A DNA stretch of 58,696 nt from Pseudomonadota bacterium (GTDB lineage: Bacteria > Pseudomonadota > Gammaproteobacteria > Steroidobacterales > Rariloculaceae): assembly GCA_036231525.1 (NCBI GenBank), contig JAZAGZ010000071.1, positions 1 through 58,696 of the forward strand. Direction: 5' to 3'. Shown piece by piece: positions 1 through 58,696 of the stretch. The notes beneath the pieces are model-generated. The model was given only the letters and a program-made list of their open reading frames with translations, searched no databases and had not been told where the DNA came from. Positions within the stretch are counted from its first letter, which is position 1; every line of letters starts with the position of its first letter. Made by a program: the position numbers and the translations under genes.

Positions 1-1940
1 CAGTCACCACAACCTTCGCAAACCAAGGGATTAATCATTACCCAACGATCCGGATCCTCCACCTCCCCTCGCTTACGGCGACGACGCAATTCTGCTGCGC
101 AAGTCTGATCGTATATAAGAGCAGAAACACCACTGTGTTCCCGAAGCTCTTTCTGCAAAGTATCTAACTCACGTCGATGGTGAACCGTAACCCCAACCGG
201 AAATTTTGTTTGTTCAGTGTATTTCCCGGGTTGATCAGTCACAACCACAACTCGTCCCACCCCTTCGGCAGTGAGCTGTTGAGCAATCTGAGATACACTG
301 AATCCGCCTTCAGCCGGTTGGCCACCGGTCATCGCCACCGCATCGTTATAAAGAATCTTATAAGTAATATTGACTCCAGCGGCGACAGCAGCTCGAATAG
401 CAAGCAACCCCGAGTGTGCGTATGTACCATCGCCAATATTCTGGAATACATGGGGAACCTCAGTGAACGGAGCCTGCCCAAGCCAAGTAGCGCCCTCCCC
501 TCCCATTTGCGTGAAAGTGCCCGTGTCACGGTCCATCCAAGAAGACATGAAGTGGCAACCAATACCAGCGATGGCTCGACTACCTTCTGGCACTCGCGTC
601 GAGGTATTGTGAGGACAACCAGAACAGAAGTGAGGCAACCTAGTCTCAGCACACTGAGACTCCTCGAGAAACCGTTCCTGCTGTTCTAAAAAGTGTAACC
701 GCGCGTCAATATCCGGGCTGCTATAAAAGCGAGAAAGCCTCCCCGCAATAACTTTCGCAATACTTCCTGGTGTTAATTCGCCGGTAGATGGCAGAATCCA
801 TTCACCCTGCTCATCGAATTGACCAATAATCACAGGCCGGGAATCAGTCGCCCAATTGTAGAGTTGTTTTTTGAGCTGATCCTCTATAACCGTACGTTTT
901 TCCTCTACGACTAGCACTTCCTCTAGACCTGTTGCGAAAGAACGAATCCCTTCCGGTTCTAAAGGCCAACTCATTCCAATCTTGAACAACTTGATCCCAA
1001 TTTCACTAGCGCGTTGCTGGTCTATCCCAAGATCCTTTAACGCCTGCAGAACATCCAAGTAAGCCTTTCCAGTCGAGATGATCCCAAGCCGCGGCCGTGG
1101 ACTGTCGATTATGAGCCGATTCAGCTCATTGACTCGGGCAAACGCAAGCGCCGCATATATCTTGTGGCGTTGCAAGCGATATTCCTGTTCATTTGGTGAG
1201 TCAGGCCAACGTATATGGAGCCCTCCCTCAGGGATATCGAAATCAGGCTCGATGATTTCAAGCCCTTGTGGCGCCTTAATAGTTTGTGAAGAATCTGCGT
1301 TTTCCTCGGTCATTTTCAACCCTACCCAACAACCGCTAAAACGCGACAATCCGTATCCCATGAGTCCTAACCACAGTTCATCCTGTACATCAGCTGGGTT
1401 CAATACAGGGATCATTGCATCAATGAAACTGTACTCACTCTGGTGCGGAAGAGTCGATGACTTACAAACATGATCATCACCAGCAACAACCAGTACACCA
1501 CCATACTTTGACACTCCGGCTGCGTTAGCATGCTTAAATGCATCACCGGAGCGATCGACGCCCGGACCTTTTCCGTACCAAAGGCCAAATATTCCGTCGT
1601 AACGTGCGCCTGGAAACAGGTTGAGCTGTTGTGTACCCCAAATAGCTGTTGCAGCCAACTCTTCATTTACTCCGGGTTGGAAGTGGATAGGCGCGCACTC
1701 TAAAAAATCCCGCGCCCGCCAGAGCTCCTGGTCAAGCCCGCCAAGAGGTGACCCTCGATACCCAGAAACAAATCCGGCTGTTTTTAACCCAGCTTCCCGA
1801 TCGCGTCGACTCTGCAGTAACAGTAGTTTCACCAGGGCCTGTAGCCCCGTTAAATAAATTGAGCCCTCATCTAACCTGTAACGCTCATCGACATCTTGAA
1901 CATCGCGCAACTTTCTTACACCTCTTAAGGAAGCACTCAT
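1..1940 (-). CDS. indolepyruvate/2-oxoacid:ferredoxin oxidoreductase family protein (N-terminal ~646 aa; C-terminus lies beyond the left edge)
   Basis: Absent from the ORF track because the frame runs off the window. My own translation of the minus strand from ATG 1940..1938 gives MSASLRGVRKLRDVQDVDERYRLDEGSIYLTGLQALVKLLLLQSRRDREAGLKTAGFVSGYRGS. This matches the usual N-terminus of the large proteobacterial IOR family. The same frame at 449..408 reads VFQNIGDGTYAHSG, the TPP-binding GDG..Y.HSG motif. Confidence 0.8.
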   Translation of the reverse strand, partial: MSASLRGVRKLRDVQDVDERYRLDEGSIYLTGLQALVKLLLLQSRRDREAGLKTAGFVSGYRGSPLGGLDQELWRARDFLECAPIHFQPGVNEELAATAIWGTQQLNLFPGARYDGIFGLWYGKGPGVDRSGDAFKHANAAGVSKYGGVLVVAGDDHVCKSSTLPHQSEYSFIDAMIPVLNPADVQDELWLGLMGYGLSRFSGCWVGLKMTEENADSSQTIKAPQGLEIIEPDFDIPEGGLHIRWPDSPNEQEYRLQRHKIYAALAFARVNELNRLIIDSPRPRLGIISTGKAYLDVLQALKDLGIDQQRASEIGIKLFKIGMSWPLEPEGIRSFATGLEEVLVVEEKRTVIEDQLKKQLYNWATDSRPVIIGQFDEQGEWILPSTGELTPGSIAKVIAGRLSRFYSSPDIDARLHFLEQQERFLEESQCAETRLPHFCSGCPHNTSTRVPEGSRAIAGIGCHFMSSWMDRDTGTFTQMGGEGATWLGQAPFTEVPHVFQNIGDGTYAHSGLLAIRAAVAAGVNITYKILYNDAVAMTGGQPAEGGFSVSQIAQQLTAEGVGRVVVVTDQPGKYTEQTKFPVGVTVHHRRELDTLQKELREHSGVSALIYDQTCAAELRRRRKRGEVEDPDRWVMINPLVCEGCGD

Positions 1941-1958
1941 TCTGCACGGTCCTTCACA

Positions 1959-2954
1959 TCATGGATCAGGGTAATCATCTAGGATCTGTAGAAACTGTTC
2001 ATGATCAATATTAGCGCCGCTAAGGATGATCGCGACACAGCTAAGATCCTGAGCCACTCCACCTAAAACTGCTGCTAAAGCAACGGCACCCGCTGGTTCC
2101 AGCACTAATTTTAAGTGGCGAGCCGCAAATGCAACAGCATGCGTTGTTTGTGTATCTGTCACCGTAAGACCTCCGGCGAGTGCCTCCCGATTGATTGCAA
2201 AGGTAATAGCGCCAGGCATTGGTGCCATCAAGGCATCACAAATAGTGACAGGATGACCACAAACCATTTGTCGCTCACCAGATTCAAGAGAGCGTCTAGT
2301 ATCATCGTAAGACTCTGGTTCTACCGCATAAATCTCGCACTTCTCAAAAACTGAGTTGATGCTAAGTGCACACCCAGCGACGAGACCACCTCCGCCGCAT
2401 GGACAATAAAAGGCATTTAGCTCTAACCCCTCATCATATGCATGACGTGCTGTCTCTAATCCAACCGTGCCCTGTCCCGCAATGATATCAGGATGATCAA
2501 ATGCTGGAACTAAGGCGGCACCAGTCTTCTGAGCAATCTTCGCAGCAATGTACTCCCTATCCTCCAAATAACGATCGTAAAGAATTATTTTTGCACCAAG
2601 TACTCTTGTATTGAACTGCTTAATCTTTGGTGCATCCTTTGGCATGACGATGGTTGCTTCCACACCCAACCACTTTGAGGCCATCGCAACACCTTGAGCG
2701 TGGTTTCCAGACGAGAAAGCAACCACCCCCGCGCTTCGCTCTTCATGGCTTAATTGGAGAAGTCGATTGAGAGCGCCACGTATCTTGAAGGTACCTGTAT
2801 GCTGCAAAGACTCGGCTTTTATCAATACACGAGAACCAGCCCTTGAATTTAACACATCAGATTCGAGTACTGGTGTTGAGATGACCCACTCCCTCAAGCG
2901 TGTGTGGGCTTCTTCAATATTGCGTGCGGTTGGTAATACGTCAGTCATAGTCAT
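1959..2954 (-). CDS. PLP-dependent threonine/serine dehydratase (threonine ammonia-lyase family, no ACT regulatory domain)
   Basis: 331-aa ORF. PLP-lysine context ESLQHTGTFKIRGALN, plus FSSGNHAQG and CPCGGGGL loops typical of fold-type II dehydratases. Its stop lies 18 nt upstream of the IOR start on the same strand. Confidence 0.8.
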   Translation of the reverse strand: MTMTDVLPTARNIEEAHTRLREWVISTPVLESDVLNSRAGSRVLIKAESLQHTGTFKIRGALNRLLQLSHEERSAGVVAFSSGNHAQGVAMASKWLGVEATIVMPKDAPKIKQFNTRVLGAKIILYDRYLEDREYIAAKIAQKTGAALVPAFDHPDIIAGQGTVGLETARHAYDEGLELNAFYCPCGGGGLVAGCALSINSVFEKCEIYAVEPESYDDTRRSLESGERQMVCGHPVTICDALMAPMPGAITFAINREALAGGLTVTDTQTTHAVAFAARHLKLVLEPAGAVALAAVLGGVAQDLSCVAIILSGANIDHEQFLQILDDYPDP

Positions 2955-2987
2955 CGCAGCTTGCGAGTCAAATTAACGGGTACTATA

Positions 2988-3180
2988 GTAGACGACGACG
3001 GTACCCCTATGGGTTTTGAAAGGGAACACGGTGTGGTAAATCGTTACCAATGCCGTGGCTGTGCCCGCAACTGTAAGCAGCTAGTTCGTCGTCCAGCATG
3101 GTCACTGGGCTTTAGCCTGGGAAGGCCGAACGACGAACCGTGAGCTGCGAGCCAGGAGACCTGCCGTCAAGTCGTCCATC
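2988..3180 (+). promoter_or_regulatory. cobalamin (B12) riboswitch aptamer in the leader of the btu-like operon
   Basis: Conserved core read directly. GGTACC..AAAGGGAACACGGTG..AAATC..GCTGTGCCCGCAACTGTAAGC lies at about 3000-3078. GGTCACTGGG..CTGGGAAGGCC lies at about 3100-3127. The B12 box GAGCCAGGAGACCTGCCGTC is at 3149-3168. Candidate closing helix: GACGAC (2991-2999 region) with GTCGTC (3171-3176). The element sits between the divergent dehydratase gene and the first transporter gene. Confidence 0.85.
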
Positions 3181-3245
3181 CGGGAGGCGGGTTACCTCAA
3201 CGGGGCGGTCAAACCGCAGCGGCGACACCGGCAACGGTTTGCTGC

Positions 3246-4226
3246 GTGCATTCACGTTTTCCATCGATGCGCAGCTTGCATCGCAGCAACGTTGTCATGT
3301 GTGTTTATGTCCCTATGGGGTATGCAATGGCAGCTGAACAAGACCGTCAATCTAATTTAAAACAAGGGTTTACGCTATGTTGTGCGGGTTTAATTTTCTC
3401 CGTGTGTACTTCAATAGCACTAGAAGTCGATAAACCTCAACGCATCGTATCGACCAATATTTGTACTGACCAACTGCTAATCAAGCTGGTAGACCAAAAA
3501 CGTATCGCCTCATTATCACATTTGGCCTCAGACCCCCACTCTTCGTGGATAGCCACAGAAACTAGCACCCTGCACTTGAACCGTGGAACTGCTGAGGAAG
3601 TCATTGCCCTTAATCCAGATCTCATCATTACTTCTACTTTTAGCTTTCGACCAACTGTAGCCATTCTTGAACAACTGGGGTACAGGGTCATCCAGTTGCC
3701 AATAGCGGGGAGTCTCGACGAGATTTCGTCAAACCTTCGCATACTGGCAAACGCAGTTGGAGAACCTGATCGGGGCAGTATCCTGATCAACGAGTTTCGT
3801 TCTGAAATAGAACACCATACTTTCCGAGGAACCGGACCACGGCCGCTCTTTGTGAGTTATGAGGTCGATGGCTGGACGACTGGAAAAAATTCTCTCGTTG
3901 CTGACATCACGCGAACTGCTGGGTTCGAAACTATAGGTGATCGACTCGGTTTCTCTGGCGGGCGTAGAGTTTCTCTTGAGGAGTTACTGGCCCTTAAACC
4001 CGAGTTGATCGACCTGGGGCACCCTTGGAGTGACCCCCCCACCTTAGTTTCTGAGAGTTTACGCCATCCAGCGCTACGCGCACTGCTAACGAGCACAGAG
4101 GTTATTGATATACCTGATCCACTGTGGATATGCGGCTCCACACGGACGCTTGAAGCGCTCTCGATGTTACGAGACGCACGTGACGGTATTCAGCCACGTC
4201 AAAGGTCTACACATACAGATGGATGA
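3246..4226 (+). CDS. btuF: periplasmic substrate-binding protein of a cobalamin/iron-chelate type ABC importer (BtuF/FecB class)
   Basis: First ORF after the B12 riboswitch. Hydrophobic signal-like segment LCCAGLIFSVCTSIA, then PQRIVSTNICTDQLLIKL and VIALNPDLIITS, typical of this binding-protein class. The true start may be the ATG at 3327 (MAAEQ...). The stop overlaps the permease start (ATGGATGA, 4219-4226). Confidence 0.7.
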   Translation: MHSRFPSMRSLHRSNVVMCVYVPMGYAMAAEQDRQSNLKQGFTLCCAGLIFSVCTSIALEVDKPQRIVSTNICTDQLLIKLVDQKRIASLSHLASDPHSSWIATETSTLHLNRGTAEEVIALNPDLIITSTFSFRPTVAILEQLGYRVIQLPIAGSLDEISSNLRILANAVGEPDRGSILINEFRSEIEHHTFRGTGPRPLFVSYEVDGWTTGKNSLVADITRTAGFETIGDRLGFSGGRRVSLEELLALKPELIDLGHPWSDPPTLVSESLRHPALRALLTSTEVIDIPDPLWICGSTRTLEALSMLRDARDGIQPRQRSTHTDG

Positions 4227-5220
4227 CCGAAAACACTACTATTTTTTAATCGCAATTCTCACCCTTCTTGTCGCTATATTTTTTACATTCTCAGTATTAG
4301 TGGGCACTACAGGAGCAAGCCTCTCAGATATCTTTACCACGATCGGACAGCATGATTCTGAGATCTCCTCGTTAATCATACGAGAAATTAGACTTCCTCG
4401 AGCTATTCTAGGATTGTTGATAGGGGCAACCCTCGGCCTAGCGGGCGCAACGCTTCAAGGCTACCTGCGCAATCCTTTAGCAGAACCAGGAGTAATTGGA
4501 GTGTCTACAGCAGCGGCTCTAGGTGCCGTTCTTGCGATCTATACAGGACTCTCACTCGTGGCGCCCCTAGCTTTGCCATTAATGGCGATAGGAGGATCTT
4601 TAATCGTAGTACTGTTATTACAAACACTTGCGGGCGCAGGTAGCGTACTGACTCTCATTCTAGCTGGTGTAGCAATTTCAAGCCTCTGCGGTGCACTCAC
4701 CTCGCTCGCACTTAACCTATCCGATAATCCATTTGCCTCACTCGAGATTGTCTTTTGGCTCCTAGGATCAATCACGGATCGAAGTATGGCCCATGTCTGG
4801 CTTGCAGCCCCCTTCATCCTCACTGGCTGGCTATTGTTAATCGCCAGCGCACGCGCACTAGATGCGTTGAGTCTGGGTGAGGAAGTCGCCTTGAGCCTAG
4901 GCGTCAACGTAAAACAGACCCGTCTCCTGGTAGTGTCTGGTACCGCGATCAGCGTTGGTGCCTGCACTGCTGTAAGCGGGGTTATAGGCTTTATAGGTTT
5001 GGTTGTCCCACACCTTCTTCGCCCTCTAGTTGGGCATCATCCAAGTCGACTGTTATTGGCGAGCGCATTGGCCGGCGCCAGCTTGCTGCTCTGCGCAGAT
5101 ATTTTGGTGCGGATAGTTAACTCTAGTACAGAACTGAAACTTGGGGTAGTTACAGCATTGATCGGCGGGCCCTTCTTCCTATTTCTTATCTTTCGACTTA
5201 AAGCGTACTACGGCACATGA
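4219..5220 (+). CDS. btuC: FecCD/BtuC-type ABC importer permease
   Basis: Polytopic hydrophobic protein with REIRLPRAILGLLIGATLGLAGATLQGYLRNPLAEPGVIGVS, characteristic of FecCD-family permeases. I prefer the ATG at 4219 (MDDRKHYYFLIAIL) over the track start at 4105. ATGA overlap with the ATPase gene at 5217-5220. Confidence 0.8.
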   Translation: MDDRKHYYFLIAILTLLVAIFFTFSVLVGTTGASLSDIFTTIGQHDSEISSLIIREIRLPRAILGLLIGATLGLAGATLQGYLRNPLAEPGVIGVSTAAALGAVLAIYTGLSLVAPLALPLMAIGGSLIVVLLLQTLAGAGSVLTLILAGVAISSLCGALTSLALNLSDNPFASLEIVFWLLGSITDRSMAHVWLAAPFILTGWLLLIASARALDALSLGEEVALSLGVNVKQTRLLVVSGTAISVGACTAVSGVIGFIGLVVPHLLRPLVGHHPSRLLLASALAGASLLLCADILVRIVNSSTELKLGVVTALIGGPFFLFLIFRLKAYYGT

Positions 5221-5999
5221 GGTTAGAGGTGTCCAACATGACGGTTCAAACCCATGAACACACAATCGTCAATGACCTCTCTATGATGCTAGATCAAGGT
5301 GAGTTGGTCGGATTAATTGGTCCAAATGGCGCAGGAAAATCAACCCTATTGAAGGCTATTGTTGGCTCTAGAAAGCTCTCGAGCGGACGAGTCATGATTG
5401 ACGGAGTACCCCTTGAGCGTTTGTCGGCTATCGAGCGTGCGAGAAAACTCTCTTACTTACCTCAGGAACGTTATGTTGAGTGGCAACTGCCTGTGCGGAC
5501 AGTAGTAATGCTTGGTCGTTTCCCACACCGACAAGGATTCGGTCCACCAACCCCTGATTGTGAAGTTGCGGTAGATCGCGCACTGGATGCGGTCGATGCA
5601 ACCCCATTCGCTCTACGTAGCGTAACCTCTCTATCTGGGGGAGAACGCGCTCGAGTCCTCCTCGCTCGGGCGCTTGCAGTCGAAGCTCCACTACTCATAG
5701 CAGATGAGCCCATCACTGAACTTGACCCTTACCACCAGATCCACGTTATGGAAATTCTGCGAAACAGAGCAAACGAAGGAACTGGTGTGCTTGTGGTGCT
5801 ACATGATCTTGCGATGGCGGCACGCTTCATGGACCGACTTATCCTGATGAACTGCGGGAGCATTGTCTCCACAGGAACCCCCACCGAAGTAATTAACCGG
5901 GAAAATCTGGAAAATGTCTACCGAGTCTCTCCACTAAATCAACCTGCCTCGCACGAAGCGCTTGCATCACCGTGGCAGAAAATGGACCAAAATAACTAG
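5217..5999 (+). CDS. btuD: ABC importer ATP-binding protein (BtuD/FecE-like)
   Basis: Walker A GPNGAGKST, signature LSGGERARV, Walker B LLIADEPITELD, H-loop VVLHDL. One-nt stop/start overlap (TAGTG) with the receptor gene at 5999. Confidence 0.85.
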   Translation: MRLEVSNMTVQTHEHTIVNDLSMMLDQGELVGLIGPNGAGKSTLLKAIVGSRKLSSGRVMIDGVPLERLSAIERARKLSYLPQERYVEWQLPVRTVVMLGRFPHRQGFGPPTPDCEVAVDRALDAVDATPFALRSVTSLSGGERARVLLARALAVEAPLLIADEPITELDPYHQIHVMEILRNRANEGTGVLVVLHDLAMAARFMDRLILMNCGSIVSTGTPTEVINRENLENVYRVSPLNQPASHEALASPWQKMDQNN

Positions 6000-7921
6000 T
6001 GAGGGCGAAATCTACAATCTCAGCTCAGCACCACATACATTTCGTTCTGTCGAAGATAGTTTTTTTCTTGCTATCCACTGTGCCCATGCCACTACCGGCG
6101 CAAACCAGTGAATTTCAATTAGAAGATTTCTCGGAAGAGATGATAGTTGTTTCGAGTAGGATCGAAACACCATTGCGAACAGTGGGAACGGCAGTGTCTG
6201 TAATCACCGCCGAAGATATCCAGTTCCAAGGTTATAACTCAATAGCCGAAGTGTTGAGAGCACAACCTGGCATTGGTGTTACCAATAACGGTGGTGTGGG
6301 CAAACCAACAACTGTGAGAATCCGAGGCGAGGAAAGTTATCGAACACTCGTGATGATCGACGGTGTCAAGTTGGCTGATCCGAGCGGCACTCAGGTCGGA
6401 CCAACATTTGAGCATCTTATTTCAACCAACAGGATTGAGCGTATCGAAGTTCTGAGAGGCTCTCAGGGTTTTATCTACGGCGCTGATGCAGGGGGAGTCG
6501 TAAATATTCTAACTCGAACGGGCGCGGGACCTGTTGAGGGAGAAGCTAATATTGGATTTGGTAGGTTCAATACCAAAAAAATAGATGGAGCCTTCTCAGG
6601 AGGCAACGACGAAGGGGACTTTTTCATCTCAGTGTCTGATCTCTCGTCTGATGGGTATAACTCCAAAATATCCGATACCGATTTGATGGACAACGATGGA
6701 TATGAAAACACCACATTACACACGAAGCTTGGTTGGGAGCCTGCTGACAACTTTAGGCTACAGCTCGTTGCGCGTGATACCGACGCTGAAAATAAATTTG
6801 ATAGCTGTGGATTTCCGGCGACAAATGATTGCACCGGATCAATCTCACAAACTCTTTTCAAGCTCTCTGGCAACTATGAAGCAGGTAAATTTACGCACTT
6901 TCTAGGTGTGGGTGCCACCGATGTTCAGAGGAGTAATCTTTGGGCTGGTGTTAAATCTTTCATGACAGAAGGAAATATCCGCCATGCTGAATACGTAGGT
7001 AGTGTAAAACTAAGCGCAATCTCAACTCTCGTGTATGGCGCAGACCTCAACAAAGAACACGTCGTGAGCAACAGCGGAAATAACCTAGAGCGAAACCAAA
7101 CTGGATCCTACCTTGAGTACCAGAGTCGGGTTGGAGAGAATTACTTTTTAACTGCTGGGGCTCGTTACGACGACAATGATGATTTCGGCAAACACACGAG
7201 TGTCCGGATCTCGGCAGCACAATTCAAAGACCTAGATGGTGGGTCAACCCTCAAATATCGTGCCAGTTACGGAACAGGCTTTAGAGCACCCAGTCTTTCC
7301 GAAATAGCATACAACACCGGCCTCCTCGCTTTTCCTCCCGCTACGGATGCTCCGGTAACAGAAGAGTCAAGCACTGGCTTTGATATTGGAATCGAGTACA
7401 CCAGCGTTAGTGGTTTGTACGTTGGTGCAACTTACTTCAATCAGAAAATAGAGGATGAAATTTTTTTTGATTTGGCGGGCTTCTCAGGCTACCTGCAATC
7501 ATTCGGCACTAACCTTTCGAGAGGGATTGAACTCATCGTAGAATATCCGATCACCTCTCAATGGACTGTACTTGGCAATTTAACTACCAACGACACCGAG
7601 AACCGGGAGGGCCTTCAACGCATTCGTAGACCGAGACGACTAACCAATATCGGTATCCGATTCTCATCTCCAAATAATAGATTTAGACTGCTCGCGCACT
7701 ATCGAGCGTCAAAAGACTCCGTAGATGAGCTATACGGTATTGGGCGCGTTCCACTTAATGACCACCAGATTCTTGACATCAGTACAGTCTACGCTCTAAG
7801 CGAAACACTTGAGACCTATGGACGTCTGGAGAACGTGACTGCTGAAGATTATCAAGAAGTAATAGGGTTCCGCTCAGCAGGCTTTGCTGCCTATGGAGGA
7901 ATTCGGATTCGGTTCAGATAA
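5999..7921 (+). CDS. btuB: TonB-dependent outer-membrane receptor, probably cobalamin (BtuB-like)
   Basis: 640 aa with a signal peptide. Plug-domain motifs EEMIVVSSRIETPL, SVITAEDI and VRIRGEESYRTLVMIDGVKL. A long beta-barrel region rich in alternating aromatic residues and Gly. Last gene of the riboswitch-led transporter string. Substrate is inferred from context only. Confidence 0.75.
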   Translation: MRAKSTISAQHHIHFVLSKIVFFLLSTVPMPLPAQTSEFQLEDFSEEMIVVSSRIETPLRTVGTAVSVITAEDIQFQGYNSIAEVLRAQPGIGVTNNGGVGKPTTVRIRGEESYRTLVMIDGVKLADPSGTQVGPTFEHLISTNRIERIEVLRGSQGFIYGADAGGVVNILTRTGAGPVEGEANIGFGRFNTKKIDGAFSGGNDEGDFFISVSDLSSDGYNSKISDTDLMDNDGYENTTLHTKLGWEPADNFRLQLVARDTDAENKFDSCGFPATNDCTGSISQTLFKLSGNYEAGKFTHFLGVGATDVQRSNLWAGVKSFMTEGNIRHAEYVGSVKLSAISTLVYGADLNKEHVVSNSGNNLERNQTGSYLEYQSRVGENYFLTAGARYDDNDDFGKHTSVRISAAQFKDLDGGSTLKYRASYGTGFRAPSLSEIAYNTGLLAFPPATDAPVTEESSTGFDIGIEYTSVSGLYVGATYFNQKIEDEIFFDLAGFSGYLQSFGTNLSRGIELIVEYPITSQWTVLGNLTTNDTENREGLQRIRRPRRLTNIGIRFSSPNNRFRLLAHYRASKDSVDELYGIGRVPLNDHQILDISTVYALSETLETYGRLENVTAEDYQEVIGFRSAGFAAYGGIRIRFR

Positions 7922-7935
7922 ACTGTATAGGCAAT

Positions 7936-8859
7936 ATGCACGAAGAAAATCTTCATCATTGGCAACACTCTCATGCATTCGGACAGCATGTGAAGCGCCC
8001 GGGTGAAACTCGCACATTGATAGTGATCGCTATCACCTCGGTAATGATGATAGTAGAGATTGCAGCCGGCCTTGCATTCGGGTCTATGGCTCTTCTTGCA
8101 GACGGCCTACATATGGCCTCACATACAGCTGCCTTAAGCATTAATGCATTCGCTTACGTATATGCCCGACGGCATGCCCACAGTAAGTCCTTTAGTTTCG
8201 GGACCGGCAAGGTCAATACATTAGGTGGTTATACGGGCGCTATACTCCTTTCCGTTTTCGCGTTAATCATGGCATGGGAGAGTGTGATGCGGCTCATCTC
8301 TCCAGTCGAGATCGCGTTCAATCAAGCCATTTTAGTAGCCATTTTAGGTTTAGCGGTCAACAGCATTTCCGTTGTGATCCTGGGCCACCACCACCATCCT
8401 GAAAATGAGCATGAGCACCGCCACGACCATAATTTGGTATCGGCCTACTTGCACGTACTAGCCGATGCGTTAACGTCACTCCTTGCCATTTTCGCTTTGC
8501 TTGGCGCTAAATATTTGGGGTTAGTCTGGGCTGACCCTGCCATGGGTATCGTTGGCGCCATACTCGTCGCACGGTGGTCTGTTGGATTGTTACGTAACAC
8601 GGCACGAACCTTACTAGATAGACAGGCGACCGATGAGATCACCACCATGATTACAACGTCTATCGAATCTCAAGATGACACCCGCATCGTCGACCTGCAT
8701 GTATGGGCAGTGGGTCCAGATATATACTCAGCCACAGTGTCCATTGTTACTCATCACCCAAAACCACCCGATCACTATAAAGCATTGATACCGGGAAATT
8801 TGGGTATCGTACACACCACTATTGAAGTACACATGTGTGACGATTCGGTCAATTCATAG
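7936..8859 (+). CDS. dmeF: cation diffusion facilitator (CDF) efflux transporter, DmeF-like (Co/Ni type)
   Basis: 307 aa. N-terminal His-rich HHWQHSHAFGQH. TM motifs SMALLADGLHMASH and FSFGTGK, which I recall as DmeF-type. His-rich loop GHHHHPENEHEHRHDHN, and HVLADALTS in TM5. Starts 14 nt after the receptor gene stop. Confidence 0.7.
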   Translation: MHEENLHHWQHSHAFGQHVKRPGETRTLIVIAITSVMMIVEIAAGLAFGSMALLADGLHMASHTAALSINAFAYVYARRHAHSKSFSFGTGKVNTLGGYTGAILLSVFALIMAWESVMRLISPVEIAFNQAILVAILGLAVNSISVVILGHHHHPENEHEHRHDHNLVSAYLHVLADALTSLLAIFALLGAKYLGLVWADPAMGIVGAILVARWSVGLLRNTARTLLDRQATDEITTMITTSIESQDDTRIVDLHVWAVGPDIYSATVSIVTHHPKPPDHYKALIPGNLGIVHTTIEVHMCDDSVNS

Positions 8860-8958
8860 ACGCAGTCGTACTCTTTACTTTCAGATAATTCGACTCGAAT
8901 TATTTAGACAAATTGAGACATCGAAATAAGGTTTTAATCGCCCGGTATAATCGTTGCG

Positions 8959-10467
8959 ATGACTGACGCAAACTCCAGCAATACCGCACCAGATGCTTCC
9001 GATGATCGGCCAATCGTTCTCCTCAATAAGGTGGGCGTGGTTTTGTCGGGACACACCGTACTTCACAATCTCACATGGGAACTTCTCCCAGGCGAACACT
9101 GGGCCATTGTCGGCGCCAACGGCAGCGGTAAAACCAGCTTTCTAAAATTGATTGCCGGAAATCTCTGGCCCGCTCCACAGCAAGGCACACGCCGTTACGA
9201 TTTTGGAGAAGATCTGCAAATTGACGCAGTAGAAGCGCTCGCCAAGATCATGCTCGTCGGGCACGAACTGCAAGACCGTTATACTCAATTAGGGTGGAAC
9301 TTTGACGCTACTGACGTCGTACTATCTGGGGTCTTTAAAACAGATGTTCCAAGACGTGAGCCTAAAACCACCGAACGGGACAAAGCTATAAACATTCTCA
9401 CCGCCCTCAACTTGTCCCACTTGGAGAATCGGCCTTTTCTGGAATTATCTCGCGGAGAGCAACGCCGCGTATTGATTGCACGAGGTCTTGCTTTTGAACC
9501 CAAGGTCTTACTCTTGGATGAGCCGGTTGCAGGTTTGGATACAAAGGCCCGACATTTACTGAATGAAATAATTGATAAAATTAGCAAAAAAATTACCGTC
9601 TTATGCTCCTATCATCAAACGACGGACATGCCGAACATGATCAATAGGATGTTAAGACTAGATAACGGCCACGTCGTTGAATCAGGAGTCTGTGATCCGA
9701 GCGATGCTCCTCATAACGTATCAACTGCCTTTGAGATCTCGGCACCGCCTAAGCCGCAGATCGCAAACACGGGAACCAAGCCAGCAACCATAATCCAAAT
9801 TGAAAACGCAAATATCTGGTTAGATGAACGTCGCGCCCTCGCAGATATTACATGGCAGCTCGTTGAAGGAGAGCACTGGCAGATCACAGGACCAAACGGT
9901 GCGGGTAAGACCACCTTCTTGAGAATGCTTCATGGACAGTTCCGACCTGCGGTAGGGGGATCCATTCATTTTCGCGGTATCGAGAACCCTGAAAATGTCT
10001 GGACACTGCGGCAACAAATCGCCTGGGTTTCACCCGAGTTACAGGCTGGATATTGGTATCCCTCAACCGTGCGACAATGTATTAGCTCTGGTTTTGACTC
10101 TAGCATCGGGCAGACTCGGAGGCTTGCGCCAACAGAAGTCGCTTTGATTAATGATCTGCTGGAACAATTCGAGCTCCAAGATCTGGCCGAACGCAATGTT
10201 AAAACTCTTTCCTACGGACAGTTTCGGCGTGTCCTGATTGCGAGGGCTGTTGTACATAAACCCAAGGTGTTATTGCTGGACGAACCCTGGGATGGTTTGG
10301 ATCCTAAGAATCTCGAACTCGTCACGCGAGAACTCAACCAAATTATCGCTCAAGGTACGCAGCTTGTGTGTGCAACACACCTAGAACGCAACCGCTCTCT
10401 GTTTAATCGGTCAATGAAGATCGACGAAGGGCACATCACCCGTTTGAACAAAATATCTAGCAAGTAA
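8959..10467 (+). CDS. modF: duplicated ABC ATPase without a membrane domain, ModF-like
   Basis: 502 aa with two ABC cassettes. Walker A motifs GANGSGKTS and GPNGAGKTT; signatures LSRGEQRRV and LSYGQFRRV; Walker B motifs LLLDEPVAGLD and LLLDEPWDGLD. The second half (WQLVEGEHWQITGPNGAGKTT...) closely resembles E. coli ModF as I remember it. Confidence 0.65.
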   Translation: MTDANSSNTAPDASDDRPIVLLNKVGVVLSGHTVLHNLTWELLPGEHWAIVGANGSGKTSFLKLIAGNLWPAPQQGTRRYDFGEDLQIDAVEALAKIMLVGHELQDRYTQLGWNFDATDVVLSGVFKTDVPRREPKTTERDKAINILTALNLSHLENRPFLELSRGEQRRVLIARGLAFEPKVLLLDEPVAGLDTKARHLLNEIIDKISKKITVLCSYHQTTDMPNMINRMLRLDNGHVVESGVCDPSDAPHNVSTAFEISAPPKPQIANTGTKPATIIQIENANIWLDERRALADITWQLVEGEHWQITGPNGAGKTTFLRMLHGQFRPAVGGSIHFRGIENPENVWTLRQQIAWVSPELQAGYWYPSTVRQCISSGFDSSIGQTRRLAPTEVALINDLLEQFELQDLAERNVKTLSYGQFRRVLIARAVVHKPKVLLLDEPWDGLDPKNLELVTRELNQIIAQGTQLVCATHLERNRSLFNRSMKIDEGHITRLNKISSK

Positions 10468-10476
10468 GATAGCCTC

Positions 10477-10917
10477 TCAGCCATGAGGGTGCACGTGGAC
10501 ATGAACGCGTCTAACTTCCTGAAAATTAATCCAATGAGCGCCCACCAAAACTAGGCTACCAAGCAAGCTAACACCTGTCTCTAGCCAACTTATCCACTGC
10601 CCGTGTCCCAAGAGTGCTGCAGCAGTTATCAAAGCCATGCCTACAACTCCAAGCACACCAATACCTACCCGACCGTGCTCCCTATAACCTAGATAGAAAC
10701 CAACGACACTACTGGGGACAATGAGCCAGAGCATGAGTTCATGGAAATGACCGGCCTCCCCAAACACAACGACCGCTAAAGGCAGGAGTGCTACGAGCAA
10801 CGGTAGTACGAGACAGTGCACTATGCAGATAGCGGATAGCGCTATCGCGATCCGATCAAAGTATCTGGATGAACTCATTCGCAGTGCAATTTTCCGGGGC
10901 AACGGGGCGGGGAGCAT
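10477..10917 (-). CDS. MerC-domain-like small membrane protein with a His-rich C-terminus
   Basis: 146 aa, about 4 TM helices. ICIVHCLVLPLLVALLP resembles the MerC family Cys/His motif. The C-terminal tail is RRVHVHVHPHG. Confidence 0.5.
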   Translation of the reverse strand: MLPAPLPRKIALRMSSSRYFDRIAIALSAICIVHCLVLPLLVALLPLAVVVFGEAGHFHELMLWLIVPSSVVGFYLGYREHGRVGIGVLGVVGMALITAAALLGHGQWISWLETGVSLLGSLVLVGAHWINFQEVRRVHVHVHPHG

Positions 10918-11055
10918 ACCACGGACACAGTAGACGGTCGGGCAGTCGATATTGATGGAGAGGTATTACACCTGTACCTAGCTTGTAACTCGCGCCGCTT
11001 CTACATCAATCAAAATGAATTATAGAAGCGACGCAAGTCACAAATTCCCGCGGCT

Positions 11056-12360
11056 TTAGCTGCCCAGATTCAGGTTGTAACCTTGCTCGTCGTGGAGCAC
11101 GAGATCTAGTCCGACTTGCTCATCCTGCTCGCTCACACGTAAGCCGATGATATTGTCAAGGACCTTAAGGATAATGAAGCTGACGACACCACAATAAATA
11201 ATCGTCGCAGCAATACCTACCAATTGCGTACCTACCTGAGAAGCAATGCTCACATCAAGACCTGCACCACCGAGTCCTGCATCTGCAAAGACGCCTGTCA
11301 GGATAGCGCCTATCACACCTCCCACACCGTGGACACCAAAGGCGTCTAGGGAATCGTCATAACCAAAAGCACGCTTTACTTTAACCACAGCAAGGTAACA
11401 CCCAAGCCCAGAAGCGATCCCGATAGCAAGAGCGCCCATTGGCCCGACAAAACCCGATGCTGGGGTAATTGCAACTAATCCTGCTACTGCGCCTGAAACC
11501 AACCCAAGAGCACTTGGTTTTCCATGACTTTTCCACTCGGCAAGCATCCAAGTCAAAGCAGCAGCTGCGGTTGCAATCTGCGTAACGGCCATTGCCATTC
11601 CCGCAACACCGTCCGCTGCCAATTCACTACCTGCATTGAAACCAAACCAACCTACCCACAGCATGGCTGCTCCAACCATGGTCAGTACAAGATTGCTTGG
11701 CTTCATCGGCAACTGCGGATAGCCACGTCTCTTGCCCATTACGATGGCTGCCACTAAGCCTGCGATACCCGCATTAATGTGTACCACAGTACCTCCAGCG
11801 AAATCGAGCACTCCCATGTTACCCAACCAACCGCCACCCCAGACCCAATGGGCTATTGGGGCGTAAACGACACTAACCCAGATCGCCATAAACCACAGCA
11901 TGGCCGAAAATTTCATACGCTCGGCGAATGCGCCAACAATGAGGGCCGGGGTAATTATGGCGAATGTCAGCTGAAACATAGAAAACACGGTCTCTGGAAT
12001 CGTACCGCTCACTGCATCTACACCCACACCGGCCATGAAGGCCTTTCCAAGACCCCCTACATAATCTGAACCATCCCCAAATGCCAGGCTATAGACGTAC
12101 AGCACCCAGAGCACGGTCATGAGGCAGCAGATTGTAAAACACTGCATCATGACAGAGAGCGCGTTCTTTGCTCTCACCATGCCGGCATAAAATAAAGAGA
12201 GCCCAGGTATGGTCATAAACAAAACCAGAGCCGTCGATGTCATCATCCAAGCAGTATCACCGGAATCTACCTGCGCAACCGCCATACCGGGTATGAGTGC
12301 TGCCAGTACCAGGAAGACCGCGGCGCGGGATCTACTAAAAATATTGTTTAGCATTGTCAC
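11056..12360 (-). CDS. amtB: ammonium transporter
   Basis: 434 aa, about 11 TM helices. Amt signatures DFAGGTVVHINAGIAGLVAAIVMGKR and FGVHGVGGVIGAILTG. Lies directly downstream of glnK. Confidence 0.95.
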   Translation of the reverse strand: MTMLNNIFSRSRAAVFLVLAALIPGMAVAQVDSGDTAWMMTSTALVLFMTIPGLSLFYAGMVRAKNALSVMMQCFTICCLMTVLWVLYVYSLAFGDGSDYVGGLGKAFMAGVGVDAVSGTIPETVFSMFQLTFAIITPALIVGAFAERMKFSAMLWFMAIWVSVVYAPIAHWVWGGGWLGNMGVLDFAGGTVVHINAGIAGLVAAIVMGKRRGYPQLPMKPSNLVLTMVGAAMLWVGWFGFNAGSELAADGVAGMAMAVTQIATAAAALTWMLAEWKSHGKPSALGLVSGAVAGLVAITPASGFVGPMGALAIGIASGLGCYLAVVKVKRAFGYDDSLDAFGVHGVGGVIGAILTGVFADAGLGGAGLDVSIASQVGTQLVGIAATIIYCGVVSFIILKVLDNIIGLRVSEQDEQVGLDLVLHDEQGYNLNLGS

Positions 12361-12375
12361 TTCCTCTTCTTTGTT

Positions 12376-12723
<348 letters not shown>

Positions 12724-12736
12724 TCATAATTCCTAT

Positions 12737-13396
12737 TTACTCTCCACCGATTGAGATGGATCTATTCACACTGAAAAACATATTGAGACCGGCAAGGTTT
12801 TCCGCCGATGCGTCCTGGCTCACTGCGAGATCACCTCCAACGGCTATCAAAGCAACTGAAAGGTCAAGACCCATAAAATCAAAACCATAGCCAACCTCTA
12901 GAACTTCCCCGTCAGCCACGTCACCACCGTGAGCTCCAACACTGGCGTATATACCGTTGCCAAAATCGTAACCAAGCGAGGTAAATGAATAGTCCTGAGA
13001 TGCAGGGGATGCATCATAGTCACCAAGAGCAACATCCAAGGAAAATGCGCCATAGCCCAACCCCAGATTAATCTCCTGATAAGTGTTATCCCAGTCATTG
13101 GTGTAGTAGTAACCAGTAAAACCCGCACTCCAACTGAAACCAGTATCAGCAAGGTCGCCGCCGGTTCCAAAGTAAAGGTCATACTCAAGCCCATCACCGA
13201 CATCTGCAGCCCAGGTACCTACGTACATACCGCTCTCGTGCTCGTAATCAAGACCGGCTGACGCGGATGAATCTTCCTGATAGATCCCACGATAAATATA
13301 GTCACTGACATAGCCAACGTTGCCAGAAAGTTGAGCCATCGAGACAGCGGGCGCCGTTATAAAAACGAGCAATATCATCAAGCGTCGTATTGCCAT
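12737..13396 (-). CDS. TorF-family putative outer-membrane porin
   Basis: 219 aa. Signal peptide ending AVSMAQ. GNVGYVSDYIYRGIYQ motif and alternating beta-strand pattern with aromatic girdles. This family often precedes glnK-amtB. Confidence 0.7.
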   Translation of the reverse strand: MAIRRLMILLVFITAPAVSMAQLSGNVGYVSDYIYRGIYQEDSSASAGLDYEHESGMYVGTWAADVGDGLEYDLYFGTGGDLADTGFSWSAGFTGYYYTNDWDNTYQEINLGLGYGAFSLDVALGDYDASPASQDYSFTSLGYDFGNGIYASVGAHGGDVADGEVLEVGYGFDFMGLDLSVALIAVGGDLAVSQDASAENLAGLNMFFSVNRSISIGGE

Positions 13397-13440
13397 TAGA
13401 GTGTCTCCTGCGTATTAATTGTGTTTCACATGCTTATAAA

Positions 13441-13456
13441 TGCACTATCCGTGCCA
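13441..13456 (-). promoter_or_regulatory. sigma-54 (-24/-12) promoter for the porin-glnK-amtB operon
   Basis: The minus strand reads TGGCACGGATAGTGCA. The consensus is TGGCAC-N5-TTGCA, so there is one mismatch in the -12 element. It lies 45-60 nt upstream of the porin start codon (13396). An A11/T11 tract abuts it at 13456-13466. Confidence 0.6.
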
Positions 13457-13715
13457 AAAAAAAAAATTCTTTACTTTCAACTTATTAAGGATTTTCAGAT
13501 AACTTTCTCGCCAATGTTTGCACTATAATGGGGCGAAATCGTGCACCACAAATGAGCAGGAAACTTTGGTGATCTACTTCAGCGAGCTATCATCGCGAAC
13601 GCATTGACCACGAGAATAAATAAGGTATCGACCATGACCACCGTCCCTACTTTGATCCTGCTCACCCTGACTACCAGAGCATTCAATAGGTTTTGGTTCG
13701 ACGTAGTTTAGATCT

Positions 13716-14900
13716 ATGGCATCTATTGGAACTCCGTATACCAACACGGCAACTCGTGTTTTGTTTTGCGGCGGTGGAGAACTCGGCAAAGAGGTTGTAG
13801 TAGAACTACAACGGCTTGGCGTCGAAGTCATCGTTTGCGATCGCTATGAGAACTCACCTGCGATGCAGGTGGCACATCGTGCCCACTCAATCAACATGCT
13901 CGACGGTAGATCACTGCGAGCAACTATTGAGTCAGAAAAACCTCATTTGATCGTTCCAGAAATCGAAGCAATCGCAACAGATGAACTAGCTTCATTAGAA
14001 CAGGAAGGCTACACCGTTATCCCGACGGCCCAGGCTGTGCAGCTAACTATGAACCGGGAAGGTATTCGACGACTCGCAGCAGAGGAGCTTGGAGTATTAA
14101 CATCTCCTTACAGATTTGCCACTACCCGCGCCGAATTCGACGAAGCAATCGCAGAAATAGGCCTGCCCTGCGTTGTAAAGCCAATAATGAGTTCCTCGGG
14201 TAAAGGGCAAAGCACCGTCAAGTCACAACCCGATATCGATGCCGCATGGAACTACGCCCAAGAAGGTGGCCGTACTGGCGCGGGAAAAGTCATCATCGAA
14301 GGCTTTATTGATTTTGACTATGAAATTACTCAACTAACCGTACGCCACGTGGACGGCGTTTCATTCCTGGACCCCATAGGTCACGTGCAAGTGGACGGCG
14401 ATTATCGCCAGTCATGGCAACCTCAACCTATGAACGATAAAGCACTGCAAGGTTCAAGGGAAATTGCCGAAAAAGTCACAGGCGCACTAGGCGGACAAGG
14501 TATTTTCGGCGTTGAGCTATTCATACGAGGGGACGATGTTATCTTCAGTGAGGTATCACCACGGCCCCACGACACAGGCATGGTGACAATGATCTCTCAG
14601 GATCTTTCCCAGTTTGCCATTCATGCCCGAGCAATACTTGGCCTACCGATTCCAAATATACGCACCCACGGCCCATCTGCTTCCAGCGTTATCCTGGTTG
14701 AAGGACACTCCGATCAAGTCCGGTTCGAAAATCTTGGGGCAGCCCTGAAAGAGACCGATACACAGGTACGTCTCTTTGGCAAACCTGAGGTACGTGGCCA
14801 CCGGAGAATGGGGGTAGCCCTCGCCCGCGGAAATACTGTTGAAGAAGCTCTAGAAAAAGCAAAGCGCGCCTCAGCGGCAGTAGTCACCATCCTTGGCTGA
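13716..14900 (+). CDS. purT: formate-dependent phosphoribosylglycinamide formyltransferase (GAR transformylase 2)
   Basis: 394 aa, collinear with E. coli PurT as I remember it: [28 protein letters not shown]..., [39 protein letters not shown]. Confidence 0.95.
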
Positions 14901-14945
14901 CATTTGTAAAAAGGAACAGAATCAGAACCGTACACTCCCCTGCTT

Positions 14946-16628
14946 TTAGAATCGCGAATTTGTCAAAGACGTATCTGCGTCTTGCCACGCCTCTTCATAC
15001 AACTCATAGATCTCCAACGCCTCCTCAGTTTTGTCCTGAGCCTCTAGGCTCTTCCAGAGACCAAAAAGACCCCAGCCGTTGTTCTTGTTTAGTTCCACGT
15101 CGCGGCGATAAACCCGCTCCGCATCTCTCGCCCTTTCTGCCTCCAGCAACGCGGCCCCTAAGTAATGCCGCATCGGCTGCGGCCAATCCGGTGGTTCTGT
15201 ATACCCTAAGCTGTCCTCAATCGAGACTGCTGCGGCGAATGCCGCTATAGCACCATTCAGATTTCCCTGAGCCTGTTTTATCTCCCCTTCAAGGCCAAAG
15301 GCAGCCAATTCCATCAGTGTAGAAGTGGGTGCTGCGTTTCTAAAGATCGTTTCCGATGCTGGGTCTGATGCAATAGCCCTTACCCGATCAAGACTCTGTT
15401 CCGCGTCGGTAAACTCATCGAACGCAACCTGGGCACTACCCTGAGTGTAGTACCACATACCATCCAGGTAATGAGTGCCCTCCATTATTCTTTCCTCTAA
15501 ACGAAGCTCATCCCAACGACCAAACATTTTTTGGACCAACCAACGTGAAGCAATAGTTTTATGCCCCTGACCGCGTCGAATTCTCTGTTCCGTTTCATGG
15601 TCTCTAGCATTCGTCGCTGTTTGGACAGCCAGAGCATAATTCCCTTGTACGGCAGCAGAATATCGAACAAAATCGTAAGCATGCCGACGATGATTTTGCG
15701 CTGAAAGTGAATAGGTGCCTATGTCCGGAAATGAGAGTTCACCCCAAGCCTCCAGAAACTTCCCATCCACATCAGCAGAGCGTAGATTGTGCTCAACGTT
15801 CTTATCGTGCTGGCCAACTCCCATATAGATGTGACCCGGCATGTGCACTACATGGCCAACACCGGGCATCAATGGCGCCAACCTATCGGCTGCAGGCAGC
15901 GCCTGTTCCGGCATATTTGAGGCCTCCAGCAAATGAATGTATAGATGGTTAGCCCCAGGATGATCGGGACGTAGCGTCATGACCTGTTCCAACGCCGCTG
16001 CAGCCTCAGCCGTCCCCGGTAGTGCATTACCATCCTCGTCCCAGTAATACCGGCCGGGCCGAGTGATCATATAGGCATCTCCTAGAAGCGCCCCTGCATC
16101 GGGGTCCGATGGATACTTCTCGAAAAGCGCTTGGGCAGCCGCTAAATACGCCTGATCACGAGCATCACGATCTGGATATGTTTCCGAATCAAAGCGAACG
16201 TGAAGCGCGCGAATAAATGCCTGCTCCACCTCATTGCCGCTGTCAATAAGCTCGAACGCCCTGTCGATGGCTCTTCGAGCCTCACCATGAGGGTCATCCG
16301 GGAGACCGGCGCTACGACTATTGGGGACAGGCCCCAAAGATAAAGCCAACCCCCAATAGATCATTGGATGATCCGGGTCATGACGTAGTGCCTCCTGATA
16401 TGAGGCCACAGACTCAGGAAAATGGTAACCCCATGTTAGCCTCAACCCCTGATCGAAGAATTGTTGTGCGGTCAGCGAATCGGTGGAAATCGGCCGAGTG
16501 TATATCCCTGTACCTTCAACGAGCACAGCCAGTTCCTCTCCCTCAAGCGCGGGACCCGAAGGCGAGCACCCTAGAACCAGAAGTGCGACTATGGGAAGCC
16601 CGGTCACTTTAAAACAAAATTTATACAC
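14946..16628 (-). CDS. TPR-repeat lipoprotein of unknown function
   Basis: 560 aa. Lipobox LLVLGC near the N-terminus. Helical-repeat composition with TPR-like segments such as SYQEALRHDPDHPMIYWGLAL. Confidence 0.55.
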   Translation of the reverse strand: MYKFCFKVTGLPIVALLVLGCSPSGPALEGEELAVLVEGTGIYTRPISTDSLTAQQFFDQGLRLTWGYHFPESVASYQEALRHDPDHPMIYWGLALSLGPVPNSRSAGLPDDPHGEARRAIDRAFELIDSGNEVEQAFIRALHVRFDSETYPDRDARDQAYLAAAQALFEKYPSDPDAGALLGDAYMITRPGRYYWDEDGNALPGTAEAAAALEQVMTLRPDHPGANHLYIHLLEASNMPEQALPAADRLAPLMPGVGHVVHMPGHIYMGVGQHDKNVEHNLRSADVDGKFLEAWGELSFPDIGTYSLSAQNHRRHAYDFVRYSAAVQGNYALAVQTATNARDHETEQRIRRGQGHKTIASRWLVQKMFGRWDELRLEERIMEGTHYLDGMWYYTQGSAQVAFDEFTDAEQSLDRVRAIASDPASETIFRNAAPTSTLMELAAFGLEGEIKQAQGNLNGAIAAFAAAVSIEDSLGYTEPPDWPQPMRHYLGAALLEAERARDAERVYRRDVELNKNNGWGLFGLWKSLEAQDKTEEALEIYELYEEAWQDADTSLTNSRF

Positions 16629-16702
16629 ATCTCTCTCCCTCTAGCAGTTCGTGATACCCACCCTTACATGCACTGCGTGCACAGTAGTATTGCCGTATTT
16701 TA

Positions 16703-17023
16703 TTAAAATTCTTCTGGGGCTACAGTTAAAGCCAGCCCATCAAGTTCCTCAGTAAAGATGATCTGACAACTCAACCGCGAGTGCTCATGATCATAGTTGA
16801 CAGAACCCCCCACAAGGAGCGCTTCCTCCTCCCCCCTGGGCGGTAATTTCTGCACCCAATGAGGATCAACATAGATATGGCAAGTTGCACAAGAGCAAAG
16901 CCCTCCACAAATGGCATCTACACTATTATCCAGTTCACGAATGTTTTCCATCAACGAAATGCCGATCTGAGCTTCCATCTCGACAACCTGACCTTCTCGG
17001 TCAGTGACTATTACTTTCACCAT
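16703..17023 (-). CDS. 2Fe-2S ferredoxin, adrenodoxin/putidaredoxin type
   Basis: Cluster ligands in CGGLCSCATCH plus a distal Cys in LSCQI. The likely start is MVKVIVTDREGQ at 17023 rather than the track start at 17095. Confidence 0.85.
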   Translation of the reverse strand: MVKVIVTDREGQVVEMEAQIGISLMENIRELDNSVDAICGGLCSCATCHIYVDPHWVQKLPPRGEEEALLVGGSVNYDHEHSRLSCQIIFTEELDGLALTVAPEEF

Positions 17024-17184
17024 ACCCTTCCGCTCCGCCCAAACGCGAAAAGTGGTGACTATACCAAAACCACTTGTGACCCTACGAAATCTCAACCTCG
17101 CAAACGTTGGTATTATTAGGGAACGTTAACAATCGGGAGTCTTAACGGTGAACCTCAACCGGCCACACACGGCCAGGAAGTCGT

Positions 17185-17901
17185 GTGATACTACCTTCAC
17201 CATCCCTTGACCATATGGCCACACGCCCAACCTATGCGACAGACGTAGGCCTAGTGCTATTTTTGAAGGCGCCGCACAATGCTAAACGCCGGCTTGCAGC
17301 GCAAATTGGAGACCTCGCAACCGCTGCAGCTACTCTCCTGTGGAACTGCACGTTACAGGATATAGAAGACTGGCATGGTTCCATCTGGTTTTCTCCTGCA
17401 AACCCCCAAGACAAAGCCTGGCTCATCTCCAAACTCGGCAGGAAGAAAAGCATGATTTCCCAGAGAGGTTCAACCCTCGGTGAACGCATCAATCATGTGG
17501 ATCATGAGCTCCGTTCCCAAGGACTTACCAAAATCATTTTTATTGGTACCGACTGCCCCGGCCTAGACCCGAGCTATCTCAGGCAAGCAGCAGAGCGTCT
17601 GGATGAGTACGATATGGTGTTTGGCCCCTCCAGCGATGGTGGGGTGGTACTTATGGGAGCGCGGCGCGCGTGGCCAAAATTGCGTGATTTGCCATGGAGC
17701 ACCGAGCACTTATACGACTCACTCTCAGCTGTTTGTAATCAATCCGGGTATACAACCACGGCCCTAGAGATGCGTTCTGATATTGATACGGTAAGTGACC
17801 TTCTCGCAGCTCAACATGAATTTGCAGAAGACATACGGCTTACACGACGTAATCTGTCTAAATGGATATCCGAACAGACCGAAAGACTGATAATCAAATG
17901 A
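17185..17901 (+). CDS. DUF2064 / TIGR04282-like nucleotidyl-/glycosyl-transferase (transferase 1, rSAM/selenodomain-associated)
   Basis: LVLFLKAPHNAKRRLA, IFIGTDCPGLD and FGPSSDGGVVLMG match my memory of the DUF2064 family. An alternative ATG start lies at 17215. ATGA overlap with the next gene at 17898-17901. Confidence 0.6.
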   Translation: MILPSPSLDHMATRPTYATDVGLVLFLKAPHNAKRRLAAQIGDLATAAATLLWNCTLQDIEDWHGSIWFSPANPQDKAWLISKLGRKKSMISQRGSTLGERINHVDHELRSQGLTKIIFIGTDCPGLDPSYLRQAAERLDEYDMVFGPSSDGGVVLMGARRAWPKLRDLPWSTEHLYDSLSAVCNQSGYTTTALEMRSDIDTVSDLLAAQHEFAEDIRLTRRNLSKWISEQTERLIIK

Positions 17902-18638
17902 GTGGCGAGTTAAAACCAATCCTGCTTTTACTCTTTGTCGGTGGGATGCTCCTCGCCATCACAATACTTCCCGTTGGGAACTGGCTATCAGTCATGGCCA
18001 TGTGGGTCGAATCACACCGCACATTTGCCTGGATAATTTTTATAGCCGCTTACACTGCCGCCTCTATCCTGATCATCCCAGGTACGATATTAACACTGGC
18101 TGCTGGATTCATATTTGGAATCCCCACTGGCATCTTTTTGGTTTCAGTGGGTAGCCTTACAGGCGCTGCCAGTGCTTTTATCGTGGGCCGATTCCTGGCT
18201 CGTGACTGGGTAAGCAAACGAATCAAAAGTTTCCCAAGCTTTGAGGTTTTGGACAAAGCCACTCGCCACAAAGGATTTATCATTGTGCTGCTGACTCGCC
18301 TCTCCCCCCTATTTCCCTTCAATCTTCTGAACTATGCATTTGGCCTTACAGCTGTACGTTTTAGGGACTATGTTCTCGCATCTTGGATTGGGATGGCGCC
18401 AGCAATTGTGCTCTACGTTTATGTCGGATCAGTTGCGGAAAATCTCTCTCAACTCACTGTCAATGGCATAAGTGAGGGCACCGAGAAAAACGCCCTACTC
18501 ATCATTGGACTAGTAGCAACACTGATTCTAACTTTCCTAATTACGCGTATGGCCACGAGAGCCCTCACACAACATCTCAAGTCCGAAACAGCCAGAGATC
18601 TCACAAGCAATAATATTGACGATTCAGGTAACGACTAG
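17898..18638 (+). CDS. TVP38/TMEM64 (DedA-related) family membrane protein
   Basis: Polytopic membrane protein with IIPGTILTLAAGFIFG and LLTRLSPLFPFNLLNYAFGLT motifs typical of the SNARE-associated/TVP38 family. Confidence 0.7.
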   Translation: MSGELKPILLLLFVGGMLLAITILPVGNWLSVMAMWVESHRTFAWIIFIAAYTAASILIIPGTILTLAAGFIFGIPTGIFLVSVGSLTGAASAFIVGRFLARDWVSKRIKSFPSFEVLDKATRHKGFIIVLLTRLSPLFPFNLLNYAFGLTAVRFRDYVLASWIGMAPAIVLYVYVGSVAENLSQLTVNGISEGTEKNALLIIGLVATLILTFLITRMATRALTQHLKSETARDLTSNNIDDSGND

Positions 18639-19366
18639 TGTATGAACGATCCAGTATCGCCATTGTTGTACCAGTCCTAGATGACATGCCACAACTACGT
18701 GCGCTGGTTAGCAGGGTTTGTAGCTGGCCCGAACAACCACACGAAATAATCGTCGTGTCTGCAACTCAAGATCCAGAATTACTAGCTTACTGTGAAATAA
18801 ACGGCTGCCGGTATCTTAACTCTGTGCGCTGTCGAGGCACACAACTAGACAATGGCGCCAGATCCACAGAAGCATCTGTTCTATGGTTCTTGCACGCTGA
18901 TGCCGTCCCCTACCCCTCTAGCCTCCGTGACATTACGCTGGCCCTCGCAGAAGGGGCGGAAGGCGGTTATTTCAGATTCGTGTTCACCGGACCATCCAGT
19001 TGGCGAAAGAAATTCATTGAATGGTCAGTAAAACTTCGTACGCGGCTAGGCGGCACCCCATACGGAGATCAGGGACTGTTTGTGCGCCGCCAAGCTTATC
19101 TTGAATGCGGTGGTTTCCCTCACGTACCCCTGTTCGAAGAGGTTGCCCTAGTTAGAAAACTGCGTGCCAGAAAACGCTTTTGGCGTCTTAAATCGCCGCT
19201 AGGCGTCTCACCCAGGCGATGGGAGCACGATGGCTGGACTCGACGGAGTCTTACTAATCGGTACCTTGCAATCCGTTATATGTTTGGCGCTACAGCGAAA
19301 AAACTGTCGCTAAGCTATGATCAAACGAACAAGATACCGAAGGAGAGCACAGATCAGAGATCCTGA
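18638..19366 (+). CDS. family-2-like glycosyltransferase (TIGR04283-like, transferase 2, rSAM/selenodomain-associated)
   Basis: 242 aa. IAIVVPVLDD start of a GT-A fold, LHADAVP as a DxD-like site, GDQGLFVRR. The GTG start overlaps the previous stop (TAGTG). Confidence 0.6.
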   Translation: MYERSSIAIVVPVLDDMPQLRALVSRVCSWPEQPHEIIVVSATQDPELLAYCEINGCRYLNSVRCRGTQLDNGARSTEASVLWFLHADAVPYPSSLRDITLALAEGAEGGYFRFVFTGPSSWRKKFIEWSVKLRTRLGGTPYGDQGLFVRRQAYLECGGFPHVPLFEEVALVRKLRARKRFWRLKSPLGVSPRRWEHDGWTRRSLTNRYLAIRYMFGATAKKLSLSYDQTNKIPKESTDQRS

Positions 19367-19369
19367 ACA

Positions 19370-20278
19370 ATGGGCGCATTACTGAATCCATTATTCTATG
19401 CCTCAAGTGGGGAGCCTCTTGGCTATATCCAACCAGACTCCTTAAGAGAAATCTGGTTTCACACCGGAACGGCGTGCAATCTAGCTTGTCCATTTTGCTT
19501 CGAAGGTTCTAAACCTGGTGACAATCGACTTGATCGAATAACGTTAGACGATGTACGACCGCTAATGGATGAAGCAAAATCCCTTGATGTTCAACAATTC
19601 TCTTTTACCGGTGGCGAACCCTTTATCGTAAAGGACTTCATCAATATTTTGAGTTACGCCTCAAGCTTAAATCCTTGCCTAGTACTCACGAACGGAACTG
19701 ATCCTGTACTGAGCCGTCTGCATCAAATTGAGCCCCTAATAAATTCATATCACCCAATCTCGTTCCGCATCAGTATCGATTATCCTAACGAAAAACGTCA
19801 CGACGCTTCTCGGGGGAAGGGAAGTTTCAAAAAATCCTGGAAAAGCCTTGAGTTACTGAAGAAACAGGGTTTCAAAGTTTCCGTCGCTCGTCAGATGGGA
19901 GTCGATGAAGATAGTGCCCGAGTAGATGGCGAATACCAAAAACTCTTTGCACAACATGGGGTACCAGTCGAGACAGCTATCGTCTCTTTCCCAGACTTTC
20001 TGGTACCCGGCTCTAATCCAGAGGTTCCCTTCATCACAGAACGTTGTATGACAACCTACCATACAAAAGAATCCCGCCAAGCATTCATGTGTTCCTTCTC
20101 GAAAATGGTGATCAAAAAAAATGGGCGGATGCGAGTCTACGCCTGCACTCTGGTTGATGATGATGAGTCTTATGATATAGGAGGAACTCTTAGAGAAAGC
20201 CTGGAGAAGAGAATTATGATGCGTCACCACCGTTGTTATAGCTGTTTTACATTCGGCTCCTCTTGCAGCGAGATTTAA
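19370..20278 (+). CDS. radical SAM enzyme with a Cys-rich C-terminal domain (ArsS/TIGR04167-like)
   Basis: CX3CX2C motif CNLACPFC, followed by the GGEP motif (FTGGEPF). The C-terminus is HHRCYSCFTFGSSCSEI. Starts 3 nt after the glycosyltransferase gene. Confidence 0.65.
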   Translation: MGALLNPLFYASSGEPLGYIQPDSLREIWFHTGTACNLACPFCFEGSKPGDNRLDRITLDDVRPLMDEAKSLDVQQFSFTGGEPFIVKDFINILSYASSLNPCLVLTNGTDPVLSRLHQIEPLINSYHPISFRISIDYPNEKRHDASRGKGSFKKSWKSLELLKKQGFKVSVARQMGVDEDSARVDGEYQKLFAQHGVPVETAIVSFPDFLVPGSNPEVPFITERCMTTYHTKESRQAFMCSFSKMVIKKNGRMRVYACTLVDDDESYDIGGTLRESLEKRIMMRHHRCYSCFTFGSSCSEI

Positions 20279-20488
20279 TTTTCAGCCTAACCGTATTTTT
20301 GCTCTGTACTGAAAATAAAACGAAGCTAGCTTTTGAACCAATTTTTGACGTAATGGATACATCCTTGAGATTTGAGCCACGCTGTAGTTGCTCAAGCATT
20401 CAAAAACCGTAGAGAACTTGCTCTAACTGCAACTTACAAATATGCTCCCTGGGCAAGCGCATCGAATCAGTGGCGAAGCCACCGTACC

Positions 20489-21580
20489 ATGGAAAACCAA
20501 ATCGAAACCCTTGCAGATCTTAGCCTACCCTGGGTTGAGTGGATCGGCCCGTACATCTGGCTACAAGCAGCGATAATTGTTGCCGTAGGCCTAGTACTCG
20601 CGTTGATTACCGAGCGCCTAGTCGTGGCCACCGTCGGTGAACTGGCAAACAGAACATCCAGCGCGATTGATGATGAAGTCATTGCCGCACTCAGACGACC
20701 ACTATTCCTAAGTATCTTCTTTATTGGTCTGGCTCTTGCAACCTATCGACTTGAGTTACCGACCACTCTGACGAGCATCACACTAGCGATTCTCGCCACA
20801 ATCACTGTACTAGTTTGGTTAGGATTCTGTATAAGGCTAGCCAGCGTTGTTCTCAAGATGCTCAGCCATGCACAAGGCAGGTATGAATTCGTACAACCGT
20901 CTACTCTACCTCTCTTCGATAACTCAGCTAAGCTCCTTCTATTCCTCAGCGCTCTTTATTTCATCTTTCTTGCGTGGGGAATCAATGTCAGCGCACTTAT
21001 CGCATCAGCAGGTATCGTCGGACTTGCGTTGAGTTTTGGTGCACAAGACGCTCTTTCAAACATCTTTGGCGGAATGTCTATCCTTGCAGATAGGCCTTAC
21101 AAGGTAGGTGATTTTATCAATCTCGACACAGGGGAACGAGGGCAAGTAACCCAGATCGGCCTGCGAAGCACGCGCCTCCTAACCCAAGATGATGTGGAAA
21201 TTAGCGTGCCAAACAGCGTAATGGGCAACGCAAAAATTATTAATGAGAGCGGCGGGCCCTATCAGAAATTCCGTATCAGAGTCAGCGTAGGTGTTGCTTA
21301 TGGTAGTGATATTGATAAGGTAGAGCAGATTTTGGTGGAAGTTGCCGAAGCACATCCAGAGATCTGTAAGACACCTACACCCAGGACGAGGTTCCGTGCC
21401 TTCGGCACCTCAAGCTTAGACTTTGAATTACTAGCCTGGGTTCAGGAACCAGTTTTGAGAGGGCGGTTAGAGCACGAACTAAACCGAGGCGTATACAAAG
21501 CATTCAATGACGCTGGAATAGTGATTCCGTTTCCCCAGCAGGACATTCACATTAAAAACCCAAGCAAATTGACCGGTTAG
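20489..21580 (+). CDS. small-conductance mechanosensitive channel (MscS family)
   Basis: TM helices followed by NIFGGMSILADRPYKVGDFI, GQVTQIGLRSTRLLTQDDVEISVPNS and a C-terminal alpha/beta domain. I prefer the ATG at 20489 (MENQIETL) over the TTG at 20372. Confidence 0.85.
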   Translation: MENQIETLADLSLPWVEWIGPYIWLQAAIIVAVGLVLALITERLVVATVGELANRTSSAIDDEVIAALRRPLFLSIFFIGLALATYRLELPTTLTSITLAILATITVLVWLGFCIRLASVVLKMLSHAQGRYEFVQPSTLPLFDNSAKLLLFLSALYFIFLAWGINVSALIASAGIVGLALSFGAQDALSNIFGGMSILADRPYKVGDFINLDTGERGQVTQIGLRSTRLLTQDDVEISVPNSVMGNAKIINESGGPYQKFRIRVSVGVAYGSDIDKVEQILVEVAEAHPEICKTPTPRTRFRAFGTSSLDFELLAWVQEPVLRGRLEHELNRGVYKAFNDAGIVIPFPQQDIHIKNPSKLTG

Positions 21581-21715
21581 CATATTCCCGGCTGAGCATG
21601 AAATGAGTATATCTATTTGTTATTTATATACTTTTTTAATCCTGACAGTAATTCAATAAGTTTAGAGACGAATAAAGAAATCGCTCTAACTATTTTGTGA
21701 CGATAGAATCTCATC

Positions 21716-21979
21716 ATGGAAATTTGTCACGCCCACAACCTTAATCAAAAGACAACTGGCGCAAAGCCTTATGGTATCCGTGTAAGTCTCCCCCCAAGCG
21801 ATACATTTATGCACTTACTCGAAACAAACTGGGAACGACTCCACTGGTTTGAAACCAAAAGAGAGAGAGATCAGGTGTTGGAAGATATGGCCAGTGAACA
21901 TCTCTATTCCCGCCAGGGTGATCGACCTCGGATGATTTTCGAAGCCGTGGAAGCGCCTAAACAGTCGGATTCCGACTGA
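21716..21979 (+). CDS. hypothetical protein (87 aa)
   Basis: ORF preceded by a 135-nt AT-rich spacer. No motif I recognise. Acidic C-terminus. Confidence 0.4.
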   Translation: MEICHAHNLNQKTTGAKPYGIRVSLPPSDTFMHLLETNWERLHWFETKRERDQVLEDMASEHLYSRQGDRPRMIFEAVEAPKQSDSD

Positions 21980-22050
21980 GTCACTCGTATAATACCCGCC
22001 CTCCGCACTGGAACTCTGGGAAATCCTCTGCCCTGCTTGGAGAAATAAGA

Positions 22051-23439
22051 ATGCTCGATCTGATGAAGATTGCCCGAACCGAGGCTGATGGTGGAGACCT
22101 GTTTGGACACCTCCAAGGACTGTTCGAGTCTTCCGATGTCCGGCCCACGGGTTACCCGGATGCGGTGATCTGGAAAGGTGGTCGGCACTGTGGAACAGTA
22201 AACCCAGTCGCCCATTCGCTAACTGATGCTTACGCGTTACTCGGCACTATTGCTGCAATCGATATTCTTGGGCTTCCTTTTTATGCGGTCCCTATGTGGG
22301 CACAGTATCGCCATGACACTGAACTCGCTCCCCTAAGCTGGTTTGGAAAGATGCCGTGCACTTCAATCAAATGGTCAACTGCTGGTGACGCATACGTCAA
22401 CGATTCAAGTGGCAAGAAAGTCGTGGTGATGGGGAAATCCGGAAATGCGCCGCTTAGAACACAGGCGGGAGTTTACTGTAACGTGCGTCCCTATGGACGA
22501 ACAACCGTAGTACGTTGCATGCCTTGCCTTCCCTATTCCCAAGACAAGGCCTTGTTCGATGTCAACCCAGAGACCGGCATCATACACAGCGAGATGAACA
22601 CGCCCGGTATACAAATGGCTTACGCTAACCGACGTTTTCTGCAAATGGTTCACGAAACCGGCAAAATCGGGCGAGTCGCTTTCAAACCAACTCAGGCACA
22701 GGAGGACGGTATCAACGCTGGACTCCTATCATGGATGCTGGAGGGAACTAAGTTCGAGGTTGGCCGCAAGTATGCGGTGGACGGCTACGTTGAACATCGC
22801 GAGCTGGTCGATCGAATCATTAACTTACTGCCCAAAGATTTTAAAAATGGTATGGAGGAGTGGGGCGGTCGGATTGAACAGCATATCTCCGATACCAACT
22901 ATGGAATTCTGATCTGGGATCTTATTCAAAACCAAGATGTCGTTATCTTGGCGACAGACCTTGATGGCGACCGGCTCACAGATCTACTTGCCGACGTGTC
23001 AGACCCACTCCGTGCATTTGCAAAAAAGGTAGCAGAATATATCGCTGAGGGCTTTTTGGACGAGGTTGATTCAACTGCTGACGACCTGTGGAGAGATATG
23101 GGCTACACGACAGGAAACGGCCGTGATATGACATCAGTCATGTACCGCATGGAGGGGCCCCCAATCCATGAGCAAACCCTTGGATCTGCAGATGCCATGC
23201 TCTTAAGGCTACTTGATGGTGATGAATCAATGGGGGGAACAAAACGCCCCTATGACCCACGCATCCACTTCGTCCTCATACGTGATGCCTATAAAGATGC
23301 CAATCCTGACAACAAAGCACTTCATACTTGGCTGGATAAAGCGCTCATAACTTTTGATGATGTATACGCTGGGGAACGACCAGATTTCCTCCAGGGCTAC
23401 GCAAAACTGAAGGAAGTGATTGCCCCCTGGGGGGGATGA
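22051..23439 (+). CDS. hypothetical protein (462 aa), soluble, no recognised domain
   Basis: Long uninterrupted ORF with ordinary amino-acid composition. No signal peptide or TM helix. No catalytic motif that I can name. Confidence 0.6.
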   Translation: MLDLMKIARTEADGGDLFGHLQGLFESSDVRPTGYPDAVIWKGGRHCGTVNPVAHSLTDAYALLGTIAAIDILGLPFYAVPMWAQYRHDTELAPLSWFGKMPCTSIKWSTAGDAYVNDSSGKKVVVMGKSGNAPLRTQAGVYCNVRPYGRTTVVRCMPCLPYSQDKALFDVNPETGIIHSEMNTPGIQMAYANRRFLQMVHETGKIGRVAFKPTQAQEDGINAGLLSWMLEGTKFEVGRKYAVDGYVEHRELVDRIINLLPKDFKNGMEEWGGRIEQHISDTNYGILIWDLIQNQDVVILATDLDGDRLTDLLADVSDPLRAFAKKVAEYIAEGFLDEVDSTADDLWRDMGYTTGNGRDMTSVMYRMEGPPIHEQTLGSADAMLLRLLDGDESMGGTKRPYDPRIHFVLIRDAYKDANPDNKALHTWLDKALITFDDVYAGERPDFLQGYAKLKEVIAPWGG

Positions 23440-23506
23440 TGAACAGCGGAGTGGCTTTGCGATAGCCCCCTTACAAAATGGAACTTTGACGAATGGACTT
23501 GGCTAA

Positions 23507-24796
23507 CTACCGCGGTCGGGTCTGCCCACTACCCCTAACAACGTATTTGTAACTGGTTAGTTGCTCAGCCCCGACCGGTCCGCGTGCGTGAATGCGCCCG
23601 GTAGCAATGCCGATCTCAGCTCCCATGCCAAATTCCCCACCATCCGCATACTGCGTCGATGCATTATGGAGGAGTATTGCACTGTCAAGTTCGTTCAGGA
23701 ACCGATCTGCTGCCGCATCATCCTCAGCAAGAATTGCTTCAGTATGACCAGAGCCGTGCCGCCGTATGTGAGCCATGGCTTCATCTAGGTCCTCAACCAC
23801 CCGAACAGCGATTATCGCCTCAAGATACTCCATGCCCCAATCAGCATCCTCAGCATGCTTGACACGCGCATCGACCTTCTTAGCAATCTCATCACCACGG
23901 ACCTCGCATCCTGCTTCTAGCAAATCACTAATTAAAGGCGCGAGGTGAGAATCGCTAACAGCACGGTCTACTAACAACGTCTCCGTTGCTCCACAGATTC
24001 CTGTTCGCCGCATTTTTGCGTTGACTACAACGTCTCGAGCCATTTCGAGATCAGCCGAAGCATGAACATAAGTGTGGCAGATCCCTTCTAGATGACCCAT
24101 CACTGGCGCGCGGGCATCCTTCTGTACCCTTGAGATAAGACTCTTGCCACCACGGGGAACAATCACATCCACAAACTCGGACATATCGCGTAAGAGGATA
24201 CCAACCGCCTCGCGATCTTGGGTGGGCACACGTTGAACTGCTGTCTCGGGCAACCCAGCTGCTGAAAGCCCCTGGACTAAGCACGAGTGAATAGCTGTAT
24301 TTGATCGCGTAGCCTCCGAGCCCCCTCGAAGAATCACAGCGTTCCCACTCTTCAAACAGAGCGCGCCAGCGTCGCTGGTCACATTCGGGCGACTCTCGTA
24401 AATAATTCCAATCACACCGAGAGGCACACGAACCCGCTGAATTTTCAGCCCATTCGGTCGAGCCCACTCATCTACAACACTCCCAACAGGATCGGGAAAG
24501 CTCGCGATACTTTCGACCCCCTGAGCCATCGCGGCCACACGACCCGCGTCGAGTGCCAATCGATCTAGTAAAGCGCTCGATAGTTTACGCTTTGTAGCCC
24601 GCTCCATATCCGCAGCGTTAGCCTCAAGGATTGTGCTAACTGAATCACGCATCGCGTCAGCCGCAAACATGAGCGCACTGGTTTTAGTCCTAGCATCGAC
24701 TCGCGTCAGCTTGTCCGCCGCGTTTCGAGCCGCATGCCCTAACAGTCGCATCCGCTGATGGAGATCTTCTGAAACTTGTTTTTCGGTGGAAGACAT
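23507..24796 (-). CDS. proA: glutamate-5-semialdehyde dehydrogenase
   Basis: 429 aa. Aldehyde dehydrogenase fold with catalytic Cys in [13 protein letters not shown]. One-nt overlap with the proB stop at 24796. Confidence 0.9.
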
Positions 24797-25944
24797 CAGT
24801 CACTCCCATCGCTTGTTAATGCCAGGTCATCTCGATGGATAAGTTCATCCCGACCACGATAGCCCAAAATATCTACGATGGCACTCGAACGCCGCCCTAC
24901 AATGGCGCGAGCTTCATCTGCAGGATAGGAAATGAGTCCTCGCCCTAACTCCATCCCTGACTGATCCTTAACCCTGACCGCCTCACCACGCTCGAACTGG
25001 CCGCTCACATCCGTCACACCAGCGGGCAAGAGGCTTCGACCAGAAATCAAGGCGCTCTTAGCACCGTCATCAATAGTAATAGTCCCGCGAGGCTTAAGTG
25101 TGCCCGCGATCCATTGTTTGCGCGCAGTCTGAGGATTCGAACTCGGTAAAAACCACGTGGCGAGCGCCCCATCCTGAAGAATCTTGATCGGATGCTCCAC
25201 ACGTCCCGAGGTAATCAACATCCGGCACCCAGCACCCATAGCAATTTGAGCAGCATCAAGCTTGGTACGCATCCCACCAGAACCGTGATCGGAGCCTGGC
25301 CCCCCTGCCATCTCCCAGTGCTCCCCGCTAAGTTCGGTCACCTCTTGAATATGTTCGGCACCAGCATCAATATTTGGGTCGGCCGTATAGAGCCCATCAA
25401 CATCCGAGAGAAGAATAAGACAGTCGGCGCTCACCATCTGCGCTACGCGAGCAGCAAGCCGATCATTATCGCCATAGCGAATCTCCTGGGTTGCAATAGT
25501 ATCGTTCTCGTTTACCACAGGAACAGCGCCGCGCCTCAAAAGCGTAAATAGAGTATTTGCAGCATTCAGATACCGTCGCCGATTTTCACTGTCATCCAGT
25601 GTCAGAAGCACCTGCGCGGCCGTAATCCCATGAGCATCAAGCATCTCCTGGTAGGCATGAGCAAGTTGAATCTGTCCCGCTGCCGCTGCCGCCTGATTCT
25701 CTTCCAGTCGTGCACGTGTTGGGTCAATGCCCAGATGACCCGCTCCCAATGCGATCGCTCCGGAAGATACGATCACAACCTCCTGCCCACTAGTGCGCAT
25801 AGCCGCTACATCCGCACACAACGCGTCAAGCCATCTGCGTTGCAGGGAGCCCGTTTGTTTCTCCACAATCAGCGTCGAGCCAATTTTAAGGACAACGCGA
25901 CGTGCCTGCGCAAGGCGCTCGGAATTAAGGGTTCGGGAAGCCAT
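24796..25944 (-). CDS. proB: glutamate 5-kinase (with PUA domain)
   Basis: 382 aa. [11 protein letters not shown] amino-acid-kinase N-terminus, NENDTIAT, and a C-terminal PUA-like segment [13 protein letters not shown]...[15 protein letters not shown]. Confidence 0.9.
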
Positions 25945-25967
25945 GCATTCTACTCTGAACTTGACGA

Positions 25968-26468
25968 CTAGGTTGGTGTCAGAACTGGCGCGCCCCGGGC
26001 CACTGCCATTGCACCACTGCGCACAACCGTGAGTATCGCGACCTGATTCGGGAAACTGACCATGAAACGGTCGATCTCGCCGCTATCTCCGATGAGTTCG
26101 ACCGTAAAGTGTCCTTCATGGTCGTCTAGTATTCGAGCACCAAACTCCTTAGTTAGTTCGACCAGCGTTTCTTGGTCATCTACGGATAGCTCAAGCTTAA
26201 ACAATGCAAACTCGCGCTCAATATGGTCGCCGTCCGTCATGTCAACGATATTCACAACGTCGATGAGCTTTCCAAGCTGTTTTGAGATTTGGTCGATAAC
26301 TTCGTCCGAGCCCGTGGTCACAAGTGTCAGCCGGGATACAGTTTCATCATGGGTCGGTGCAACATTCAAACTCTCAATGTTATAGCCGCGCGAAGAAAAC
26401 AAATTAGCGACACGAGCCAAAGCGCCCGCTTCGTTCTGTAGCAGAATTGAAATTATATGCCGCATCAT
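25968..26468 (-). CDS. ilvH: acetolactate synthase small (regulatory) subunit
   Basis: MRHIISILLQNEAGALARVANLFSSRGYNIESLNVAPTHDETVSRLTLVT is nearly collinear with E. coli IlvH. The start is at one of two adjacent ATGs (26468 or 26465). Confidence 0.9.
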   Translation of the reverse strand: MMRHIISILLQNEAGALARVANLFSSRGYNIESLNVAPTHDETVSRLTLVTTGSDEVIDQISKQLGKLIDVVNIVDMTDGDHIEREFALFKLELSVDDQETLVELTKEFGARILDDHEGHFTVELIGDSGEIDRFMVSFPNQVAILTVVRSGAMAVARGAPVLTPT

Positions 26469-26587
26469 GTCACCGATTTCCACAGCAGAGTGTGGGCCTT
26501 AGCTGGGAATGTTGGCGCAGAACAATAGCTATTGCAATGCACAACCTTTTCATCAACACTCGGACGGCCGATTGGAATCACTAAGCC

Positions 26588-28438
26588 ATGAAGACCCAGA
26601 CTCAAACTAAACCGACCCAGCCTCATCCGCTGTCTGGCACCGAGATGAGCGGCGCGGAAATGATCGTGCAAATACTTGCAGATCAGGGTGTTGATACGGT
26701 TTTCGGTTACAGCGGCGGCGCGATTCTACCTACCTACGACGCAGTATTCAGGTACAACGAGCAAAATGCCCAAGATGGTGAAGACGCGATGTCGCTGATT
26801 GTTCCAGCTAACGAACAAGGTGCATGCTTTATGGCGTCAGGTTATGCCCGAGCCACAGGCCGCGTCGGTGTTGTTATCGTGACATCTGGCCCGGGAGCTA
26901 CGAATTGCGTCACACCAGTCCGGGACTGTATTGCGGACTCTATCCCCATAGTCGTGATCTCCGGACAGGTGGCAACATCCTCCATCGGTACGGATGCCTT
27001 TCAGGAGGCCCCTGTCAGCGGTGTCATGGGATCAGTAGCCAAACATGTTTTTCTGGTCACTGACCCCGAGCGTCTCGAAACGACAATGCGTTCAGCCATA
27101 GAGATCGCCCAATCTGGACGACCCGGACCTGTCGTAGTGGACGTCCCAAAGGATGTCCAGAATTGGCTTGGAACCTATCGCGGCGAAGGCCTTCTACCTG
27201 TCCCCGGTTACCGACATCGAATCCAGATAATTCGGGACAACAGCATGACCGAAGAACGCTGCGCAGAATTCTTTGCTCTTTTAGGTAAAAGCAAGCGGCC
27301 TCTGATCTATGCAGGAGGAGGCGTAATCAATGCCAATGCGGCGAAAGCGATGAGTGCATTTGCACAAACATACAAGATCCCCGTGGTGACAACACTTATG
27401 GGTCTCGGCAGTTTCGACACCACCGAATCACTCGCGCTGCACATGCTCGGCATGCACGGTACGGCCTACGCAAACTATGCGGTGGATGACTGTGATCTAT
27501 TAATTGCTCTAGGAAGCCGTTTCGACGATCGTGTCGCAGGCGACCCATCAAAATTTGCAAGACACGCCAAATGCATTATGCACTTTGATATTGATCCGTC
27601 AGAAATTCACAAGGTCAAACCAGCGGATTGGTACTATATTGGTTCACTGGCGCCCGCCTTAAAAGAGTTAACCGATCATGGCAAACGTACTGGCTTCTCA
27701 AATAACTGTGATGAATGGCACGCTGATCTTCAGGAACTAAAGACCACATATGCTCTCAATTACGACAGGGCCAGCGAACTCATTCAACCTAACTATGTAA
27801 TCGAAACTATAAATAAAATCACCAAGGGTAAGGCCATTATTTCGACCGGTGTGGGACAACATCAAATGTGGGCTGCACAATATTTTGATTTCCGAGAACC
27901 CCGCCTATGGATGACTTCCGGAAGCATGGGAACTATGGGTTTTGGATTACCTGCCGCAATTGGCGCCCAATTTGGTCGTCCTGACAGGCTTGTTATTGAT
28001 GTCGACGGAGATGCCAGCATCCGGATGAACCTTGGAGAACTGGAGACGGTGACTACTTACGGGCTCCCGATCAAGGTACTCATACTCAACAACTATGGCG
28101 ATGGCATGGTGATGCAGTGGCAACGACTTTTCTTCAAAGGAAGACTCTCAGGCAGTGATAAGTCATTGCGCAAGAAGAATTTCGTTGAAACTGCCCGGGC
28201 AGACGGCTTTGAGTACGCTGAGAGGCTCAACCGAAAGCAAGATGTACCAAAAATGCTCAAGGACTTCTTGAGCTTTGATGGCCCAGCATTCCTCGAGGTA
28301 ATAATTGATCCCGAAGCTAACGTCTATCCCATGGTGCCACCGGGCATGTCTTATCAGGACATGATCACAGGAGACTTTATACCGAATCGGTATGACGGTC
28401 GTGAAGCTGTTGAACCAGATGCATCCGAGCTATTCTAA
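26588..28438 (+). CDS. ilvI: acetolactate synthase large (catalytic) subunit, biosynthetic type
   Basis: 616 aa TPP enzyme. GAEMIVQILADQGVDTVFGYSGGAILP, VTSGPGATN, GQV..IGTDAFQE, and the TPP motif GDASIRMNLGELETV...NN. An alternative start lies at 26645. Confidence 0.9.
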   Translation: MKTQTQTKPTQPHPLSGTEMSGAEMIVQILADQGVDTVFGYSGGAILPTYDAVFRYNEQNAQDGEDAMSLIVPANEQGACFMASGYARATGRVGVVIVTSGPGATNCVTPVRDCIADSIPIVVISGQVATSSIGTDAFQEAPVSGVMGSVAKHVFLVTDPERLETTMRSAIEIAQSGRPGPVVVDVPKDVQNWLGTYRGEGLLPVPGYRHRIQIIRDNSMTEERCAEFFALLGKSKRPLIYAGGGVINANAAKAMSAFAQTYKIPVVTTLMGLGSFDTTESLALHMLGMHGTAYANYAVDDCDLLIALGSRFDDRVAGDPSKFARHAKCIMHFDIDPSEIHKVKPADWYYIGSLAPALKELTDHGKRTGFSNNCDEWHADLQELKTTYALNYDRASELIQPNYVIETINKITKGKAIISTGVGQHQMWAAQYFDFREPRLWMTSGSMGTMGFGLPAAIGAQFGRPDRLVIDVDGDASIRMNLGELETVTTYGLPIKVLILNNYGDGMVMQWQRLFFKGRLSGSDKSLRKKNFVETARADGFEYAERLNRKQDVPKMLKDFLSFDGPAFLEVIIDPEANVYPMVPPGMSYQDMITGDFIPNRYDGREAVEPDASELF

Positions 28439-28461
28439 AGCTTCTGCAACTCCCTTCTAAA

Positions 28462-29706
28462 CTAACCTGCCCAAACCTTCACAACTCGATTGACAGCCTC
28501 GATTAACTGCTCCAGGTCACTCGAATTAATGGTAAGCGCCGGCATTAGATATACCACATCTCCGAACGGGCGTACCCAAACACCTTCAGCAATAAAGCGC
28601 TCTCGCAAGATATTTACGTCCGGGGGGCGTGCAAGCTGCACCACTCCAATTGCCCCTTTGACCCGCACATCCCGGACTCCCGACAACCCGCTGCAACCGG
28701 CCAATCCCTCTAATAGCTGATCTTCGATTGCAGCAACTTGAACAATCCGTGGTTCTTGCTCGAAAAGATCCAATGAAGCATTGGCTGCTGCACACGCTAA
28801 AGGGTTGCCGCAAAATGTCGGACCATGCATGAGTGCTTGCTCATAGGTATCTGCCAGGAAAGCCTCATAGACCCTTTGCGTAGCAACAGTTGCCGCTAGC
28901 GGAACAGTGCCGCCGGTTAAGGCCTTAGATAGTGTCATGATGTCAGGCTCAACGGATGCCTGTTCACAAGCAAAAAGAGTCCCTGTACGTCCAAAACCGG
29001 TCGCAATCTCATCCAAAATCAACAATACATCATTGCGCCGTGCTACTTCGGCGATACCAGCTAGCATTTCTGGATCATGAAACTTCATGCCAGCAGCAGC
29101 CTGGACCAGTGGTTCTAGAATAATTCCTGCCAACACGCTTGCGTTTTTTTTGACGGTGCGCGCGAACGCATTTAATCCCTCTTCACTGCGCGGCAGATCG
29201 AGGATAATCTGCTCGGCCAATACCCCCTTAAACAAGCGATGCATCCCATCTTCCGGGTCGCAGACCGACATAGCTGCAAATGTGTCGCCATGGTAACCAT
29301 CTCGAAAACTCAAGAAGCGAGTACGGTTGGCCACGCCCTGATTGATCCAAAACTGCAGCGCCATCTTCATAGCAACCTCAACAGCAACCGAACCGGATTC
29401 TGAATAGAATACGTGGTGCAATGCACCAGGAAGCATTCCAGTTAACCTATTAGTGAGGTTCAGAACGGGCTCATGCACCAACCCTCCTAGCATAATGTGA
29501 GGCATGGATTCGAGCTGCTCCGTGACTGCTTGACGAATGTGGGGGTGGTTATATCCGTGACAAGCCGTCCACCATGAAGCCATACCGTCGATCAGAGTAC
29601 GTCCATCGTGTAGGTGGATGCGCACACCCTCCGTCCGCACAGCAATTTGTGGTTTCGGCGCTGTGTGCATCTGACAATAGGGCAACCAAAGCTGAGATAC
29701 GCTCAT
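28462..29706 (-). CDS. bioA: adenosylmethionine-8-amino-7-oxononanoate aminotransferase
   Basis: Class-III aminotransferase. LIDGMASWWTACHGYNHP, LILDEIATGFGRTG, and PLP-Lys in IMTLSKALTGG. I prefer the ATG at 29706 (MSVSQLWLPY). Confidence 0.9.
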   Translation of the reverse strand: MSVSQLWLPYCQMHTAPKPQIAVRTEGVRIHLHDGRTLIDGMASWWTACHGYNHPHIRQAVTEQLESMPHIMLGGLVHEPVLNLTNRLTGMLPGALHHVFYSESGSVAVEVAMKMALQFWINQGVANRTRFLSFRDGYHGDTFAAMSVCDPEDGMHRLFKGVLAEQIILDLPRSEEGLNAFARTVKKNASVLAGIILEPLVQAAAGMKFHDPEMLAGIAEVARRNDVLLILDEIATGFGRTGTLFACEQASVEPDIMTLSKALTGGTVPLAATVATQRVYEAFLADTYEQALMHGPTFCGNPLACAAANASLDLFEQEPRIVQVAAIEDQLLEGLAGCSGLSGVRDVRVKGAIGVVQLARPPDVNILRERFIAEGVWVRPFGDVVYLMPALTINSSDLEQLIEAVNRVVKVWAG

Positions 29707-29794
29707 CAGATCGGTCCTTATCCAATACTGTGTGCCATCAATACTAACGGACTCTGGGTATACTCGCGGACTATCTATTCCATCCGGCAATAAA

Positions 29795-31153
29795 ATGACC
29801 GAGATCAATTGCTTTAAAGCTTACGATGTTCGCGGCCAAGTGCCCGAGGAACTCAATGAAGATATTGCTTACCGTATTGCTCGGGCATATGTTGAATTTT
29901 TGAACCCTACTCAAATTGCCGTGTGTCGAGACATTAGAACTTCCAGTAATACTTTAAGTCGGGCGCTCATAAAGGGTCTAACAGATGCCGGGGTTCATGT
30001 TTTCGATATTGGCATCGGCGGAACAGAGCTCGTGTACTTCGCGACCTTTTACAAAAACCTCGACGGTGGAATTATGGTTACTGCCAGCCACAACCCGCCA
30101 GATCATAACGGAATGAAGTTTGTTCGTGAGCAATCCAAACCTATTAGCGAAAATACAGGACTTGAGGAAATCCAAACGTTGGCTGAGCAAAACAACTTTC
30201 CGGAAATCTCGCAACCTGGCATGGTGAAAGAATTGGATTTAATGTCCGACTATATTGAGCATTTACTCTCCTATGTTGAGATCAAAAAACTCAATCCTTT
30301 GAAAATTGTTGTTAATGCAGGTAACGGTTGCGCGGGTCCAATAATAGATTTACTCGAGCCTCATCTGCCTTTCCAGTTCATCAAACTTCACCACAAACCC
30401 GATGGGTCTTTCCCCAACGAAGTGCCCAATCCCATGCTGGAGAAAAATCGCCGCGCCACTATCGATGGCGTCCGGAATTCTGGTGCTGATATAGGGATTG
30501 CATGGGACGGTGATTTCGATCGTTGCTTTTTCTTCGATGAGAATGGGCGTTTTATCGACGGATACTATATCGTTGGATTACTCGCACAAACCTTTCTATC
30601 TAAGTCACAAGGCGAACGCATCGTCCATGACCCTCGCCTCACGTGGAATACTCTAGAGATTATCGAGAGCAATGGTGGGTTACCGATCCAAAGCAGGCCA
30701 GGGCATGCTTTTATCAAACAGACTATGCGTGAAAACGATGCTGTCTATGGTGGAGAAACTAGCGCACACCATTATTTCCGAGAATTCTCCTATGCGGACA
30801 GTGGCATGATCCCCTGGTTGATAATCGCCGAACTAATGTGTCAGCGTAAATTGCCATTATCGGCGCTGGTCGATGAACGGATGACTCTCTTTCCAACTAG
30901 CGGCGAGATTAATCGCAAAGTCGATGATAGTGCTGAGGTGCTCGCCCGCGTAGAAAAATCTTATATACATCACGCCTTAAGCATTCACCACATTGATGGT
31001 CTCAGCATGGAATTTTCAGACTGGCGCTTTAATGTCCGCGCCTCGAACACTGAGCCGCTGCTTCGCCTCAATGTGGAGGCTCGCAGCAATGAGGGTTTAA
31101 TGCTCACCAAAACCAAACAATTGCTTGAGGTGATAGGAGGAGAGCCGGGCTAG
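29795..31153 (+). CDS. phosphomannomutase/phosphoglucomutase
   Basis: MTEINCFKAYDVRGQVPEELN, active-site loop TASHNPPDHNGMKF, metal site AWDGDFDRC, and GGETSAHHYF. ATG at 29795. Confidence 0.9.
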   Translation: MTEINCFKAYDVRGQVPEELNEDIAYRIARAYVEFLNPTQIAVCRDIRTSSNTLSRALIKGLTDAGVHVFDIGIGGTELVYFATFYKNLDGGIMVTASHNPPDHNGMKFVREQSKPISENTGLEEIQTLAEQNNFPEISQPGMVKELDLMSDYIEHLLSYVEIKKLNPLKIVVNAGNGCAGPIIDLLEPHLPFQFIKLHHKPDGSFPNEVPNPMLEKNRRATIDGVRNSGADIGIAWDGDFDRCFFFDENGRFIDGYYIVGLLAQTFLSKSQGERIVHDPRLTWNTLEIIESNGGLPIQSRPGHAFIKQTMRENDAVYGGETSAHHYFREFSYADSGMIPWLIIAELMCQRKLPLSALVDERMTLFPTSGEINRKVDDSAEVLARVEKSYIHHALSIHHIDGLSMEFSDWRFNVRASNTEPLLRLNVEARSNEGLMLTKTKQLLEVIGGEPG

Positions 31154-31409
31154 AAACCACAGTTATGCTATCAAGTGAAGAGGTAAACTTGTTCGACACG
31201 GAAACGTTTAGGAATCTCGTAATTCCCATCCAACATCCTTACCTCTTTAGCTCCTCAGAGATTCTTAGCCCCTGCATCCAGCGCATCAGAAAAGCCTTTT
31301 TCCCCAGATCCTCTCTGTCCAGCACGATACACTGTCCTTCGCGAGGATCTTCGTGGCACCATCTACCACAACGAACTAATACTGATTTCGCACCTAAGGA
31401 GAACAGGTA

Positions 31410-32573
31410 TTGAGCGAAGAATTCCTCAGAACATTTGCCCGTGAAAAACTCTCAACATTGAAGGGCCTCGGTCTTTTACGAACCTTGCGTGATACCGAAC
31501 GCCATACGACCGGGATAACGTGCCGAAGCCAGAGAGAACTTATTTCATTCTCCTGCAATGACTATCTGGGCCTTTCCCACCACCCAGATATTGTTAGGGC
31601 AAGCCTTCAGGCAACCCGACAATATGGTGTAGGCGCAGGCGGATCCCGCCTGATCTCCGGTAATAACCCCCTTTACGCACAACTAGAAGCATCACTCGCG
31701 AGGATCAAAGGTACCGAGGATGCGGTGGTCTTTGGGAGCGGCTACCTCGCCAATGTTGGCGTCATCCCAGTACTGGCAGGGAACGAAGATTTAATCCTCA
31801 TGGATGATCTTTGTCACGCCTGTCTCTTTGCGGGAGCCGCCCTAGCACGATCACGCGTTATCAGCTTCAGCCACAAAAATACTAGCGACTTAACTAAACT
31901 GCTAAAGAAATATAGAAATTCCTATCGACATTGCTTAGTCCTGACTGACGGTGTGTTCAGTATGGACGGTGATCGAGCGCCAATCTCTAAACTTTTTGAG
32001 CTCTGCGAACACCATAATGCCTGGTTAATGACCGACGATGCCCATGGGTTAGGTGTCATAGAAAATGGACGCGGATCGAGCATTGTAAATGGCCACCCAA
32101 TCCCCGTACCTCTTCAGATGGGTACACTTTCTAAGGCGGTCGGCGCTTATGGTGGCTATCTGTGTACTAACAAAGATGTCGCCGATCTAATACGAAATCG
32201 AGCAAGAAGTTTTCAATACACCACAGGATTGCCGCCGGGAAATATTGCGGCAGCGATAAAAGCGCTTGAGATAATCGAGATGGATCATCAGCTAGTTAGT
32301 ACTCCACTTATCCATGCACGGCGTTTTGCGAAAGCCGTCGGATTGCCAGAACCGGAAAGCCCTATCGTACCTATTCTTTTAGGTAATTCAGAACCGACTC
32401 TCCTAGCCGCTCAACACCTAGAACAGCAAGGATTTCTCGTCGTTGCTATTCGGCCGCCTACAGTACCGGATGGCACCGCGCGGCTACGTTGCACCTTCTC
32501 AGCTTCCCATACAGAAAATGATATTGATCGGTTTTCGAGCGTGATCAAAAAAATCCTAAATCCAAATGAGTAA
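31410..32573 (+). CDS. bioF: 8-amino-7-oxononanoate synthase
   Basis: 387 aa. FSCNDYLGLSHHP, DDAHGLGV, and PLP-Lys in GTLSKAVGAYGG. AAGGAG Shine-Dalgarno 8 nt before the TTG start. Confidence 0.9.
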   Translation: MSEEFLRTFAREKLSTLKGLGLLRTLRDTERHTTGITCRSQRELISFSCNDYLGLSHHPDIVRASLQATRQYGVGAGGSRLISGNNPLYAQLEASLARIKGTEDAVVFGSGYLANVGVIPVLAGNEDLILMDDLCHACLFAGAALARSRVISFSHKNTSDLTKLLKKYRNSYRHCLVLTDGVFSMDGDRAPISKLFELCEHHNAWLMTDDAHGLGVIENGRGSSIVNGHPIPVPLQMGTLSKAVGAYGGYLCTNKDVADLIRNRARSFQYTTGLPPGNIAAAIKALEIIEMDHQLVSTPLIHARRFAKAVGLPEPESPIVPILLGNSEPTLLAAQHLEQQGFLVVAIRPPTVPDGTARLRCTFSASHTENDIDRFSSVIKKILNPNE

Positions 32574-33237
32574 GATTTTCGTAACAGCTTCTGGTACTGG
32601 GGTTGGCAAAACGTTTGTGACCCGCGCACTAATTAATCAATTGCGCAAAAACGAACATAGCGTACACGCATTAAAACCGATTGGGACAGGTTTCAAATCT
32701 GAAGATGACAAGCTAAGCGATACCAAGCTTTTACTACGTGCGCTGGAATTGGATGCAGATGCTCAAAGCATTAACAACATCACGCCATGGCGCTTCAAAG
32801 AAGCGCTATCCCCTGATATGGCTGCTGCTCGTGAACAAACTTATATTCCGTTCGATAAGTTGATTGCTTTCTGTGAGCAAGAAAACGACAACGATGTCAT
32901 GCTAATCGAAGGCATCGGCGGCATCATGGTTCCGCTAAATGAAACGCATACAGTGCTTGACTGGATTATTGCACTTCGTGCACCTGTCCTCTTAATCGTC
33001 GGTAGCTATCTCGGCACACTAAGTCATACGCTGACGGCTTTAGGCATGTTGAGGACTAACTCTGTTACTGTCGCCGGTATAGTTGTAAACGAATCACTAG
33101 ATCAACCCGTTACAGCCCAGGAAACAGCTAACGTTATCTCAAGATTCAATACGGGCATTCCCATCCAAACGCTTCCACGAGTCAATGAACCGGAAGACGC
33201 GCCAAACCTTTTGTCTCTTATAAACGATTATCTGTAA
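32566..33237 (+). CDS. bioD: dethiobiotin synthetase
   Basis: MSKIFVTASGTGVGKTFVT P-loop, IEGIGGIMVPL. Eight-nt overlap with bioF. Confidence 0.9.
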   Translation: MSKIFVTASGTGVGKTFVTRALINQLRKNEHSVHALKPIGTGFKSEDDKLSDTKLLLRALELDADAQSINNITPWRFKEALSPDMAAAREQTYIPFDKLIAFCEQENDNDVMLIEGIGGIMVPLNETHTVLDWIIALRAPVLLIVGSYLGTLSHTLTALGMLRTNSVTVAGIVVNESLDQPVTAQETANVISRFNTGIPIQTLPRVNEPEDAPNLLSLINDYL

Positions 33238-33264
33238 GGTTATAAAAATTGCACTAATAGGCCG

Positions 33265-34212
33265 TCAAAAAATTACAGCAGGATTAACCGTTGAGCCTGT
33301 TGCGCCCTGTATTTTTAAAGGCTGCATAACGAATGCGAACTCGTAGACATCACGTGCGGCAAGTTCATCCAGTTTCAGACGTTCAAGCAAATGAATACCA
33401 TTAACAACCAACATTATCTGATGAACTGGCAGTGATAGCTTAGGATCTGGGTTCGGCTGCACCTCCACAGGCTGATTATCAGCGCCCACAATCATCGGGT
33501 TTTGGGCAGCAAGCCACTCAGCAGCTTCTACACCAATACCTGGACCCCCACGCAGGTAACGAGGCACATCCAGTTCCCAAAGAACTCCCCACCCGGTATG
33601 GATAATCACTGCATCGCCTGGTGCAATCGTAAGATCGTGTCTTGTAAGTTCTTCCTGAAGATCAGCGACAGTAATTTCATAGTCTTCCGCTAGCATATCA
33701 ACGCCCTTCAACTCAGCGATATCAAGCAGTATTCCACGTGTCATGAGCATGCCCACGTTTTCAATGCCAAGCCGTGTAAATCCTCCACGAGTCAATACCT
33801 CATCAGCTCGAAAACAATTATAAAAAGTGTTCCCAATACTCTGATGACTGAAGCCGTCTAACTGTGTACCAACCTGACCAAGCTCTGTAACTATGAGCTC
33901 TTCATTTGAACCTCTCCTATTTGATGAGGGGTTCATTGATGTCGGCTTCATGAAGAAATCAAAGTGACGAGATCCAAGCGGGATAGATCCATGAAGTACA
34001 TTACCGAGCTCCACTACCTCGCCACGACGTATCAACTGTGCCGCTCGCATCACTGACGCTGGCCCCATATGGTTACCTGAACCCCGCTCGTCCTCCGCAC
34101 CCCACTGAGATGGACAACGATCAACTTCCGCCGGTGGGGTCCATGACTGAGCATTTACCTTCCACGCTATGGGACACAGCATAAAAAACATTATGATTTT
34201 CAGAAATCGCAT
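33265..34212 (-). CDS. secreted cyclase-family (arylformamidase-like) metallohydrolase
   Basis: Signal peptide ending KVNAQ. GTQLDGFSH motif and HTGW, as in the putative-cyclase/kynurenine formamidase family. Confidence 0.6.
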   Translation of the reverse strand: MRFLKIIMFFMLCPIAWKVNAQSWTPPAEVDRCPSQWGAEDERGSGNHMGPASVMRAAQLIRRGEVVELGNVLHGSIPLGSRHFDFFMKPTSMNPSSNRRGSNEELIVTELGQVGTQLDGFSHQSIGNTFYNCFRADEVLTRGGFTRLGIENVGMLMTRGILLDIAELKGVDMLAEDYEITVADLQEELTRHDLTIAPGDAVIIHTGWGVLWELDVPRYLRGGPGIGVEAAEWLAAQNPMIVGADNQPVEVQPNPDPKLSLPVHQIMLVVNGIHLLERLKLDELAARDVYEFAFVMQPLKIQGATGSTVNPAVIF

Positions 34213-34329
34213 CTTATTACCCCCTTGCGATTCTCAGCTTAGGTTTCTTCGAACTATGTGGAGCTGAGATAGTGCGTTAGGTGAATACTACGCTAAATCC
34301 CGGCAACTAACCGAGTCCGCAACAAGACG

Positions 34330-34364
34330 AAAAAAGGGACGCTCCAAGAACGGAGCGCCCCCCC
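34330..34364 (-). terminator. rho-independent terminator closing the 47139-34379 transcription unit
   Basis: The minus strand reads GGGGGGCGCTCC-gttctt-GGAGCGTCCC followed by TTTTTT. It begins about 15 nt after the OmpA-like stop codon. Confidence 0.7.
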
Positions 34365-34378
34365 GGAAAGCCCGACCG

Positions 34379-35215
34379 CTACTTCTGGGCAACCCGATTT
34401 TCGTTTCCGTTCCTGATGAGTGTCAGATCCACCCGACGCTCCATCGCCATCGAATCGACATCGTTCTCCTCTGCTGCGGCATACGTCTCACCATGCCCAT
34501 CAATCATGATTCTATTGAGTGGAACACCAGCCTCTATCAGTAAATCTCTAACGGAGATAGCACGTTGCGCGGACAGTTGATCGTTATGCTCCTGATCACC
34601 ACGAGAATCTGCGTGCCCTTCAATATGAATCAGTGTTCCATCCAGATCCGCGAGCAATCCTGCAAGGCGTAGCAATCTGTTCTGAGTTTCTCCAGGAAGT
34701 GTGCTTTCATTTGTTCTGAACAAGACCTGGACATCAAGTGCATCGCGAAGAGTGTTCCGCATCTCTCGATTTTCCTGATGGATCTGACTTTCGAGTACTG
34801 CAACTTGATGCTCACTACTGGTAACCAGATCATTCAGTGCTGCTACCTCCTCCTCAGCTTCGGTCCAGCGCTCTTCAAACCGAATTCGTGCGTTGCGCTC
34901 CTCATCGAATCGGTCTCCCAACCAAGCACCTAAAGTGGTCCCAAGAACCAGTCCAACCGGGCCTCCAGCAACTCCACCGATGACTGCACCACCACCGATC
35001 CTGATGGATTGATGTTTCGAAAATCGTGTGTCCTCTGCCGTCCATCCAGTGGAGGCGAACATGATAGCTGCCACCACAGCGATAACGCTTGTACCGAGCA
35101 TCGCACGTATCTTGCGAGCTTTGTTAGCCGAACGTTGTAACTCACGCCGACTGTCGTATATATCTTGCGAGCTTTGGTGATAGTGCTCATTCAGCGTTTT
35201 AATGGGGTTAACCAT
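34379..35215 (-). CDS. bitopic TM / glycine-zipper / coiled-coil protein with a C-terminal OmpA-like peptidoglycan-binding domain
   Basis: TM segment GTSVIAVVAAIMFAS, glycine zipper GGGAVIGGVAGGPVGLVLGTTLGAWLG, and a heptad-rich segment. OmpA_C signature: IHIEGHADSRGDQEHNDQLSAQRAISVRDLL...GHGE...ERRVDL. Strong AAGGAG Shine-Dalgarno. Confidence 0.8.
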   Translation of the reverse strand: MVNPIKTLNEHYHQSSQDIYDSRRELQRSANKARKIRAMLGTSVIAVVAAIMFASTGWTAEDTRFSKHQSIRIGGGAVIGGVAGGPVGLVLGTTLGAWLGDRFDEERNARIRFEERWTEAEEEVAALNDLVTSSEHQVAVLESQIHQENREMRNTLRDALDVQVLFRTNESTLPGETQNRLLRLAGLLADLDGTLIHIEGHADSRGDQEHNDQLSAQRAISVRDLLIEAGVPLNRIMIDGHGETYAAAEENDVDSMAMERRVDLTLIRNGNENRVAQK

Positions 35216-35347
35216 GGCTTACTCCTTATCGATGTTCAGTTGCTACTCGATGCGCTAGCGCACATCAGTATTAGAGTTCATGCCATGGGTTAAACCACTG
35301 ATAAAGTGGGGCAAAGGGCCGGTAAAAAATGACGAATTCTGGCGTCG

Positions 35348-36352
35348 TTAGCCTCGGAGGGAAGGCAAGGCTACAAAGGTTCCGCCGTTCCTTTGGCAGA
35401 GAACTCGCATCAAAATAGCAAAGCGGGCCGAGGTCAATAATTCTCCATTTGTAACTTCGTAATAAACAGGAAAAGCAACGGCATGAATACGAACCCGTCG
35501 AGAGCCATCTTCACCAAGTTGATTACGACGATCTACTTCCCGTACCACTGCATTGATTGATCCCGCGGAAAAATCATCGCTGTAGACATAAAGACTAATC
35601 TTTTTATTAGGATCATAGAAAGTTTGAATAGCCTCTAGAATTCCTTCCCTGGGACTTGAGTTGGAGAACGCCTGCCAGTTGCGCAATCCATCTATAATGC
35701 GTCTTCGGATTTCAGTGCCGTCTGGAATCCACTGGTTTCGGTAACTCCGAAACATATACTCGCCCATGTCGTTGAGCACCTGAATACCCTTGACTTGGGG
35801 GTAGACCTGAAGCGTCTCCGAGATCTGTTGTTGGACACGATCCCAAGCATATCGTTGCATGCTCCCAGAAGTGTCGATAATGAAGATGATGTACTCGCTA
35901 TCCACAGGAATACCGCCCACCATGGACTCATCAGGATCGGGCTGGTAATTCGCTAGCAAACTTTGCATTTCCTCTGTCAATCTTTGCTTCGCCTGGGCTA
36001 ACCGACCCTCCAGCTCATTGGACATTTCAGCGTCATCTTGAGTTGCAAGAAATTCTGCTCGAATCCGCATGAGCTCGCTCTGCAGCTGCGCAATTTGCGT
36101 TTCATCCTGATCCACGTTTTCAATCGTGGCTAATCTTTCTCGCGTAATGATATTTGTTTGACCGATGATGTCCTCTAACTCTTGCTCATACTTAACAACT
36201 AAATTCTCAAGGTCCACATGAGTTTCTTCGAGCCGGATGGGTTCAAATATTTTTGTGATTACGAGAAGAAGTATTACCGCTCCGAATCCACAGCAGACAA
36301 CATCCAGAAATGACAGACTGCCGGTTTCGATATCACGACGCCGCTTTCTCAT
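35348..36352 (-). CDS. Asp-containing TM helix (MotB/ExbD-like) / coiled coil / vWA domain protein, paralog 2
   Basis: N-terminus MRKRRRDIETGSLSFLDVVCCGFGAVILLLVITK, then about 110 aa of acidic heptad-like sequence. The vWA domain has MIDAS IIFIIDTSGSM. The ATG at 36352 forms an ATGA overlap with the upstream stop; the track start is the TTG at 36358. Confidence 0.7.
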   Translation of the reverse strand: MRKRRRDIETGSLSFLDVVCCGFGAVILLLVITKIFEPIRLEETHVDLENLVVKYEQELEDIIGQTNIITRERLATIENVDQDETQIAQLQSELMRIRAEFLATQDDAEMSNELEGRLAQAKQRLTEEMQSLLANYQPDPDESMVGGIPVDSEYIIFIIDTSGSMQRYAWDRVQQQISETLQVYPQVKGIQVLNDMGEYMFRSYRNQWIPDGTEIRRRIIDGLRNWQAFSNSSPREGILEAIQTFYDPNKKISLYVYSDDFSAGSINAVVREVDRRNQLGEDGSRRVRIHAVAFPVYYEVTNGELLTSARFAILMRVLCQRNGGTFVALPSLRG

Positions 36353-37440
36353 GGCCAATCCTCCGAAGGAGCCATCATAGATCCCCCAGTGTTAAGCGCC
36401 AGCCACCAATAAGCTGGTGCAGACTGTGGGTCGCCTTCCATCGCGTACAAAATGATGTTGACCGGTACGTTGAAAGGTAAATCCCTAGTAGCCCGATTGA
36501 AATGTCCCATACGTTCTTTTCCCGTCACACCGGCACGATTTGGAATAACCTCGCCCATGGTCGGTAAACCATCGACCAGCAAATAGATATTGTCAGGCTT
36601 GGGGTCGAGAGGCCTCATAGCAGCAAAAGCAGCATGTAGGCTCGTGGGTCCATCTGGTGCTGTAACTCGTAACGACTCTACGGCTTCTTCCAAAAGATGG
36701 CCATCAGTAACAGTTTGCCACTGACCGTTACTACCCTCGATCAGGCTCCAAGCTGTGTCGTTGAATGCAAAGATTTGAATCTGAGTGCCTGGCTGTATTT
36801 GGGTCGTCAGCCAATCCACCGTATCTACAGTTTGACGCCATTTGGGGGCCTGCAGCTTTTGTTCCATAGGCATGTTGCGACGCCTAATCACATTCACGAT
36901 GGTCCGGTCCAACATGCTTGAGGATGTATCCACCAGTATCACCACCCGCTCCCCACCCATCCTTAGGCCAGTCAGGTATTGTCGGTTCCCGTCTCCGGTG
37001 AAAGCCCTAATGCGATTACCAGCGTCCTCTGGCGTGATGCTAGCCGCAGACAGTCGTTCGCTCTCTTCCTCTAAAGCTTCCAACTCCGAACGAAGTTGCT
37101 CTATCGCTTCTTCCTGTGCTGCCGTGTCCGCGGTCGCTGTGCTAAATTCTTCTTCCGTATCTTGAATCTCTGTAACTATTTCATCTTTAAGTCCCCGTAA
37201 TACGGCCCATTCCTCAATCAACCTTGCCAAGTCATCTGTTAACTGCACAAGATTCTTTCGTCCCGTTAGTACCTTGAGCTCCATTCGATCCACTTCACTC
37301 GCTAAATCCTCAAGAACCGCTTCCCGTCTCAGATCAATGTTGGCATTAATAATCATGAAAAAAAGTATTACCGCGCCAAACCCACACGTCATAGCATCAA
37401 GGAAAGATAGCGAAAAGACATTTATCGACTTACGAGCCAT
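36349..37440 (-). CDS. Asp-containing TM helix (MotB/ExbD-like) / coiled coil / vWA domain protein, paralog 1
   Basis: N-terminus MARKSINVFSLSFLDAMTCGFGAVILFFMIINA, then an acidic coiled-coil-like segment (EEAIEQLRSELEALEEESERL). The vWA domain has MIDAS VVILVDTSSSM, plus APDGPTSL and LLVDGLP. Eleven-nt overlap with the upstream gene. Confidence 0.7.
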   Translation of the reverse strand: MARKSINVFSLSFLDAMTCGFGAVILFFMIINANIDLRREAVLEDLASEVDRMELKVLTGRKNLVQLTDDLARLIEEWAVLRGLKDEIVTEIQDTEEEFSTATADTAAQEEAIEQLRSELEALEEESERLSAASITPEDAGNRIRAFTGDGNRQYLTGLRMGGERVVILVDTSSSMLDRTIVNVIRRRNMPMEQKLQAPKWRQTVDTVDWLTTQIQPGTQIQIFAFNDTAWSLIEGSNGQWQTVTDGHLLEEAVESLRVTAPDGPTSLHAAFAAMRPLDPKPDNIYLLVDGLPTMGEVIPNRAGVTGKERMGHFNRATRDLPFNVPVNIILYAMEGDPQSAPAYWWLALNTGGSMMAPSEDWP

Positions 37441-38842
37441 CGCGATCCTCTAAAGCTATGATTTGTAGCTCTTCCCCTGGCGAACCAATCCGAATAATGT
37501 CCGCGGGATGCAGGTCAACCTCACCGGAGACCCGCTTCTCATTCACGAAGGTACCGAAGCGACTAAGATCCATCAGTTTTATCTCTCCGTCCCTGCGAAC
37601 AACCTCGCAGTGAGCTCGAGAAACAGCGGTTTGGCTCTCATCGAGAACAATTGTATGACGCCCATCAAGAACCTCTCGACCAATAAAAAGAGAAGACCCA
37701 TCAATTGCATAAGCAACGCCACGATAGACTACATGAGTTGGCTCTGGAGCTAATGCCTCGGGATCACCCGTTACGCTCAATATCTGTTCTGGTTCTATGG
37801 GATCTAGTTGAATCGCTTCTCCCCTCCAGGGTAACCGTCTGAGAAGCTTAATCTGCCCACTTGATAACCTAATGTTTTCAAGGCTGCTGAGCGCACCCAG
37901 GGCTGCGGCGCCCGGAGCCATAGGGATGACGTTTGCATCATCCAGACGCATCACTTCATTCACAATACCTGGAAGGCGAAGAAGGCGATGAGATAGTTCC
38001 ACTACCAGACTCGCTCCCGCAGTCCGACATTGAGAAATGAGTTGCACTAGAGCGCGATAAAATCCGTCAGCAACGCCCAACAACTGGTCTCGCTGAATCT
38101 CCACATGGTGCTCTTCTCCACCATAAGGGAGCATAAGCTCAATATGATCCTCATCCTGGAGAGTTGTAAGCCACTCAGGCAACCGATCGTAAACCAGTTG
38201 TTCGGAGTCAGCTCTATGAAATGGGTCAAAGCGCGTTTGAAGGACAAATATCTCAGCTACTCGCTTCGCCCACAGATCGGTAAGCGAAGCGAAACCTACA
38301 CCACTCAGTGCCTGCTCGGGCTCTGCTGCAACATCATCGCCCTGCTCGAGCTGAGTTGCTGACACCCTATGTAATCCAGTGTCAACATAGATCAATTGGT
38401 GGCCCGGATACGGCTGTGTACTCGCAGCGATCCCTGCATCAATCATGGCCCGAACTGGCATCTTGCACTCTTGAGCAAGACCTAAAAGTAGTCCGAGTTG
38501 CTCACGCGTATAATGTCCAGGCACCACTAGGATTACATCCTTTTTGGAACCTCCAAAACGCTTCCAAAGAAGATCCAACTGCGTAAAAGCAAGCTCGGCC
38601 GAGCTTTCTACAGTATCAATGCCCGCACTTCCAGGTTCGAGACTCAAATCGTTCCAGTAACGATTGCTGGTTTGTCGCGGGTTCAATCGAGCCTGAGCAT
38701 ACGCTTCCACTCCAGTAACTATTGAATCATCTTTCAATACCAACGCAGCATATCCGGGCTCTTGCGCAAGGATCCCCGTATGGTCAGCGACCACCAGTTC
38801 AGCATCGTTAATATCGATGGCTAGCGTGCTTACGTTGCTCAA
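37430..38842 (-). CDS. cytoplasmic Hsp70/actin-fold-like protein fused to a C-terminal FHA domain
   Basis: LAIDINDAELVV, VILVVPGHYTREQLGLLLGLAQECKMPVRAMIDAGIAAS and LIYVDTGLHRVSAT align in order with the Hsp70 phosphate-1, connect and phosphate-2 motifs, but are degenerate. The C-terminus has a canonical FHA: FIGRE...VSRAHCEV...LMDLSRFGTFVNEKRV. The TTG start abuts the MotA-like stop. Confidence 0.6.
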   Translation of the reverse strand: MSNVSTLAIDINDAELVVADHTGILAQEPGYAALVLKDDSIVTGVEAYAQARLNPRQTSNRYWNDLSLEPGSAGIDTVESSAELAFTQLDLLWKRFGGSKKDVILVVPGHYTREQLGLLLGLAQECKMPVRAMIDAGIAASTQPYPGHQLIYVDTGLHRVSATQLEQGDDVAAEPEQALSGVGFASLTDLWAKRVAEIFVLQTRFDPFHRADSEQLVYDRLPEWLTTLQDEDHIELMLPYGGEEHHVEIQRDQLLGVADGFYRALVQLISQCRTAGASLVVELSHRLLRLPGIVNEVMRLDDANVIPMAPGAAALGALSSLENIRLSSGQIKLLRRLPWRGEAIQLDPIEPEQILSVTGDPEALAPEPTHVVYRGVAYAIDGSSLFIGREVLDGRHTIVLDESQTAVSRAHCEVVRRDGEIKLMDLSRFGTFVNEKRVSGEVDLHPADIIRIGSPGEELQIIALEDRDGS

Positions 38843-39649
38843 CTATGCTCCTCCACGAGCCTGCATGTGTCGTATGAGGTTATGATCGATATAGGTCTGG
38901 GTTTCGAAAACCTGCCGCTCCTGCAAGAGCTGAAGCTGGTGTACCAGAAACATCACCACAATTGAGATCAGTAATGCGATAAACGTACTGTTGAAGGCCG
39001 TACCAAGACTTTGCGTAACGCCTGCTATATCACCATCCACTGCACGATGCGCTTGGCCCAAAGCTTCACCGATACCCCGGACGGTACCAATAAACCCAAC
39101 TGACGGGATTGCCCACGCAATATAACGAATCATGGACAGCTCGGATTCAAGCCTCTCACTTTCGGACTCACACAGGGTATTTGCGACGGAGGACACGTCC
39201 TGAACATTTCGTGTAGACCCGAAACGCTCTAGCGCAGACAAGAGAGCCCGCGGTAACAGCATACCGCGCACGGTGCCCGGCAACGATTGAATCGTACGTG
39301 CGTACTCTCGGGTATCTTCCGGAAGAATTCGAACACCTTCCCCGACCGGTAAGAGCTCCTCTTGTAGTAATTTACGCTCTCCGGCCGCTTTGATCGCCTT
39401 GTAACCCATGATAGAAAATGCCCATAGCATTAAAACGAAACAAGCTTCCTGCTCGAAATCTCGAATTAGAACGTATAAGGAACGCTCAGGTGTGTAATTT
39501 GCATCTTCCTGAATTCGTAGTGCCTGTTCATCTATGATAGAGGTTGCCTGCGGACGAACGACCGTCACGTAAACAGCATGCACCAAAATCACAGCGATAA
39601 TTAGAGCGAATACCTGATAGAGAAATTCGTTGGGCAAATTACGTTTCAT
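38843..39649 (-). CDS. MotA/TolQ/ExbB-family proton channel protein
   Basis: 268 aa with four predicted TM helices and an approximately 90-aa loop between TM2 and TM3. Family signature in the last two helices: IAWAIPSVGFIGTVRGIGEAL...SLGTAFNSTFIALLISIVVMFL. Confidence 0.75.
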   Translation of the reverse strand: MKRNLPNEFLYQVFALIIAVILVHAVYVTVVRPQATSIIDEQALRIQEDANYTPERSLYVLIRDFEQEACFVLMLWAFSIMGYKAIKAAGERKLLQEELLPVGEGVRILPEDTREYARTIQSLPGTVRGMLLPRALLSALERFGSTRNVQDVSSVANTLCESESERLESELSMIRYIAWAIPSVGFIGTVRGIGEALGQAHRAVDGDIAGVTQSLGTAFNSTFIALLISIVVMFLVHQLQLLQERQVFETQTYIDHNLIRHMQARGGA

Positions 39650-39696
39650 TAATCTATGCTCTTCTAAAAAAACTCTGTTATCTGTTAAGGACCCAG

Positions 39697-39909
39697 TTAA
39701 ATATTCACCGGAAATACAATTTCTTCATCTGCAGCTATTTCTTCACTAGGAATAAAAATCTCACTCAAAGATCTCGTATCCGGCGGCTGGGGTGCAGACT
39801 CAGTCGATGCCGGTGGAGCAGTTTCCTCAGGCTCCGTATCCTGACTTACTACAGAAAATGGCATTGTCGCCAATAACATCATGGTAAAACCTGTACGTGC
39901 TATAGCCAC
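39697..39909 (-). CDS. small secreted acidic/Pro-rich protein (70 aa)
   Basis: Signal-like N-terminus MAIARTGFTMMLLATMPFSVVSQ, then DTEPEETAPPASTESAPQPPD...EEIAADEEIVFPVNI. It sits in an operonic position between two larger genes. Confidence 0.45.
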   Translation of the reverse strand: MAIARTGFTMMLLATMPFSVVSQDTEPEETAPPASTESAPQPPDTRSLSEIFIPSEEIAADEEIVFPVNI

Positions 39910-39958
39910 AGCTTACACTCCCAAACCACCTAGTTTATTAGACAAGATTGCGCACCAA

Positions 39959-42415
39959 TCATTCCAAATTTCGAGCAATACGAAACCCAGTCTTTTCATC
40001 GCCTACTACACTGTAGTTTCGGGAAGCTGAGCGCAAGTCCGTTATCGTTGCACTTCGCCAATTAGCACCCCTTATCACATGGAAACGCCCAGTTTCCGGA
40101 CCGAGCGGATCTTCTAGAACAGTCTCGGTCTGAGTTTGACCTACCTGATAATAATCCTGCACCCACTCCGACACATTCCCACCGAGATCAAAAATCCCCA
40201 CAGCGTTAGCATCAAAGCTCCCCGATGGCGCCGTAGTGCTAAAACCATCGTTATAGGTCACGAGCGTTGTCGACAACAATTGTGCAGCGGATACATCAGC
40301 ATAATTGCCAGACCTATCTGGAGGCGGCAACGCAGCTCCCCAAGGATACGTCAGAGGGTCCTCCCGTGCAGCGAAGCGTGCTGCCCACGCCCATTCAGCT
40401 TCTGTTGGCAATCGATAACCGTTACGCAACGGCCTAACCGCAGTCCACCTCCCGTCACCTACTTCCTCGTAAACCGGTTGGAACCCGTCCTGGATGCTCA
40501 ACCAATTCATAAATTGAGCAACTTCCTCCCAAGTAATTCTCACCACCGGTTGATCATCCTCATTAAGGGAAACCCATGTGTGGACCCCTGAGTTATGATC
40601 AGCTTTGAATGCCCTAAATTCAGCATTACTAACCTCTTTGACCCCGAGATAAAACGCATTGTTAAGTCTCACTGCACGCAGTGCCTCATTTGAACGGCGA
40701 CCTTGTTCACGACGAGAAGAACCCATTGTGAACTCACCAGGAAGCACCAGCCTCAGTTCCTGTTCCAAGCTTGTCTGCACAACTCTGAGATACCCAGATC
40801 CGGTTGTTGTATCCAACTCCTCCAGCATTGTCTCCCACTTCTGAGGAAACCCTGGCCTAGGGGTGATCGTTGTCGACTGCAGCTTAAACCCGGTTAATCG
40901 TAGTTCGAGTTCATGGCTTACAGCATTTAGTGTTAGTTGAGCTGGGGTCACACCCCGAAGCTCACCGTCCACGAAAATTTGTGCGGCTGGAGGTGTACTC
41001 AATATCTCAACGATTCCAAGTTGAGCAACCATTGGAATCACAACCCTCTGCCCACTATCTGCCAATACCGAAAACTCTCTTGTCACAGACTCATAACCCG
41101 GCTTTGTTAATGCAATAGTATGAGGTTGTTCAGGAGTAAGTCGCAGGGTCAACGGTGTTTGCCCTTGAAATGAACCGTCCACGCTAACTGCCGCACCGGT
41201 AGGGTTGCTAATAAGCTCTACTCGTCCATCTGCTTGAGTTAGGCTAACCTCAGGTAAGGTCAACGCCTGATCTGCCAGCACAGTAATATTATCTTGCCAA
41301 GCGTTATAGCCTCTGAGCCGCACTTCAACTTGGCGTTCACCCGCACCTAACTCCAAAATCGCAGGAGTCGACCCAAGTAGCATTCCATCGACTAGAATCT
41401 CAGCGCCTGTCGGGCGGCTGCTCAAACTGACGGGCGCCCAGTTAGGGGTCAAAGCACCCGAAAAGGTTTGACGTTGATGCTCTCCAATCACCTCAAACTC
41501 AAGAACCTCTGAAAGATAACGCTCAGCAAAATACTCAATGCTATGCCGACCGGGAACAATCTCAATGTCACTCAAGGGCGCCGTCCCGAGGAAAATACCA
41601 TCCACATGCACGTTGGCACCAACATCTGGCTCTGTCACAAAAGTAATGAGTCCAGGTAATTTCGTGAATTCCAAACGCACGGACTGATCAGGTGATTGGC
41701 CCACTTCGACCACCTCATCCAGGGGATAGTAGCCCTCTAACCGTGCAGAGATATGATGCGATCCTGATCGCAGTAAAAACCGATCCCCCATTTGCACCTT
41801 AAAGAGTGTGCCCGGTATCTCCAATTCCTCTGGTGCCGGCTCAATAATGAGTTCGACTGATTTTGCCGTAAACGCAAACCAACCAAACACCGCTAGTAGC
41901 GCAAAAGCGCTGCCAACCATCATTGCCGACCGGTTAGGTCGTACCCTTAAACCACTGGTCTTTGCGTCCGCCTGAGAACGAAAAGTGATTGGAGCGATCT
42001 CAACTTCGTCAACCGCACCTATCTCTCGTGCGAGTTCTTCTAGATCTGGTGGGGCCGTATCACCTCCAGTTATCTGGCCTTCGATGTACAAGCTGAGCCG
42101 GCCAGCGCCAAGATCGCACCGGACCCGAGCAGTATCTAACGAAGCGGTTTCACCATCCTTTAGCCAACGGGATCCTACAATCGACTCTCCTTCGAGCCGC
42201 AATCCTCGGGTCTCTTTACCCGGTTGAATAAAGAATTCTCCATCAAGCGCACCGATCTGAAACGAGCCAGACACACCATGGAGTCGCACATCACACTCTG
42301 CGCCTCCACCAATTAGCACTGGCAAGTCACCGGCCGTAAAGTGGCGTTCCTGCCCGCCGGCAGAAGTCATTAGCACCCAGTTCTCAGACTCCATCATCAG
42401 ATTGACTCTACACAT
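39959..42415 (-). CDS. FHA-like / TM / PEGA-repeat / FGE-sulfatase(SUMF1)-like transmembrane protein
   Basis: The N-terminal approximately 110 aa have an FHA-like pattern (LPVLIGGGAECDVRL...GEFFIQ...LKDGE) but lack the canonical Arg/Ser/His/Asn. TM segment SAMMVGSAFALLAVFGWFAF. Four clear PEGA units: GANVHVDGIFLGTAPL, GAEILVDGMLLGSTPA, GAAVSVDGSFQGQTPL, AAQIFVDGELRGVTPA. The C-terminal FGE-like domain contains MGSSRREQGRRSNE...YLGVKEVSNAEF...RGANWRSA. An alternative start at 42397 gives a TGATG overlap. Confidence 0.7.
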   Translation of the reverse strand: MCRVNLMMESENWVLMTSAGGQERHFTAGDLPVLIGGGAECDVRLHGVSGSFQIGALDGEFFIQPGKETRGLRLEGESIVGSRWLKDGETASLDTARVRCDLGAGRLSLYIEGQITGGDTAPPDLEELAREIGAVDEVEIAPITFRSQADAKTSGLRVRPNRSAMMVGSAFALLAVFGWFAFTAKSVELIIEPAPEELEIPGTLFKVQMGDRFLLRSGSHHISARLEGYYPLDEVVEVGQSPDQSVRLEFTKLPGLITFVTEPDVGANVHVDGIFLGTAPLSDIEIVPGRHSIEYFAERYLSEVLEFEVIGEHQRQTFSGALTPNWAPVSLSSRPTGAEILVDGMLLGSTPAILELGAGERQVEVRLRGYNAWQDNITVLADQALTLPEVSLTQADGRVELISNPTGAAVSVDGSFQGQTPLTLRLTPEQPHTIALTKPGYESVTREFSVLADSGQRVVIPMVAQLGIVEILSTPPAAQIFVDGELRGVTPAQLTLNAVSHELELRLTGFKLQSTTITPRPGFPQKWETMLEELDTTTGSGYLRVVQTSLEQELRLVLPGEFTMGSSRREQGRRSNEALRAVRLNNAFYLGVKEVSNAEFRAFKADHNSGVHTWVSLNEDDQPVVRITWEEVAQFMNWLSIQDGFQPVYEEVGDGRWTAVRPLRNGYRLPTEAEWAWAARFAAREDPLTYPWGAALPPPDRSGNYADVSAAQLLSTTLVTYNDGFSTTAPSGSFDANAVGIFDLGGNVSEWVQDYYQVGQTQTETVLEDPLGPETGRFHVIRGANWRSATITDLRSASRNYSVVGDEKTGFRIARNLE

Positions 42416-43911
42416 TCCACCATAATCGGGGAGAGCTCCCGTCCAGGTATCACATTAAATGTTTGCCGGACGTCAACGAAGCCATCCCTACTACCCACGA
42501 CCGTGTAGCTGCCAGGCCGTAGCTCCAGGTTTCTGACACGAAATTTTCCTAGTTGGCCCACCCTGTACACCGTAACCTCAGTCTGTTCATCAGAGTGAAT
42601 CTCAACACGAATAGGCGTCGAAGCTAAACGAACCAATCGACTAAGTTCAGTGATTTGCTCTTCCAGCCGAGGTCCAGCCTCGGAGATGCCATGTGCCTCG
42701 GTCAACAGGTTCTCCGTATCACGCAATACTCGGTCATTAAACAGTAAGTCAGGGTTCTCGATAATATTTATCAGTTTGAGATCCAGGTCTACTCTGCTTT
42801 GCGCCCTCTGAAGCCCCTGCTGTGCAAACGCCAGGCTGGAATCCGTCTCTAGCGCATCCCGATATTGCCCGATAGCCAGCTCCCAAAGCTCCCTCAGTTC
42901 AAAAGCTAGTGCACGTGCTTCCACGAGCGCGATCTGATCGAGTTTTTGCCCTTGTTCTGCTTGAGTCTGACCATCCAAAGCATTGCGAGAATCCGGGCGA
43001 AGAACTAACGCCTGGGTAAAGAACTCATAGGCATCATCGTAATCCTCTTGCGCCAGATTACTTAGCCCCTGAGACATAAGCGTATCGAATCGCCTGTTCT
43101 GAATCACGGTGTTGACCGCCACTAACGCAGATTGTGCCGGTACCCAAAGACTGTCTATTACCAGTGCCTCACGATAACCCTCGGCTGCCTCTTCAAGGTT
43201 CCCGGCACGCTCAAACTCCTCAGCAACCCGCATCAACTCCAACACTTCGGGTAATTGCTGCGCTCTGAGCAAACCGGTTTGTGCGAGAGAATTTTCCGCT
43301 TCGATTCTAAGAACCAATTCAAACTGCTCCAACGCTACCGCCGAATTGCCAGCCTCAAGAGCTTCGCCGCCCGCGCTAAGCGCCGCAGTAATAAGCTCTA
43401 TCGAACGCTCAAGCAATTCCTCTCCCAATTCCAAAGCCTGAGAATAAGCAGGAACCGCATCATAAAAGGCATCTATGAGGTAAGCGTCATCGCCCTCCCT
43501 CGAAAGAGCCTGATAAAGCCCAAAATCCTCTCCCCCCCACTCAGAAACAGACTGTCCATCTAGCTCACCCTGCTGACTCAGTAAAAGCGCTAACAAACTT
43601 TCAGCCTGATCCCTCAGATCTTCCAATTCCTCAGGTGTAAAAAAAGGACCTTCAGACACCGCAGGAGTGTCAAGTTGCGTCCCCTCCACAACAGGTACTT
43701 GTTCCCCTTGCTCCTCAACCCAGTTTGGTAAAACAAAGAACACCACCCCTGCTATCGCAATCAGAACGCCCAGTAGAACTCCGGGGAGTGAAATCATGCC
43801 CGTCCGTTTAGGGTCATCCCTAAAATTGTTTGACCGGGCGCCCTTGAGTCCTGGTCTGACCGGAACAATGGCTTCTTCATGCCCGGGATTTTGAGGCTGT
43901 TGATCTGTCAT
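42397..43911 (-). CDS. bitopic TM protein with periplasmic TPR-like repeats and a C-terminal PEGA-like beta domain
   Basis: TM segment LPGVLLGVLIAIAGVVFFVL. Repeated helical A/E/L-rich units such as GNLEEAAEGYREALVIDSLWVPA and EDYDDAYEFFTQALVLRPDS. The C-terminus is LRPGSYTVVGSRDGFVDVRQTFNV. ATGA overlap with the kinase gene. Confidence 0.55.
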   Translation of the reverse strand: MTDQQPQNPGHEEAIVPVRPGLKGARSNNFRDDPKRTGMISLPGVLLGVLIAIAGVVFFVLPNWVEEQGEQVPVVEGTQLDTPAVSEGPFFTPEELEDLRDQAESLLALLLSQQGELDGQSVSEWGGEDFGLYQALSREGDDAYLIDAFYDAVPAYSQALELGEELLERSIELITAALSAGGEALEAGNSAVALEQFELVLRIEAENSLAQTGLLRAQQLPEVLELMRVAEEFERAGNLEEAAEGYREALVIDSLWVPAQSALVAVNTVIQNRRFDTLMSQGLSNLAQEDYDDAYEFFTQALVLRPDSRNALDGQTQAEQGQKLDQIALVEARALAFELRELWELAIGQYRDALETDSSLAFAQQGLQRAQSRVDLDLKLINIIENPDLLFNDRVLRDTENLLTEAHGISEAGPRLEEQITELSRLVRLASTPIRVEIHSDEQTEVTVYRVGQLGKFRVRNLELRPGSYTVVGSRDGFVDVRQTFNVIPGRELSPIMVECVESI

Positions 43912-44774
43912 GGTCTTTGCATCATAGACAATTCAATTGACGCCAATTCTAAGGCATCGGCAAAGGGACTGATGTCCTCATACGGCCCCTTTGTAGCAGG
44001 ACTTAACACTTTAAATACAAGCTCGGCCAGAGACTTTAAGCCCTCAATCCCACCAGATTCGAGTATTTTCAAGGGTCTGCAGAATTTTTCGAGCATTTCC
44101 AAAGACGGGTTCCTGCCAAAAGGTAGAGTACCGGTCCAAAGCTCGTAGATCAGAGCAGCAAAAGAGTACACATCATCACCCACAGTTGCCGGACCACCTT
44201 GCCTCTGGTTTGCGCTTTGGTAGTCAGCCGTGCCACCGCCTTGGTGTGCACGCGTACCAACTGACACAGCGAGACTGAAATCGATTAAACACGGCTCATC
44301 CCCGGGGCGCAGTAAAACGTTCCGCACCTTTATATCACGATGGAGAATTCCCAAAGCATGCATATACCCCAGCGCGCTCGCGAGTTGGGCGGCCACTGGC
44401 ACCCACTGCCGAGGCTTACCACCTGCTAGAGATACCAAGTCTCCCCCCCCTACGTACTCCATTACGAGACCGATCTCTCCACCCATCTCTATGAGCCCCA
44501 ACACAGAAACAATATTTCTGTGTGAAAGGTCATTAAGAAATCTGTACTCCCGAAGAATAAGCTCGCGAGTCGCTACACGATTCATTACATCTGGATTAGA
44601 TGCCTTGACTGCAATCGGAGTTCCCGTAGATCTTGTCGCCGCCCATACCTGGGACATACCACCCTGACCCAGGCATGCACCCAGACAAAGCTCCTCTTCG
44701 AAGGGCTCGGGGGTTATATGGAAAAGTGGGTTATTCACGGAACCGAAAAGGGAGCGCCTTGATAAGAGCGCCAA
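43908..44774 (-). CDS. stand-alone Hanks-type Ser/Thr protein kinase (catalytic domain only)
   Basis: Gly loop LGQGGMSQVW, VAIK-like IAVK, catalytic loop HRDIKVRNVLL, DFG replaced by DFS, subdomain IX DVYSFAALIYELWTGTLPF. No TM helix or extra domain. Confidence 0.8.
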   Translation of the reverse strand: MALLSRRSLFGSVNNPLFHITPEPFEEELCLGACLGQGGMSQVWAATRSTGTPIAVKASNPDVMNRVATRELILREYRFLNDLSHRNIVSVLGLIEMGGEIGLVMEYVGGGDLVSLAGGKPRQWVPVAAQLASALGYMHALGILHRDIKVRNVLLRPGDEPCLIDFSLAVSVGTRAHQGGGTADYQSANQRQGGPATVGDDVYSFAALIYELWTGTLPFGRNPSLEMLEKFCRPLKILESGGIEGLKSLAELVFKVLSPATKGPYEDISPFADALELASIELSMMQRP

Positions 44775-44787
44775 CCGTGCGGACCAC

Positions 44788-46110
44788 TCAAACGCCGGTG
44801 GTTACCTCGCCGTCACTATCGGCGCTCTCTTTCGCCTTACTACTTTCCTCAAGCAACTCGGTCTCCTCCTCCGACGGAACCTCAGATAATGCCTCCGTGT
44901 AGATATCCACCTCGGGGACTAGCCCCGTCTCTGATTGATATAGCTGTAACAGAAGCTCGCGCCACTCTTCATATTGAGCATCAGCAGTTCCAGTAAGCCG
45001 GTGCTGAACCCCCTCAATATCAACAACCATGGGTCTGACCTCCTCATCAAAGCTAGAGGAAAGTTCCTCAAGGCTTGCTGTATGCAACCGCCTCTCCTGC
45101 CGACGAAGAGCTCCAGTTCTTATCATATCCATGCTCATATACATGATGGAATCGCGGAGAACTCGCTGGGAGTAACTATTATTACCACCGCTACTCCCAT
45201 AAAGAACGGATGCTACAACTCCCGCGATGCCCAAACCCGTCCGCCAGTTAGCCGAACGTTGTAACTCTCGAATAGCAAGTGCCTCTTCACGAGCGAACTC
45301 GCGCCAACCGTCGTATGAATCTTGCGAATTTTGGTAGAAGTCCACGTAGTGCTCGTTCAGCGTTTCGATGAACAGATGCTCACGTTCGCGCACACGCAAA
45401 GTACGCTCAAATTGAGGGTCATCCTCAGCTGGTAAGCGTCTCAGCTCATATGCACCATTGCGTCTCTGCTCCACATAATCACCGAACGCTTCGGGACTAA
45501 GTTCCCCTGCAAAACGAATCTGAGACACCGAGCGGATGTTTCGCGCCTCGGTTGACGATAAGTCGCCCCTAACTGCAGCAAGATCGTTGGCAATATTATT
45601 AAAGACGTCCTGATATGGATCAAGATCGGGATACCGCTGTCGATTGTATGACCCGGCAGCGGTTTCCATACCATACTCGTCATCTAACCATATCCTGCCG
45701 GTCGCATCAGTGGCTATCACATCCAGTCGTACCCGATCGCCATCTGATTGGCGAATCTCCGCGGTAATATTGATGTCGGCGGCAGTCGACTCTTCTGGGG
45801 TTACCCATACACCTCCCCAGTGACCACTCTTTTGAAGAGTGTCCCTAAGGTGGACTGCCATGTAACGTGCCTCTGTACGACGAATCTGAACGAAGGTTCC
45901 ATCATTAATGAGCTCCTCAAGTAGCTCATGATCAATCTCACCTTCGGGAACCCCCGAATCAAACACGACTATGCTAACGTCTAGCAGCTCTTCTTCAGGC
46001 ACGGTCGCTGTCTCAGGCACAAGCTCAACGGAGTGAGCAACAATAACTTCATTGCTGCTGCACCCGGAAACTACACCTGCGATCAAGATCAGTATGCCAA
46101 TTCGCCGCAT
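44788..46110 (-). CDS. lipoprotein of unknown function (440 aa) with an acidic C-terminal tail
   Basis: Lipobox IAGVVSGCSS. One internal hydrophobic Gly-rich segment, GLGIAGVVASVLYGSSGG. The C-terminal tail is EVPSEEETELLEESSKAKESADSDGE. Confidence 0.55.
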   Translation of the reverse strand: MRRIGILILIAGVVSGCSSNEVIVAHSVELVPETATVPEEELLDVSIVVFDSGVPEGEIDHELLEELINDGTFVQIRRTEARYMAVHLRDTLQKSGHWGGVWVTPEESTAADINITAEIRQSDGDRVRLDVIATDATGRIWLDDEYGMETAAGSYNRQRYPDLDPYQDVFNNIANDLAAVRGDLSSTEARNIRSVSQIRFAGELSPEAFGDYVEQRRNGAYELRRLPAEDDPQFERTLRVREREHLFIETLNEHYVDFYQNSQDSYDGWREFAREEALAIRELQRSANWRTGLGIAGVVASVLYGSSGGNNSYSQRVLRDSIMYMSMDMIRTGALRRQERRLHTASLEELSSSFDEEVRPMVVDIEGVQHRLTGTADAQYEEWRELLLQLYQSETGLVPEVDIYTEALSEVPSEEETELLEESSKAKESADSDGEVTTGV

Positions 46111-46122
46111 AACTCTCTCCGT

Positions 46123-47139
46123 CTACTGACGTCCCAATATTCTTTTGTACTCGTTGTACTCTTCCCAGAGGGCAGCACGTAAAAACGGGTCCTCCTCGTC
46201 GGTTGCCGCCTCACAAAGCTGTCGAGCAACCGTATTTTCGTCTTCACAACCCTCAACCTGGGGAGTAGTACGCTCCCGTGGTGCGGACTGTTCGAAAACA
46301 GATCCGCTACCAGATGTGGAGTCGCCACCACTGCTATTAACATTGCCGCCACCACTTGTACCCGATGGCTGTCCGTCACCTTCTCCCGCTATAGTACTAC
46401 CAGAACCGGAACCAGTCGTCATACCTCCACCCGCGCTGGAACCAGCGCCGACAGCACCAGCCTCGCGAAAGATCTCATCTGCTGCCGAACCAATCCCCTG
46501 TTGCGCCATCTGCTCGCGCTCGGCGCCCATAATCTCGTCAAAATCTTCCAACGATCGATTAAAGCCTCCCTCTGCCTCGGATGCTGCTGGGCTGCCGTTA
46601 CCGAATCCACTGTCGCCACCAGGCCACCCACCGTCAACTTGCTCACCCCCAGCCCCTTGGCCTGACTGATCAACACCCGCCTGGCGAGTATCACCATTCC
46701 CACCGTCAGAGCCTTCTGTCTGATTGTCTCCACCGGTATCTTGACCAGCCTGCTCCTGTCCACCTTGACCTGGAAGTGCACCGCCAGGGAAATTACCCTG
46801 CTGACCCTGCTGACCCTGCTGCCCGGCCTGCTGTTGACCTTGCTGACCCTGCTGACCCTGTTGACCTTGCTGGCCCTGCTGCCCGGCCTGCTGTTGACCC
46901 TGTTGACCTTGCTGGCCCTGCTGCCCGGCCTGCTGTTGGCCCTGCTGGCTTTGTTGGCTCTGCTGGCTCTGAGACTGGCTCTGAGACTGGCTCTGAGACT
47001 GGCTCTGAGACTGGCTCTGGGACTGGCTCTGGGACTGGCTCTGGGACCGGCTCTGCTGCTGCGGTGGTGTCACACAACCCACAAGCATGGCTGATATAAA
47101 CAAAGCCAAAAACCGGCATCGGGCACTCTTTAAGAGCAT
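46123..47139 (-). CDS. low-complexity lipoprotein: SQ dipeptide array, Q/G-rich array, G/S/D-rich region and a small structured Cys-containing C-terminus
   Basis: GAGGTG Shine-Dalgarno 7 nt before the ATG at 47139. Signal peptide with lipobox AMLVGC. About 14 consecutive SQ dipeptides, then QQGQQ/QQAGQQ repeats. The C-terminal approximately 60 aa are non-repetitive (VEGCEDENTVARQLCEAATDEEDPFLRAALWEEYNEYKRILGRQ). Confidence 0.65.
   Translation of the reverse strand: MLLKSARCRFLALFISAMLVGCVTPPQQQSRSQSQSQSQSQSQSQSQSQSQSQSQSQSQQSQQSQQGQQQAGQQGQQGQQGQQQAGQQGQQGQQGQQGQQGQQQAGQQGQQGQQGNFPGGALPGQGGQEQAGQDTGGDNQTEGSDGGNGDTRQAGVDQSGQGAGGEQVDGGWPGGDSGFGNGSPAASEAEGGFNRSLEDFDEIMGAEREQMAQQGIGSAADEIFREAGAVGAGSSAGGGMTTGSGSGSTIAGEGDGQPSGTSGGGNVNSSGGDSTSGSGSVFEQSAPRERTTPQVEGCEDENTVARQLCEAATDEEDPFLRAALWEEYNEYKRILGRQ
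46798..46964. repeat. imperfect 9-nt-periodic tandem repeats (CTG-YTG-RCC units; encode the QQG array) with higher-order repeats
   Basis: Runs of CTGCTGACC / CTGTTGACC / TTGCTGGCC units. The longer unit containing GCCCGGCCTGCTGTTG recurs at about 46821, 46881 and 46923. Confidence 0.8.
46965..47048. repeat. perfect/near-perfect 12-nt tandem repeat, 7 copies (encodes the SQ array)
   Basis: The plus strand reads GGCTCTGAGACT four times, then GGCTCTGGGACT twice, then GGCTCTGGGACC once. The copies are head to tail and in frame within the 46123-47139 CDS. Confidence 0.9.
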
Positions 47140-47335
47140 TAGTCACCTCACTTTTCAGAGCAGGGTCCTATATTAACTTTAGTTCACCTGCGAGAGCGGA
47201 AGTTCACTTTAAAAACGTCTTCCGCCTCCAACTTCCAACATACTCCACTAACGCGTGGGCAATTTAAGGGTTGACGCGGCTCTCCTGCTGGTCAAAGCTG
47301 GTAAGAGACGTGCCCAACCCATTGAAAGGACAGCC

Positions 47336-47770
47336 ATGAGAACAATACCACCGATCGCCGGCCTGCTTCTATCTGTTTTGCTAGCCCCCGCACAAACGCA
47401 AGAACTTACATCGGCCCCGGATGGAGCAGAGGCCTACATTCAGTCTCCCGCAGATGGGACAGAAGTCTCTTCACCTGTCACCGTGCGATTCGGACTGAGG
47501 GGAATCGGGGTTGCTCCAGCCGGAGTACAACTTCCCAACACCGGACACCACCACCTACTGATTGACGTCGGAGAAGCTGATATGCCTCCACCCAATCTAC
47601 CGTTACCTGCTACTAACCAGGTCGTTCACTTCGGACTAGGGCAGACGGAAACGGAACTAAACCTTGAACCCGGCCAACACACGTTGCAGCTCGTACTTGG
47701 GGATTATTTACACACCCCACACTCACCACCAGTGCTTTCGGAAGTGATCACAATCACGGTTACTGAATAG
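47336..47770 (+). CDS. DUF4399 domain-containing periplasmic protein
   Basis: Signal peptide MRTIPPIAGLLLSVLLAPAQTQ. The TGHHHLLID motif and GQHTLQLVLGD are characteristic of DUF4399 as I recall it. AAGGA Shine-Dalgarno before the ATG at 47336. Confidence 0.65.
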   Translation: MRTIPPIAGLLLSVLLAPAQTQELTSAPDGAEAYIQSPADGTEVSSPVTVRFGLRGIGVAPAGVQLPNTGHHHLLIDVGEADMPPPNLPLPATNQVVHFGLGQTETELNLEPGQHTLQLVLGDYLHTPHSPPVLSEVITITVTE

Positions 47771-47923
47771 GAATAGCTCAAGTAGTCGGGCGCCTCAGTT
47801 ACGCGCCTCCTAAGCGTGCCCCCGAGGAGGAAAAACGGAGAAGTTATCGCATCCGTGTACAATGGCGCTGCACTTTGCATCCGAAAAGAGTGCACAAACA
47901 CATCCCTATAATCTAAAAATACT

Positions 47924-48934
47924 ATGAACATTCGTGACGGATTCATCGATTCCGTGGGCAACACACCACTGATTAAGCTTCAGAAAGCATCTGAACAGAC
48001 AGGCTGTACAATTCTGGGAAAGGCCGAATTTCTGAATCCAGGAGGATCGGTTAAAGATAGAGCTGCGAAATATATGGTGCTGGACGCCGAGCAACGTGGC
48101 GCCCTGGAGCCAGGAGGCTTAATTGTAGAAGGTACTGCCGGCAACACAGGCATCGGTCTAGCTCTAGTCGGAAACTCACGCGGATACCGAACTTTAATCC
48201 TGATGCCGGATTCACAGACCCAAGAGAAAAAAGACGCGCTGCGGCTTTGTGGTGCTGAGCTTCGAGAGGTTCCTGCCGTACCCTACCGTGATCCAAACAA
48301 CTATGTTCACGTTGCAGAACGTACAGCTGCCGAGCTTGCAAAAATAGAACCCCATGGGGTTCTCTACGCCAATCAGTGGGATAACACAGCAAACCGAGAG
48401 GGCCACTTTGCAAGTACGGGCCCCGAAATATGGGAACAAACAGATGGAAAGGTCGATGCCTTCATCTGTGCTGTGGGAACTGGAGGAACACTGGCAGGCG
48501 TCAGCGAATATTTAAAAAAACAGAATCCGGGCATTGTGACAGCCGTTGCTGACCCAATGGGCGCCGCAATATTCAGTTGGATAAAAACTGGTGAACTTTC
48601 ATCGCAGGGTAGCTCAATCACAGAAGGCATAGGCCAAGGAAGGGTCACGGGAAATCTTCAAGACGCAAAAATTGACGATGCATTCTGTATCCCTGATGAA
48701 GAGATGTTACCAATCTGCTTTGATCTTCTGTTGGAAGAGGGGCTTTTGATGGGGGGTTCGAGCGGCATTAACGTTGCTGGCGCAATTCGTATGGCAAATG
48801 AACTCGGACCAGGAAAAACCATCGTGACCATACTCTGTGATTCTGGATCGCGGTATCAGTCGAAGCTCTTCAACCCGGAATTCCTGGCCTCCAAGGGCTT
48901 ACCGCTTCCTCCCTGGTTATCGTCCCCGCCATAA
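47924..48934 (+). CDS. cysteine synthase / cystathionine-beta-synthase-like PLP enzyme
   Basis: 336 aa. NTPLIKL, PLP-Lys in NPGGSVKDRAA, GTAGNTGIGLA, and the GTGGT loop. Confidence 0.8.
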   Translation: MNIRDGFIDSVGNTPLIKLQKASEQTGCTILGKAEFLNPGGSVKDRAAKYMVLDAEQRGALEPGGLIVEGTAGNTGIGLALVGNSRGYRTLILMPDSQTQEKKDALRLCGAELREVPAVPYRDPNNYVHVAERTAAELAKIEPHGVLYANQWDNTANREGHFASTGPEIWEQTDGKVDAFICAVGTGGTLAGVSEYLKKQNPGIVTAVADPMGAAIFSWIKTGELSSQGSSITEGIGQGRVTGNLQDAKIDDAFCIPDEEMLPICFDLLLEEGLLMGGSSGINVAGAIRMANELGPGKTIVTILCDSGSRYQSKLFNPEFLASKGLPLPPWLSSPP

Positions 48935-48942
48935 GAACAGCG

Positions 48943-50259
48943 CTAAAAATACCAAGCAAGCTGAATAAAAATCCCTGGCCCGGTAGAAAGTTGCGATCCA
49001 GGCACTCCTAGATCGATGCCTCCATACTCAGTGCCAGACCTGCCAACCGGTATGTTAAGTGCGCCCAAAAGTAGCATGCTCTCGTTCAGATCTGTTTGGG
49101 TCGTAATCTGCACGAGCGCACTGTCATCTTCGATATTCAAAAATAGATTCGGCGTGAGAAGGAATAAAGGAGTAATCTCGATCAGCGCGCTCAGCCCAAT
49201 GTAGTGTCGCCCAAGATTAAAAATCTCGCCCCGTGAAAGACGCGCTAACAAGTTCGGGTTCGAGGTAAGATCGATGGTGCTGTAGTTAGTACCCCTTTGA
49301 CCAAATCCATTCAAGTAGTACTCAATGACCGCGCTAACATTCTTTCCGATCCATGAAAACGAATGACTAAGACTAGTAACCGCCGATACAATGCTGCCTT
49401 CATTGTCCGTGAACGTCACCATGAGATCGCCCCGCCAGAGTGCGCCGCCGATTCCGTAATTACCTCCAAGGCCTACGAGGTTTTCACCAAAATGGCGTGC
49501 TAGAACAAAATCGTATTCTCCAGCCCCGAAAACCCCATGATATTTTGCGGCGAAAGAACTTTGATTAGTTTCTACGTTTCTTGTTAGAGAATCCCGATGA
49601 AAAACAACCACAGCCTGGAGATCATCGCCACTATCACGCAGATACTGTCCATAGAGCATGTCATCGCCTGACTTATACTCCTTATCTATCGCTGTCGGAT
49701 CGAATGGATTGAAAATATCCATTACCGTGTTGAAGATAAGTCCATTGCCCCACGTCACCGCCTGGCGGCCAAAACGCAGTACACCATTATCCCCTGTGTA
49801 ACCTGCAGAAAATCTATCCAGCCTGCCTAGAGTCGCCTGTTTATCATCATCCGTAATGATTTTGGTAAGGTCGAATAAACGCTGATCATCACTCGGCAAA
49901 CGAGGGAACAAAATCTGAAGTTCATCATCAAAATCGCGAGTAAGCTCAATGATGTCTCCATAAAATGCGCCGAACTGCGTATCCACTTGCAGATCCCATC
50001 TATCTCCACCCAAATTAGCATTCAATCGCGCATCAAAGCCGAGATCTTCACCACTAGAACCTATACGACTGCGAAAAAAACCGTCATCAGGAAACGTGGT
50101 GGAAGTCATGCGGTACTTCGTATGTCCGCTGATATCGAAGTTAGATGTCTGAGCCGCACACACTCCATAGCTCAATACGGTTAGAACGCATATTGAACAC
50201 AAGCGCCTCACGATGCGGTTACACCGCTTCCTGATCAATATCCTCGACGAGCTTTCCAT
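48943..50259 (-). CDS. outer-membrane beta-barrel protein of unknown function
   Basis: Signal peptide ending YGVCAAQ. Alternating-hydrophobic strands throughout and a terminal aromatic residue (...IQLAWYF). The 5' end overlaps the ABC ATPase stop by 41 nt, so the true start is uncertain. Confidence 0.55.
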   Translation of the reverse strand: MESSSRILIRKRCNRIVRRLCSICVLTVLSYGVCAAQTSNFDISGHTKYRMTSTTFPDDGFFRSRIGSSGEDLGFDARLNANLGGDRWDLQVDTQFGAFYGDIIELTRDFDDELQILFPRLPSDDQRLFDLTKIITDDDKQATLGRLDRFSAGYTGDNGVLRFGRQAVTWGNGLIFNTVMDIFNPFDPTAIDKEYKSGDDMLYGQYLRDSGDDLQAVVVFHRDSLTRNVETNQSSFAAKYHGVFGAGEYDFVLARHFGENLVGLGGNYGIGGALWRGDLMVTFTDNEGSIVSAVTSLSHSFSWIGKNVSAVIEYYLNGFGQRGTNYSTIDLTSNPNLLARLSRGEIFNLGRHYIGLSALIEITPLFLLTPNLFLNIEDDSALVQITTQTDLNESMLLLGALNIPVGRSGTEYGGIDLGVPGSQLSTGPGIFIQLAWYF

Positions 50260-50911
50260 CTAACATCCGAATGAGGCGCCTAGCGTAACCCATCACCATT
50301 TGATCGTGGGTTGCTATAACAAACGTTGTACCACGATGCTGATTCAACTCTACGAACAACTCCATAAGATGCCTGGCTGTGTTTGAATCCAGATTCGCAG
50401 TGGGTTCGTCGGCAAGCACAATAGCGGGATTCGATGCTATAGCACGCGCAACTGCAACGCGTTGTTGCTGACCACCCGACATTTTTGCTGGTCGCCTATC
50501 CTCCAGTCCTTCAAGCCCGACTTCGCTGAGAATCTCCAGGGAGCGTTTTTTTCGATCGACAACGGATACGCCCTGAACTTGCATGACGAACTCAACATTC
50601 TCTCGGGCAGTAAGCACAGGAATAAGATTGTAGGCCTGAAAAACAAAACCGATCCGATGTAACCGCATACGCGCCAACGGAGCCTTAGACAAGTTATCGA
50701 TTCTTTTACCAGCGATCCAAATCTCACCGCTGTCTGGTCGATCCAAACCACCCATCACATTTAACAGCGTTGTCTTGCCTCCACCAGATGGTGAACGCAA
50801 ACAAACAAAACCACCTTCCTCTACTTCAATGCTTACGCCATTGAGACCGATGACATCTTCATCGCCCTGCTTATAAATCTTGCGCACATCAATACAACGG
50901 ACTGCATGCAT
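50219..50911 (-). CDS. ABC transporter ATP-binding protein (LolD/MacB-type)
   Basis: Walker A SPSGGGKTT, Q-loop, signature MSGGQQQRVAVARA, Walker B IVLADEPTANLD, H-loop ATHD. Confidence 0.85.
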   Translation of the reverse strand: MHAVRCIDVRKIYKQGDEDVIGLNGVSIEVEEGGFVCLRSPSGGGKTTLLNVMGGLDRPDSGEIWIAGKRIDNLSKAPLARMRLHRIGFVFQAYNLIPVLTARENVEFVMQVQGVSVVDRKKRSLEILSEVGLEGLEDRRPAKMSGGQQQRVAVARAIASNPAIVLADEPTANLDSNTARHLMELFVELNQHRGTTFVIATHDQMVMGYARRLIRMLDGKLVEDIDQEAV

Positions 50912-50914
50912 AGC

Positions 50915-52144
50915 TCAAACCTTTGTAATTGCATCCACTGGGTGATAGCGAGACGCTCGCACGGCTGGTAATAGACTGGCGAGAAAACCGAGCACGAGGA
51001 CGACTACAGTTGCCATTACCACGTCGCTGGTTTGCAAAGAGGGCGTTAGAACACTACCAGCTCCCATCATTTCCAACCCCTCACTCACTGCCGAAAGATC
51101 AATTCCCTCCCTTAGTTGTTGAATGGTTGCCCACGCAAAAACATTGCCAATCAGCAGCCCCATGCCGAGCAGCATCAATGACTCTGCAATGATCTGTCCC
51201 AAGATGACGGCGGGTTTCATACCGAGGGCCATCATCAATCCAATCTCTCGAACCCGCTCGAACACTGACATCACTAATGTATTGACAAGTCCAAAGGATA
51301 GTGCCAAAAAGATGACCACTATCCAGATCAAAACGAATCCGTCCATCATGCCGAGCATACTGCTGAGGTACCGATTCAACTCATACCAAGGTAAAACCTC
51401 TAATCGATTGCCCACAGCAGTATTAATCCGATGATGCAGCGCCTCTGTATCACGATAATCAGCCCCCAGCACAGCAATCTCTGAAACCTGACCACCTATA
51501 CCTAACAACATCTGCAATGTGCTACGCCCTGCGAACGCATAAATTTCTTCGGTTGAAGCAACCTGAGCCTCATAAACCCCGATGACCCTAAACCCCCTAT
51601 CCACTATTTCATTACTTGGGTCCTGAGTCAGGACGACAACACGCTTGCCGACTTCTGTCTCAAGACGCTCGGCCAACCGCCTACCGAGAATCAGCCCGGT
51701 ATCTTCAGTACCCGACAGAAATTGTCCCTCAGTCATATCATCCGCGACGGATGAGACAGACACCTCAGCAACTGGATCGATACCAACAAGTGTGATGCCC
51801 CGGGAATTCCTCTCACTCATAACCACAGCTGGGACACGTACCCGGCTGCTCCATGCGACTACATCTTCCTGCTCTAATACAGCAATGAGATTCTCGTTGG
51901 GACTCGGAAAAAGGTTATTGACCGTGGGGTCATCGCGAAAATTGGGATTGTGGATCTGAATATGGCCTGGCAGAGATCGAATGCTATCGACGAGCATGCC
52001 GTCTACCATGCCGCGCATCATCGCGCTCATGAAGATCATAGCCCATACACCAACCACCACCGCCATCAGCATAATTACAGTACGGCGATAATTACGCCAC
52101 AGATTACGCCACGCGAGATTCAACACAATTGAAGCTGTGCCCAT
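50915..52144 (-). CDS. FtsX/MacB-type ABC permease (4 TM plus a large periplasmic domain)
   Basis: The likely start MGTASIVLNLAWRNLWRNYRRT at 52144 gives a TGATG overlap with the upstream stop. C-terminal FtsX-type helices include ERVREIGLMMALGM. Confidence 0.8.
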   Translation of the reverse strand: MGTASIVLNLAWRNLWRNYRRTVIMLMAVVVGVWAMIFMSAMMRGMVDGMLVDSIRSLPGHIQIHNPNFRDDPTVNNLFPSPNENLIAVLEQEDVVAWSSRVRVPAVVMSERNSRGITLVGIDPVAEVSVSSVADDMTEGQFLSGTEDTGLILGRRLAERLETEVGKRVVVLTQDPSNEIVDRGFRVIGVYEAQVASTEEIYAFAGRSTLQMLLGIGGQVSEIAVLGADYRDTEALHHRINTAVGNRLEVLPWYELNRYLSSMLGMMDGFVLIWIVVIFLALSFGLVNTLVMSVFERVREIGLMMALGMKPAVILGQIIAESLMLLGMGLLIGNVFAWATIQQLREGIDLSAVSEGLEMMGAGSVLTPSLQTSDVVMATVVVLVLGFLASLLPAVRASRYHPVDAITKV

Positions 52145-53370
52145 CAAGCCGCCTTCATTGCCTGTACTGGTTGCAAAAAGTGCAAGCGGGCGGCTGGATA
52201 CACCGCAGCTATGAGGCTCGCAAGAAACACAACGCACGGCCCAACAAGGAGCGAGATTGAATTCAGATTAGGATAAATCCGATCCGGCAGATTGAACTGA
52301 GCAGCTAACTCTAACCCAGGATAAGCAAAACCGTTCACGGTGAACCAGTAGACTACGAGACCACCTAAGGATACCCCGAGACCCAATCCCAGCAACCCAA
52401 TCATTGTCGTCTCTAACATTATCAGCCAGCCCAATCGCCCCGACGTCAACCCTAGAGACATAGTGATACCAAACTCTCGGGTCCGCTCCAGTACGGACAT
52501 CAGTTGCGTGTTCAGCACGCTGAATGCCACAAGAATGACCAGAACTCCGTACATAAACCACGCACCCACAAGGTCCGCCTGAATCGCCTGTCGAAGACCC
52601 GGTTGGAGATCATTCCAGTCATGAACAACCAAACCTTCCATGTCTGGTAACAGAGCTTGCACCTGCTGCTGAAGTGTGGACACAGAAAATAAGTCTTGTG
52701 CATTGATCACAACGGTATGGCCGGCGCCCTCCATTACAAACGTGTCCTGGAAAAACCCTAGTGGCATCTCTGCAAACGAGCGGTCTAACTCCACGACTCC
52801 GCTCTCAAAAATACCTACGACACGTACTACCGTCGCAGCAAATGAACCGTCGCGAGCACTGCCTAATATAGTGAGTTCGTCCCCGAGCTGTACCCTCAGG
52901 TTCCGTGCTAACACAGCACCAATCACGATCTCCGGAGCATTAATATCATCAAGAAAACGCCCCTCTCTAATCAGCCCCGGTAGCGTAGAAATACGAGGCT
53001 CAAACTCAGGCTCAACACCAATGATCTGAACTCCGTATGTCCGATCCTCACTTGATGTCAGCGCGAAGGCTGCTCCCCTTGCTGCAATAGTCTCTAAACT
53101 TAGTCTCTCACGTATATCAGCAGCTAAACCGCGGACCGCAGGCACAGACTGATGAATACGCTGATCGTCCTTATAACCCTCGTATTGAACCTGTAGATGT
53201 CCAGTTAAAGGTGCCAAAGTATTGTCGATCATCATCAGGTATGTACCGAGTTGGACCGAGATTAAAAAAATCAGAAGAATATTCGAAAACACCAATGCAC
53301 CAACCGTCAACCAGGTACGCCGGGGTTGACGCCAGATATTCCGCCATGCGAGACGAAACGTGATACTCAT
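52144..53370 (-). CDS. FtsX/MacB-type ABC permease, second paralog
   Basis: MSITFRLAWRNIWRQPRRT, periplasmic insert, and ERTREFGITMSLGL in the FtsX-type helical bundle. Confidence 0.8.
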   Translation of the reverse strand: MSITFRLAWRNIWRQPRRTWLTVGALVFSNILLIFLISVQLGTYLMMIDNTLAPLTGHLQVQYEGYKDDQRIHQSVPAVRGLAADIRERLSLETIAARGAAFALTSSEDRTYGVQIIGVEPEFEPRISTLPGLIREGRFLDDINAPEIVIGAVLARNLRVQLGDELTILGSARDGSFAATVVRVVGIFESGVVELDRSFAEMPLGFFQDTFVMEGAGHTVVINAQDLFSVSTLQQQVQALLPDMEGLVVHDWNDLQPGLRQAIQADLVGAWFMYGVLVILVAFSVLNTQLMSVLERTREFGITMSLGLTSGRLGWLIMLETTMIGLLGLGLGVSLGGLVVYWFTVNGFAYPGLELAAQFNLPDRIYPNLNSISLLVGPCVVFLASLIAAVYPAARLHFLQPVQAMKAA

Positions 53371-54233
53371 TCTCTGGGGTTGCGAAGATTAGATAGTGTG
53401 AAAAGACCGTCACTTAACTCGATACCAAATTCCATTTCCTCAACGTAGATCTCGGTCCATTCATCTTCCATTTCCACCCTGGCCATCCGCTGCCGGGTTG
53501 CGACCATGCGTCCGCCCCGCTCACCTATTTCAAGAGACTCTAATGACTTGACCAACACATCATCTTGATCGTAGAACGAATGCTCAAGCAGAATGTAATC
53601 GTCACGGATTCGTAAAATTTCTCGGCCCCAAACTACAGCGGCATCCTCGTTGGGAATCGACTCGATCACATAAATCTCATGGCCGTCCTGATCATCGATC
53701 TCCACTAAAGTGTGCTCATACTCATTGAGAATTTCATTTCCCCTGGTGATATCGTTATTCGAAAAGTCAGAGCCCATCCAACTCTGATTGATCATGGAGG
53801 AAGGCATCTTAATGACTCGATTTACCCTCGGCGAAAAAGTCCACATATTGTTGTCAATAGTCAGTGTGGCGTTATCGGCATCCCTGGGAGGCTCCGTCAC
53901 TCGTACCAATGAGTCCTTATCCCCCCGAGTCCAACTTCGCATCGACATTGAGCGTTCCCAGTCCGGGCGGTGAATCGTCATGGTAAACGCTCCGCGTGAT
54001 GACGTGCCCCGCCATTGCTCAATAGTCACTCTAACAATCTCTCTCGCCTCTTCTTGCGTGAACCCATCCAACGGAATCAAAGCCAACCCTGTGATGACAA
54101 ATACAGAACAAAGACTTTGCCATGATCTTTTTCCGGCAAGTTCTAAAATACTGCCCCGCCAGGCAGTACGCCCGGTAGCGAGGATAAGCGCGCTGAAGAA
54201 CAACACCAGACCAATAATCAGAATGGTCACCAC
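53367..54233 (-). CDS. LolA-like outer-membrane lipoprotein-sorting family protein
   Basis: N-terminal anchor or signal. MWTFSPRVNRVIKMPSSMINQSWMGSDFSNNDI, and later strands resembling the LolA-like (DUF-type) family commonly linked to FtsX-type ABC systems. Confidence 0.6.
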   Translation of the reverse strand: MVTILIIGLVLFFSALILATGRTAWRGSILELAGKRSWQSLCSVFVITGLALIPLDGFTQEEAREIVRVTIEQWRGTSSRGAFTMTIHRPDWERSMSMRSWTRGDKDSLVRVTEPPRDADNATLTIDNNMWTFSPRVNRVIKMPSSMINQSWMGSDFSNNDITRGNEILNEYEHTLVEIDDQDGHEIYVIESIPNEDAAVVWGREILRIRDDYILLEHSFYDQDDVLVKSLESLEIGERGGRMVATRQRMARVEMEDEWTEIYVEEMEFGIELSDGLFTLSNLRNPRE

Positions 54234-54273
54234 CTTACTTCCTCTTCTTCGTAGCGTATCGTTCCAAGAAACG

Positions 54274-55014
54274 TCAGTGCGTCATTGACCAAATCATAAA
54301 GTTGATGCCCAAACGAAACGCATCAGCTGCAGGTTTCAATGGCGAGTAGGCCTGATCGTACCAATCCCAAAAGTTGGCTAAATCATTGTTGTGCCCGGCA
54401 GCAATCGCGACCTCACCATCATCATTCAGCATGCCATAGTAAGTAATATCACCTCCGGGCACATAGTGGGACATGCCATTGAGGTCATTCAGCTGAAAAA
54501 GGATCCGGAATAAGCGGTGATCTGGCTCTAACCGGATGAAGGGACGATCCGGGAAGGCTCGCTGCACCTGCGATCGCATGGTATCCAACTGCCAAGGCCC
54601 ATCGAAGTCATCCATCAGCACAAAACCACCACGATCGATGAACTCTTTGAGATTTTCAACTTCCTTTTCCGTCAGCTCCATCTCACCGGGTTCGGACACA
54701 TAAGCAAATGGGTAATCAAAAACTTCATCACTTCCAAGCTCAATGATCCGATAGGAGGGGACCTCAATATCGATCCGGGTGGACTGCAAAATAAATCCGT
54801 TGAAATTCTCATCTGAGGATGGGTAGTTATGAGACCAACCGAAGTGCCCAATGGCCCCGTTCGTCCCAAAGTGCCATCGGGCAACAATAACCTCTGTCGC
54901 AGGAGGATTATTCTGCTCAATCCGATAGCGCCTACCAAATTGAGCCTGAGCACTCATAGTTACCAACAAGGTAATGAGTAACAACGTAACCGTAATTGTT
55001 TTTAGGGGGACCAT
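54274..55014 (-). CDS. DUF4159 domain-containing secreted protein
   Basis: Signal peptide from MVPLKTITVTLLLITLLVTMSAQAQ (ATG at 55014). GWSHNYPSSDENF and FAYVSEPGEMELTEKEVENLKEFIDRGGFVLMDDF match my memory of DUF4159. Confidence 0.55.
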   Translation of the reverse strand: MVPLKTITVTLLLITLLVTMSAQAQFGRRYRIEQNNPPATEVIVARWHFGTNGAIGHFGWSHNYPSSDENFNGFILQSTRIDIEVPSYRIIELGSDEVFDYPFAYVSEPGEMELTEKEVENLKEFIDRGGFVLMDDFDGPWQLDTMRSQVQRAFPDRPFIRLEPDHRLFRILFQLNDLNGMSHYVPGGDITYYGMLNDDGEVAIAAGHNNDLANFWDWYDQAYSPLKPAADAFRLGINFMIWSMTH

Positions 55015-55167
55015 GAAATCTTTTCTGGAGATGACACAATGCCACCGGAAGGATAACACGATGGTCGCGTGGACCCGATGATTAGACTTCCGCCCCAATA
55101 GCAGCTACTTGTCGCCAAGTCATTAATTTGAAAGCAAGATTAAAGTATAGCCAGCACATTCAAACCA

Positions 55168-55695
55168 ATGGACAATGCAGTCATGGAAAGCACCCAAACC
55201 ATTCACTACACCATTGTGAAGTCCGATCTCGGCTGGTTGTTGGTTGCTTCGACGGAACATGGGGTCTGCAATGTTGCTCTGGGGGATAACCAAAAAATAC
55301 TTCTTGAAACCCTCAAAAAGAGGTTTCCTGCCGCTAGAATTAACCAGAATGATGAAAGTCTTCGGGATTGGGCATCCGAAATCATCGCGTTTGTTCGAAA
55401 CCCGAAGGATGGATTTAATCTGCCTCTTGATGTACGAGGCACACCATTTCAGCAGCGCGTTTGGAAAGCATTGAGAGAGATCCCTCCAGGCAAAAAAACC
55501 ACTTACCAGAAAATAGCTCGAGTCATTGGCAAGCCTCTTGCGCATCGAGCCGTCGCTAATGCGTGCGGCGCTAATCCATTGGCTCTGCTAATACCGTGCC
55601 ACAGAGTCCTGCGTAAGGATGGTCAATTAGGAGGCTACCGCTGGGGTACTGACCGTAAACGTCAGCTTCTCAGATGGGAAGAACCGAATTGTTGA
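55168..55695 (+). CDS. ogt: methylated-DNA--protein-cysteine methyltransferase
   Basis: 175 aa. TPFQQRVWKALREIPPGKKTTYQ and the active site IPCHRV. Confidence 0.9.
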   Translation: MDNAVMESTQTIHYTIVKSDLGWLLVASTEHGVCNVALGDNQKILLETLKKRFPAARINQNDESLRDWASEIIAFVRNPKDGFNLPLDVRGTPFQQRVWKALREIPPGKKTTYQKIARVIGKPLAHRAVANACGANPLALLIPCHRVLRKDGQLGGYRWGTDRKRQLLRWEEPNC

Positions 55696-55711
55696 CGCAA
55701 GCAGACAAGTT

Positions 55712-56881
55712 CTAACTGAACACTTTAGAAAACGCCTGTTCCAGATCACCGATAAGATCATCAGGATGCTCAATCCCGACTGATAGTCGAACCGTCCTAT
55801 CGCTGATACCCGCAAGAACAATTTCCTCGGCACTCAGATCCTGCGCAAAATAAAGTTTGGCAGGCGCCACTAGAGATTCCGTAGACCCAATACTGGCGGT
55901 CGTGGCAAACAACTCAAGCGCATCAATAAAGTGCCGCGTTTCCTGCTCATCTGCTTTGAGATCAAAACTTAAAACAGCGCCGCAACAGTCCATTTGATCA
56001 GTGGCCAGGCTATGACCCGGATCGTCAGCAAGTCCCGGGTAGTAAACACGCTCGACCTTAGAGTGCGTATGCAGAAATTGCGCGATGGTAAGTGCCGTTT
56101 CTGAGTGACGTTGATACCGCAAATAATAGGTTCTCAGGCCTCGCAGAATCAGATAGGCCGCCCCCGGATCCAGGGTTGCACCCATATTGACTGCCCAGGG
56201 TTTTAGTTGCTTGATCTGCTTCTCGTCGGCAATAACCACTCCACCCATGACATCCCCGTGACCACTCGCATATTTAGTCAAACTATGAAAGTAGAAATCA
56301 ATTTTGAACTGCCCGTGATTATGCAGACCACCAAACGTATTATCCAAAACAGTTGTCACACTATGCTTACGTGCCAAATCAACGATTGCACCGATATCCG
56401 GAACCTGCATCATGGGATTTGTTGGTGCTTCGAAGATAAGTAATTTAGTGTCATCTGCTGCAAAAACCTCTGCGATACCATCCAGATCATGGATGCTTAG
56501 CATGGAAAAGTTGATTCCAAACTTAGGAAGCCGCTCCCTGATCATGGCTCGAATCGGTCGGTAACACTCAACGAAAAAGACAACACGATCACCTGCGCTG
56601 AGATTCCCCAACAACGAAAGCCAGGCGGCGGCCATTCCAGTAGACACGCATATCGCATCATCTCGCCCTTGCAACTCCGAGCTGAGAAGTTCTAATTGTC
56701 TCGTGGTCGGATTCGAATCACGGCTGTAATCGAAACCCTCCAGACGGGACTGTGGCGTTGTCGCCGAATCAATGTCCGGGAAAGTGAATTTTACCGAGCG
56801 ATATACTGGGTCCACCAAAGGCTTATTACCCTTCGGCATCGTTACCTTGGGTTGATGCGTGACACGAGTTTCTTTCTTCAT
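55712..56881 (-). CDS. Cys/Met-metabolism PLP enzyme (cystathionine gamma-synthase/beta-lyase family), paralog A
   Basis: 389 aa. STGMAA, DNTF, and PLP-Lys in HSLTKYASGHGDVMGG. ATGA overlap with the MOSC gene stop (56878-56881). Confidence 0.8.
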   Translation of the reverse strand: MKKETRVTHQPKVTMPKGNKPLVDPVYRSVKFTFPDIDSATTPQSRLEGFDYSRDSNPTTRQLELLSSELQGRDDAICVSTGMAAAWLSLLGNLSAGDRVVFFVECYRPIRAMIRERLPKFGINFSMLSIHDLDGIAEVFAADDTKLLIFEAPTNPMMQVPDIGAIVDLARKHSVTTVLDNTFGGLHNHGQFKIDFYFHSLTKYASGHGDVMGGVVIADEKQIKQLKPWAVNMGATLDPGAAYLILRGLRTYYLRYQRHSETALTIAQFLHTHSKVERVYYPGLADDPGHSLATDQMDCCGAVLSFDLKADEQETRHFIDALELFATTASIGSTESLVAPAKLYFAQDLSAEEIVLAGISDRTVRLSVGIEHPDDLIGDLEQAFSKVFS

Positions 56882-57690
56882 GCGTCGATGTCCTCGAGTA
56901 CCTCGATGGTATCTCCAACACTCACAGTCCCCAGATGGCGGGGAATAAGATTCTGACCGAACATTACACCCCCTGAACCAGAACGAAACTCTTTAAGGGT
57001 CCTGATGGGCTCGCCATCAGAATCTTTTAGTCCTGTCTCAGGATCGATTGTAGTCACAATACAACGAGTACAGGACCACTCTACGTCAAATTCCACCTCT
57101 CCAACACGGATATGCCGCCAGTTATCTTCGGCAAAAGCGTCATCTGCATCCATCACTAAATTGGACCGAAATCGACCCATCTGCAAAGGGTTTTCTAGTC
57201 GGTCATTAAGCGCAGCAAGCGATGCTTCAGAGGTAAGAAGTACTGGCGCTCCGTCAGCAAGGCTTACCAAATCACCTGCCCTGCCGCGACCAGCCTTAAT
57301 CGGTCGCAAGTGCTGCTCATTCATCTGCATTAACTGACACGGCAGTCCTAATGCCTCAGTAAACCATTTATTACAACCTTTCCCTACCACGGTAAGTTCA
57401 AGGTGATCATTCCAAATGCGAACTGTCCGCTCAGGTCCGTTACCCGGGACATCGGGAAGCTCAAGCGTCTCCTGTCCCTCGGTATCGATAGCCCAACCAT
57501 TATTGATCTTTCGAACCAAAATTCGTGCCATCTTTGGATACTCGCGTTGGGTAAGAAACCGACCATGCCTATCCACCAACATGTAACGTCGATCCCACAA
57601 AAAACCTCGTGGTTCCAACCTGGCGCTCTCAACAGAGACTCCCGCACACGACTTAATCGGGTACAACCTGATCTGTGTTATGCGCGGCAT
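56878..57690 (-). CDS. MOSC domain-containing protein (with N-terminal MOSC_N beta-barrel)
   Basis: MPRITQIRLYPIKSCAGVSV...FLWDRRYMLVD N-terminal module. C-terminal RFRSNLVM...CTRCIVTTIDPETG with the conserved Cys. Confidence 0.8.
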   Translation of the reverse strand: MPRITQIRLYPIKSCAGVSVESARLEPRGFLWDRRYMLVDRHGRFLTQREYPKMARILVRKINNGWAIDTEGQETLELPDVPGNGPERTVRIWNDHLELTVVGKGCNKWFTEALGLPCQLMQMNEQHLRPIKAGRGRAGDLVSLADGAPVLLTSEASLAALNDRLENPLQMGRFRSNLVMDADDAFAEDNWRHIRVGEVEFDVEWSCTRCIVTTIDPETGLKDSDGEPIRTLKEFRSGSGGVMFGQNLIPRHLGTVSVGDTIEVLEDIDA

Positions 57691-57702
57691 TGCGCGATAA
57701 CC

Positions 57703-58696
57703 TCAAACCGTAACGTGTTCTAACGCCTGAGTGAGGTCCGCAATGAGGTCTTCCACATCCTCTAGCCCCACGGACAAGCGAACCAGTCCGTCCGTAATTC
57801 CAACTCGCCTCCGTTCTTCCTCATCAACGTCCGCATGAGTCATGCTCGCTGGATGCGTGATTAGCGTCTCTACCGAACCCAAATTTTCCGCCAAAGCACA
57901 GAGCTGAACAGAATCCATTAAAAGTTTCCCACCATCAACGCCACCCTTCACCTCGAAGCAAAGCATTCCGCCAAATCCGTCGGACTGTTTCTTCGCCAAT
58001 TCATGTTGCTCAAAAGACGGGAGACCCGGATAAGCGACAGTAACAACCTTGGGATGGTTTTCGAGAAACTCGGCTATTGCCTGTGCATTCGCGGATTGAC
58101 GATCCATTCGAACTGACAGGGTTTTTACTCCTTGAAGCGTCAACCAAGCCACCCATGGGGACATGATGACTCCACTAGCATTCTGGATAAACCGGATGGA
58201 CTCATCAAGCTCTTCACTTTTGGCGATAACTGCACCACCTACGGTCGCGTTGTGCCCGTCAAAGTACTTTGTCGTACTGTGGATGGCGATATCGGCACCA
58301 AGCTCCAGGGGACGTTGGTAATAGGGTGAGAGAAACGTGTTATCTACCGCATGAGGTATCCCACTAGCCTGTGCAATATCGGAAACAGCCCGGATATCTG
58401 TGAGCTTCAAAGTTGGGTTGGCAGGTGTTTCCGTCAGGATAAGCCGAGTGTTGTCCTGAACCGCGGCTTGTACTGCTTCTGGGTCAGCTGAATTCGCAAA
58501 TGTGAAGTCAACGCCAAAACGTTGGTACACCTTTGTACAAAGACGGTAGGTTCCCCCATACGCTACGTCAGAAATGACAGCGTGATCACCAGCACTGAGG
58601 CAAGCTTGCAACACCGCTTGGATCGCGGCCATGCCCGTCGAATAACACGTACAGTCGTGTCCGTTCTCAAGCAGAGCTAACTTTTCCTCAAGCGCC
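57703..58696 (-). CDS. Cys/Met-metabolism PLP enzyme (cystathionine gamma-synthase / O-acylhomoserine sulfhydrylase / Met gamma-lyase family), paralog B; N-terminus beyond the right edge
   Basis: The track ORF starts at an internal Met (58632). Translating further upstream in the same frame gives ...ALEEKLALLENGHDCTCYSTGMAAIQ, open to the window edge. PLP-Lys lies in HSTTKYFDGHNATVGG. Confidence 0.8.
   Translation of the reverse strand, partial: ALEEKLALLENGHDCTCYSTGMAAIQAVLQACLSAGDHAVISDVAYGGTYRLCTKVYQRFGVDFTFANSADPEAVQAAVQDNTRLILTETPANPTLKLTDIRAVSDIAQASGIPHAVDNTFLSPYYQRPLELGADIAIHSTTKYFDGHNATVGGAVIAKSEELDESIRFIQNASGVIMSPWVAWLTLQGVKTLSVRMDRQSANAQAIAEFLENHPKVVTVAYPGLPSFEQHELAKKQSDGFGGMLCFEVKGGVDGGKLLMDSVQLCALAENLGSVETLITHPASMTHADVDEEERRRVGITDGLVRLSVGLEDVEDLIADLTQALEHVTV

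Follow-up and report, generated by a model that had tools for sequence, protein, structure and literature searches.

A conserved envelope gene cluster combining a MotA/TolQ-like channel, a pair of vWA proteins and a kinase/FHA module: a candidate proton-driven motor

Open reading frame calls on the window, that is, the whole stretch of 58,696 nucleotides analyzed here, identified eleven co-directional genes (g1 to g11), all on the minus strand. These genes and the signals at both ends of the operon are as follows:

47144..47149, minus strand: Shine-Dalgarno sequence GAGGTG of g1, read from the sequence; 5 nt separate it from the ATG at 47139
46123..47139, minus strand: g1, lipoprotein; lipobox LVGC, low-complexity SQ/QQG region and, at the C terminus, a conserved motif of ~35 aa
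44788..46110, minus strand: g2, orphan lipoprotein of 440 aa (lipobox VSGC)
43908..44774, minus strand: g3, Hanks-type Ser/Thr kinase domain located in the cytoplasm; kinase half of a receptor kinase, here split off (Pkinase, 1.1e-31)
42397..43911, minus strand: g4, TM helix, periplasmic TPR and a beta-sandwich at the C terminus; sensor half of that receptor kinase (TPR_1, 9.5e-10)
39959..42415, minus strand: g5, cytoplasmic N-domain, TM helix, PEGA repeats and an apparently non-catalytic FGE-sulfatase-fold domain (PEGA and FGE-sulfatase HMMs)
39697..39909, minus strand: g6, small secreted acidic protein with the C-terminal motif F-x-P-S-E-x-I-x-A-D-x-x-I-x-F-P-V-x-I-COOH
38843..39649, minus strand: g7, channel subunit of the MotA/TolQ/ExbB family containing four hydrophobic segments (PF01618)
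37430..38842, minus strand: g8, cytoplasmic Hsp70-NBD-fold domain (residues 1-~340) and canonical FHA domain (~370-462) (FHA, 1.5e-13, and fold search)
36349..37440, minus strand: g9 (vWA-1), N-in TM helix with Asp15, continuous helix of ~120 residues and periplasmic vWA domain with DxSxS (HMM and AF2)
35348..36358, minus strand: g10 (vWA-2), paralogue of g9 with Asp19, stalk and vWA domain (sequence comparison)
34379..35215, minus strand: g11, accessory exported glycine-zipper/coiled-coil/OmpA-like peptidoglycan-binding protein (OmpA, 8.6e-19; DUF456/Gly-zipper match)
34333..34364, minus strand: intrinsic terminator closing the operon, with a 14-bp stem (8 GC pairs), a 4-nt loop and a T-run

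The intergenic spacings from g1 to g11 are 12, 13, -4, -19, 49, 47, 0, -11, -4, and 132 nt; that of g4/g5 becomes -1 if g5 starts at Met7, and that of g9/g10 is -4 with the g10 ATG at 36352, the likely start, and -10 with a TTG start. Gene number and orientation, spacings, Shine-Dalgarno sequence and terminator all agreed with the initial annotation, and nearly all domain assignments were backed by HMM or fold search. Housekeeping genes flank the operon: bioF/bioD-like genes and a cyclase at one end, DUF4399 and a PALP enzyme at the opposite end; the base composition is uniform.

Assignment of g7 to the MotA/TolQ/ExbB channels, first made from motifs, was corroborated by a score of 54 bits against MotA_ExbB (PF01618), for which the cut-off is 22.9. 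No other protein of the cluster is as well conserved as g7 (>60% identity across phyla), and of 68 homologues at least 98% keep the motifs GTV (T189) and NST (T222) in the last two TM helices. HMM searches matched none of the eleven operon proteins to the ExbD, TolR, or MotB families, the OmpA domain of g11 excepted. In both g9 and g10, basic residues at the N terminus precede S-F-L-D-x-x-x-C-G-F-G, a TM Asp context of the same kind as PFIDVML of ExbD and PLLDVLL of TolR, as had been proposed, and this Asp (codons 37396-37398 for g9 Asp15 and 36302-36304 for g10 Asp19) is invariant across phyla in both paralogues. D15, F13, and G22 of g9 were invariant in 43 representatives (31-62% identity) and 82 locus sequences, and among 76 locus sequences of g10, SFLD and CGFG were retained in at least 98% and the MIDAS loop DTSGSM in at least 90%; the MIDAS Asp is missing from the most distant vWA-1 relatives. 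The predicted paralogy of the two proteins was verified (E 2e-12). Although the vWA domains of the window scored only 19 and 17.9 bits, under the Pfam cut-off, 35 of 43 diverse family members matched VWA_2 (best 2.7e-12), and the AF2 model of vWA-1 (pLDDT 87), a single 127-residue helix (8-134) followed by a vWA fold, resembled the solved vWA domains of CLCA1 (E 7e-8) and BatB in Foldseek, so the vWA assignment was upheld. Furthermore, the Asp-to-MIDAS distance was constant in 70 loci (152-158 residues for g9 and 139-145 for g10), indicating a stalk of fixed length although its sequence is poorly conserved. At 50% identity, the vWA-1 family falls into 1346 clusters.

Relatives of the module occur in at least 586 species genomes, and the comparison covered 53 loci with complete flanking sequence, drawn from at least five phyla. 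The order Q-rich lipoprotein, orphan lipoprotein, kinase-TM-TPR protein, TM-PEGA-FGE-like protein, small acidic secreted protein, MotA-like protein, Hsp70-fold/FHA protein, vWA-1, vWA-2 is conserved in Gammaproteobacteria, Acidobacteriota, Desulfobacterales, Myxococcales, and Spirochaetales. Synteny beyond close relatives, on which the initial annotation had staked its reading, was therefore found, with gene order shared across phyla. The vWA pair is adjacent and present in one copy each in all 53 loci, and homologues of g4, g5, and g8 each occur in 52, of g2 in 51, and of g7 in 50; the single Kiritimatiellae locus showed the vWA pair only. In three loci (L004, L005, and L010) no MotA-like gene lies within 10 kb and all other partners are kept, and three further loci have a divergent MotA-like copy after vWA-2. 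The kinase, present in 39 of 53 loci and absent from 14, is the most dispensable core part. As a unit of eleven genes, the cluster is not universal, since the OmpA-like gene occurs in a minority of loci and kinase and TPR protein are mostly one gene. The kinase forms the N terminus of the TPR protein in 28 related loci, commonly as a protein of 770-815 aa, and is a separate ORF in 11; it is fused in most lineages and split in the window.

The kinase and TM-TPR protein had both been recognized correctly. By sequence reading, g3 carries the VAIK Lys, HRD, and DFS motifs, and g4 has one TM helix (residues 42-60) and a weak CarboxypepD_reg match. The description of g8 as an Hsp70-like protein with a canonical FHA domain was likewise confirmed: its AF2 model reached a pLDDT of 91, and all 50 listed PDB matches in Foldseek were Hsp70-family proteins or Hsp70 NBDs (best E 3e-18), whereas no sequence HMM detected this domain. 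DnaK carries the phosphate-loop motifs DLGTTNS and DLGGGTFD; at those places g8 has INDAEL and VDTGLHRV, and because the Gly-rich loops are missing, its use of ATP is uncertain. The g8 FHA domain bears the phospho-threonine pocket G-R...S-R-x-H...N. The S-R-x-H...N part was kept in 34 of 38 kinase-bearing loci versus 0 of 11 kinase-less ones (Fisher 5e-8, uncorrected for phylogeny), the latter belonging to several separate taxa, and the Arg of the G-R pair is replaced by T, S, or L in most of the distant kinase-bearing homologues. Thus, kinase loss co-varies with erosion of the g8 phospho-threonine pocket, which supports the phospho-threonine signaling link suggested earlier; absence of the kinase from 14 loci indicates that phospho-signaling is not obligatory.

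Among the envelope partners, the two lipoproteins were identified correctly, both lipoboxes being directly visible in the sequence. The C-terminal motif of g1 (VARQLCEAATDEEDPFLRAALWEEYNEYK) was found upstream of g2 in 40 of 53 loci, across phyla, and g1 matched no family in Pfam or NCBIfam; DNA tandem repeats lie within g1 at 46795-47055. For g2, no Pfam or PDB sequence match was obtained, even with a profile of 18 homologues. The PEGA, FGE, and TM parts ascribed to g5 were substantiated (PEGA, 1.7e-40 in three stretches; FGE-sulfatase, 1.2e-38; TM, 164-182), whereas the FHA-like part reached only sub-threshold scores, 0.0046 in one homologue with no match for g5 of the window, and the N-domain is possibly a degenerate FHA/YscD-like domain. 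In an unaligned comparison with the motif of human FGE, other residues appear to stand in place of its Cys pair in the C-terminal region of g5 (...RSATITDLRSASRNY...GFRIARN). No Pfam family was found for g6; nevertheless, a g6-like ORF with a signal peptide, an acidic region, and the same C-terminal motif was seen in most related loci examined, in all phyla sampled, between g5 and the MotA-like gene or, where the latter has moved or is missing, g8.

The coiled coil and OmpA domain proposed for g11 were retained, but its TM anchoring was not. The true start is probably Met39 (35101), the nearest NCBIfam family is PdsO (115 bits; cut-off, 152), and g11 homologues carry plain signal peptides at the N terminus and lack the TM Asp. 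They occur in 20 of 53 loci, exclusively in Gammaproteobacteria. A TM-anchored, MotB-like g11 was ruled out by the signal peptide and the lack of Asp in the hydrophobic segment; g11 is a lineage-specific add-on, not MotB. Because the protein is exported, the idea that a TM/OmpA anchor tethers the machine to the wall was wrong as stated.

"TPH-vWA" motors were predicted in silico by Williams-Jones et al. in 2025 (PMC12204202). In that study, vWA proteins tethered by a TMH and bearing a conserved Asp are mostly encoded as heterologous pairs in close linkage with tolQ-like genes, tolR/exbD being absent, and an AF3 model places the vWA helices inside a TolQ-like pentamer, where Thr residues encircle the two Asp residues. 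The vWA proteins of the window appear to belong to the same family as the Idiomarina proteins described there. Therefore, the machine is not undescribed in its core, since a motor with a vWA pair as the ExbD/TolR-like partner has already been predicted, whereas we found no paper describing the partner genes or the rest of the module. Added here to the published core are a larger, strongly conserved multi-gene module, the kinase/FHA co-variation, and the status of g11.

With slightly better than even confidence, we read the locus as a chromosomal, vertically conserved, kinase/FHA-regulated and proton-driven envelope motor of the 5:2 type. Five g7 copies would enclose the N-terminal helices of both partners in a putative g9/g10 heterodimer, a complex that we infer by analogy and from the one published AF3 prediction, apparently for the same family (PMC12204202). 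Because each vWA helix bears an invariant Asp, which would bind protons, the pair may substitute for ExbD/TolR/MotB. Its stalk, estimated at ~15 nm, would carry two MIDAS-bearing heads toward the wall and outer membrane, and rotation or tension may be handed to periplasmic partners, for which the g5 scaffold, the lipoproteins g1 and g2, and g6 are candidates, the conserved acidic C terminus of g6 being a candidate MIDAS ligand. The receptor kinase g3+g4 would sense something periplasmic via its TPR domain, and kinase-generated phospho-threonine may recruit or switch g8, and perhaps g5, thus presumably signaling toward control of motor assembly or activity, much as PpkA-Fha1 controls type VI secretion. 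Our best guess for the output is force transduction for outer-membrane/cell-wall homeostasis or surface-polymer handling, over motility or defense.

It is improbable that the module serves chiefly in transmembrane Ser/Thr-kinase envelope-stress signaling, with the MotA-like and vWA proteins as sensors or scaffolds performing no mechanical work. Conservation of the TPR receptor kinase, of the canonical FHA domain and a second, possible one, and of the Hsp70-fold protein would suit such a role, as would the kinase/FHA co-variation and the three loci missing the MotA-like gene; however, the kinase is the part most often lost and the MotA-like gene and vWA pair the most constant, g7 is best conserved and keeps its proton-path residues, and, unless ion coupling is assumed, it is difficult to account for a membrane-buried Asp that never varies.

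In GldLM/PorLM, a 5:2 motor, a long periplasmic dimer drives a ring made of GldK/PorK, a lipoprotein with the FGE fold. We give similarly little credence to a secretion or surface-movement apparatus like this type IX/gliding core, in which a motor-driven ring of the PEGA/FGE protein would export a surface component or set it in motion. The nearest NCBIfam family of the g5 C-terminal domain is indeed GldK/PorK (4.8e-27), the catalytic Cys pair of true FGE appears lost, the vWA dimer has a long rigid stalk, and conservation of the cluster extends to two lipoproteins and a secreted peptide. Nevertheless, the GldK score is 95 bits against a cut-off of 350, the likeness being limited to the generic FGE-sulfatase domain, and g5 is anchored in the inner membrane rather than being an outer-membrane lipoprotein. 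In addition, an outer-membrane translocon, PorN/GldN, Sov/SprA, and a cargo signal are all absent from the cluster, and the phyla carrying it are not known for T9SS.

A conventional MotA/MotB-type stator of g7 and g11, with the vWA proteins merely co-regulated and BatA/BatB-like, is very unlikely. Its attractions are the hydrophobic N-terminal segment and the OmpA domain of g11, the latter matching MotB/MotD/ZorB models, the MotA-like gene directly preceding the g11 homologue in L006, L007, and L011, and BatB among the Foldseek vWA matches. Yet the g11 signal peptides are ordinary cleavable ones, the gene is present in a minority of loci, against a near-universal MotA-like gene and vWA pair, the invariant Asp resides in the vWA helices, and the MoxR and DUF58 genes of Bat operons were not found in the operon.

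Zorya-type antiphage defense, with an effector coupled to a MotAB-like sensor that detects perturbation of the envelope, is the least credible explanation, and phage defense, initially listed among the open functions, is unlikely, because the PADLOC matches (PD-T4-6/Mad6 kinase models, besides a weak ZorA match with E 0.0026 and ZorB matches via the OmpA domain) are to generic kinase/OmpA domains, the operon lacks a nuclease, ZorC/D, and any other effector, copies of the cluster on plasmids or phages were not found, and the chromosomal context is housekeeping and of uniform composition. Instead, sequence identity declines gradually from close to distant relatives across whole phyla while the gene order is unchanged, which fits vertical inheritance of a core function.

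Eleven open reading frames (ORFs), all on the minus strand between positions 34379 and 47139, were confirmed in the window, and the recomputed spacings from the first gene (g1) to the last (g11) agreed with those originally read, namely 12, 13, −4, −19 or −1, 49, 47, 0, −11, −4 (ATG at 36352), and 132 nt. A Shine-Dalgarno sequence, GAGGTG, was located at 47149-47144, 5 nt upstream of the first ATG, and a terminator consisting of a 14-bp GC-rich hairpin and a T-run was found at 34364-34333, downstream of the last gene. The base composition of the window is uniform, and the cluster is flanked by ordinary metabolic genes, with BioF/BioD-like genes and a cyclase gene on one side and DUF4399 and PALP enzyme genes on the other. 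The DUF4399 gene (47255-47770, plus strand) is divergent and lies upstream of the operon, as it does in a 69%-identical relative (L001, positions 1-54); in distant phyla it lies outside the module. Initial annotation had interpreted this cluster as an undescribed ion-driven machine, an interpretation that was borne out in part. Pfam confirmed its domain calls for MotA_ExbB (54.1 bits, cut-off 22.9), Pkinase (1e-31), TPR (9.5e-10), PEGA (1.7e-40), FGE-sulfatase (1.2e-38), FHA (1.5e-13), and OmpA (8.6e-19).

At 50% identity the vWA-1 (g9) family fell into 1346 clusters, of which 289 had E ≤ 1e-30, and a species scan with one genome per species confirmed at least 586 loci. Eighty loci were kept, and the eleven window proteins were compared with all ORFs; 53 of these loci had enough flanking sequence to be used for counts. 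The 80 loci belonged to Gammaproteobacteria (Woeseiaceae, Chromatiales, Pseudomonadales, and Thiotrichales), Acidobacteriota (Vicinamibacteria, Holophagae, and Thermoanaerobaculia), Desulfobacterales, Myxococcales, Kiritimatiellae, and Spirochaetales. MAGs labelled Woeseia (L045 and L063) were among the carriers.

Genes of the cluster (34379-47139, minus strand, g1 first) and their presence in the 53 loci with full flanks.
g1, Q-rich lipoprotein: 40/53
g2, orphan lipoprotein: 51/53
g3, kinase: 39/53
g4, transmembrane (TM) TPR protein: 52/53
g5, TM-PEGA/FGE protein: 52/53
g6, 70-aa acidic secreted protein: an ORF at this position in nearly every locus
g7, MotA/TolQ-like channel: 50/53
g8, Hsp70-fold/FHA protein: 52/53
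g9, vWA-1: 53/53
g10, vWA-2: 53/53
g11, OmpA-like protein: 20/53

The same gene order was nearly always found, and two further contigs with independent gene calls agreed. The core therefore consists of nine genes (ten domains), joined by an OmpA-type accessory gene that occurs only in gammaproteobacterial loci; four of the conserved parts have no family assignment.

The channel protein g7 fell in PF01618, the MotA/TolQ/ExbB family, and its GTV (T189) and NST (T222) motifs, in the last two TM helices, were kept in at least 98% of 68 homologues; T189 and T222 were equated with TolQ T145 and T178 by motif rather than by structure. The specific models fell far below their cut-offs on g7, at 28.6 bits for TolQ (cut-off 221), 21.1 for ExbB (cut-off 135), and 15 for MotA1 (cut-off 304). 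HMM searches for ExbD, TolR, and MotB_plug found no match in any of the eleven cluster proteins. The locus resembles Tol-Pal and Ton in its PF01618 pentamer-type subunit with Thr motifs, in the Asp of the partner helix, placed in a hydrophobic context of the L-L-D-V type, and in companions such as a TPR protein and lipoproteins, joined here by an OmpA/Pal-like peptidoglycan binder. In contrast to those systems, however, it has no TolR/ExbD domain, TolA/TonB, TolB, or TonB box. TolQ and ExbB have three TM helices, whereas g7 has four hydrophobic segments, and the cytoplasmic kinase/FHA partners found here further set it apart. In one gammaproteobacterial clade (MAG isolates “MFD...”, vWA-1 55-66% identical), the MotA-like gene was gone from the slot between g6 and g8. 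Three loci (L006, L007, and L011) carried a 42%-identical MotA-like copy after vWA-2, beside the OmpA-like gene (locus coordinates ~8200-13000). HMM and tblastn searches detected no MotA-like gene or pseudogene within 10 kb in L004, L005, and L010, all other partners being intact.

Both g9 and g10 begin with a basic stretch followed by S-L-S-F-L-D-(A/V)-x-x-C-G-F-G-A-V-I-L, which forms a single N-in TM helix carrying D15 in g9 and D19 in g10. The Asp contexts of ExbD (PFIDVML) and TolR (PLLDVLL) are of the same kind. This trans-pore helix contains no His, and the SHLS motif of TolA/TonB is absent. F13, D15, and G22 of vWA-1 were invariant in 43 representatives 31-62% identical to vWA-1, and the TM Asp and CGFG motif were conserved in at least 98% of both paralogues (82 and 76 sequences from fetched loci). 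The two proteins are paralogous (E 2e-12), and one vWA-1 and one vWA-2 were present in 53 of the 53 loci. Across 70 loci, 152-158 residues separate the TM Asp from the MIDAS loop in vWA-1, and 139-145 in vWA-2. Because this distance is constant despite poor conservation of the stalk sequence, it suggests a stalk of defined length, which would measure ~15 nm if wholly helical. Co-variation of stalk length between g9 and g10, examined as a check on the heterodimer, gave a Pearson coefficient of 0.31 and a Spearman coefficient of 0.15, the lengths being too constant to inform.

On their own, the vWA proteins of the window scored below the Pfam cut-off; the vWA call made for them was upheld by the wider family, 35 of 43 diverse members of which matched VWA_2 (best 2.7e-12). 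An AlphaFold2 model of vWA-1 (pLDDT 87) showed an unbroken helix at residues 8-134 followed by a vWA fold, and Foldseek matched this model to the CLCA1 VWA (7e-8) and also to BatB, ITIH1, and ANTXR2. Comparison of the vWA-1 profile with PDB sequences returned mostly coiled-coil noise, with marginal vWA matches to ITIH4 (0.0017) and VWA2 (0.031). The loops of the putative DxSxS...T...D metal-ion site (MIDAS) read DTSSS in g9 and DTSGS in g10, and S173 and D290 were invariant; the most distant relatives have another residue in place of the first MIDAS Asp.

A full-text search returned one paper alone for the motor system, that of Williams-Jones et al. (Mol Biol Evol 2025; PMC12204202, Fig. 4c-d), which predicted motors made of trans-pore-helix vWA (TPH-vWA) proteins and a TolQ-like subunit. 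There, genes for TM-tethered vWA proteins are tightly linked to a tolQ-like gene with no tolR/exbD; the vWA proteins are “predominantly found in heterologous pairs” and have a trans-pore helix with a conserved Asp, which AF3 models put inside a ring of pentamer Thr residues. The family was found mainly in Proteobacteria and Verrucomicrobia, lacks the SHLS motif, and was assigned no function (PMC12204202). Every descriptive feature of these motors was found in the window locus, a likeness by description and not by sequence comparison with the Idiomarina loihiensis seed, and the locus appears to belong to the TolQ-like/TPH-vWA family predicted in 2025 (PMC12204202). Since the locus matches that description in full, the motor core cannot be called undescribed, and the priority claim is corrected accordingly: the distinguishing swap of the family, a vWA heterodimer in place of the usual ExbD/TolR/MotB axle, is already in the literature. 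The nine-gene module, its control layer of receptor kinase, FHA, and Hsp70-fold protein, and its four orphan parts do appear to be undescribed. In the parts of the text and supplements of PMC12204202 that were available, no mention was found of a kinase, FHA, Hsp70-fold, PEGA/FGE, the two lipoproteins, or the small secreted protein, and the search for other literature on the partner genes found none. As far as we found, the TPH-vWA family has no phenotype and one paragraph of in silico description so far. Two departures from that description were seen: going by the locus survey, the partner genes are as conserved as the motor, and the module also occurs in Acidobacteriota, Desulfobacterota, Myxococcota, and Spirochaetota. 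The present data thus place the motor in a nine-gene module conserved across phyla that includes a receptor kinase, a canonical FHA reader, possibly joined by a degenerate second one, and an Hsp70-fold protein, and they define a gene set for genetics or cryo-ET of the family. Aravind-lab papers on vWA proteins, PMC7159879 among them, appear to deal with cytoplasmic MoxR-vWA conflict systems and not with the present one.

The N-terminal 340 residues of g8 matched nothing by sequence search, and its Hsp70 fold emerged only from structure prediction, for which the alignment was built from database hits. Against PDB sequences, g8 matched FHA domains alone, at E > 0.1, with no match for the N-terminal domain. 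The g8 model (pLDDT 91) nevertheless bore out the earlier Hsp70-like call: all 50 Foldseek PDB matches listed were Hsp70 family members or nucleotide-binding domains, with a best E of 3e-18 and a target-normalised TM-score of up to 0.74 against isolated Hsp70 nucleotide-binding domains. D13 and D154 of this domain are invariant, and Pfam HSP70 found no match; because the Gly-rich phosphate loops are absent, ATPase activity appears doubtful. The FHA pocket in the window is canonical (GR...SRAH...N). The S-R-x-H...N pocket was intact in 34 of 38 kinase-bearing loci but in none of the 11 kinase-less ones (Fisher 5e-8, a statistic uncorrected for phylogeny), although most of the distant kinase-bearing homologues have another residue in place of the G-R Arg. 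The kinase-less loci came from several separate taxa, including L002, a close relative of the window, Desulfobacterales, a Thiotrichales-like group, a Spirochaetales MAG, and others. If the kinase relays to the FHA protein, the pocket should be lost time and again along with the kinase, and the joint loss seen here fits such a putative relay. In L002, the nearest relative (vWA-1 84% identical; locus 585-3510), no kinase gene lies between g2 and the TPR gene, and the g8 pocket reads SQ..S-Q-x-Y where the window has GR..S-R-x-H; kinase and phospho-threonine reader seem to have been lost as a pair, and recently. In 28 loci the TPR protein itself carries the kinase at its N terminus and is thus a kinase-TM-TPR receptor kinase of 770-815 aa; in the window kinase and TPR protein are split, and the two halves overlap by ATGA.

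Judged from sequence, the 70-aa ORF g6 is a real gene. Its counterparts start with a signal peptide, contain a low-complexity acidic stretch, and end in the motif F-x-P-[ST]-E-x-[IV]-x-A-D-x-x-[IV]-x-F-P-x-D-I-stop. The Q/S/G-rich lipoprotein g1 is likewise defined by a C-terminal motif, ...DDDIVARQLREAA..E.DP.LRE.LWEEYR.YK, and conservation in other phyla is confined to its last ~35 residues. Within g1, positions 46795-47055 hold DNA tandem arrays (periods 9, 12, 42, and 60) that encode SQSQSQ... and QQGQQG... runs; the repeat number is likely to vary between strains. For the orphan lipoprotein g2, no Pfam or PDB relative was found, even with a profile. The protein g5 has an internal TM helix and no lipobox. 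An FHA-like domain had been proposed at its N terminus; sub-threshold FHA/YscD support was found in homologues only, Pfam finds nothing in the window protein, and the assignment is not established.

Taken together, we propose a kinase/FHA-regulated, proton-driven motor with a vWA axle, a model that we regard as moderately probable; confidence is higher for the core of the motor and for the link between kinase and FHA, and low for the output. Five g7 subunits would surround the two Asp helices of the g9/g10 heterodimer, in a 5:2 complex like that modelled by AF3 for the family (PMC12204202), and proton flow would drive relative rotation. The stalk would hold the two MIDAS vWA heads near the wall or the outer membrane, where they may engage a co-conserved periplasmic protein, the invariant acidic C terminus of g6 and the conserved helix of g1 being the obvious candidate MIDAS ligands. 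The PEGA/FGE protein g5 is a possible surrounding scaffold, because its nearest named relative is the ring-forming GldK/PorK and because it apparently lacks the catalytic Cys pair of a true FGE. In the cytoplasm, the receptor kinase would sense through its TPR domain and make phospho-threonine sites, which would bring the Hsp70-fold/FHA protein to the motor or free it from there, much like the gating of type VI secretion by PpkA-Fha1. Against this model stand the three loci without a MotA-like gene, the absence of the kinase from a quarter of loci, the loss of the Gly-rich loops in g8, and the divergent channel copy in three relatives. For the output, we favour envelope force transduction over motility or defence. 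More tentatively, and rather improbably as a whole, the nine conserved proteins may form an uncharacterised trans-envelope machine of its own class, in which the MIDAS heads of the vWA heterodimer axle grip the g6 C terminus (...FPVDI-COOH) or the g1 C-terminal helix and pull or turn an outer-membrane or cell-wall target within a PEGA/FGE cage; an Hsp70-fold/FHA clutch would let the receptor kinase switch the machine on and off. Phospho-threonine gating of the motor, the candidate MIDAS ligands, and the fixed-length stalk are offered as testable hypotheses. Ion-driven 5:2 motors are at work in flagella, TonB uptake, Tol-Pal division, gliding, type IX secretion, and Zorya defence, and every output added to that list has been a significant discovery. 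If the reading as a trans-envelope machine is true, no bacterial 5:2 motor before it will have been shown to have phospho-threonine gating, and it would give a new energised envelope function to Woeseiaceae, Acidobacteriota, and Desulfobacterota, which are abundant in sediment and soil.

The reading as a signalling-only module is weakened, since conservation is highest for the motor genes and lowest for the kinase. The T6SS PpkA/Fha1(TagH)/TagQRST pathway shares with the locus a Hanks kinase with a periplasmic sensor, an FHA reader, lipoproteins, a periplasmic vWA (carried there by PpkA), and, as proposed for the locus, post-translational gating of a machine. It differs in several respects: neither T6SS genes nor a PppA phosphatase occur in the cluster, TagH scored 26 bits against a cut-off of 120, the vWA sits on the motor axle rather than the kinase, and the FHA is fused to an Hsp70-fold domain. 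A T9SS-like apparatus holds by analogy only. GldLM/PorLM-PorKN shares a 5:2-type motor, a long periplasmic dimer extension, and an apparently non-catalytic FGE-sulfatase-fold partner; however, there is no homology between the subunits here and GldL/GldM, the models for GldK and GldJ fell far below their cut-offs (GldK 95 bits on g5 against 350, below equivalog level), the FGE-fold protein is inner-membrane anchored with PEGA repeats, and the cluster contains no T9SS outer-membrane parts.

Anti-phage defence is an unlikely function. Zorya ZorAB, like Agl-Glt, is a TolQR/MotAB-like motor with a non-canonical output, but PADLOC returned only generic kinase and OmpA-domain matches (ZorA E 0.0026, ZorB through the OmpA domain) with no effector, plasmid and phage searches found no copies of the module, and the context is housekeeping. 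The defence and mobile-element readings were therefore rejected, as the PADLOC matches were generic and the plasmid and phage searches empty. Agl-Glt of Myxococcus also has TPR proteins, the vWA adhesin CglB, and an actin-fold MreB platform; in contrast, no Glt or ZorCD components and no long ZorA-type cytoplasmic tail occur here, and the Agl-Glt vWA protein is an outer-membrane lipoprotein, not a pore subunit. A MotA/MotB stator with g11 as MotB was rejected, since g11 carries a signal peptide, lacks the Asp, and is only patchily distributed.

Nor is g11 the inner-membrane anchor once proposed: its homologues start with an ordinary signal peptide and continue with a glycine zipper, a coiled coil, and OmpA, and their hydrophobic segments all lack an Asp. 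Assignment of g11 as PdsO was tried and rejected (114.7 bits, cut-off 152.2; no sortase in the cluster or the flanking genes scanned). Its first 38 codons (35102-35215, minus strand) are a diverged copy of g2 codons ~248-275 (45241-45369, minus strand), with the first ~85 nt mostly identical DNA and a protein match of E 8e-9. No g11 homologue has this N-terminal extension, and all begin at the signal peptide equivalent to Met39. The extension looks like a small intra-operon duplication in the g10-g11 spacer, and if so, the true spacer would be ~246 nt, not 132. Elsewhere in the window, a cobalamin riboswitch (2984-3182, plus strand; Rfam RF00174, 102.9 bits, gathering score 31.5) lies upstream of plus-strand genes starting at 3246 and is unrelated to the motor cluster.

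Follow-up and report, generated by a model that had tools for sequence, protein, structure and literature searches.

To our knowledge, double-membraned bacteria have a sole route by which energy is passed from the inner membrane to the periplasm and the outer membrane, namely 5:2 complexes driven by ions (Mot, Ton, Tol, Gld, Agl and Zor), and each of their outputs, once understood, has opened a field. TPH-vWA proteins were described in 2025 as carrying a vWA domain on a single TM helix that has a TolR/ExbD-like aspartate and no SHLS/His motif (PMC12204202). According to this purely computational work, they occur as heterologous pairs by a tolQ-like gene, in the absence of tolR or exbD, the TolQ-like protein contains a threonine ring, and the pair was proposed to form, as a dimer, the inner part of a 5:2 motor (PMC12204202). 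An AF3 complex model of this homologous architecture has the aspartate pair inside the threonine ring; the seed sequence comes from Idiomarina loihiensis and the distribution covers mainly Proteobacteria and Verrucomicrobia (PMC12204202). In the Agl-Glt system of Myxococcus, the TolQ-like pentamer AglR is combined with two unlike TolR-like proteins, AglQ and AglS, and CglB serves as a vWA adhesin (PMC11761067, PMC9946355).

The window analysed here, a stretch of 58,696 nucleotides taken as a whole, encodes two adjacent bitopic paralogs, vWA-1 and vWA-2, each consisting of an aspartate-containing TM helix, a stalk and a vWA head (Table 1). This observation, made in a first-pass annotation of the DNA, is confirmed: ORF calling returns both genes on the minus strand at the positions given there, the motif strings, together with DTSSS and DTSGS, match the translations exactly, and BLASTP supports the tandem paralogy (28% identity over 177 aa, E=2e-12). 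The longest ORF of vWA-2 spans 35348-36358, but the ATG at 36352, which forms an ATGA overlap with the vWA-1 stop and from which public gene calls begin, is almost certainly the true start. Database searches retrieved at least 4318 homologs of vWA-1 and at least 8000 of vWA-2, and a HMMER search resolved the family into 3093 clusters at 50% identity; the feature is therefore far from chance. At least 569 matches fall in a species-representative genome collection, and the family is common in marine and sediment bacteria.

Both proteins show the features reported for TPH-vWA, and no Idiomarina entry is found among the named homolog matches listed. The initial claim that a periplasmic adhesion domain as the output of a rotary stator would be a new architecture is wrong, as the 2025 paper already gives TPH-vWA proteins with the same features (PMC12204202). 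New here are a conserved core made up of the PEGA/FGE, small secreted, TolQ-like and Hsp70-like proteins and the vWA pair, a lineage-specific layer of Ser/Thr kinase and FHA domains, and fusion proteins that reveal a periplasmic head pair. The accessible parts of PMC12204202 make no mention of PEGA/FGE, small secreted or Hsp70-like/FHA proteins, of the kinase or of head-pair fusions.

Table 1. Features of the vWA operon, from its first gene to its terminator-like hairpin, in window coordinates.
Feature	Position	Strand	Description
Predicted lipoprotein	46123..47139	(-)	338 aa; long SQ / QQG low-complexity repeats; first gene of the operon
Predicted lipoprotein	44788..46110	(-)	440 aa; lipobox; conserved in the cluster
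Ser/Thr protein kinase	43908..44774	(-)	288 aa; Pkinase 1.1e-31; lineage-specific accessory
TM protein	42397..43911	(-)	504 aa; periplasmic TPR repeats and beta-sandwich domain
PEGA/FGE protein	39959..42415	(-)	818 aa, bitopic; degenerate FHA-like cytoplasmic domain, TM, PEGA repeats, FGE-sulfatase fold
Small secreted protein	39697..39909	(-)	70 aa; signal peptide, acidic Pro-rich segment, C-terminal FIPSEEIAADEEIVFPVNI-COOH
TolQ/ExbB/MotA-like channel subunit	38843..39649	(-)	268 aa, 3 TM; PF01618 E=1.7e-14
Hsp70-like/FHA protein	37430..38842	(-)	470 aa, cytoplasmic; divergent Hsp70-like N-domain and canonical FHA
vWA-1	36349..37440	(-)	363 aa, MARKSINVFSLSFLDAMTCGFGAVILFF...; bitopic, transpore-type helix, helical stalk and vWA head
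vWA-1 TM helix	37345..37413	(-)	aa 10-32, SLSFLDAMTCGFGAVILFFMII; Asp15 codon 37396-37398
vWA-1 acidic helical stalk	37042..37344	(-)	aa 33-133; AF2 helices 11-103, 106-133
vWA-1 head	36361..36963	(-)	aa ~160-360; D171-x-S173-x-S175 (36916-36930), T266, D290
vWA-2	35348..36352	(-)	334 aa, MRKRRRD...; same plan as vWA-1, paralog
vWA-2 TM helix	36251..36319	(-)	aa 12-34, SLSFLDVVCCGFGAVILLLVIT; Asp17 codon 36302-36304
vWA-2 acidic helical stalk	35951..36250	(-)	aa 35-134; AF2 helices 12-104, 109-134
vWA-2 head	35363..35905	(-)	D160-x-S162-x-S164 (35861-35875), S230/S232 for Thr, D259
OmpA-like peptidoglycan-binding protein	34379..35215	(-)	278 aa; TM, glycine zipper, coiled coil, OmpA domain; last gene of the operon
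Intrinsic-terminator-like hairpin	34333..34364	(-)	14-bp stem, 8 G-C pairs, T run; closes the operon

The TM aspartate of the vWA proteins sits at the cytoplasmic end of a helix predicted to be N-in, and in a MAFFT alignment it lines up with D23 of E. coli TolR, D25 of ExbD and D32 of MotB. The alignment of homologs shows that this residue is near-invariant: it is kept in 120 of 121 diverse representatives, collected by a HMMER search unbiased for the motif, and within the genome loci in 80 of 81 vWA-1 and all 78 vWA-2 proteins. Its loss is restricted to one subunit in rare lineages, with Ala in vWA-1 of L019 and Ser in P0117 (vWA-1 type) and P0335 (vWA-2 type). The TM segment, SLSFLD..CGFGA.IL, is the most conserved part of vWA-1, and ordinary signal anchors lack such conservation of the helix sequence. 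Neither helix contains a histidine. Both proteins have basic N-terminal flanks (+2 and +3 net) and acidic C-terminal flanks, and they are predicted to span the membrane once, with the N-terminus inside and the bulk in the periplasm. The assignment to the MotB/ExbD helix type holds in part: the aspartate alignment and the basic N-terminus agree with it, but the N-terminal fragments yield no match to ExbD (PF02472) or MotB_plug (PF13677) in Pfam even at E<=10, and full-length vWA-1 and vWA-2 give no such Pfam match either, so that helix homology rests on the short motif and its context. A whole-family profile compared with PDB sequences likewise returned no match to the TM region of ExbD, TolR or MotB.

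Single-chain AlphaFold2 models of vWA-1 and vWA-2 (mean pLDDT 74) depict one helix from about residue 11 to 133, which comprises the TM segment and the stalk and is followed by an alpha/beta domain. In both models the helix breaks at about residues 104-108, and a common break at about 105 is consistent with stalks that run in register. The acidic helical segment noted between membrane and head is thus recovered, with about 100 aa, a hydrophobic period of 3.45 residues in vWA-1 and 3.5 in vWA-2 (p ~0.01 and ~0.05 against shuffles) and a net charge of -17 and -14, respectively. Such acidity in both stalks would not normally be expected of a simple coiled coil with two strands.

The best Foldseek matches of the two models in the PDB are all vWA domains (CLCA1, BatB, CMG2/TEM8, Rpn10 and ITIH1), with best E-values of 1.2e-6 for vWA-1 and 7.9e-8 for vWA-2, and among the best 50 PDB matches per model almost all are vWA proteins or chains containing a vWA domain. 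AlphaFold2 and Foldseek therefore agree with the earlier reading that the periplasmic ExbD/OmpA fold is replaced, here by a helical stalk and a vWA fold; an OmpA-like domain sits on a separate protein (34379-35215). Against a Pfam VWA_2 cut-off of 27 bits, the window proteins score 19.0 (vWA-1) and 17.9 bits, and their close homologs P0024 and P0030 reach 28.0 and 28.1 bits. The MIDAS is indeed intact, with D-x-S-x-S, Thr or Ser, and Asp conserved in both paralogs; the successive positions are occupied in the diverse representatives by D (143) or E (6), S (150), S (143), T (94) or S (34), and D (138). The position of vWA-1 T266 holds Thr in 76 and Ser in 5 of the loci, and the usual MIDAS threonine is replaced in vWA-2 by the invariant S230/S232.

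The vWA pair shares one 12.8-kb operon with the TolQ-like gene. This MotA-like gene, first placed next to the pair, is not its direct neighbour: a 470-aa gene (37430-38842) intervenes before vWA-1. Alignment with E. coli TolQ, ExbB and MotA shows that the TolQ-like protein conserves P182 and G185 in TM2, T189, which corresponds to TolQ T145 and ExbB T148, and T222, which corresponds to TolQ T178, ExbB T181 and MotA T209; a phmmer search against PDB chains gave no match at E<=0.01. Of 74 informative loci, 70 have a MotA-like gene adjacent to the pair, and pair and MotA-like gene together span Gammaproteobacteria, Acidobacteriota and Desulfobacterota. In more distant loci, the MotA-like gene immediately precedes the pair (L092) or is separated from it by one gene (L091, L093 and L094). 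Four loci with full flanks (L005, L010, L011 and L016) keep the aspartate and have no MotA-like gene within 8 kb. A TolR/ExbD-like ORF is present neither in the window nor in the 80 loci. Taken together, vWA-1 and vWA-2 rather probably serve as a pair of non-identical inner subunits in an ion-driven membrane complex of the TolQ/ExbB type.

Membership in Zorya (ZorAB) or another anti-phage system is not supported: PADLOC gave no ZorA match, and NCBIfam ZorA_4 gave E=0.013 and 14 bits against a cut-off of 500. Within PADLOC, vWA-1, vWA-2, the TolQ-like and the Hsp70-like/FHA proteins have no match, and the only matches are generic, to the kinase and to OmpA/the ZorB C-terminus.

All 80 related genomes that were retrieved carry the tandem pair, and its neighbours are retained to different extents. 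The PEGA/FGE protein (PEGA 1.7e-40, FGE-sulfatase 1.2e-38) is encoded in 67 of 80 loci, and its N-terminal profile finds FHA structures at 1e-4. In 56 of 65 loci, the FGE gene is separated from its neighbour by an ORF with the motif of the small secreted protein, and such an ORF occurs in distant loci too. The 440-aa lipoprotein was found in 53 of 80 loci, a count limited by flank length, the 338-aa lipoprotein in 7 loci, which are all those with a long enough flank, and the OmpA-like protein (OmpA 8.6e-19) in 31 of 80. The 504-aa TPR protein is fused to the kinase in L079, L067 and L075. No Pkinase match was obtained in L091, L093 or L094, and the Halieaceae versions of the cluster lack the kinase.

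Relatives in which the heads are carried by other anchors may point to a different use of the pair. P0243, the product of a stand-alone gene, contains a vWA-1-type and a vWA-2-type head in one chain behind a signal peptide, and in P0264 and others both head types follow a BlaR1-type M56 membrane domain. Next to the M56 fusions is a BlaI/Penicillinase_R repressor, and motor genes are absent from the vicinity. The single-chain fusions show the two heads to be paired in the periplasm, and together with the basic N-terminal and acidic C-terminal flanks they support the predicted periplasmic location of the heads. Because the head pair also sits on non-motor anchors, its basic role may be ligand sensing and not force delivery. 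The pair could then be a periplasmic ligand sensor that signals via stalk and TM helix to the Hsp70-like/FHA protein and the kinase, with the TolQ-like protein as gate or energiser and not as a motor performing mechanical work on a target in the outer membrane. The replacement of the BlaR1-type sensor domain by the head pair, the soluble secreted head pair of the stand-alone gene and the presence of a Ser/Thr kinase, one canonical FHA and one FHA-like domain in the lineage of the window favour this explanation. We nevertheless regard it as unlikely, since Halieaceae and other distant clusters lack the kinase yet keep the TolQ-like gene and the pair, and since sensing alone leaves the near-invariant membrane aspartate, the intact threonine ring of the TolQ-like protein and the 15-nm stalk unexplained.

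The Hsp70-like/FHA protein invites yet another explanation. Its FHA domain is clear (PF00498, E=1.5e-13; FHA matches of the PDB profile down to 2.6e-7), and its Hsp70-family matches in the PDB profile search are weak (SSZ1, E=0.004). Its gene, flanked by the MotA-like gene and vWA-1, overlaps the start of vWA-1, to which it is translationally coupled, is present in 77 of 80 loci and has a homolog in Congregibacter (E=2e-24). PilN and PilO combine a short tail, a TM helix, a coiled coil and a globular periplasmic head, and act as unlike pairs. On this plan, vWA-1 and vWA-2 would be a passive heterodimeric scaffold of the PilN/PilO or GspL/M kind, the short N-terminal tails of which dock to a cytoplasmic actin/Hsp70-fold protein; the aspartate would serve helix packing only, and the TolQ-like protein would work with another partner. 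Such a scaffold is still less probable than a sensor, as no alternative TolR/ExbD partner exists in the window or the 80 loci, L092 has the MotA-like gene followed directly by the pair without an Hsp70-like gene, the Hsp70-like profile matches no PilM or FtsA structure, and the aspartate and its flanking motif are conserved far beyond the needs of an anchor.

That the helices are cleavable signal peptides of soluble periplasmic vWA proteins is very improbable: a conserved I-N-A after the vWA-1 helix (I/V, N/S and A/S at positions 31-33 in most homologs) is readable as a signal-peptidase site and soluble secreted head-pair relatives exist, but signal peptides are short and poorly conserved, whereas this stretch of about 23 residues with its near-invariant aspartate is conserved better than any other part of the protein, a cleavage motif of this kind is missing from vWA-2, and the AlphaFold2 helix continues unbroken into the stalk.

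For the preferred assignment to a TolQ/ExbB-type complex, the anatomy of the domains, their conservation, the linkage of the genes and the paired heads are observed, and from there we infer an insertion into the pentamer, a 5:2 stoichiometry, proton coupling, a force output and a ligand. Each vWA protein would insert with its N-terminus inside, and the helix with its protonatable aspartate would fill the pore of the TolQ-like pentamer, facing the conserved threonine ring as the helices of TolR, ExbD and MotB do. That two different plug subunits sit in the same pentamer is plausible, if unproven, and the 5:2 heteromer and the rotary output, as first suggested, are hypothetical. The two acidic stalks, of about 100 residues and roughly 15 nm each, would run side by side into the periplasm and carry the heterodimeric vWA heads, the MIDAS sites of which could bind a partner via a carboxylate. 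Proton flow via the channel formed by the TolQ-like protein and the aspartate would turn or pull the stalk and thus perform work on the partner that the heads grip. Among the co-encoded periplasmic components, this partner may be the PEGA/FGE-fold protein, the small secreted protein, which ends in an invariant acidic motif, one of the lipoproteins or the OmpA-like peptidoglycan anchor. In this lineage, the Ser/Thr kinase, the Hsp70-like/FHA protein and the FHA-like domain of the PEGA/FGE protein probably gate assembly or activity via phospho-threonine.

In the most far-reaching form of this proposal, which we put forward as a tentative possibility, the vWA pair would be the working end of an envelope machine encoded by 7 to 12 genes, a periplasmic catch-and-pull device that is powered by the pmf and regulated by phosphorylation, and in which a TolQ-like 5:2 motor drives two unlike stalked MIDAS heads. 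The device may span Gammaproteobacteria (Woeseiaceae and relatives, Halieaceae), Acidobacteriota and Desulfobacterota, its heads may grip the invariant acidic C-terminus of the small secreted protein (...FPVDI-COOH) or the PEGA/FGE protein, and in some lineages the Ser/Thr kinase may switch the motor via an Hsp70-like/FHA clutch on the cytoplasmic tails of the plugs. Inner subunits with integrin-like MIDAS heads would represent a motor that grips its target directly, without a TolA/TonB-type adaptor. The proposal gains in testability, since the core genes are defined, the C-terminal motif of the small secreted protein is nominated as a candidate ligand, and cultured hosts exist in Congregibacter, Parahaliea, Pseudohaliea and strain NOR5-3.

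TolQ-TolR, ExbB-ExbD and MotA-MotB share with this locus a PF01618 channel with conserved TM2/TM3 residues, including the two threonines, and an inner subunit with a basic N-terminus, a single TM helix and an aspartate near its cytoplasmic end. In contrast to their homodimers, the proposed inner subunits here are two unlike paralogs, and a stalk of about 100 residues with a vWA/MIDAS head takes the place of the TolR/ExbD fold or the OmpA-like domain; a TolA/TonB-like transducer with an SHLS motif is absent from the locus. BatA and BatB (3ibs, 4jdu) are likewise membrane-anchored vWA proteins with a MIDAS, and BatB is among the best structural matches of vWA-1. We know of no linkage of Bat proteins to MotA/TolQ-like genes, and the pair described here is not surrounded by genes of the MoxR/Bat-type cluster. 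GldLM and PorLM, which work with the GldK/PorK-GldN ring in gliding motility and type IX secretion, are 5:2-type motors with a long periplasm-spanning extension on the inner subunit, as is proposed here, and they have in common with the locus a co-encoded FGE-sulfatase-fold protein and an OmpA-family partner. The best NCBIfam match of the PEGA/FGE protein is GldK/PorK (E=4.8e-27, 95 bits against a cut-off of 350), and the only other gliding/T9SS matches are GldJ (27.7 bits, cut-off 458) and PorE (38.2 bits, cut-off 600). The proteins of the locus have no sequence relationship to GldL and GldM, the latter of which lacks a vWA head. Agl-Glt resembles the locus in its TolQ-like protein, its two unlike inner subunits, a bitopic partner (GltG) whose cytoplasmic FHA domain adjoins the TM helix, TPR proteins and a vWA/MIDAS domain, there the adhesive output. 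In Agl-Glt, the vWA domain belongs to a separate outer-membrane lipoprotein, whereas here it is part of the proposed plug subunits. AglQ and AglS are short and TolR-like, unlike the stalked vWA-1 and vWA-2, and at its end GltG has a TonB-like domain where the 818-aa protein has PEGA and FGE domains. If true, the catch-and-pull device would be distinct from Ton, Tol, Mot, Gld and Agl.

The two tandem vWA proteins of the window lie in a minus-strand operon that ends in a strong terminator. vWA-1 and vWA-2 share 28% sequence identity over 177 aa (BLASTP, E=2e-12), in agreement with their description as paralogs in the first-pass annotation, and the motifs quoted there (SLSFLDAMTCGFGAVILFF, SLSFLDVVCCGFGAVILLL, DTSSS and DTSGS) are all exact in the window ORFs. 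The ORF of vWA-2 extends to 36358, and its most likely start is the ATG at 36352, because this codon overlaps the vWA-1 stop as ATGA and is also the start in public gene calls. AlphaFold2 models built from family alignments (mean pLDDT 74 each) show in both proteins one helix spanning approximately residues 11-133, with a break at about 104-108, followed by an alpha/beta domain. In Foldseek searches of the PDB, the matches listed for both models were almost exclusively vWA domains, including CLCA1, BatB, CMG2/TEM8, Rpn10, ITIH1 and alpha2-delta, with best E values of 1e-6 and 8e-8. Pfam vWA scores are under threshold for the two window proteins and above it for close homologs. The MIDAS positions, reported as intact, show little or no variation in either paralog, and vWA-2 has an invariant Ser at the canonical Thr position. 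The acidic, heptad-like stalks are also borne out: hydrophobic residues recur every 3.45-3.5 positions, and the net charges are -17 and -14.

Features of the window, in gene order along the minus strand
Feature	Position	Strand	Remarks
PLP enzyme, Cys/Met metabolism (309 aa)	57703-58632	-	covers profile positions 77-381 only; may be N-terminally truncated or have a miscalled start
PLP enzyme, Cys/Met metabolism	55712-56881	-	MOSC-domain gene between the two PLP-enzyme genes
LolCDE-like ABC transporter	50219-54233	-	one ABC_tran and two MacB_PCD/FtsX permease genes, then LolA_like and DUF4159 proteins
Operon start, two predicted lipoproteins	46123-47139 (first)	-	first one: long (SQ)n stretch, then low-complexity repeats of the (QQG)n type; short C-terminal region conserved
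Ser/Thr kinase	43908-44774	-	overlaps TM-TPR gene
TM-TPR protein	42397-43911	-	directly after kinase
PEGA/FGE protein (818 aa)		-	after TM-TPR gene; degenerate FHA-like cytoplasmic domain, TM helix, PEGA repeats, FGE-sulfatase-fold domain
Small secreted protein (70 aa)	39697-39909	-	between PEGA/FGE and TolQ-like genes
TolQ/ExbB/MotA-like protein (268 aa)	38843-39649	-	between 70-aa and 470-aa genes; PF01618, E=1.7e-14
Hsp70-like/FHA protein (470 aa)	37430-38842	-	divergent Hsp70-like domain and canonical FHA domain
vWA-1 (363 aa)	36349-37440	-	after 470-aa gene
vWA-2 (334 aa)	35348-36352	-	after vWA-1
OmpA-like protein		-	OmpA domain; last gene, after vWA-2
Terminator	34333-34364		strong; operon end

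Thousands of database relatives exist for each of the two proteins, and a profile of both paralogs retrieved 3093 clusters (50% identity) at E<=1e-3 and 516 at E<=1e-30. Searches of plasmid collections gave no match. Conservation of the TM-helix Asp, which the first-pass annotation had treated as decisive, proved nearly complete: among the best 150 representatives, 121 have a residue in this column, which is Asp in 120 and Ser in one, while the others are devoid of the N-terminus through miscalled starts, fragments or different architectures. The Asp is also kept in 80/81 vWA-1 and 78/78 vWA-2 sequences from 80 genome loci, a sample chosen in part via a pattern that includes this residue. Loss is rare and confined to one subunit; it is seen in L019, where vWA-1 has Ala, and in the P0335 lineage (L091:7928-9999), in which vWA-2 has Ser and vWA-1 retains Asp; the latter is not a sequencing error, because it is present on more than 24 contigs. 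P0117 likewise belongs to the lineages with Asp in only one plug helix and Ser or Ala in the other, which suggest that one Asp per heterodimer can be enough.

The likeness of this helix to the plug helices of ion motors holds in part. In a MAFFT alignment the vWA Asp coincides with TolR D23, ExbD D25 and MotB D32, but no significant match to an ExbD or MotB model was obtained. The N-terminal 47-52 residues gave no ExbD or MotB_plug match in Pfam at E<=10, and homology of the helix is therefore not demonstrable by sequence statistics. The two-paralog profile, searched against PDB sequences, returned coiled-coil noise and a non-significant match to the MotB periplasmic region (E=0.07), and nothing else. 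The missing model match argues against a role of the vWA proteins as inner subunits of a motor, as does the unusual acidity of the stalk. The TolQ-like protein had no phmmer match in the PDB at E<=0.01, and its TolQ/ExbB assignment is based on Pfam and on an alignment with E. coli TolQ, ExbB and MotA (NC_000913.3). In this alignment Pro and Gly of TM2 are conserved in the family, as are the two threonines lining the pore, T189 and T222, corresponding to T145/T178 of TolQ and T148/T181 of ExbB. In neither the window nor the set of 80 related loci was a TolR- or ExbD-like ORF found. A conserved PEDTREY motif in the cytoplasmic loop of the TolQ-like protein was considered as a phospho-site and abandoned, because the Thr is present in just 48/70 homologs.

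A scan with one genome per species yielded at least 569 relatives. In the best 80 of these loci, tblastn detected both vWA genes throughout (80/80). Detection of the other genes ranged from 77 loci for Hsp70-like/FHA through 67 for PEGA/FGE, 58 for TPR and 48 for the kinase to 31 for OmpA-like, and with a family HMM the TolQ-like gene was located in 70. The host labels are Gammaproteobacteria (Woeseiaceae, Chromatiales and relatives), Acidobacteriota and Desulfobacterota. The ten remaining loci comprise six short contigs and four with full flanks (L005, L010, L011 and L016), in which the HMM detected no TolQ-like gene within 8 kb; these four also count against the inner-subunit reading. In a sister group (L012, L013 and L017), a TolQ-like gene 43% identical to that of the window is located downstream of vWA-2, at about 10.1-10.9 kb in the locus, and the plug Asp is retained in all members of both groups. 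One gammaproteobacterial clade has the TolQ-like gene shifted to the opposite side of the vWA pair and, in some genomes, outside the cluster altogether.

In more distant clusters, that of the cultured Congregibacter brevis among them, the gene order is still PEGA/FGE, small protein, MotA_ExbB, Hsp70-like, vWA-1, vWA-2. A homolog search started from P0375, itself a distant member, led to Halieaceae but not to Idiomarina, the genus of the seed proteins in PMC12204202. The kinase was not found in the distant clusters, including those of Halieaceae (L094), and in L092 the MotA-like gene is directly followed by the vWA pair. These arrangements point to a core of FGE-fold protein, small secreted protein, TolQ-like protein and vWA pair, with the kinase/FHA layer as an add-on of the window's lineage. 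Kinase and TM-TPR protein, encoded separately in the window, form one receptor-kinase-like protein of 805-840 aa in several genomes (L079:487-2904, L067:191-2632 and L075:524-3046). The LolCDE-like region represents ordinary envelope-biogenesis context; other loci show no linkage between it and the vWA operon.

The 70-aa ORF was suspected to be spurious when a first ORF comparison found it in six loci, a view rejected on inspection, which revealed a conserved, low-complexity sequence. It is a real gene. In its product a signal peptide is followed by a spacer that is acidic and rich in Pro, and the C-terminus, F-I-P-S-E-E-I-x-A-D-E-x-I-x-F-P-V-D-I-COOH (FIPSEEIAADEEIVFPVNI in the window), hardly varies. 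By strict pattern the motif occurs in 56/65 loci and also in distant clusters; the gene, for proteins of 54-120 aa, is always located between those for PEGA/FGE and TolQ-like, as in L091:5603-5809, L093:6604-6768 and L094:7617-7880. Since acidic terminal peptides are the type of ligand that MIDAS sites bind, the C-terminus is a possible MIDAS ligand, or a candidate for beta-strand augmentation.

The two head types also occur together in single-chain proteins, after a signal peptide in P0243 and similar proteins and after a BlaR1-type M56 membrane domain in P0264, P0271, P0272 and P0283. As Rosetta-stone evidence, these fusions indicate that the heads work in pairs, and do so outside the cytoplasm, and they support the periplasmic location predicted for them in the first-pass annotation. 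The secreted fusions P0243, P0279, P0316 and P0349 (loci L088-L090 at 8001-9422) have the reversed order, vWA-2-type then vWA-1-type; the signal peptide was seen in P0243, the one N-terminus inspected among the four. P0293 (542 aa), a BlaR1-type Peptidase_M56 transducer, carries a vWA-1-type head only. In the BlaR1-type transducers the heads form the extracytoplasmic sensor. One such gene (L087:3022-5609) lies beside that of a BlaI/Penicillinase_R repressor, in surroundings devoid of motor genes, and the P0243 gene stands alone amid unrelated metabolic genes and transposases. This distribution suggests that the head pair is a mobile, predicted ligand-binding module, reused as a sensor by BlaR1-type transducers, and that specificity for the TolQ-like partner lies in the Asp helix. 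The plainly sensory context of the heads elsewhere speaks against the inner-subunit reading and for a sensing device in the window as well, which is rather unlikely as the whole explanation and is compatible with, not exclusive of, a motor.

The N-terminal ~330 aa of the 470-aa protein gave weak profile matches to atypical Hsp70s (SSZ1, E=0.004; SSB1; SSE1), and its motifs, judged by eye, resemble an Hsp70 nucleotide-binding domain. A degenerate ATPase of the ASKHA fold that docks at the motor is one possible identity for it. The frequent occurrence of its gene would also suit a passive, PilN/PilO-like scaffold formed by the vWA proteins and docked to it, an improbable arrangement, as the Asp is much better conserved than an anchor of this kind would require. 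That the N-terminal segments are cleavable signal peptides, as one precedes the heads in P0243, is highly improbable for a helix modelled as running on into the stalk.

The observed anatomy, conservation, gene linkage and head pairing are best read as those of a TolQ-type complex that has two different inner subunits. The Asp helices of vWA-1 and vWA-2 would occupy the pore of the TolQ-like pentamer, in a presumed 5:2 (5:1:1) stoichiometry, and the MIDAS head pair would be held at the end of the stalks, some 15 nm out in the periplasm. A flow of ions, presumably protons, would then move the stalk, which would exert force on a partner held by the heads.

Among known systems, an anti-phage role was rejected, as the system is neither Zorya nor any PADLOC-listed defence system. 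A MoxR-vWA "ternary" conflict system was also rejected, with no AAA/MoxR-type match in the 12 operon proteins scanned; the paper on that system never mentions MotA (PMC7159879). GldLM with GldK is thematically similar in its motor, long periplasmic inner subunit and FGE-fold partner, and Agl-Glt in its two unlike TolR-like subunits, FHA-bearing bitopic partner and vWA adhesin; by sequence, the window system belongs to neither. The closest counterpart is the TPH-vWA family, for which the accessible part of a purely computational 2025 study reports tight co-occurrence with tolQ homologs, no tolR/exbD, and AF3 models with the Asp pair within the Thr ring of the pentamer (PMC12204202). That part mentions none of the other conserved cluster genes, and no other description came up in further literature searches. 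The first-pass observation is confirmed and its interpretation partly supported, sound as a hypothesis, but the claim of a new architecture does not hold, because the central idea was anticipated there. Judged by the features described in that part, all of which the window pair shows, the pair is a member of this computationally described kind, a large, unstudied and mechanistically attractive family for which cultured hosts exist.
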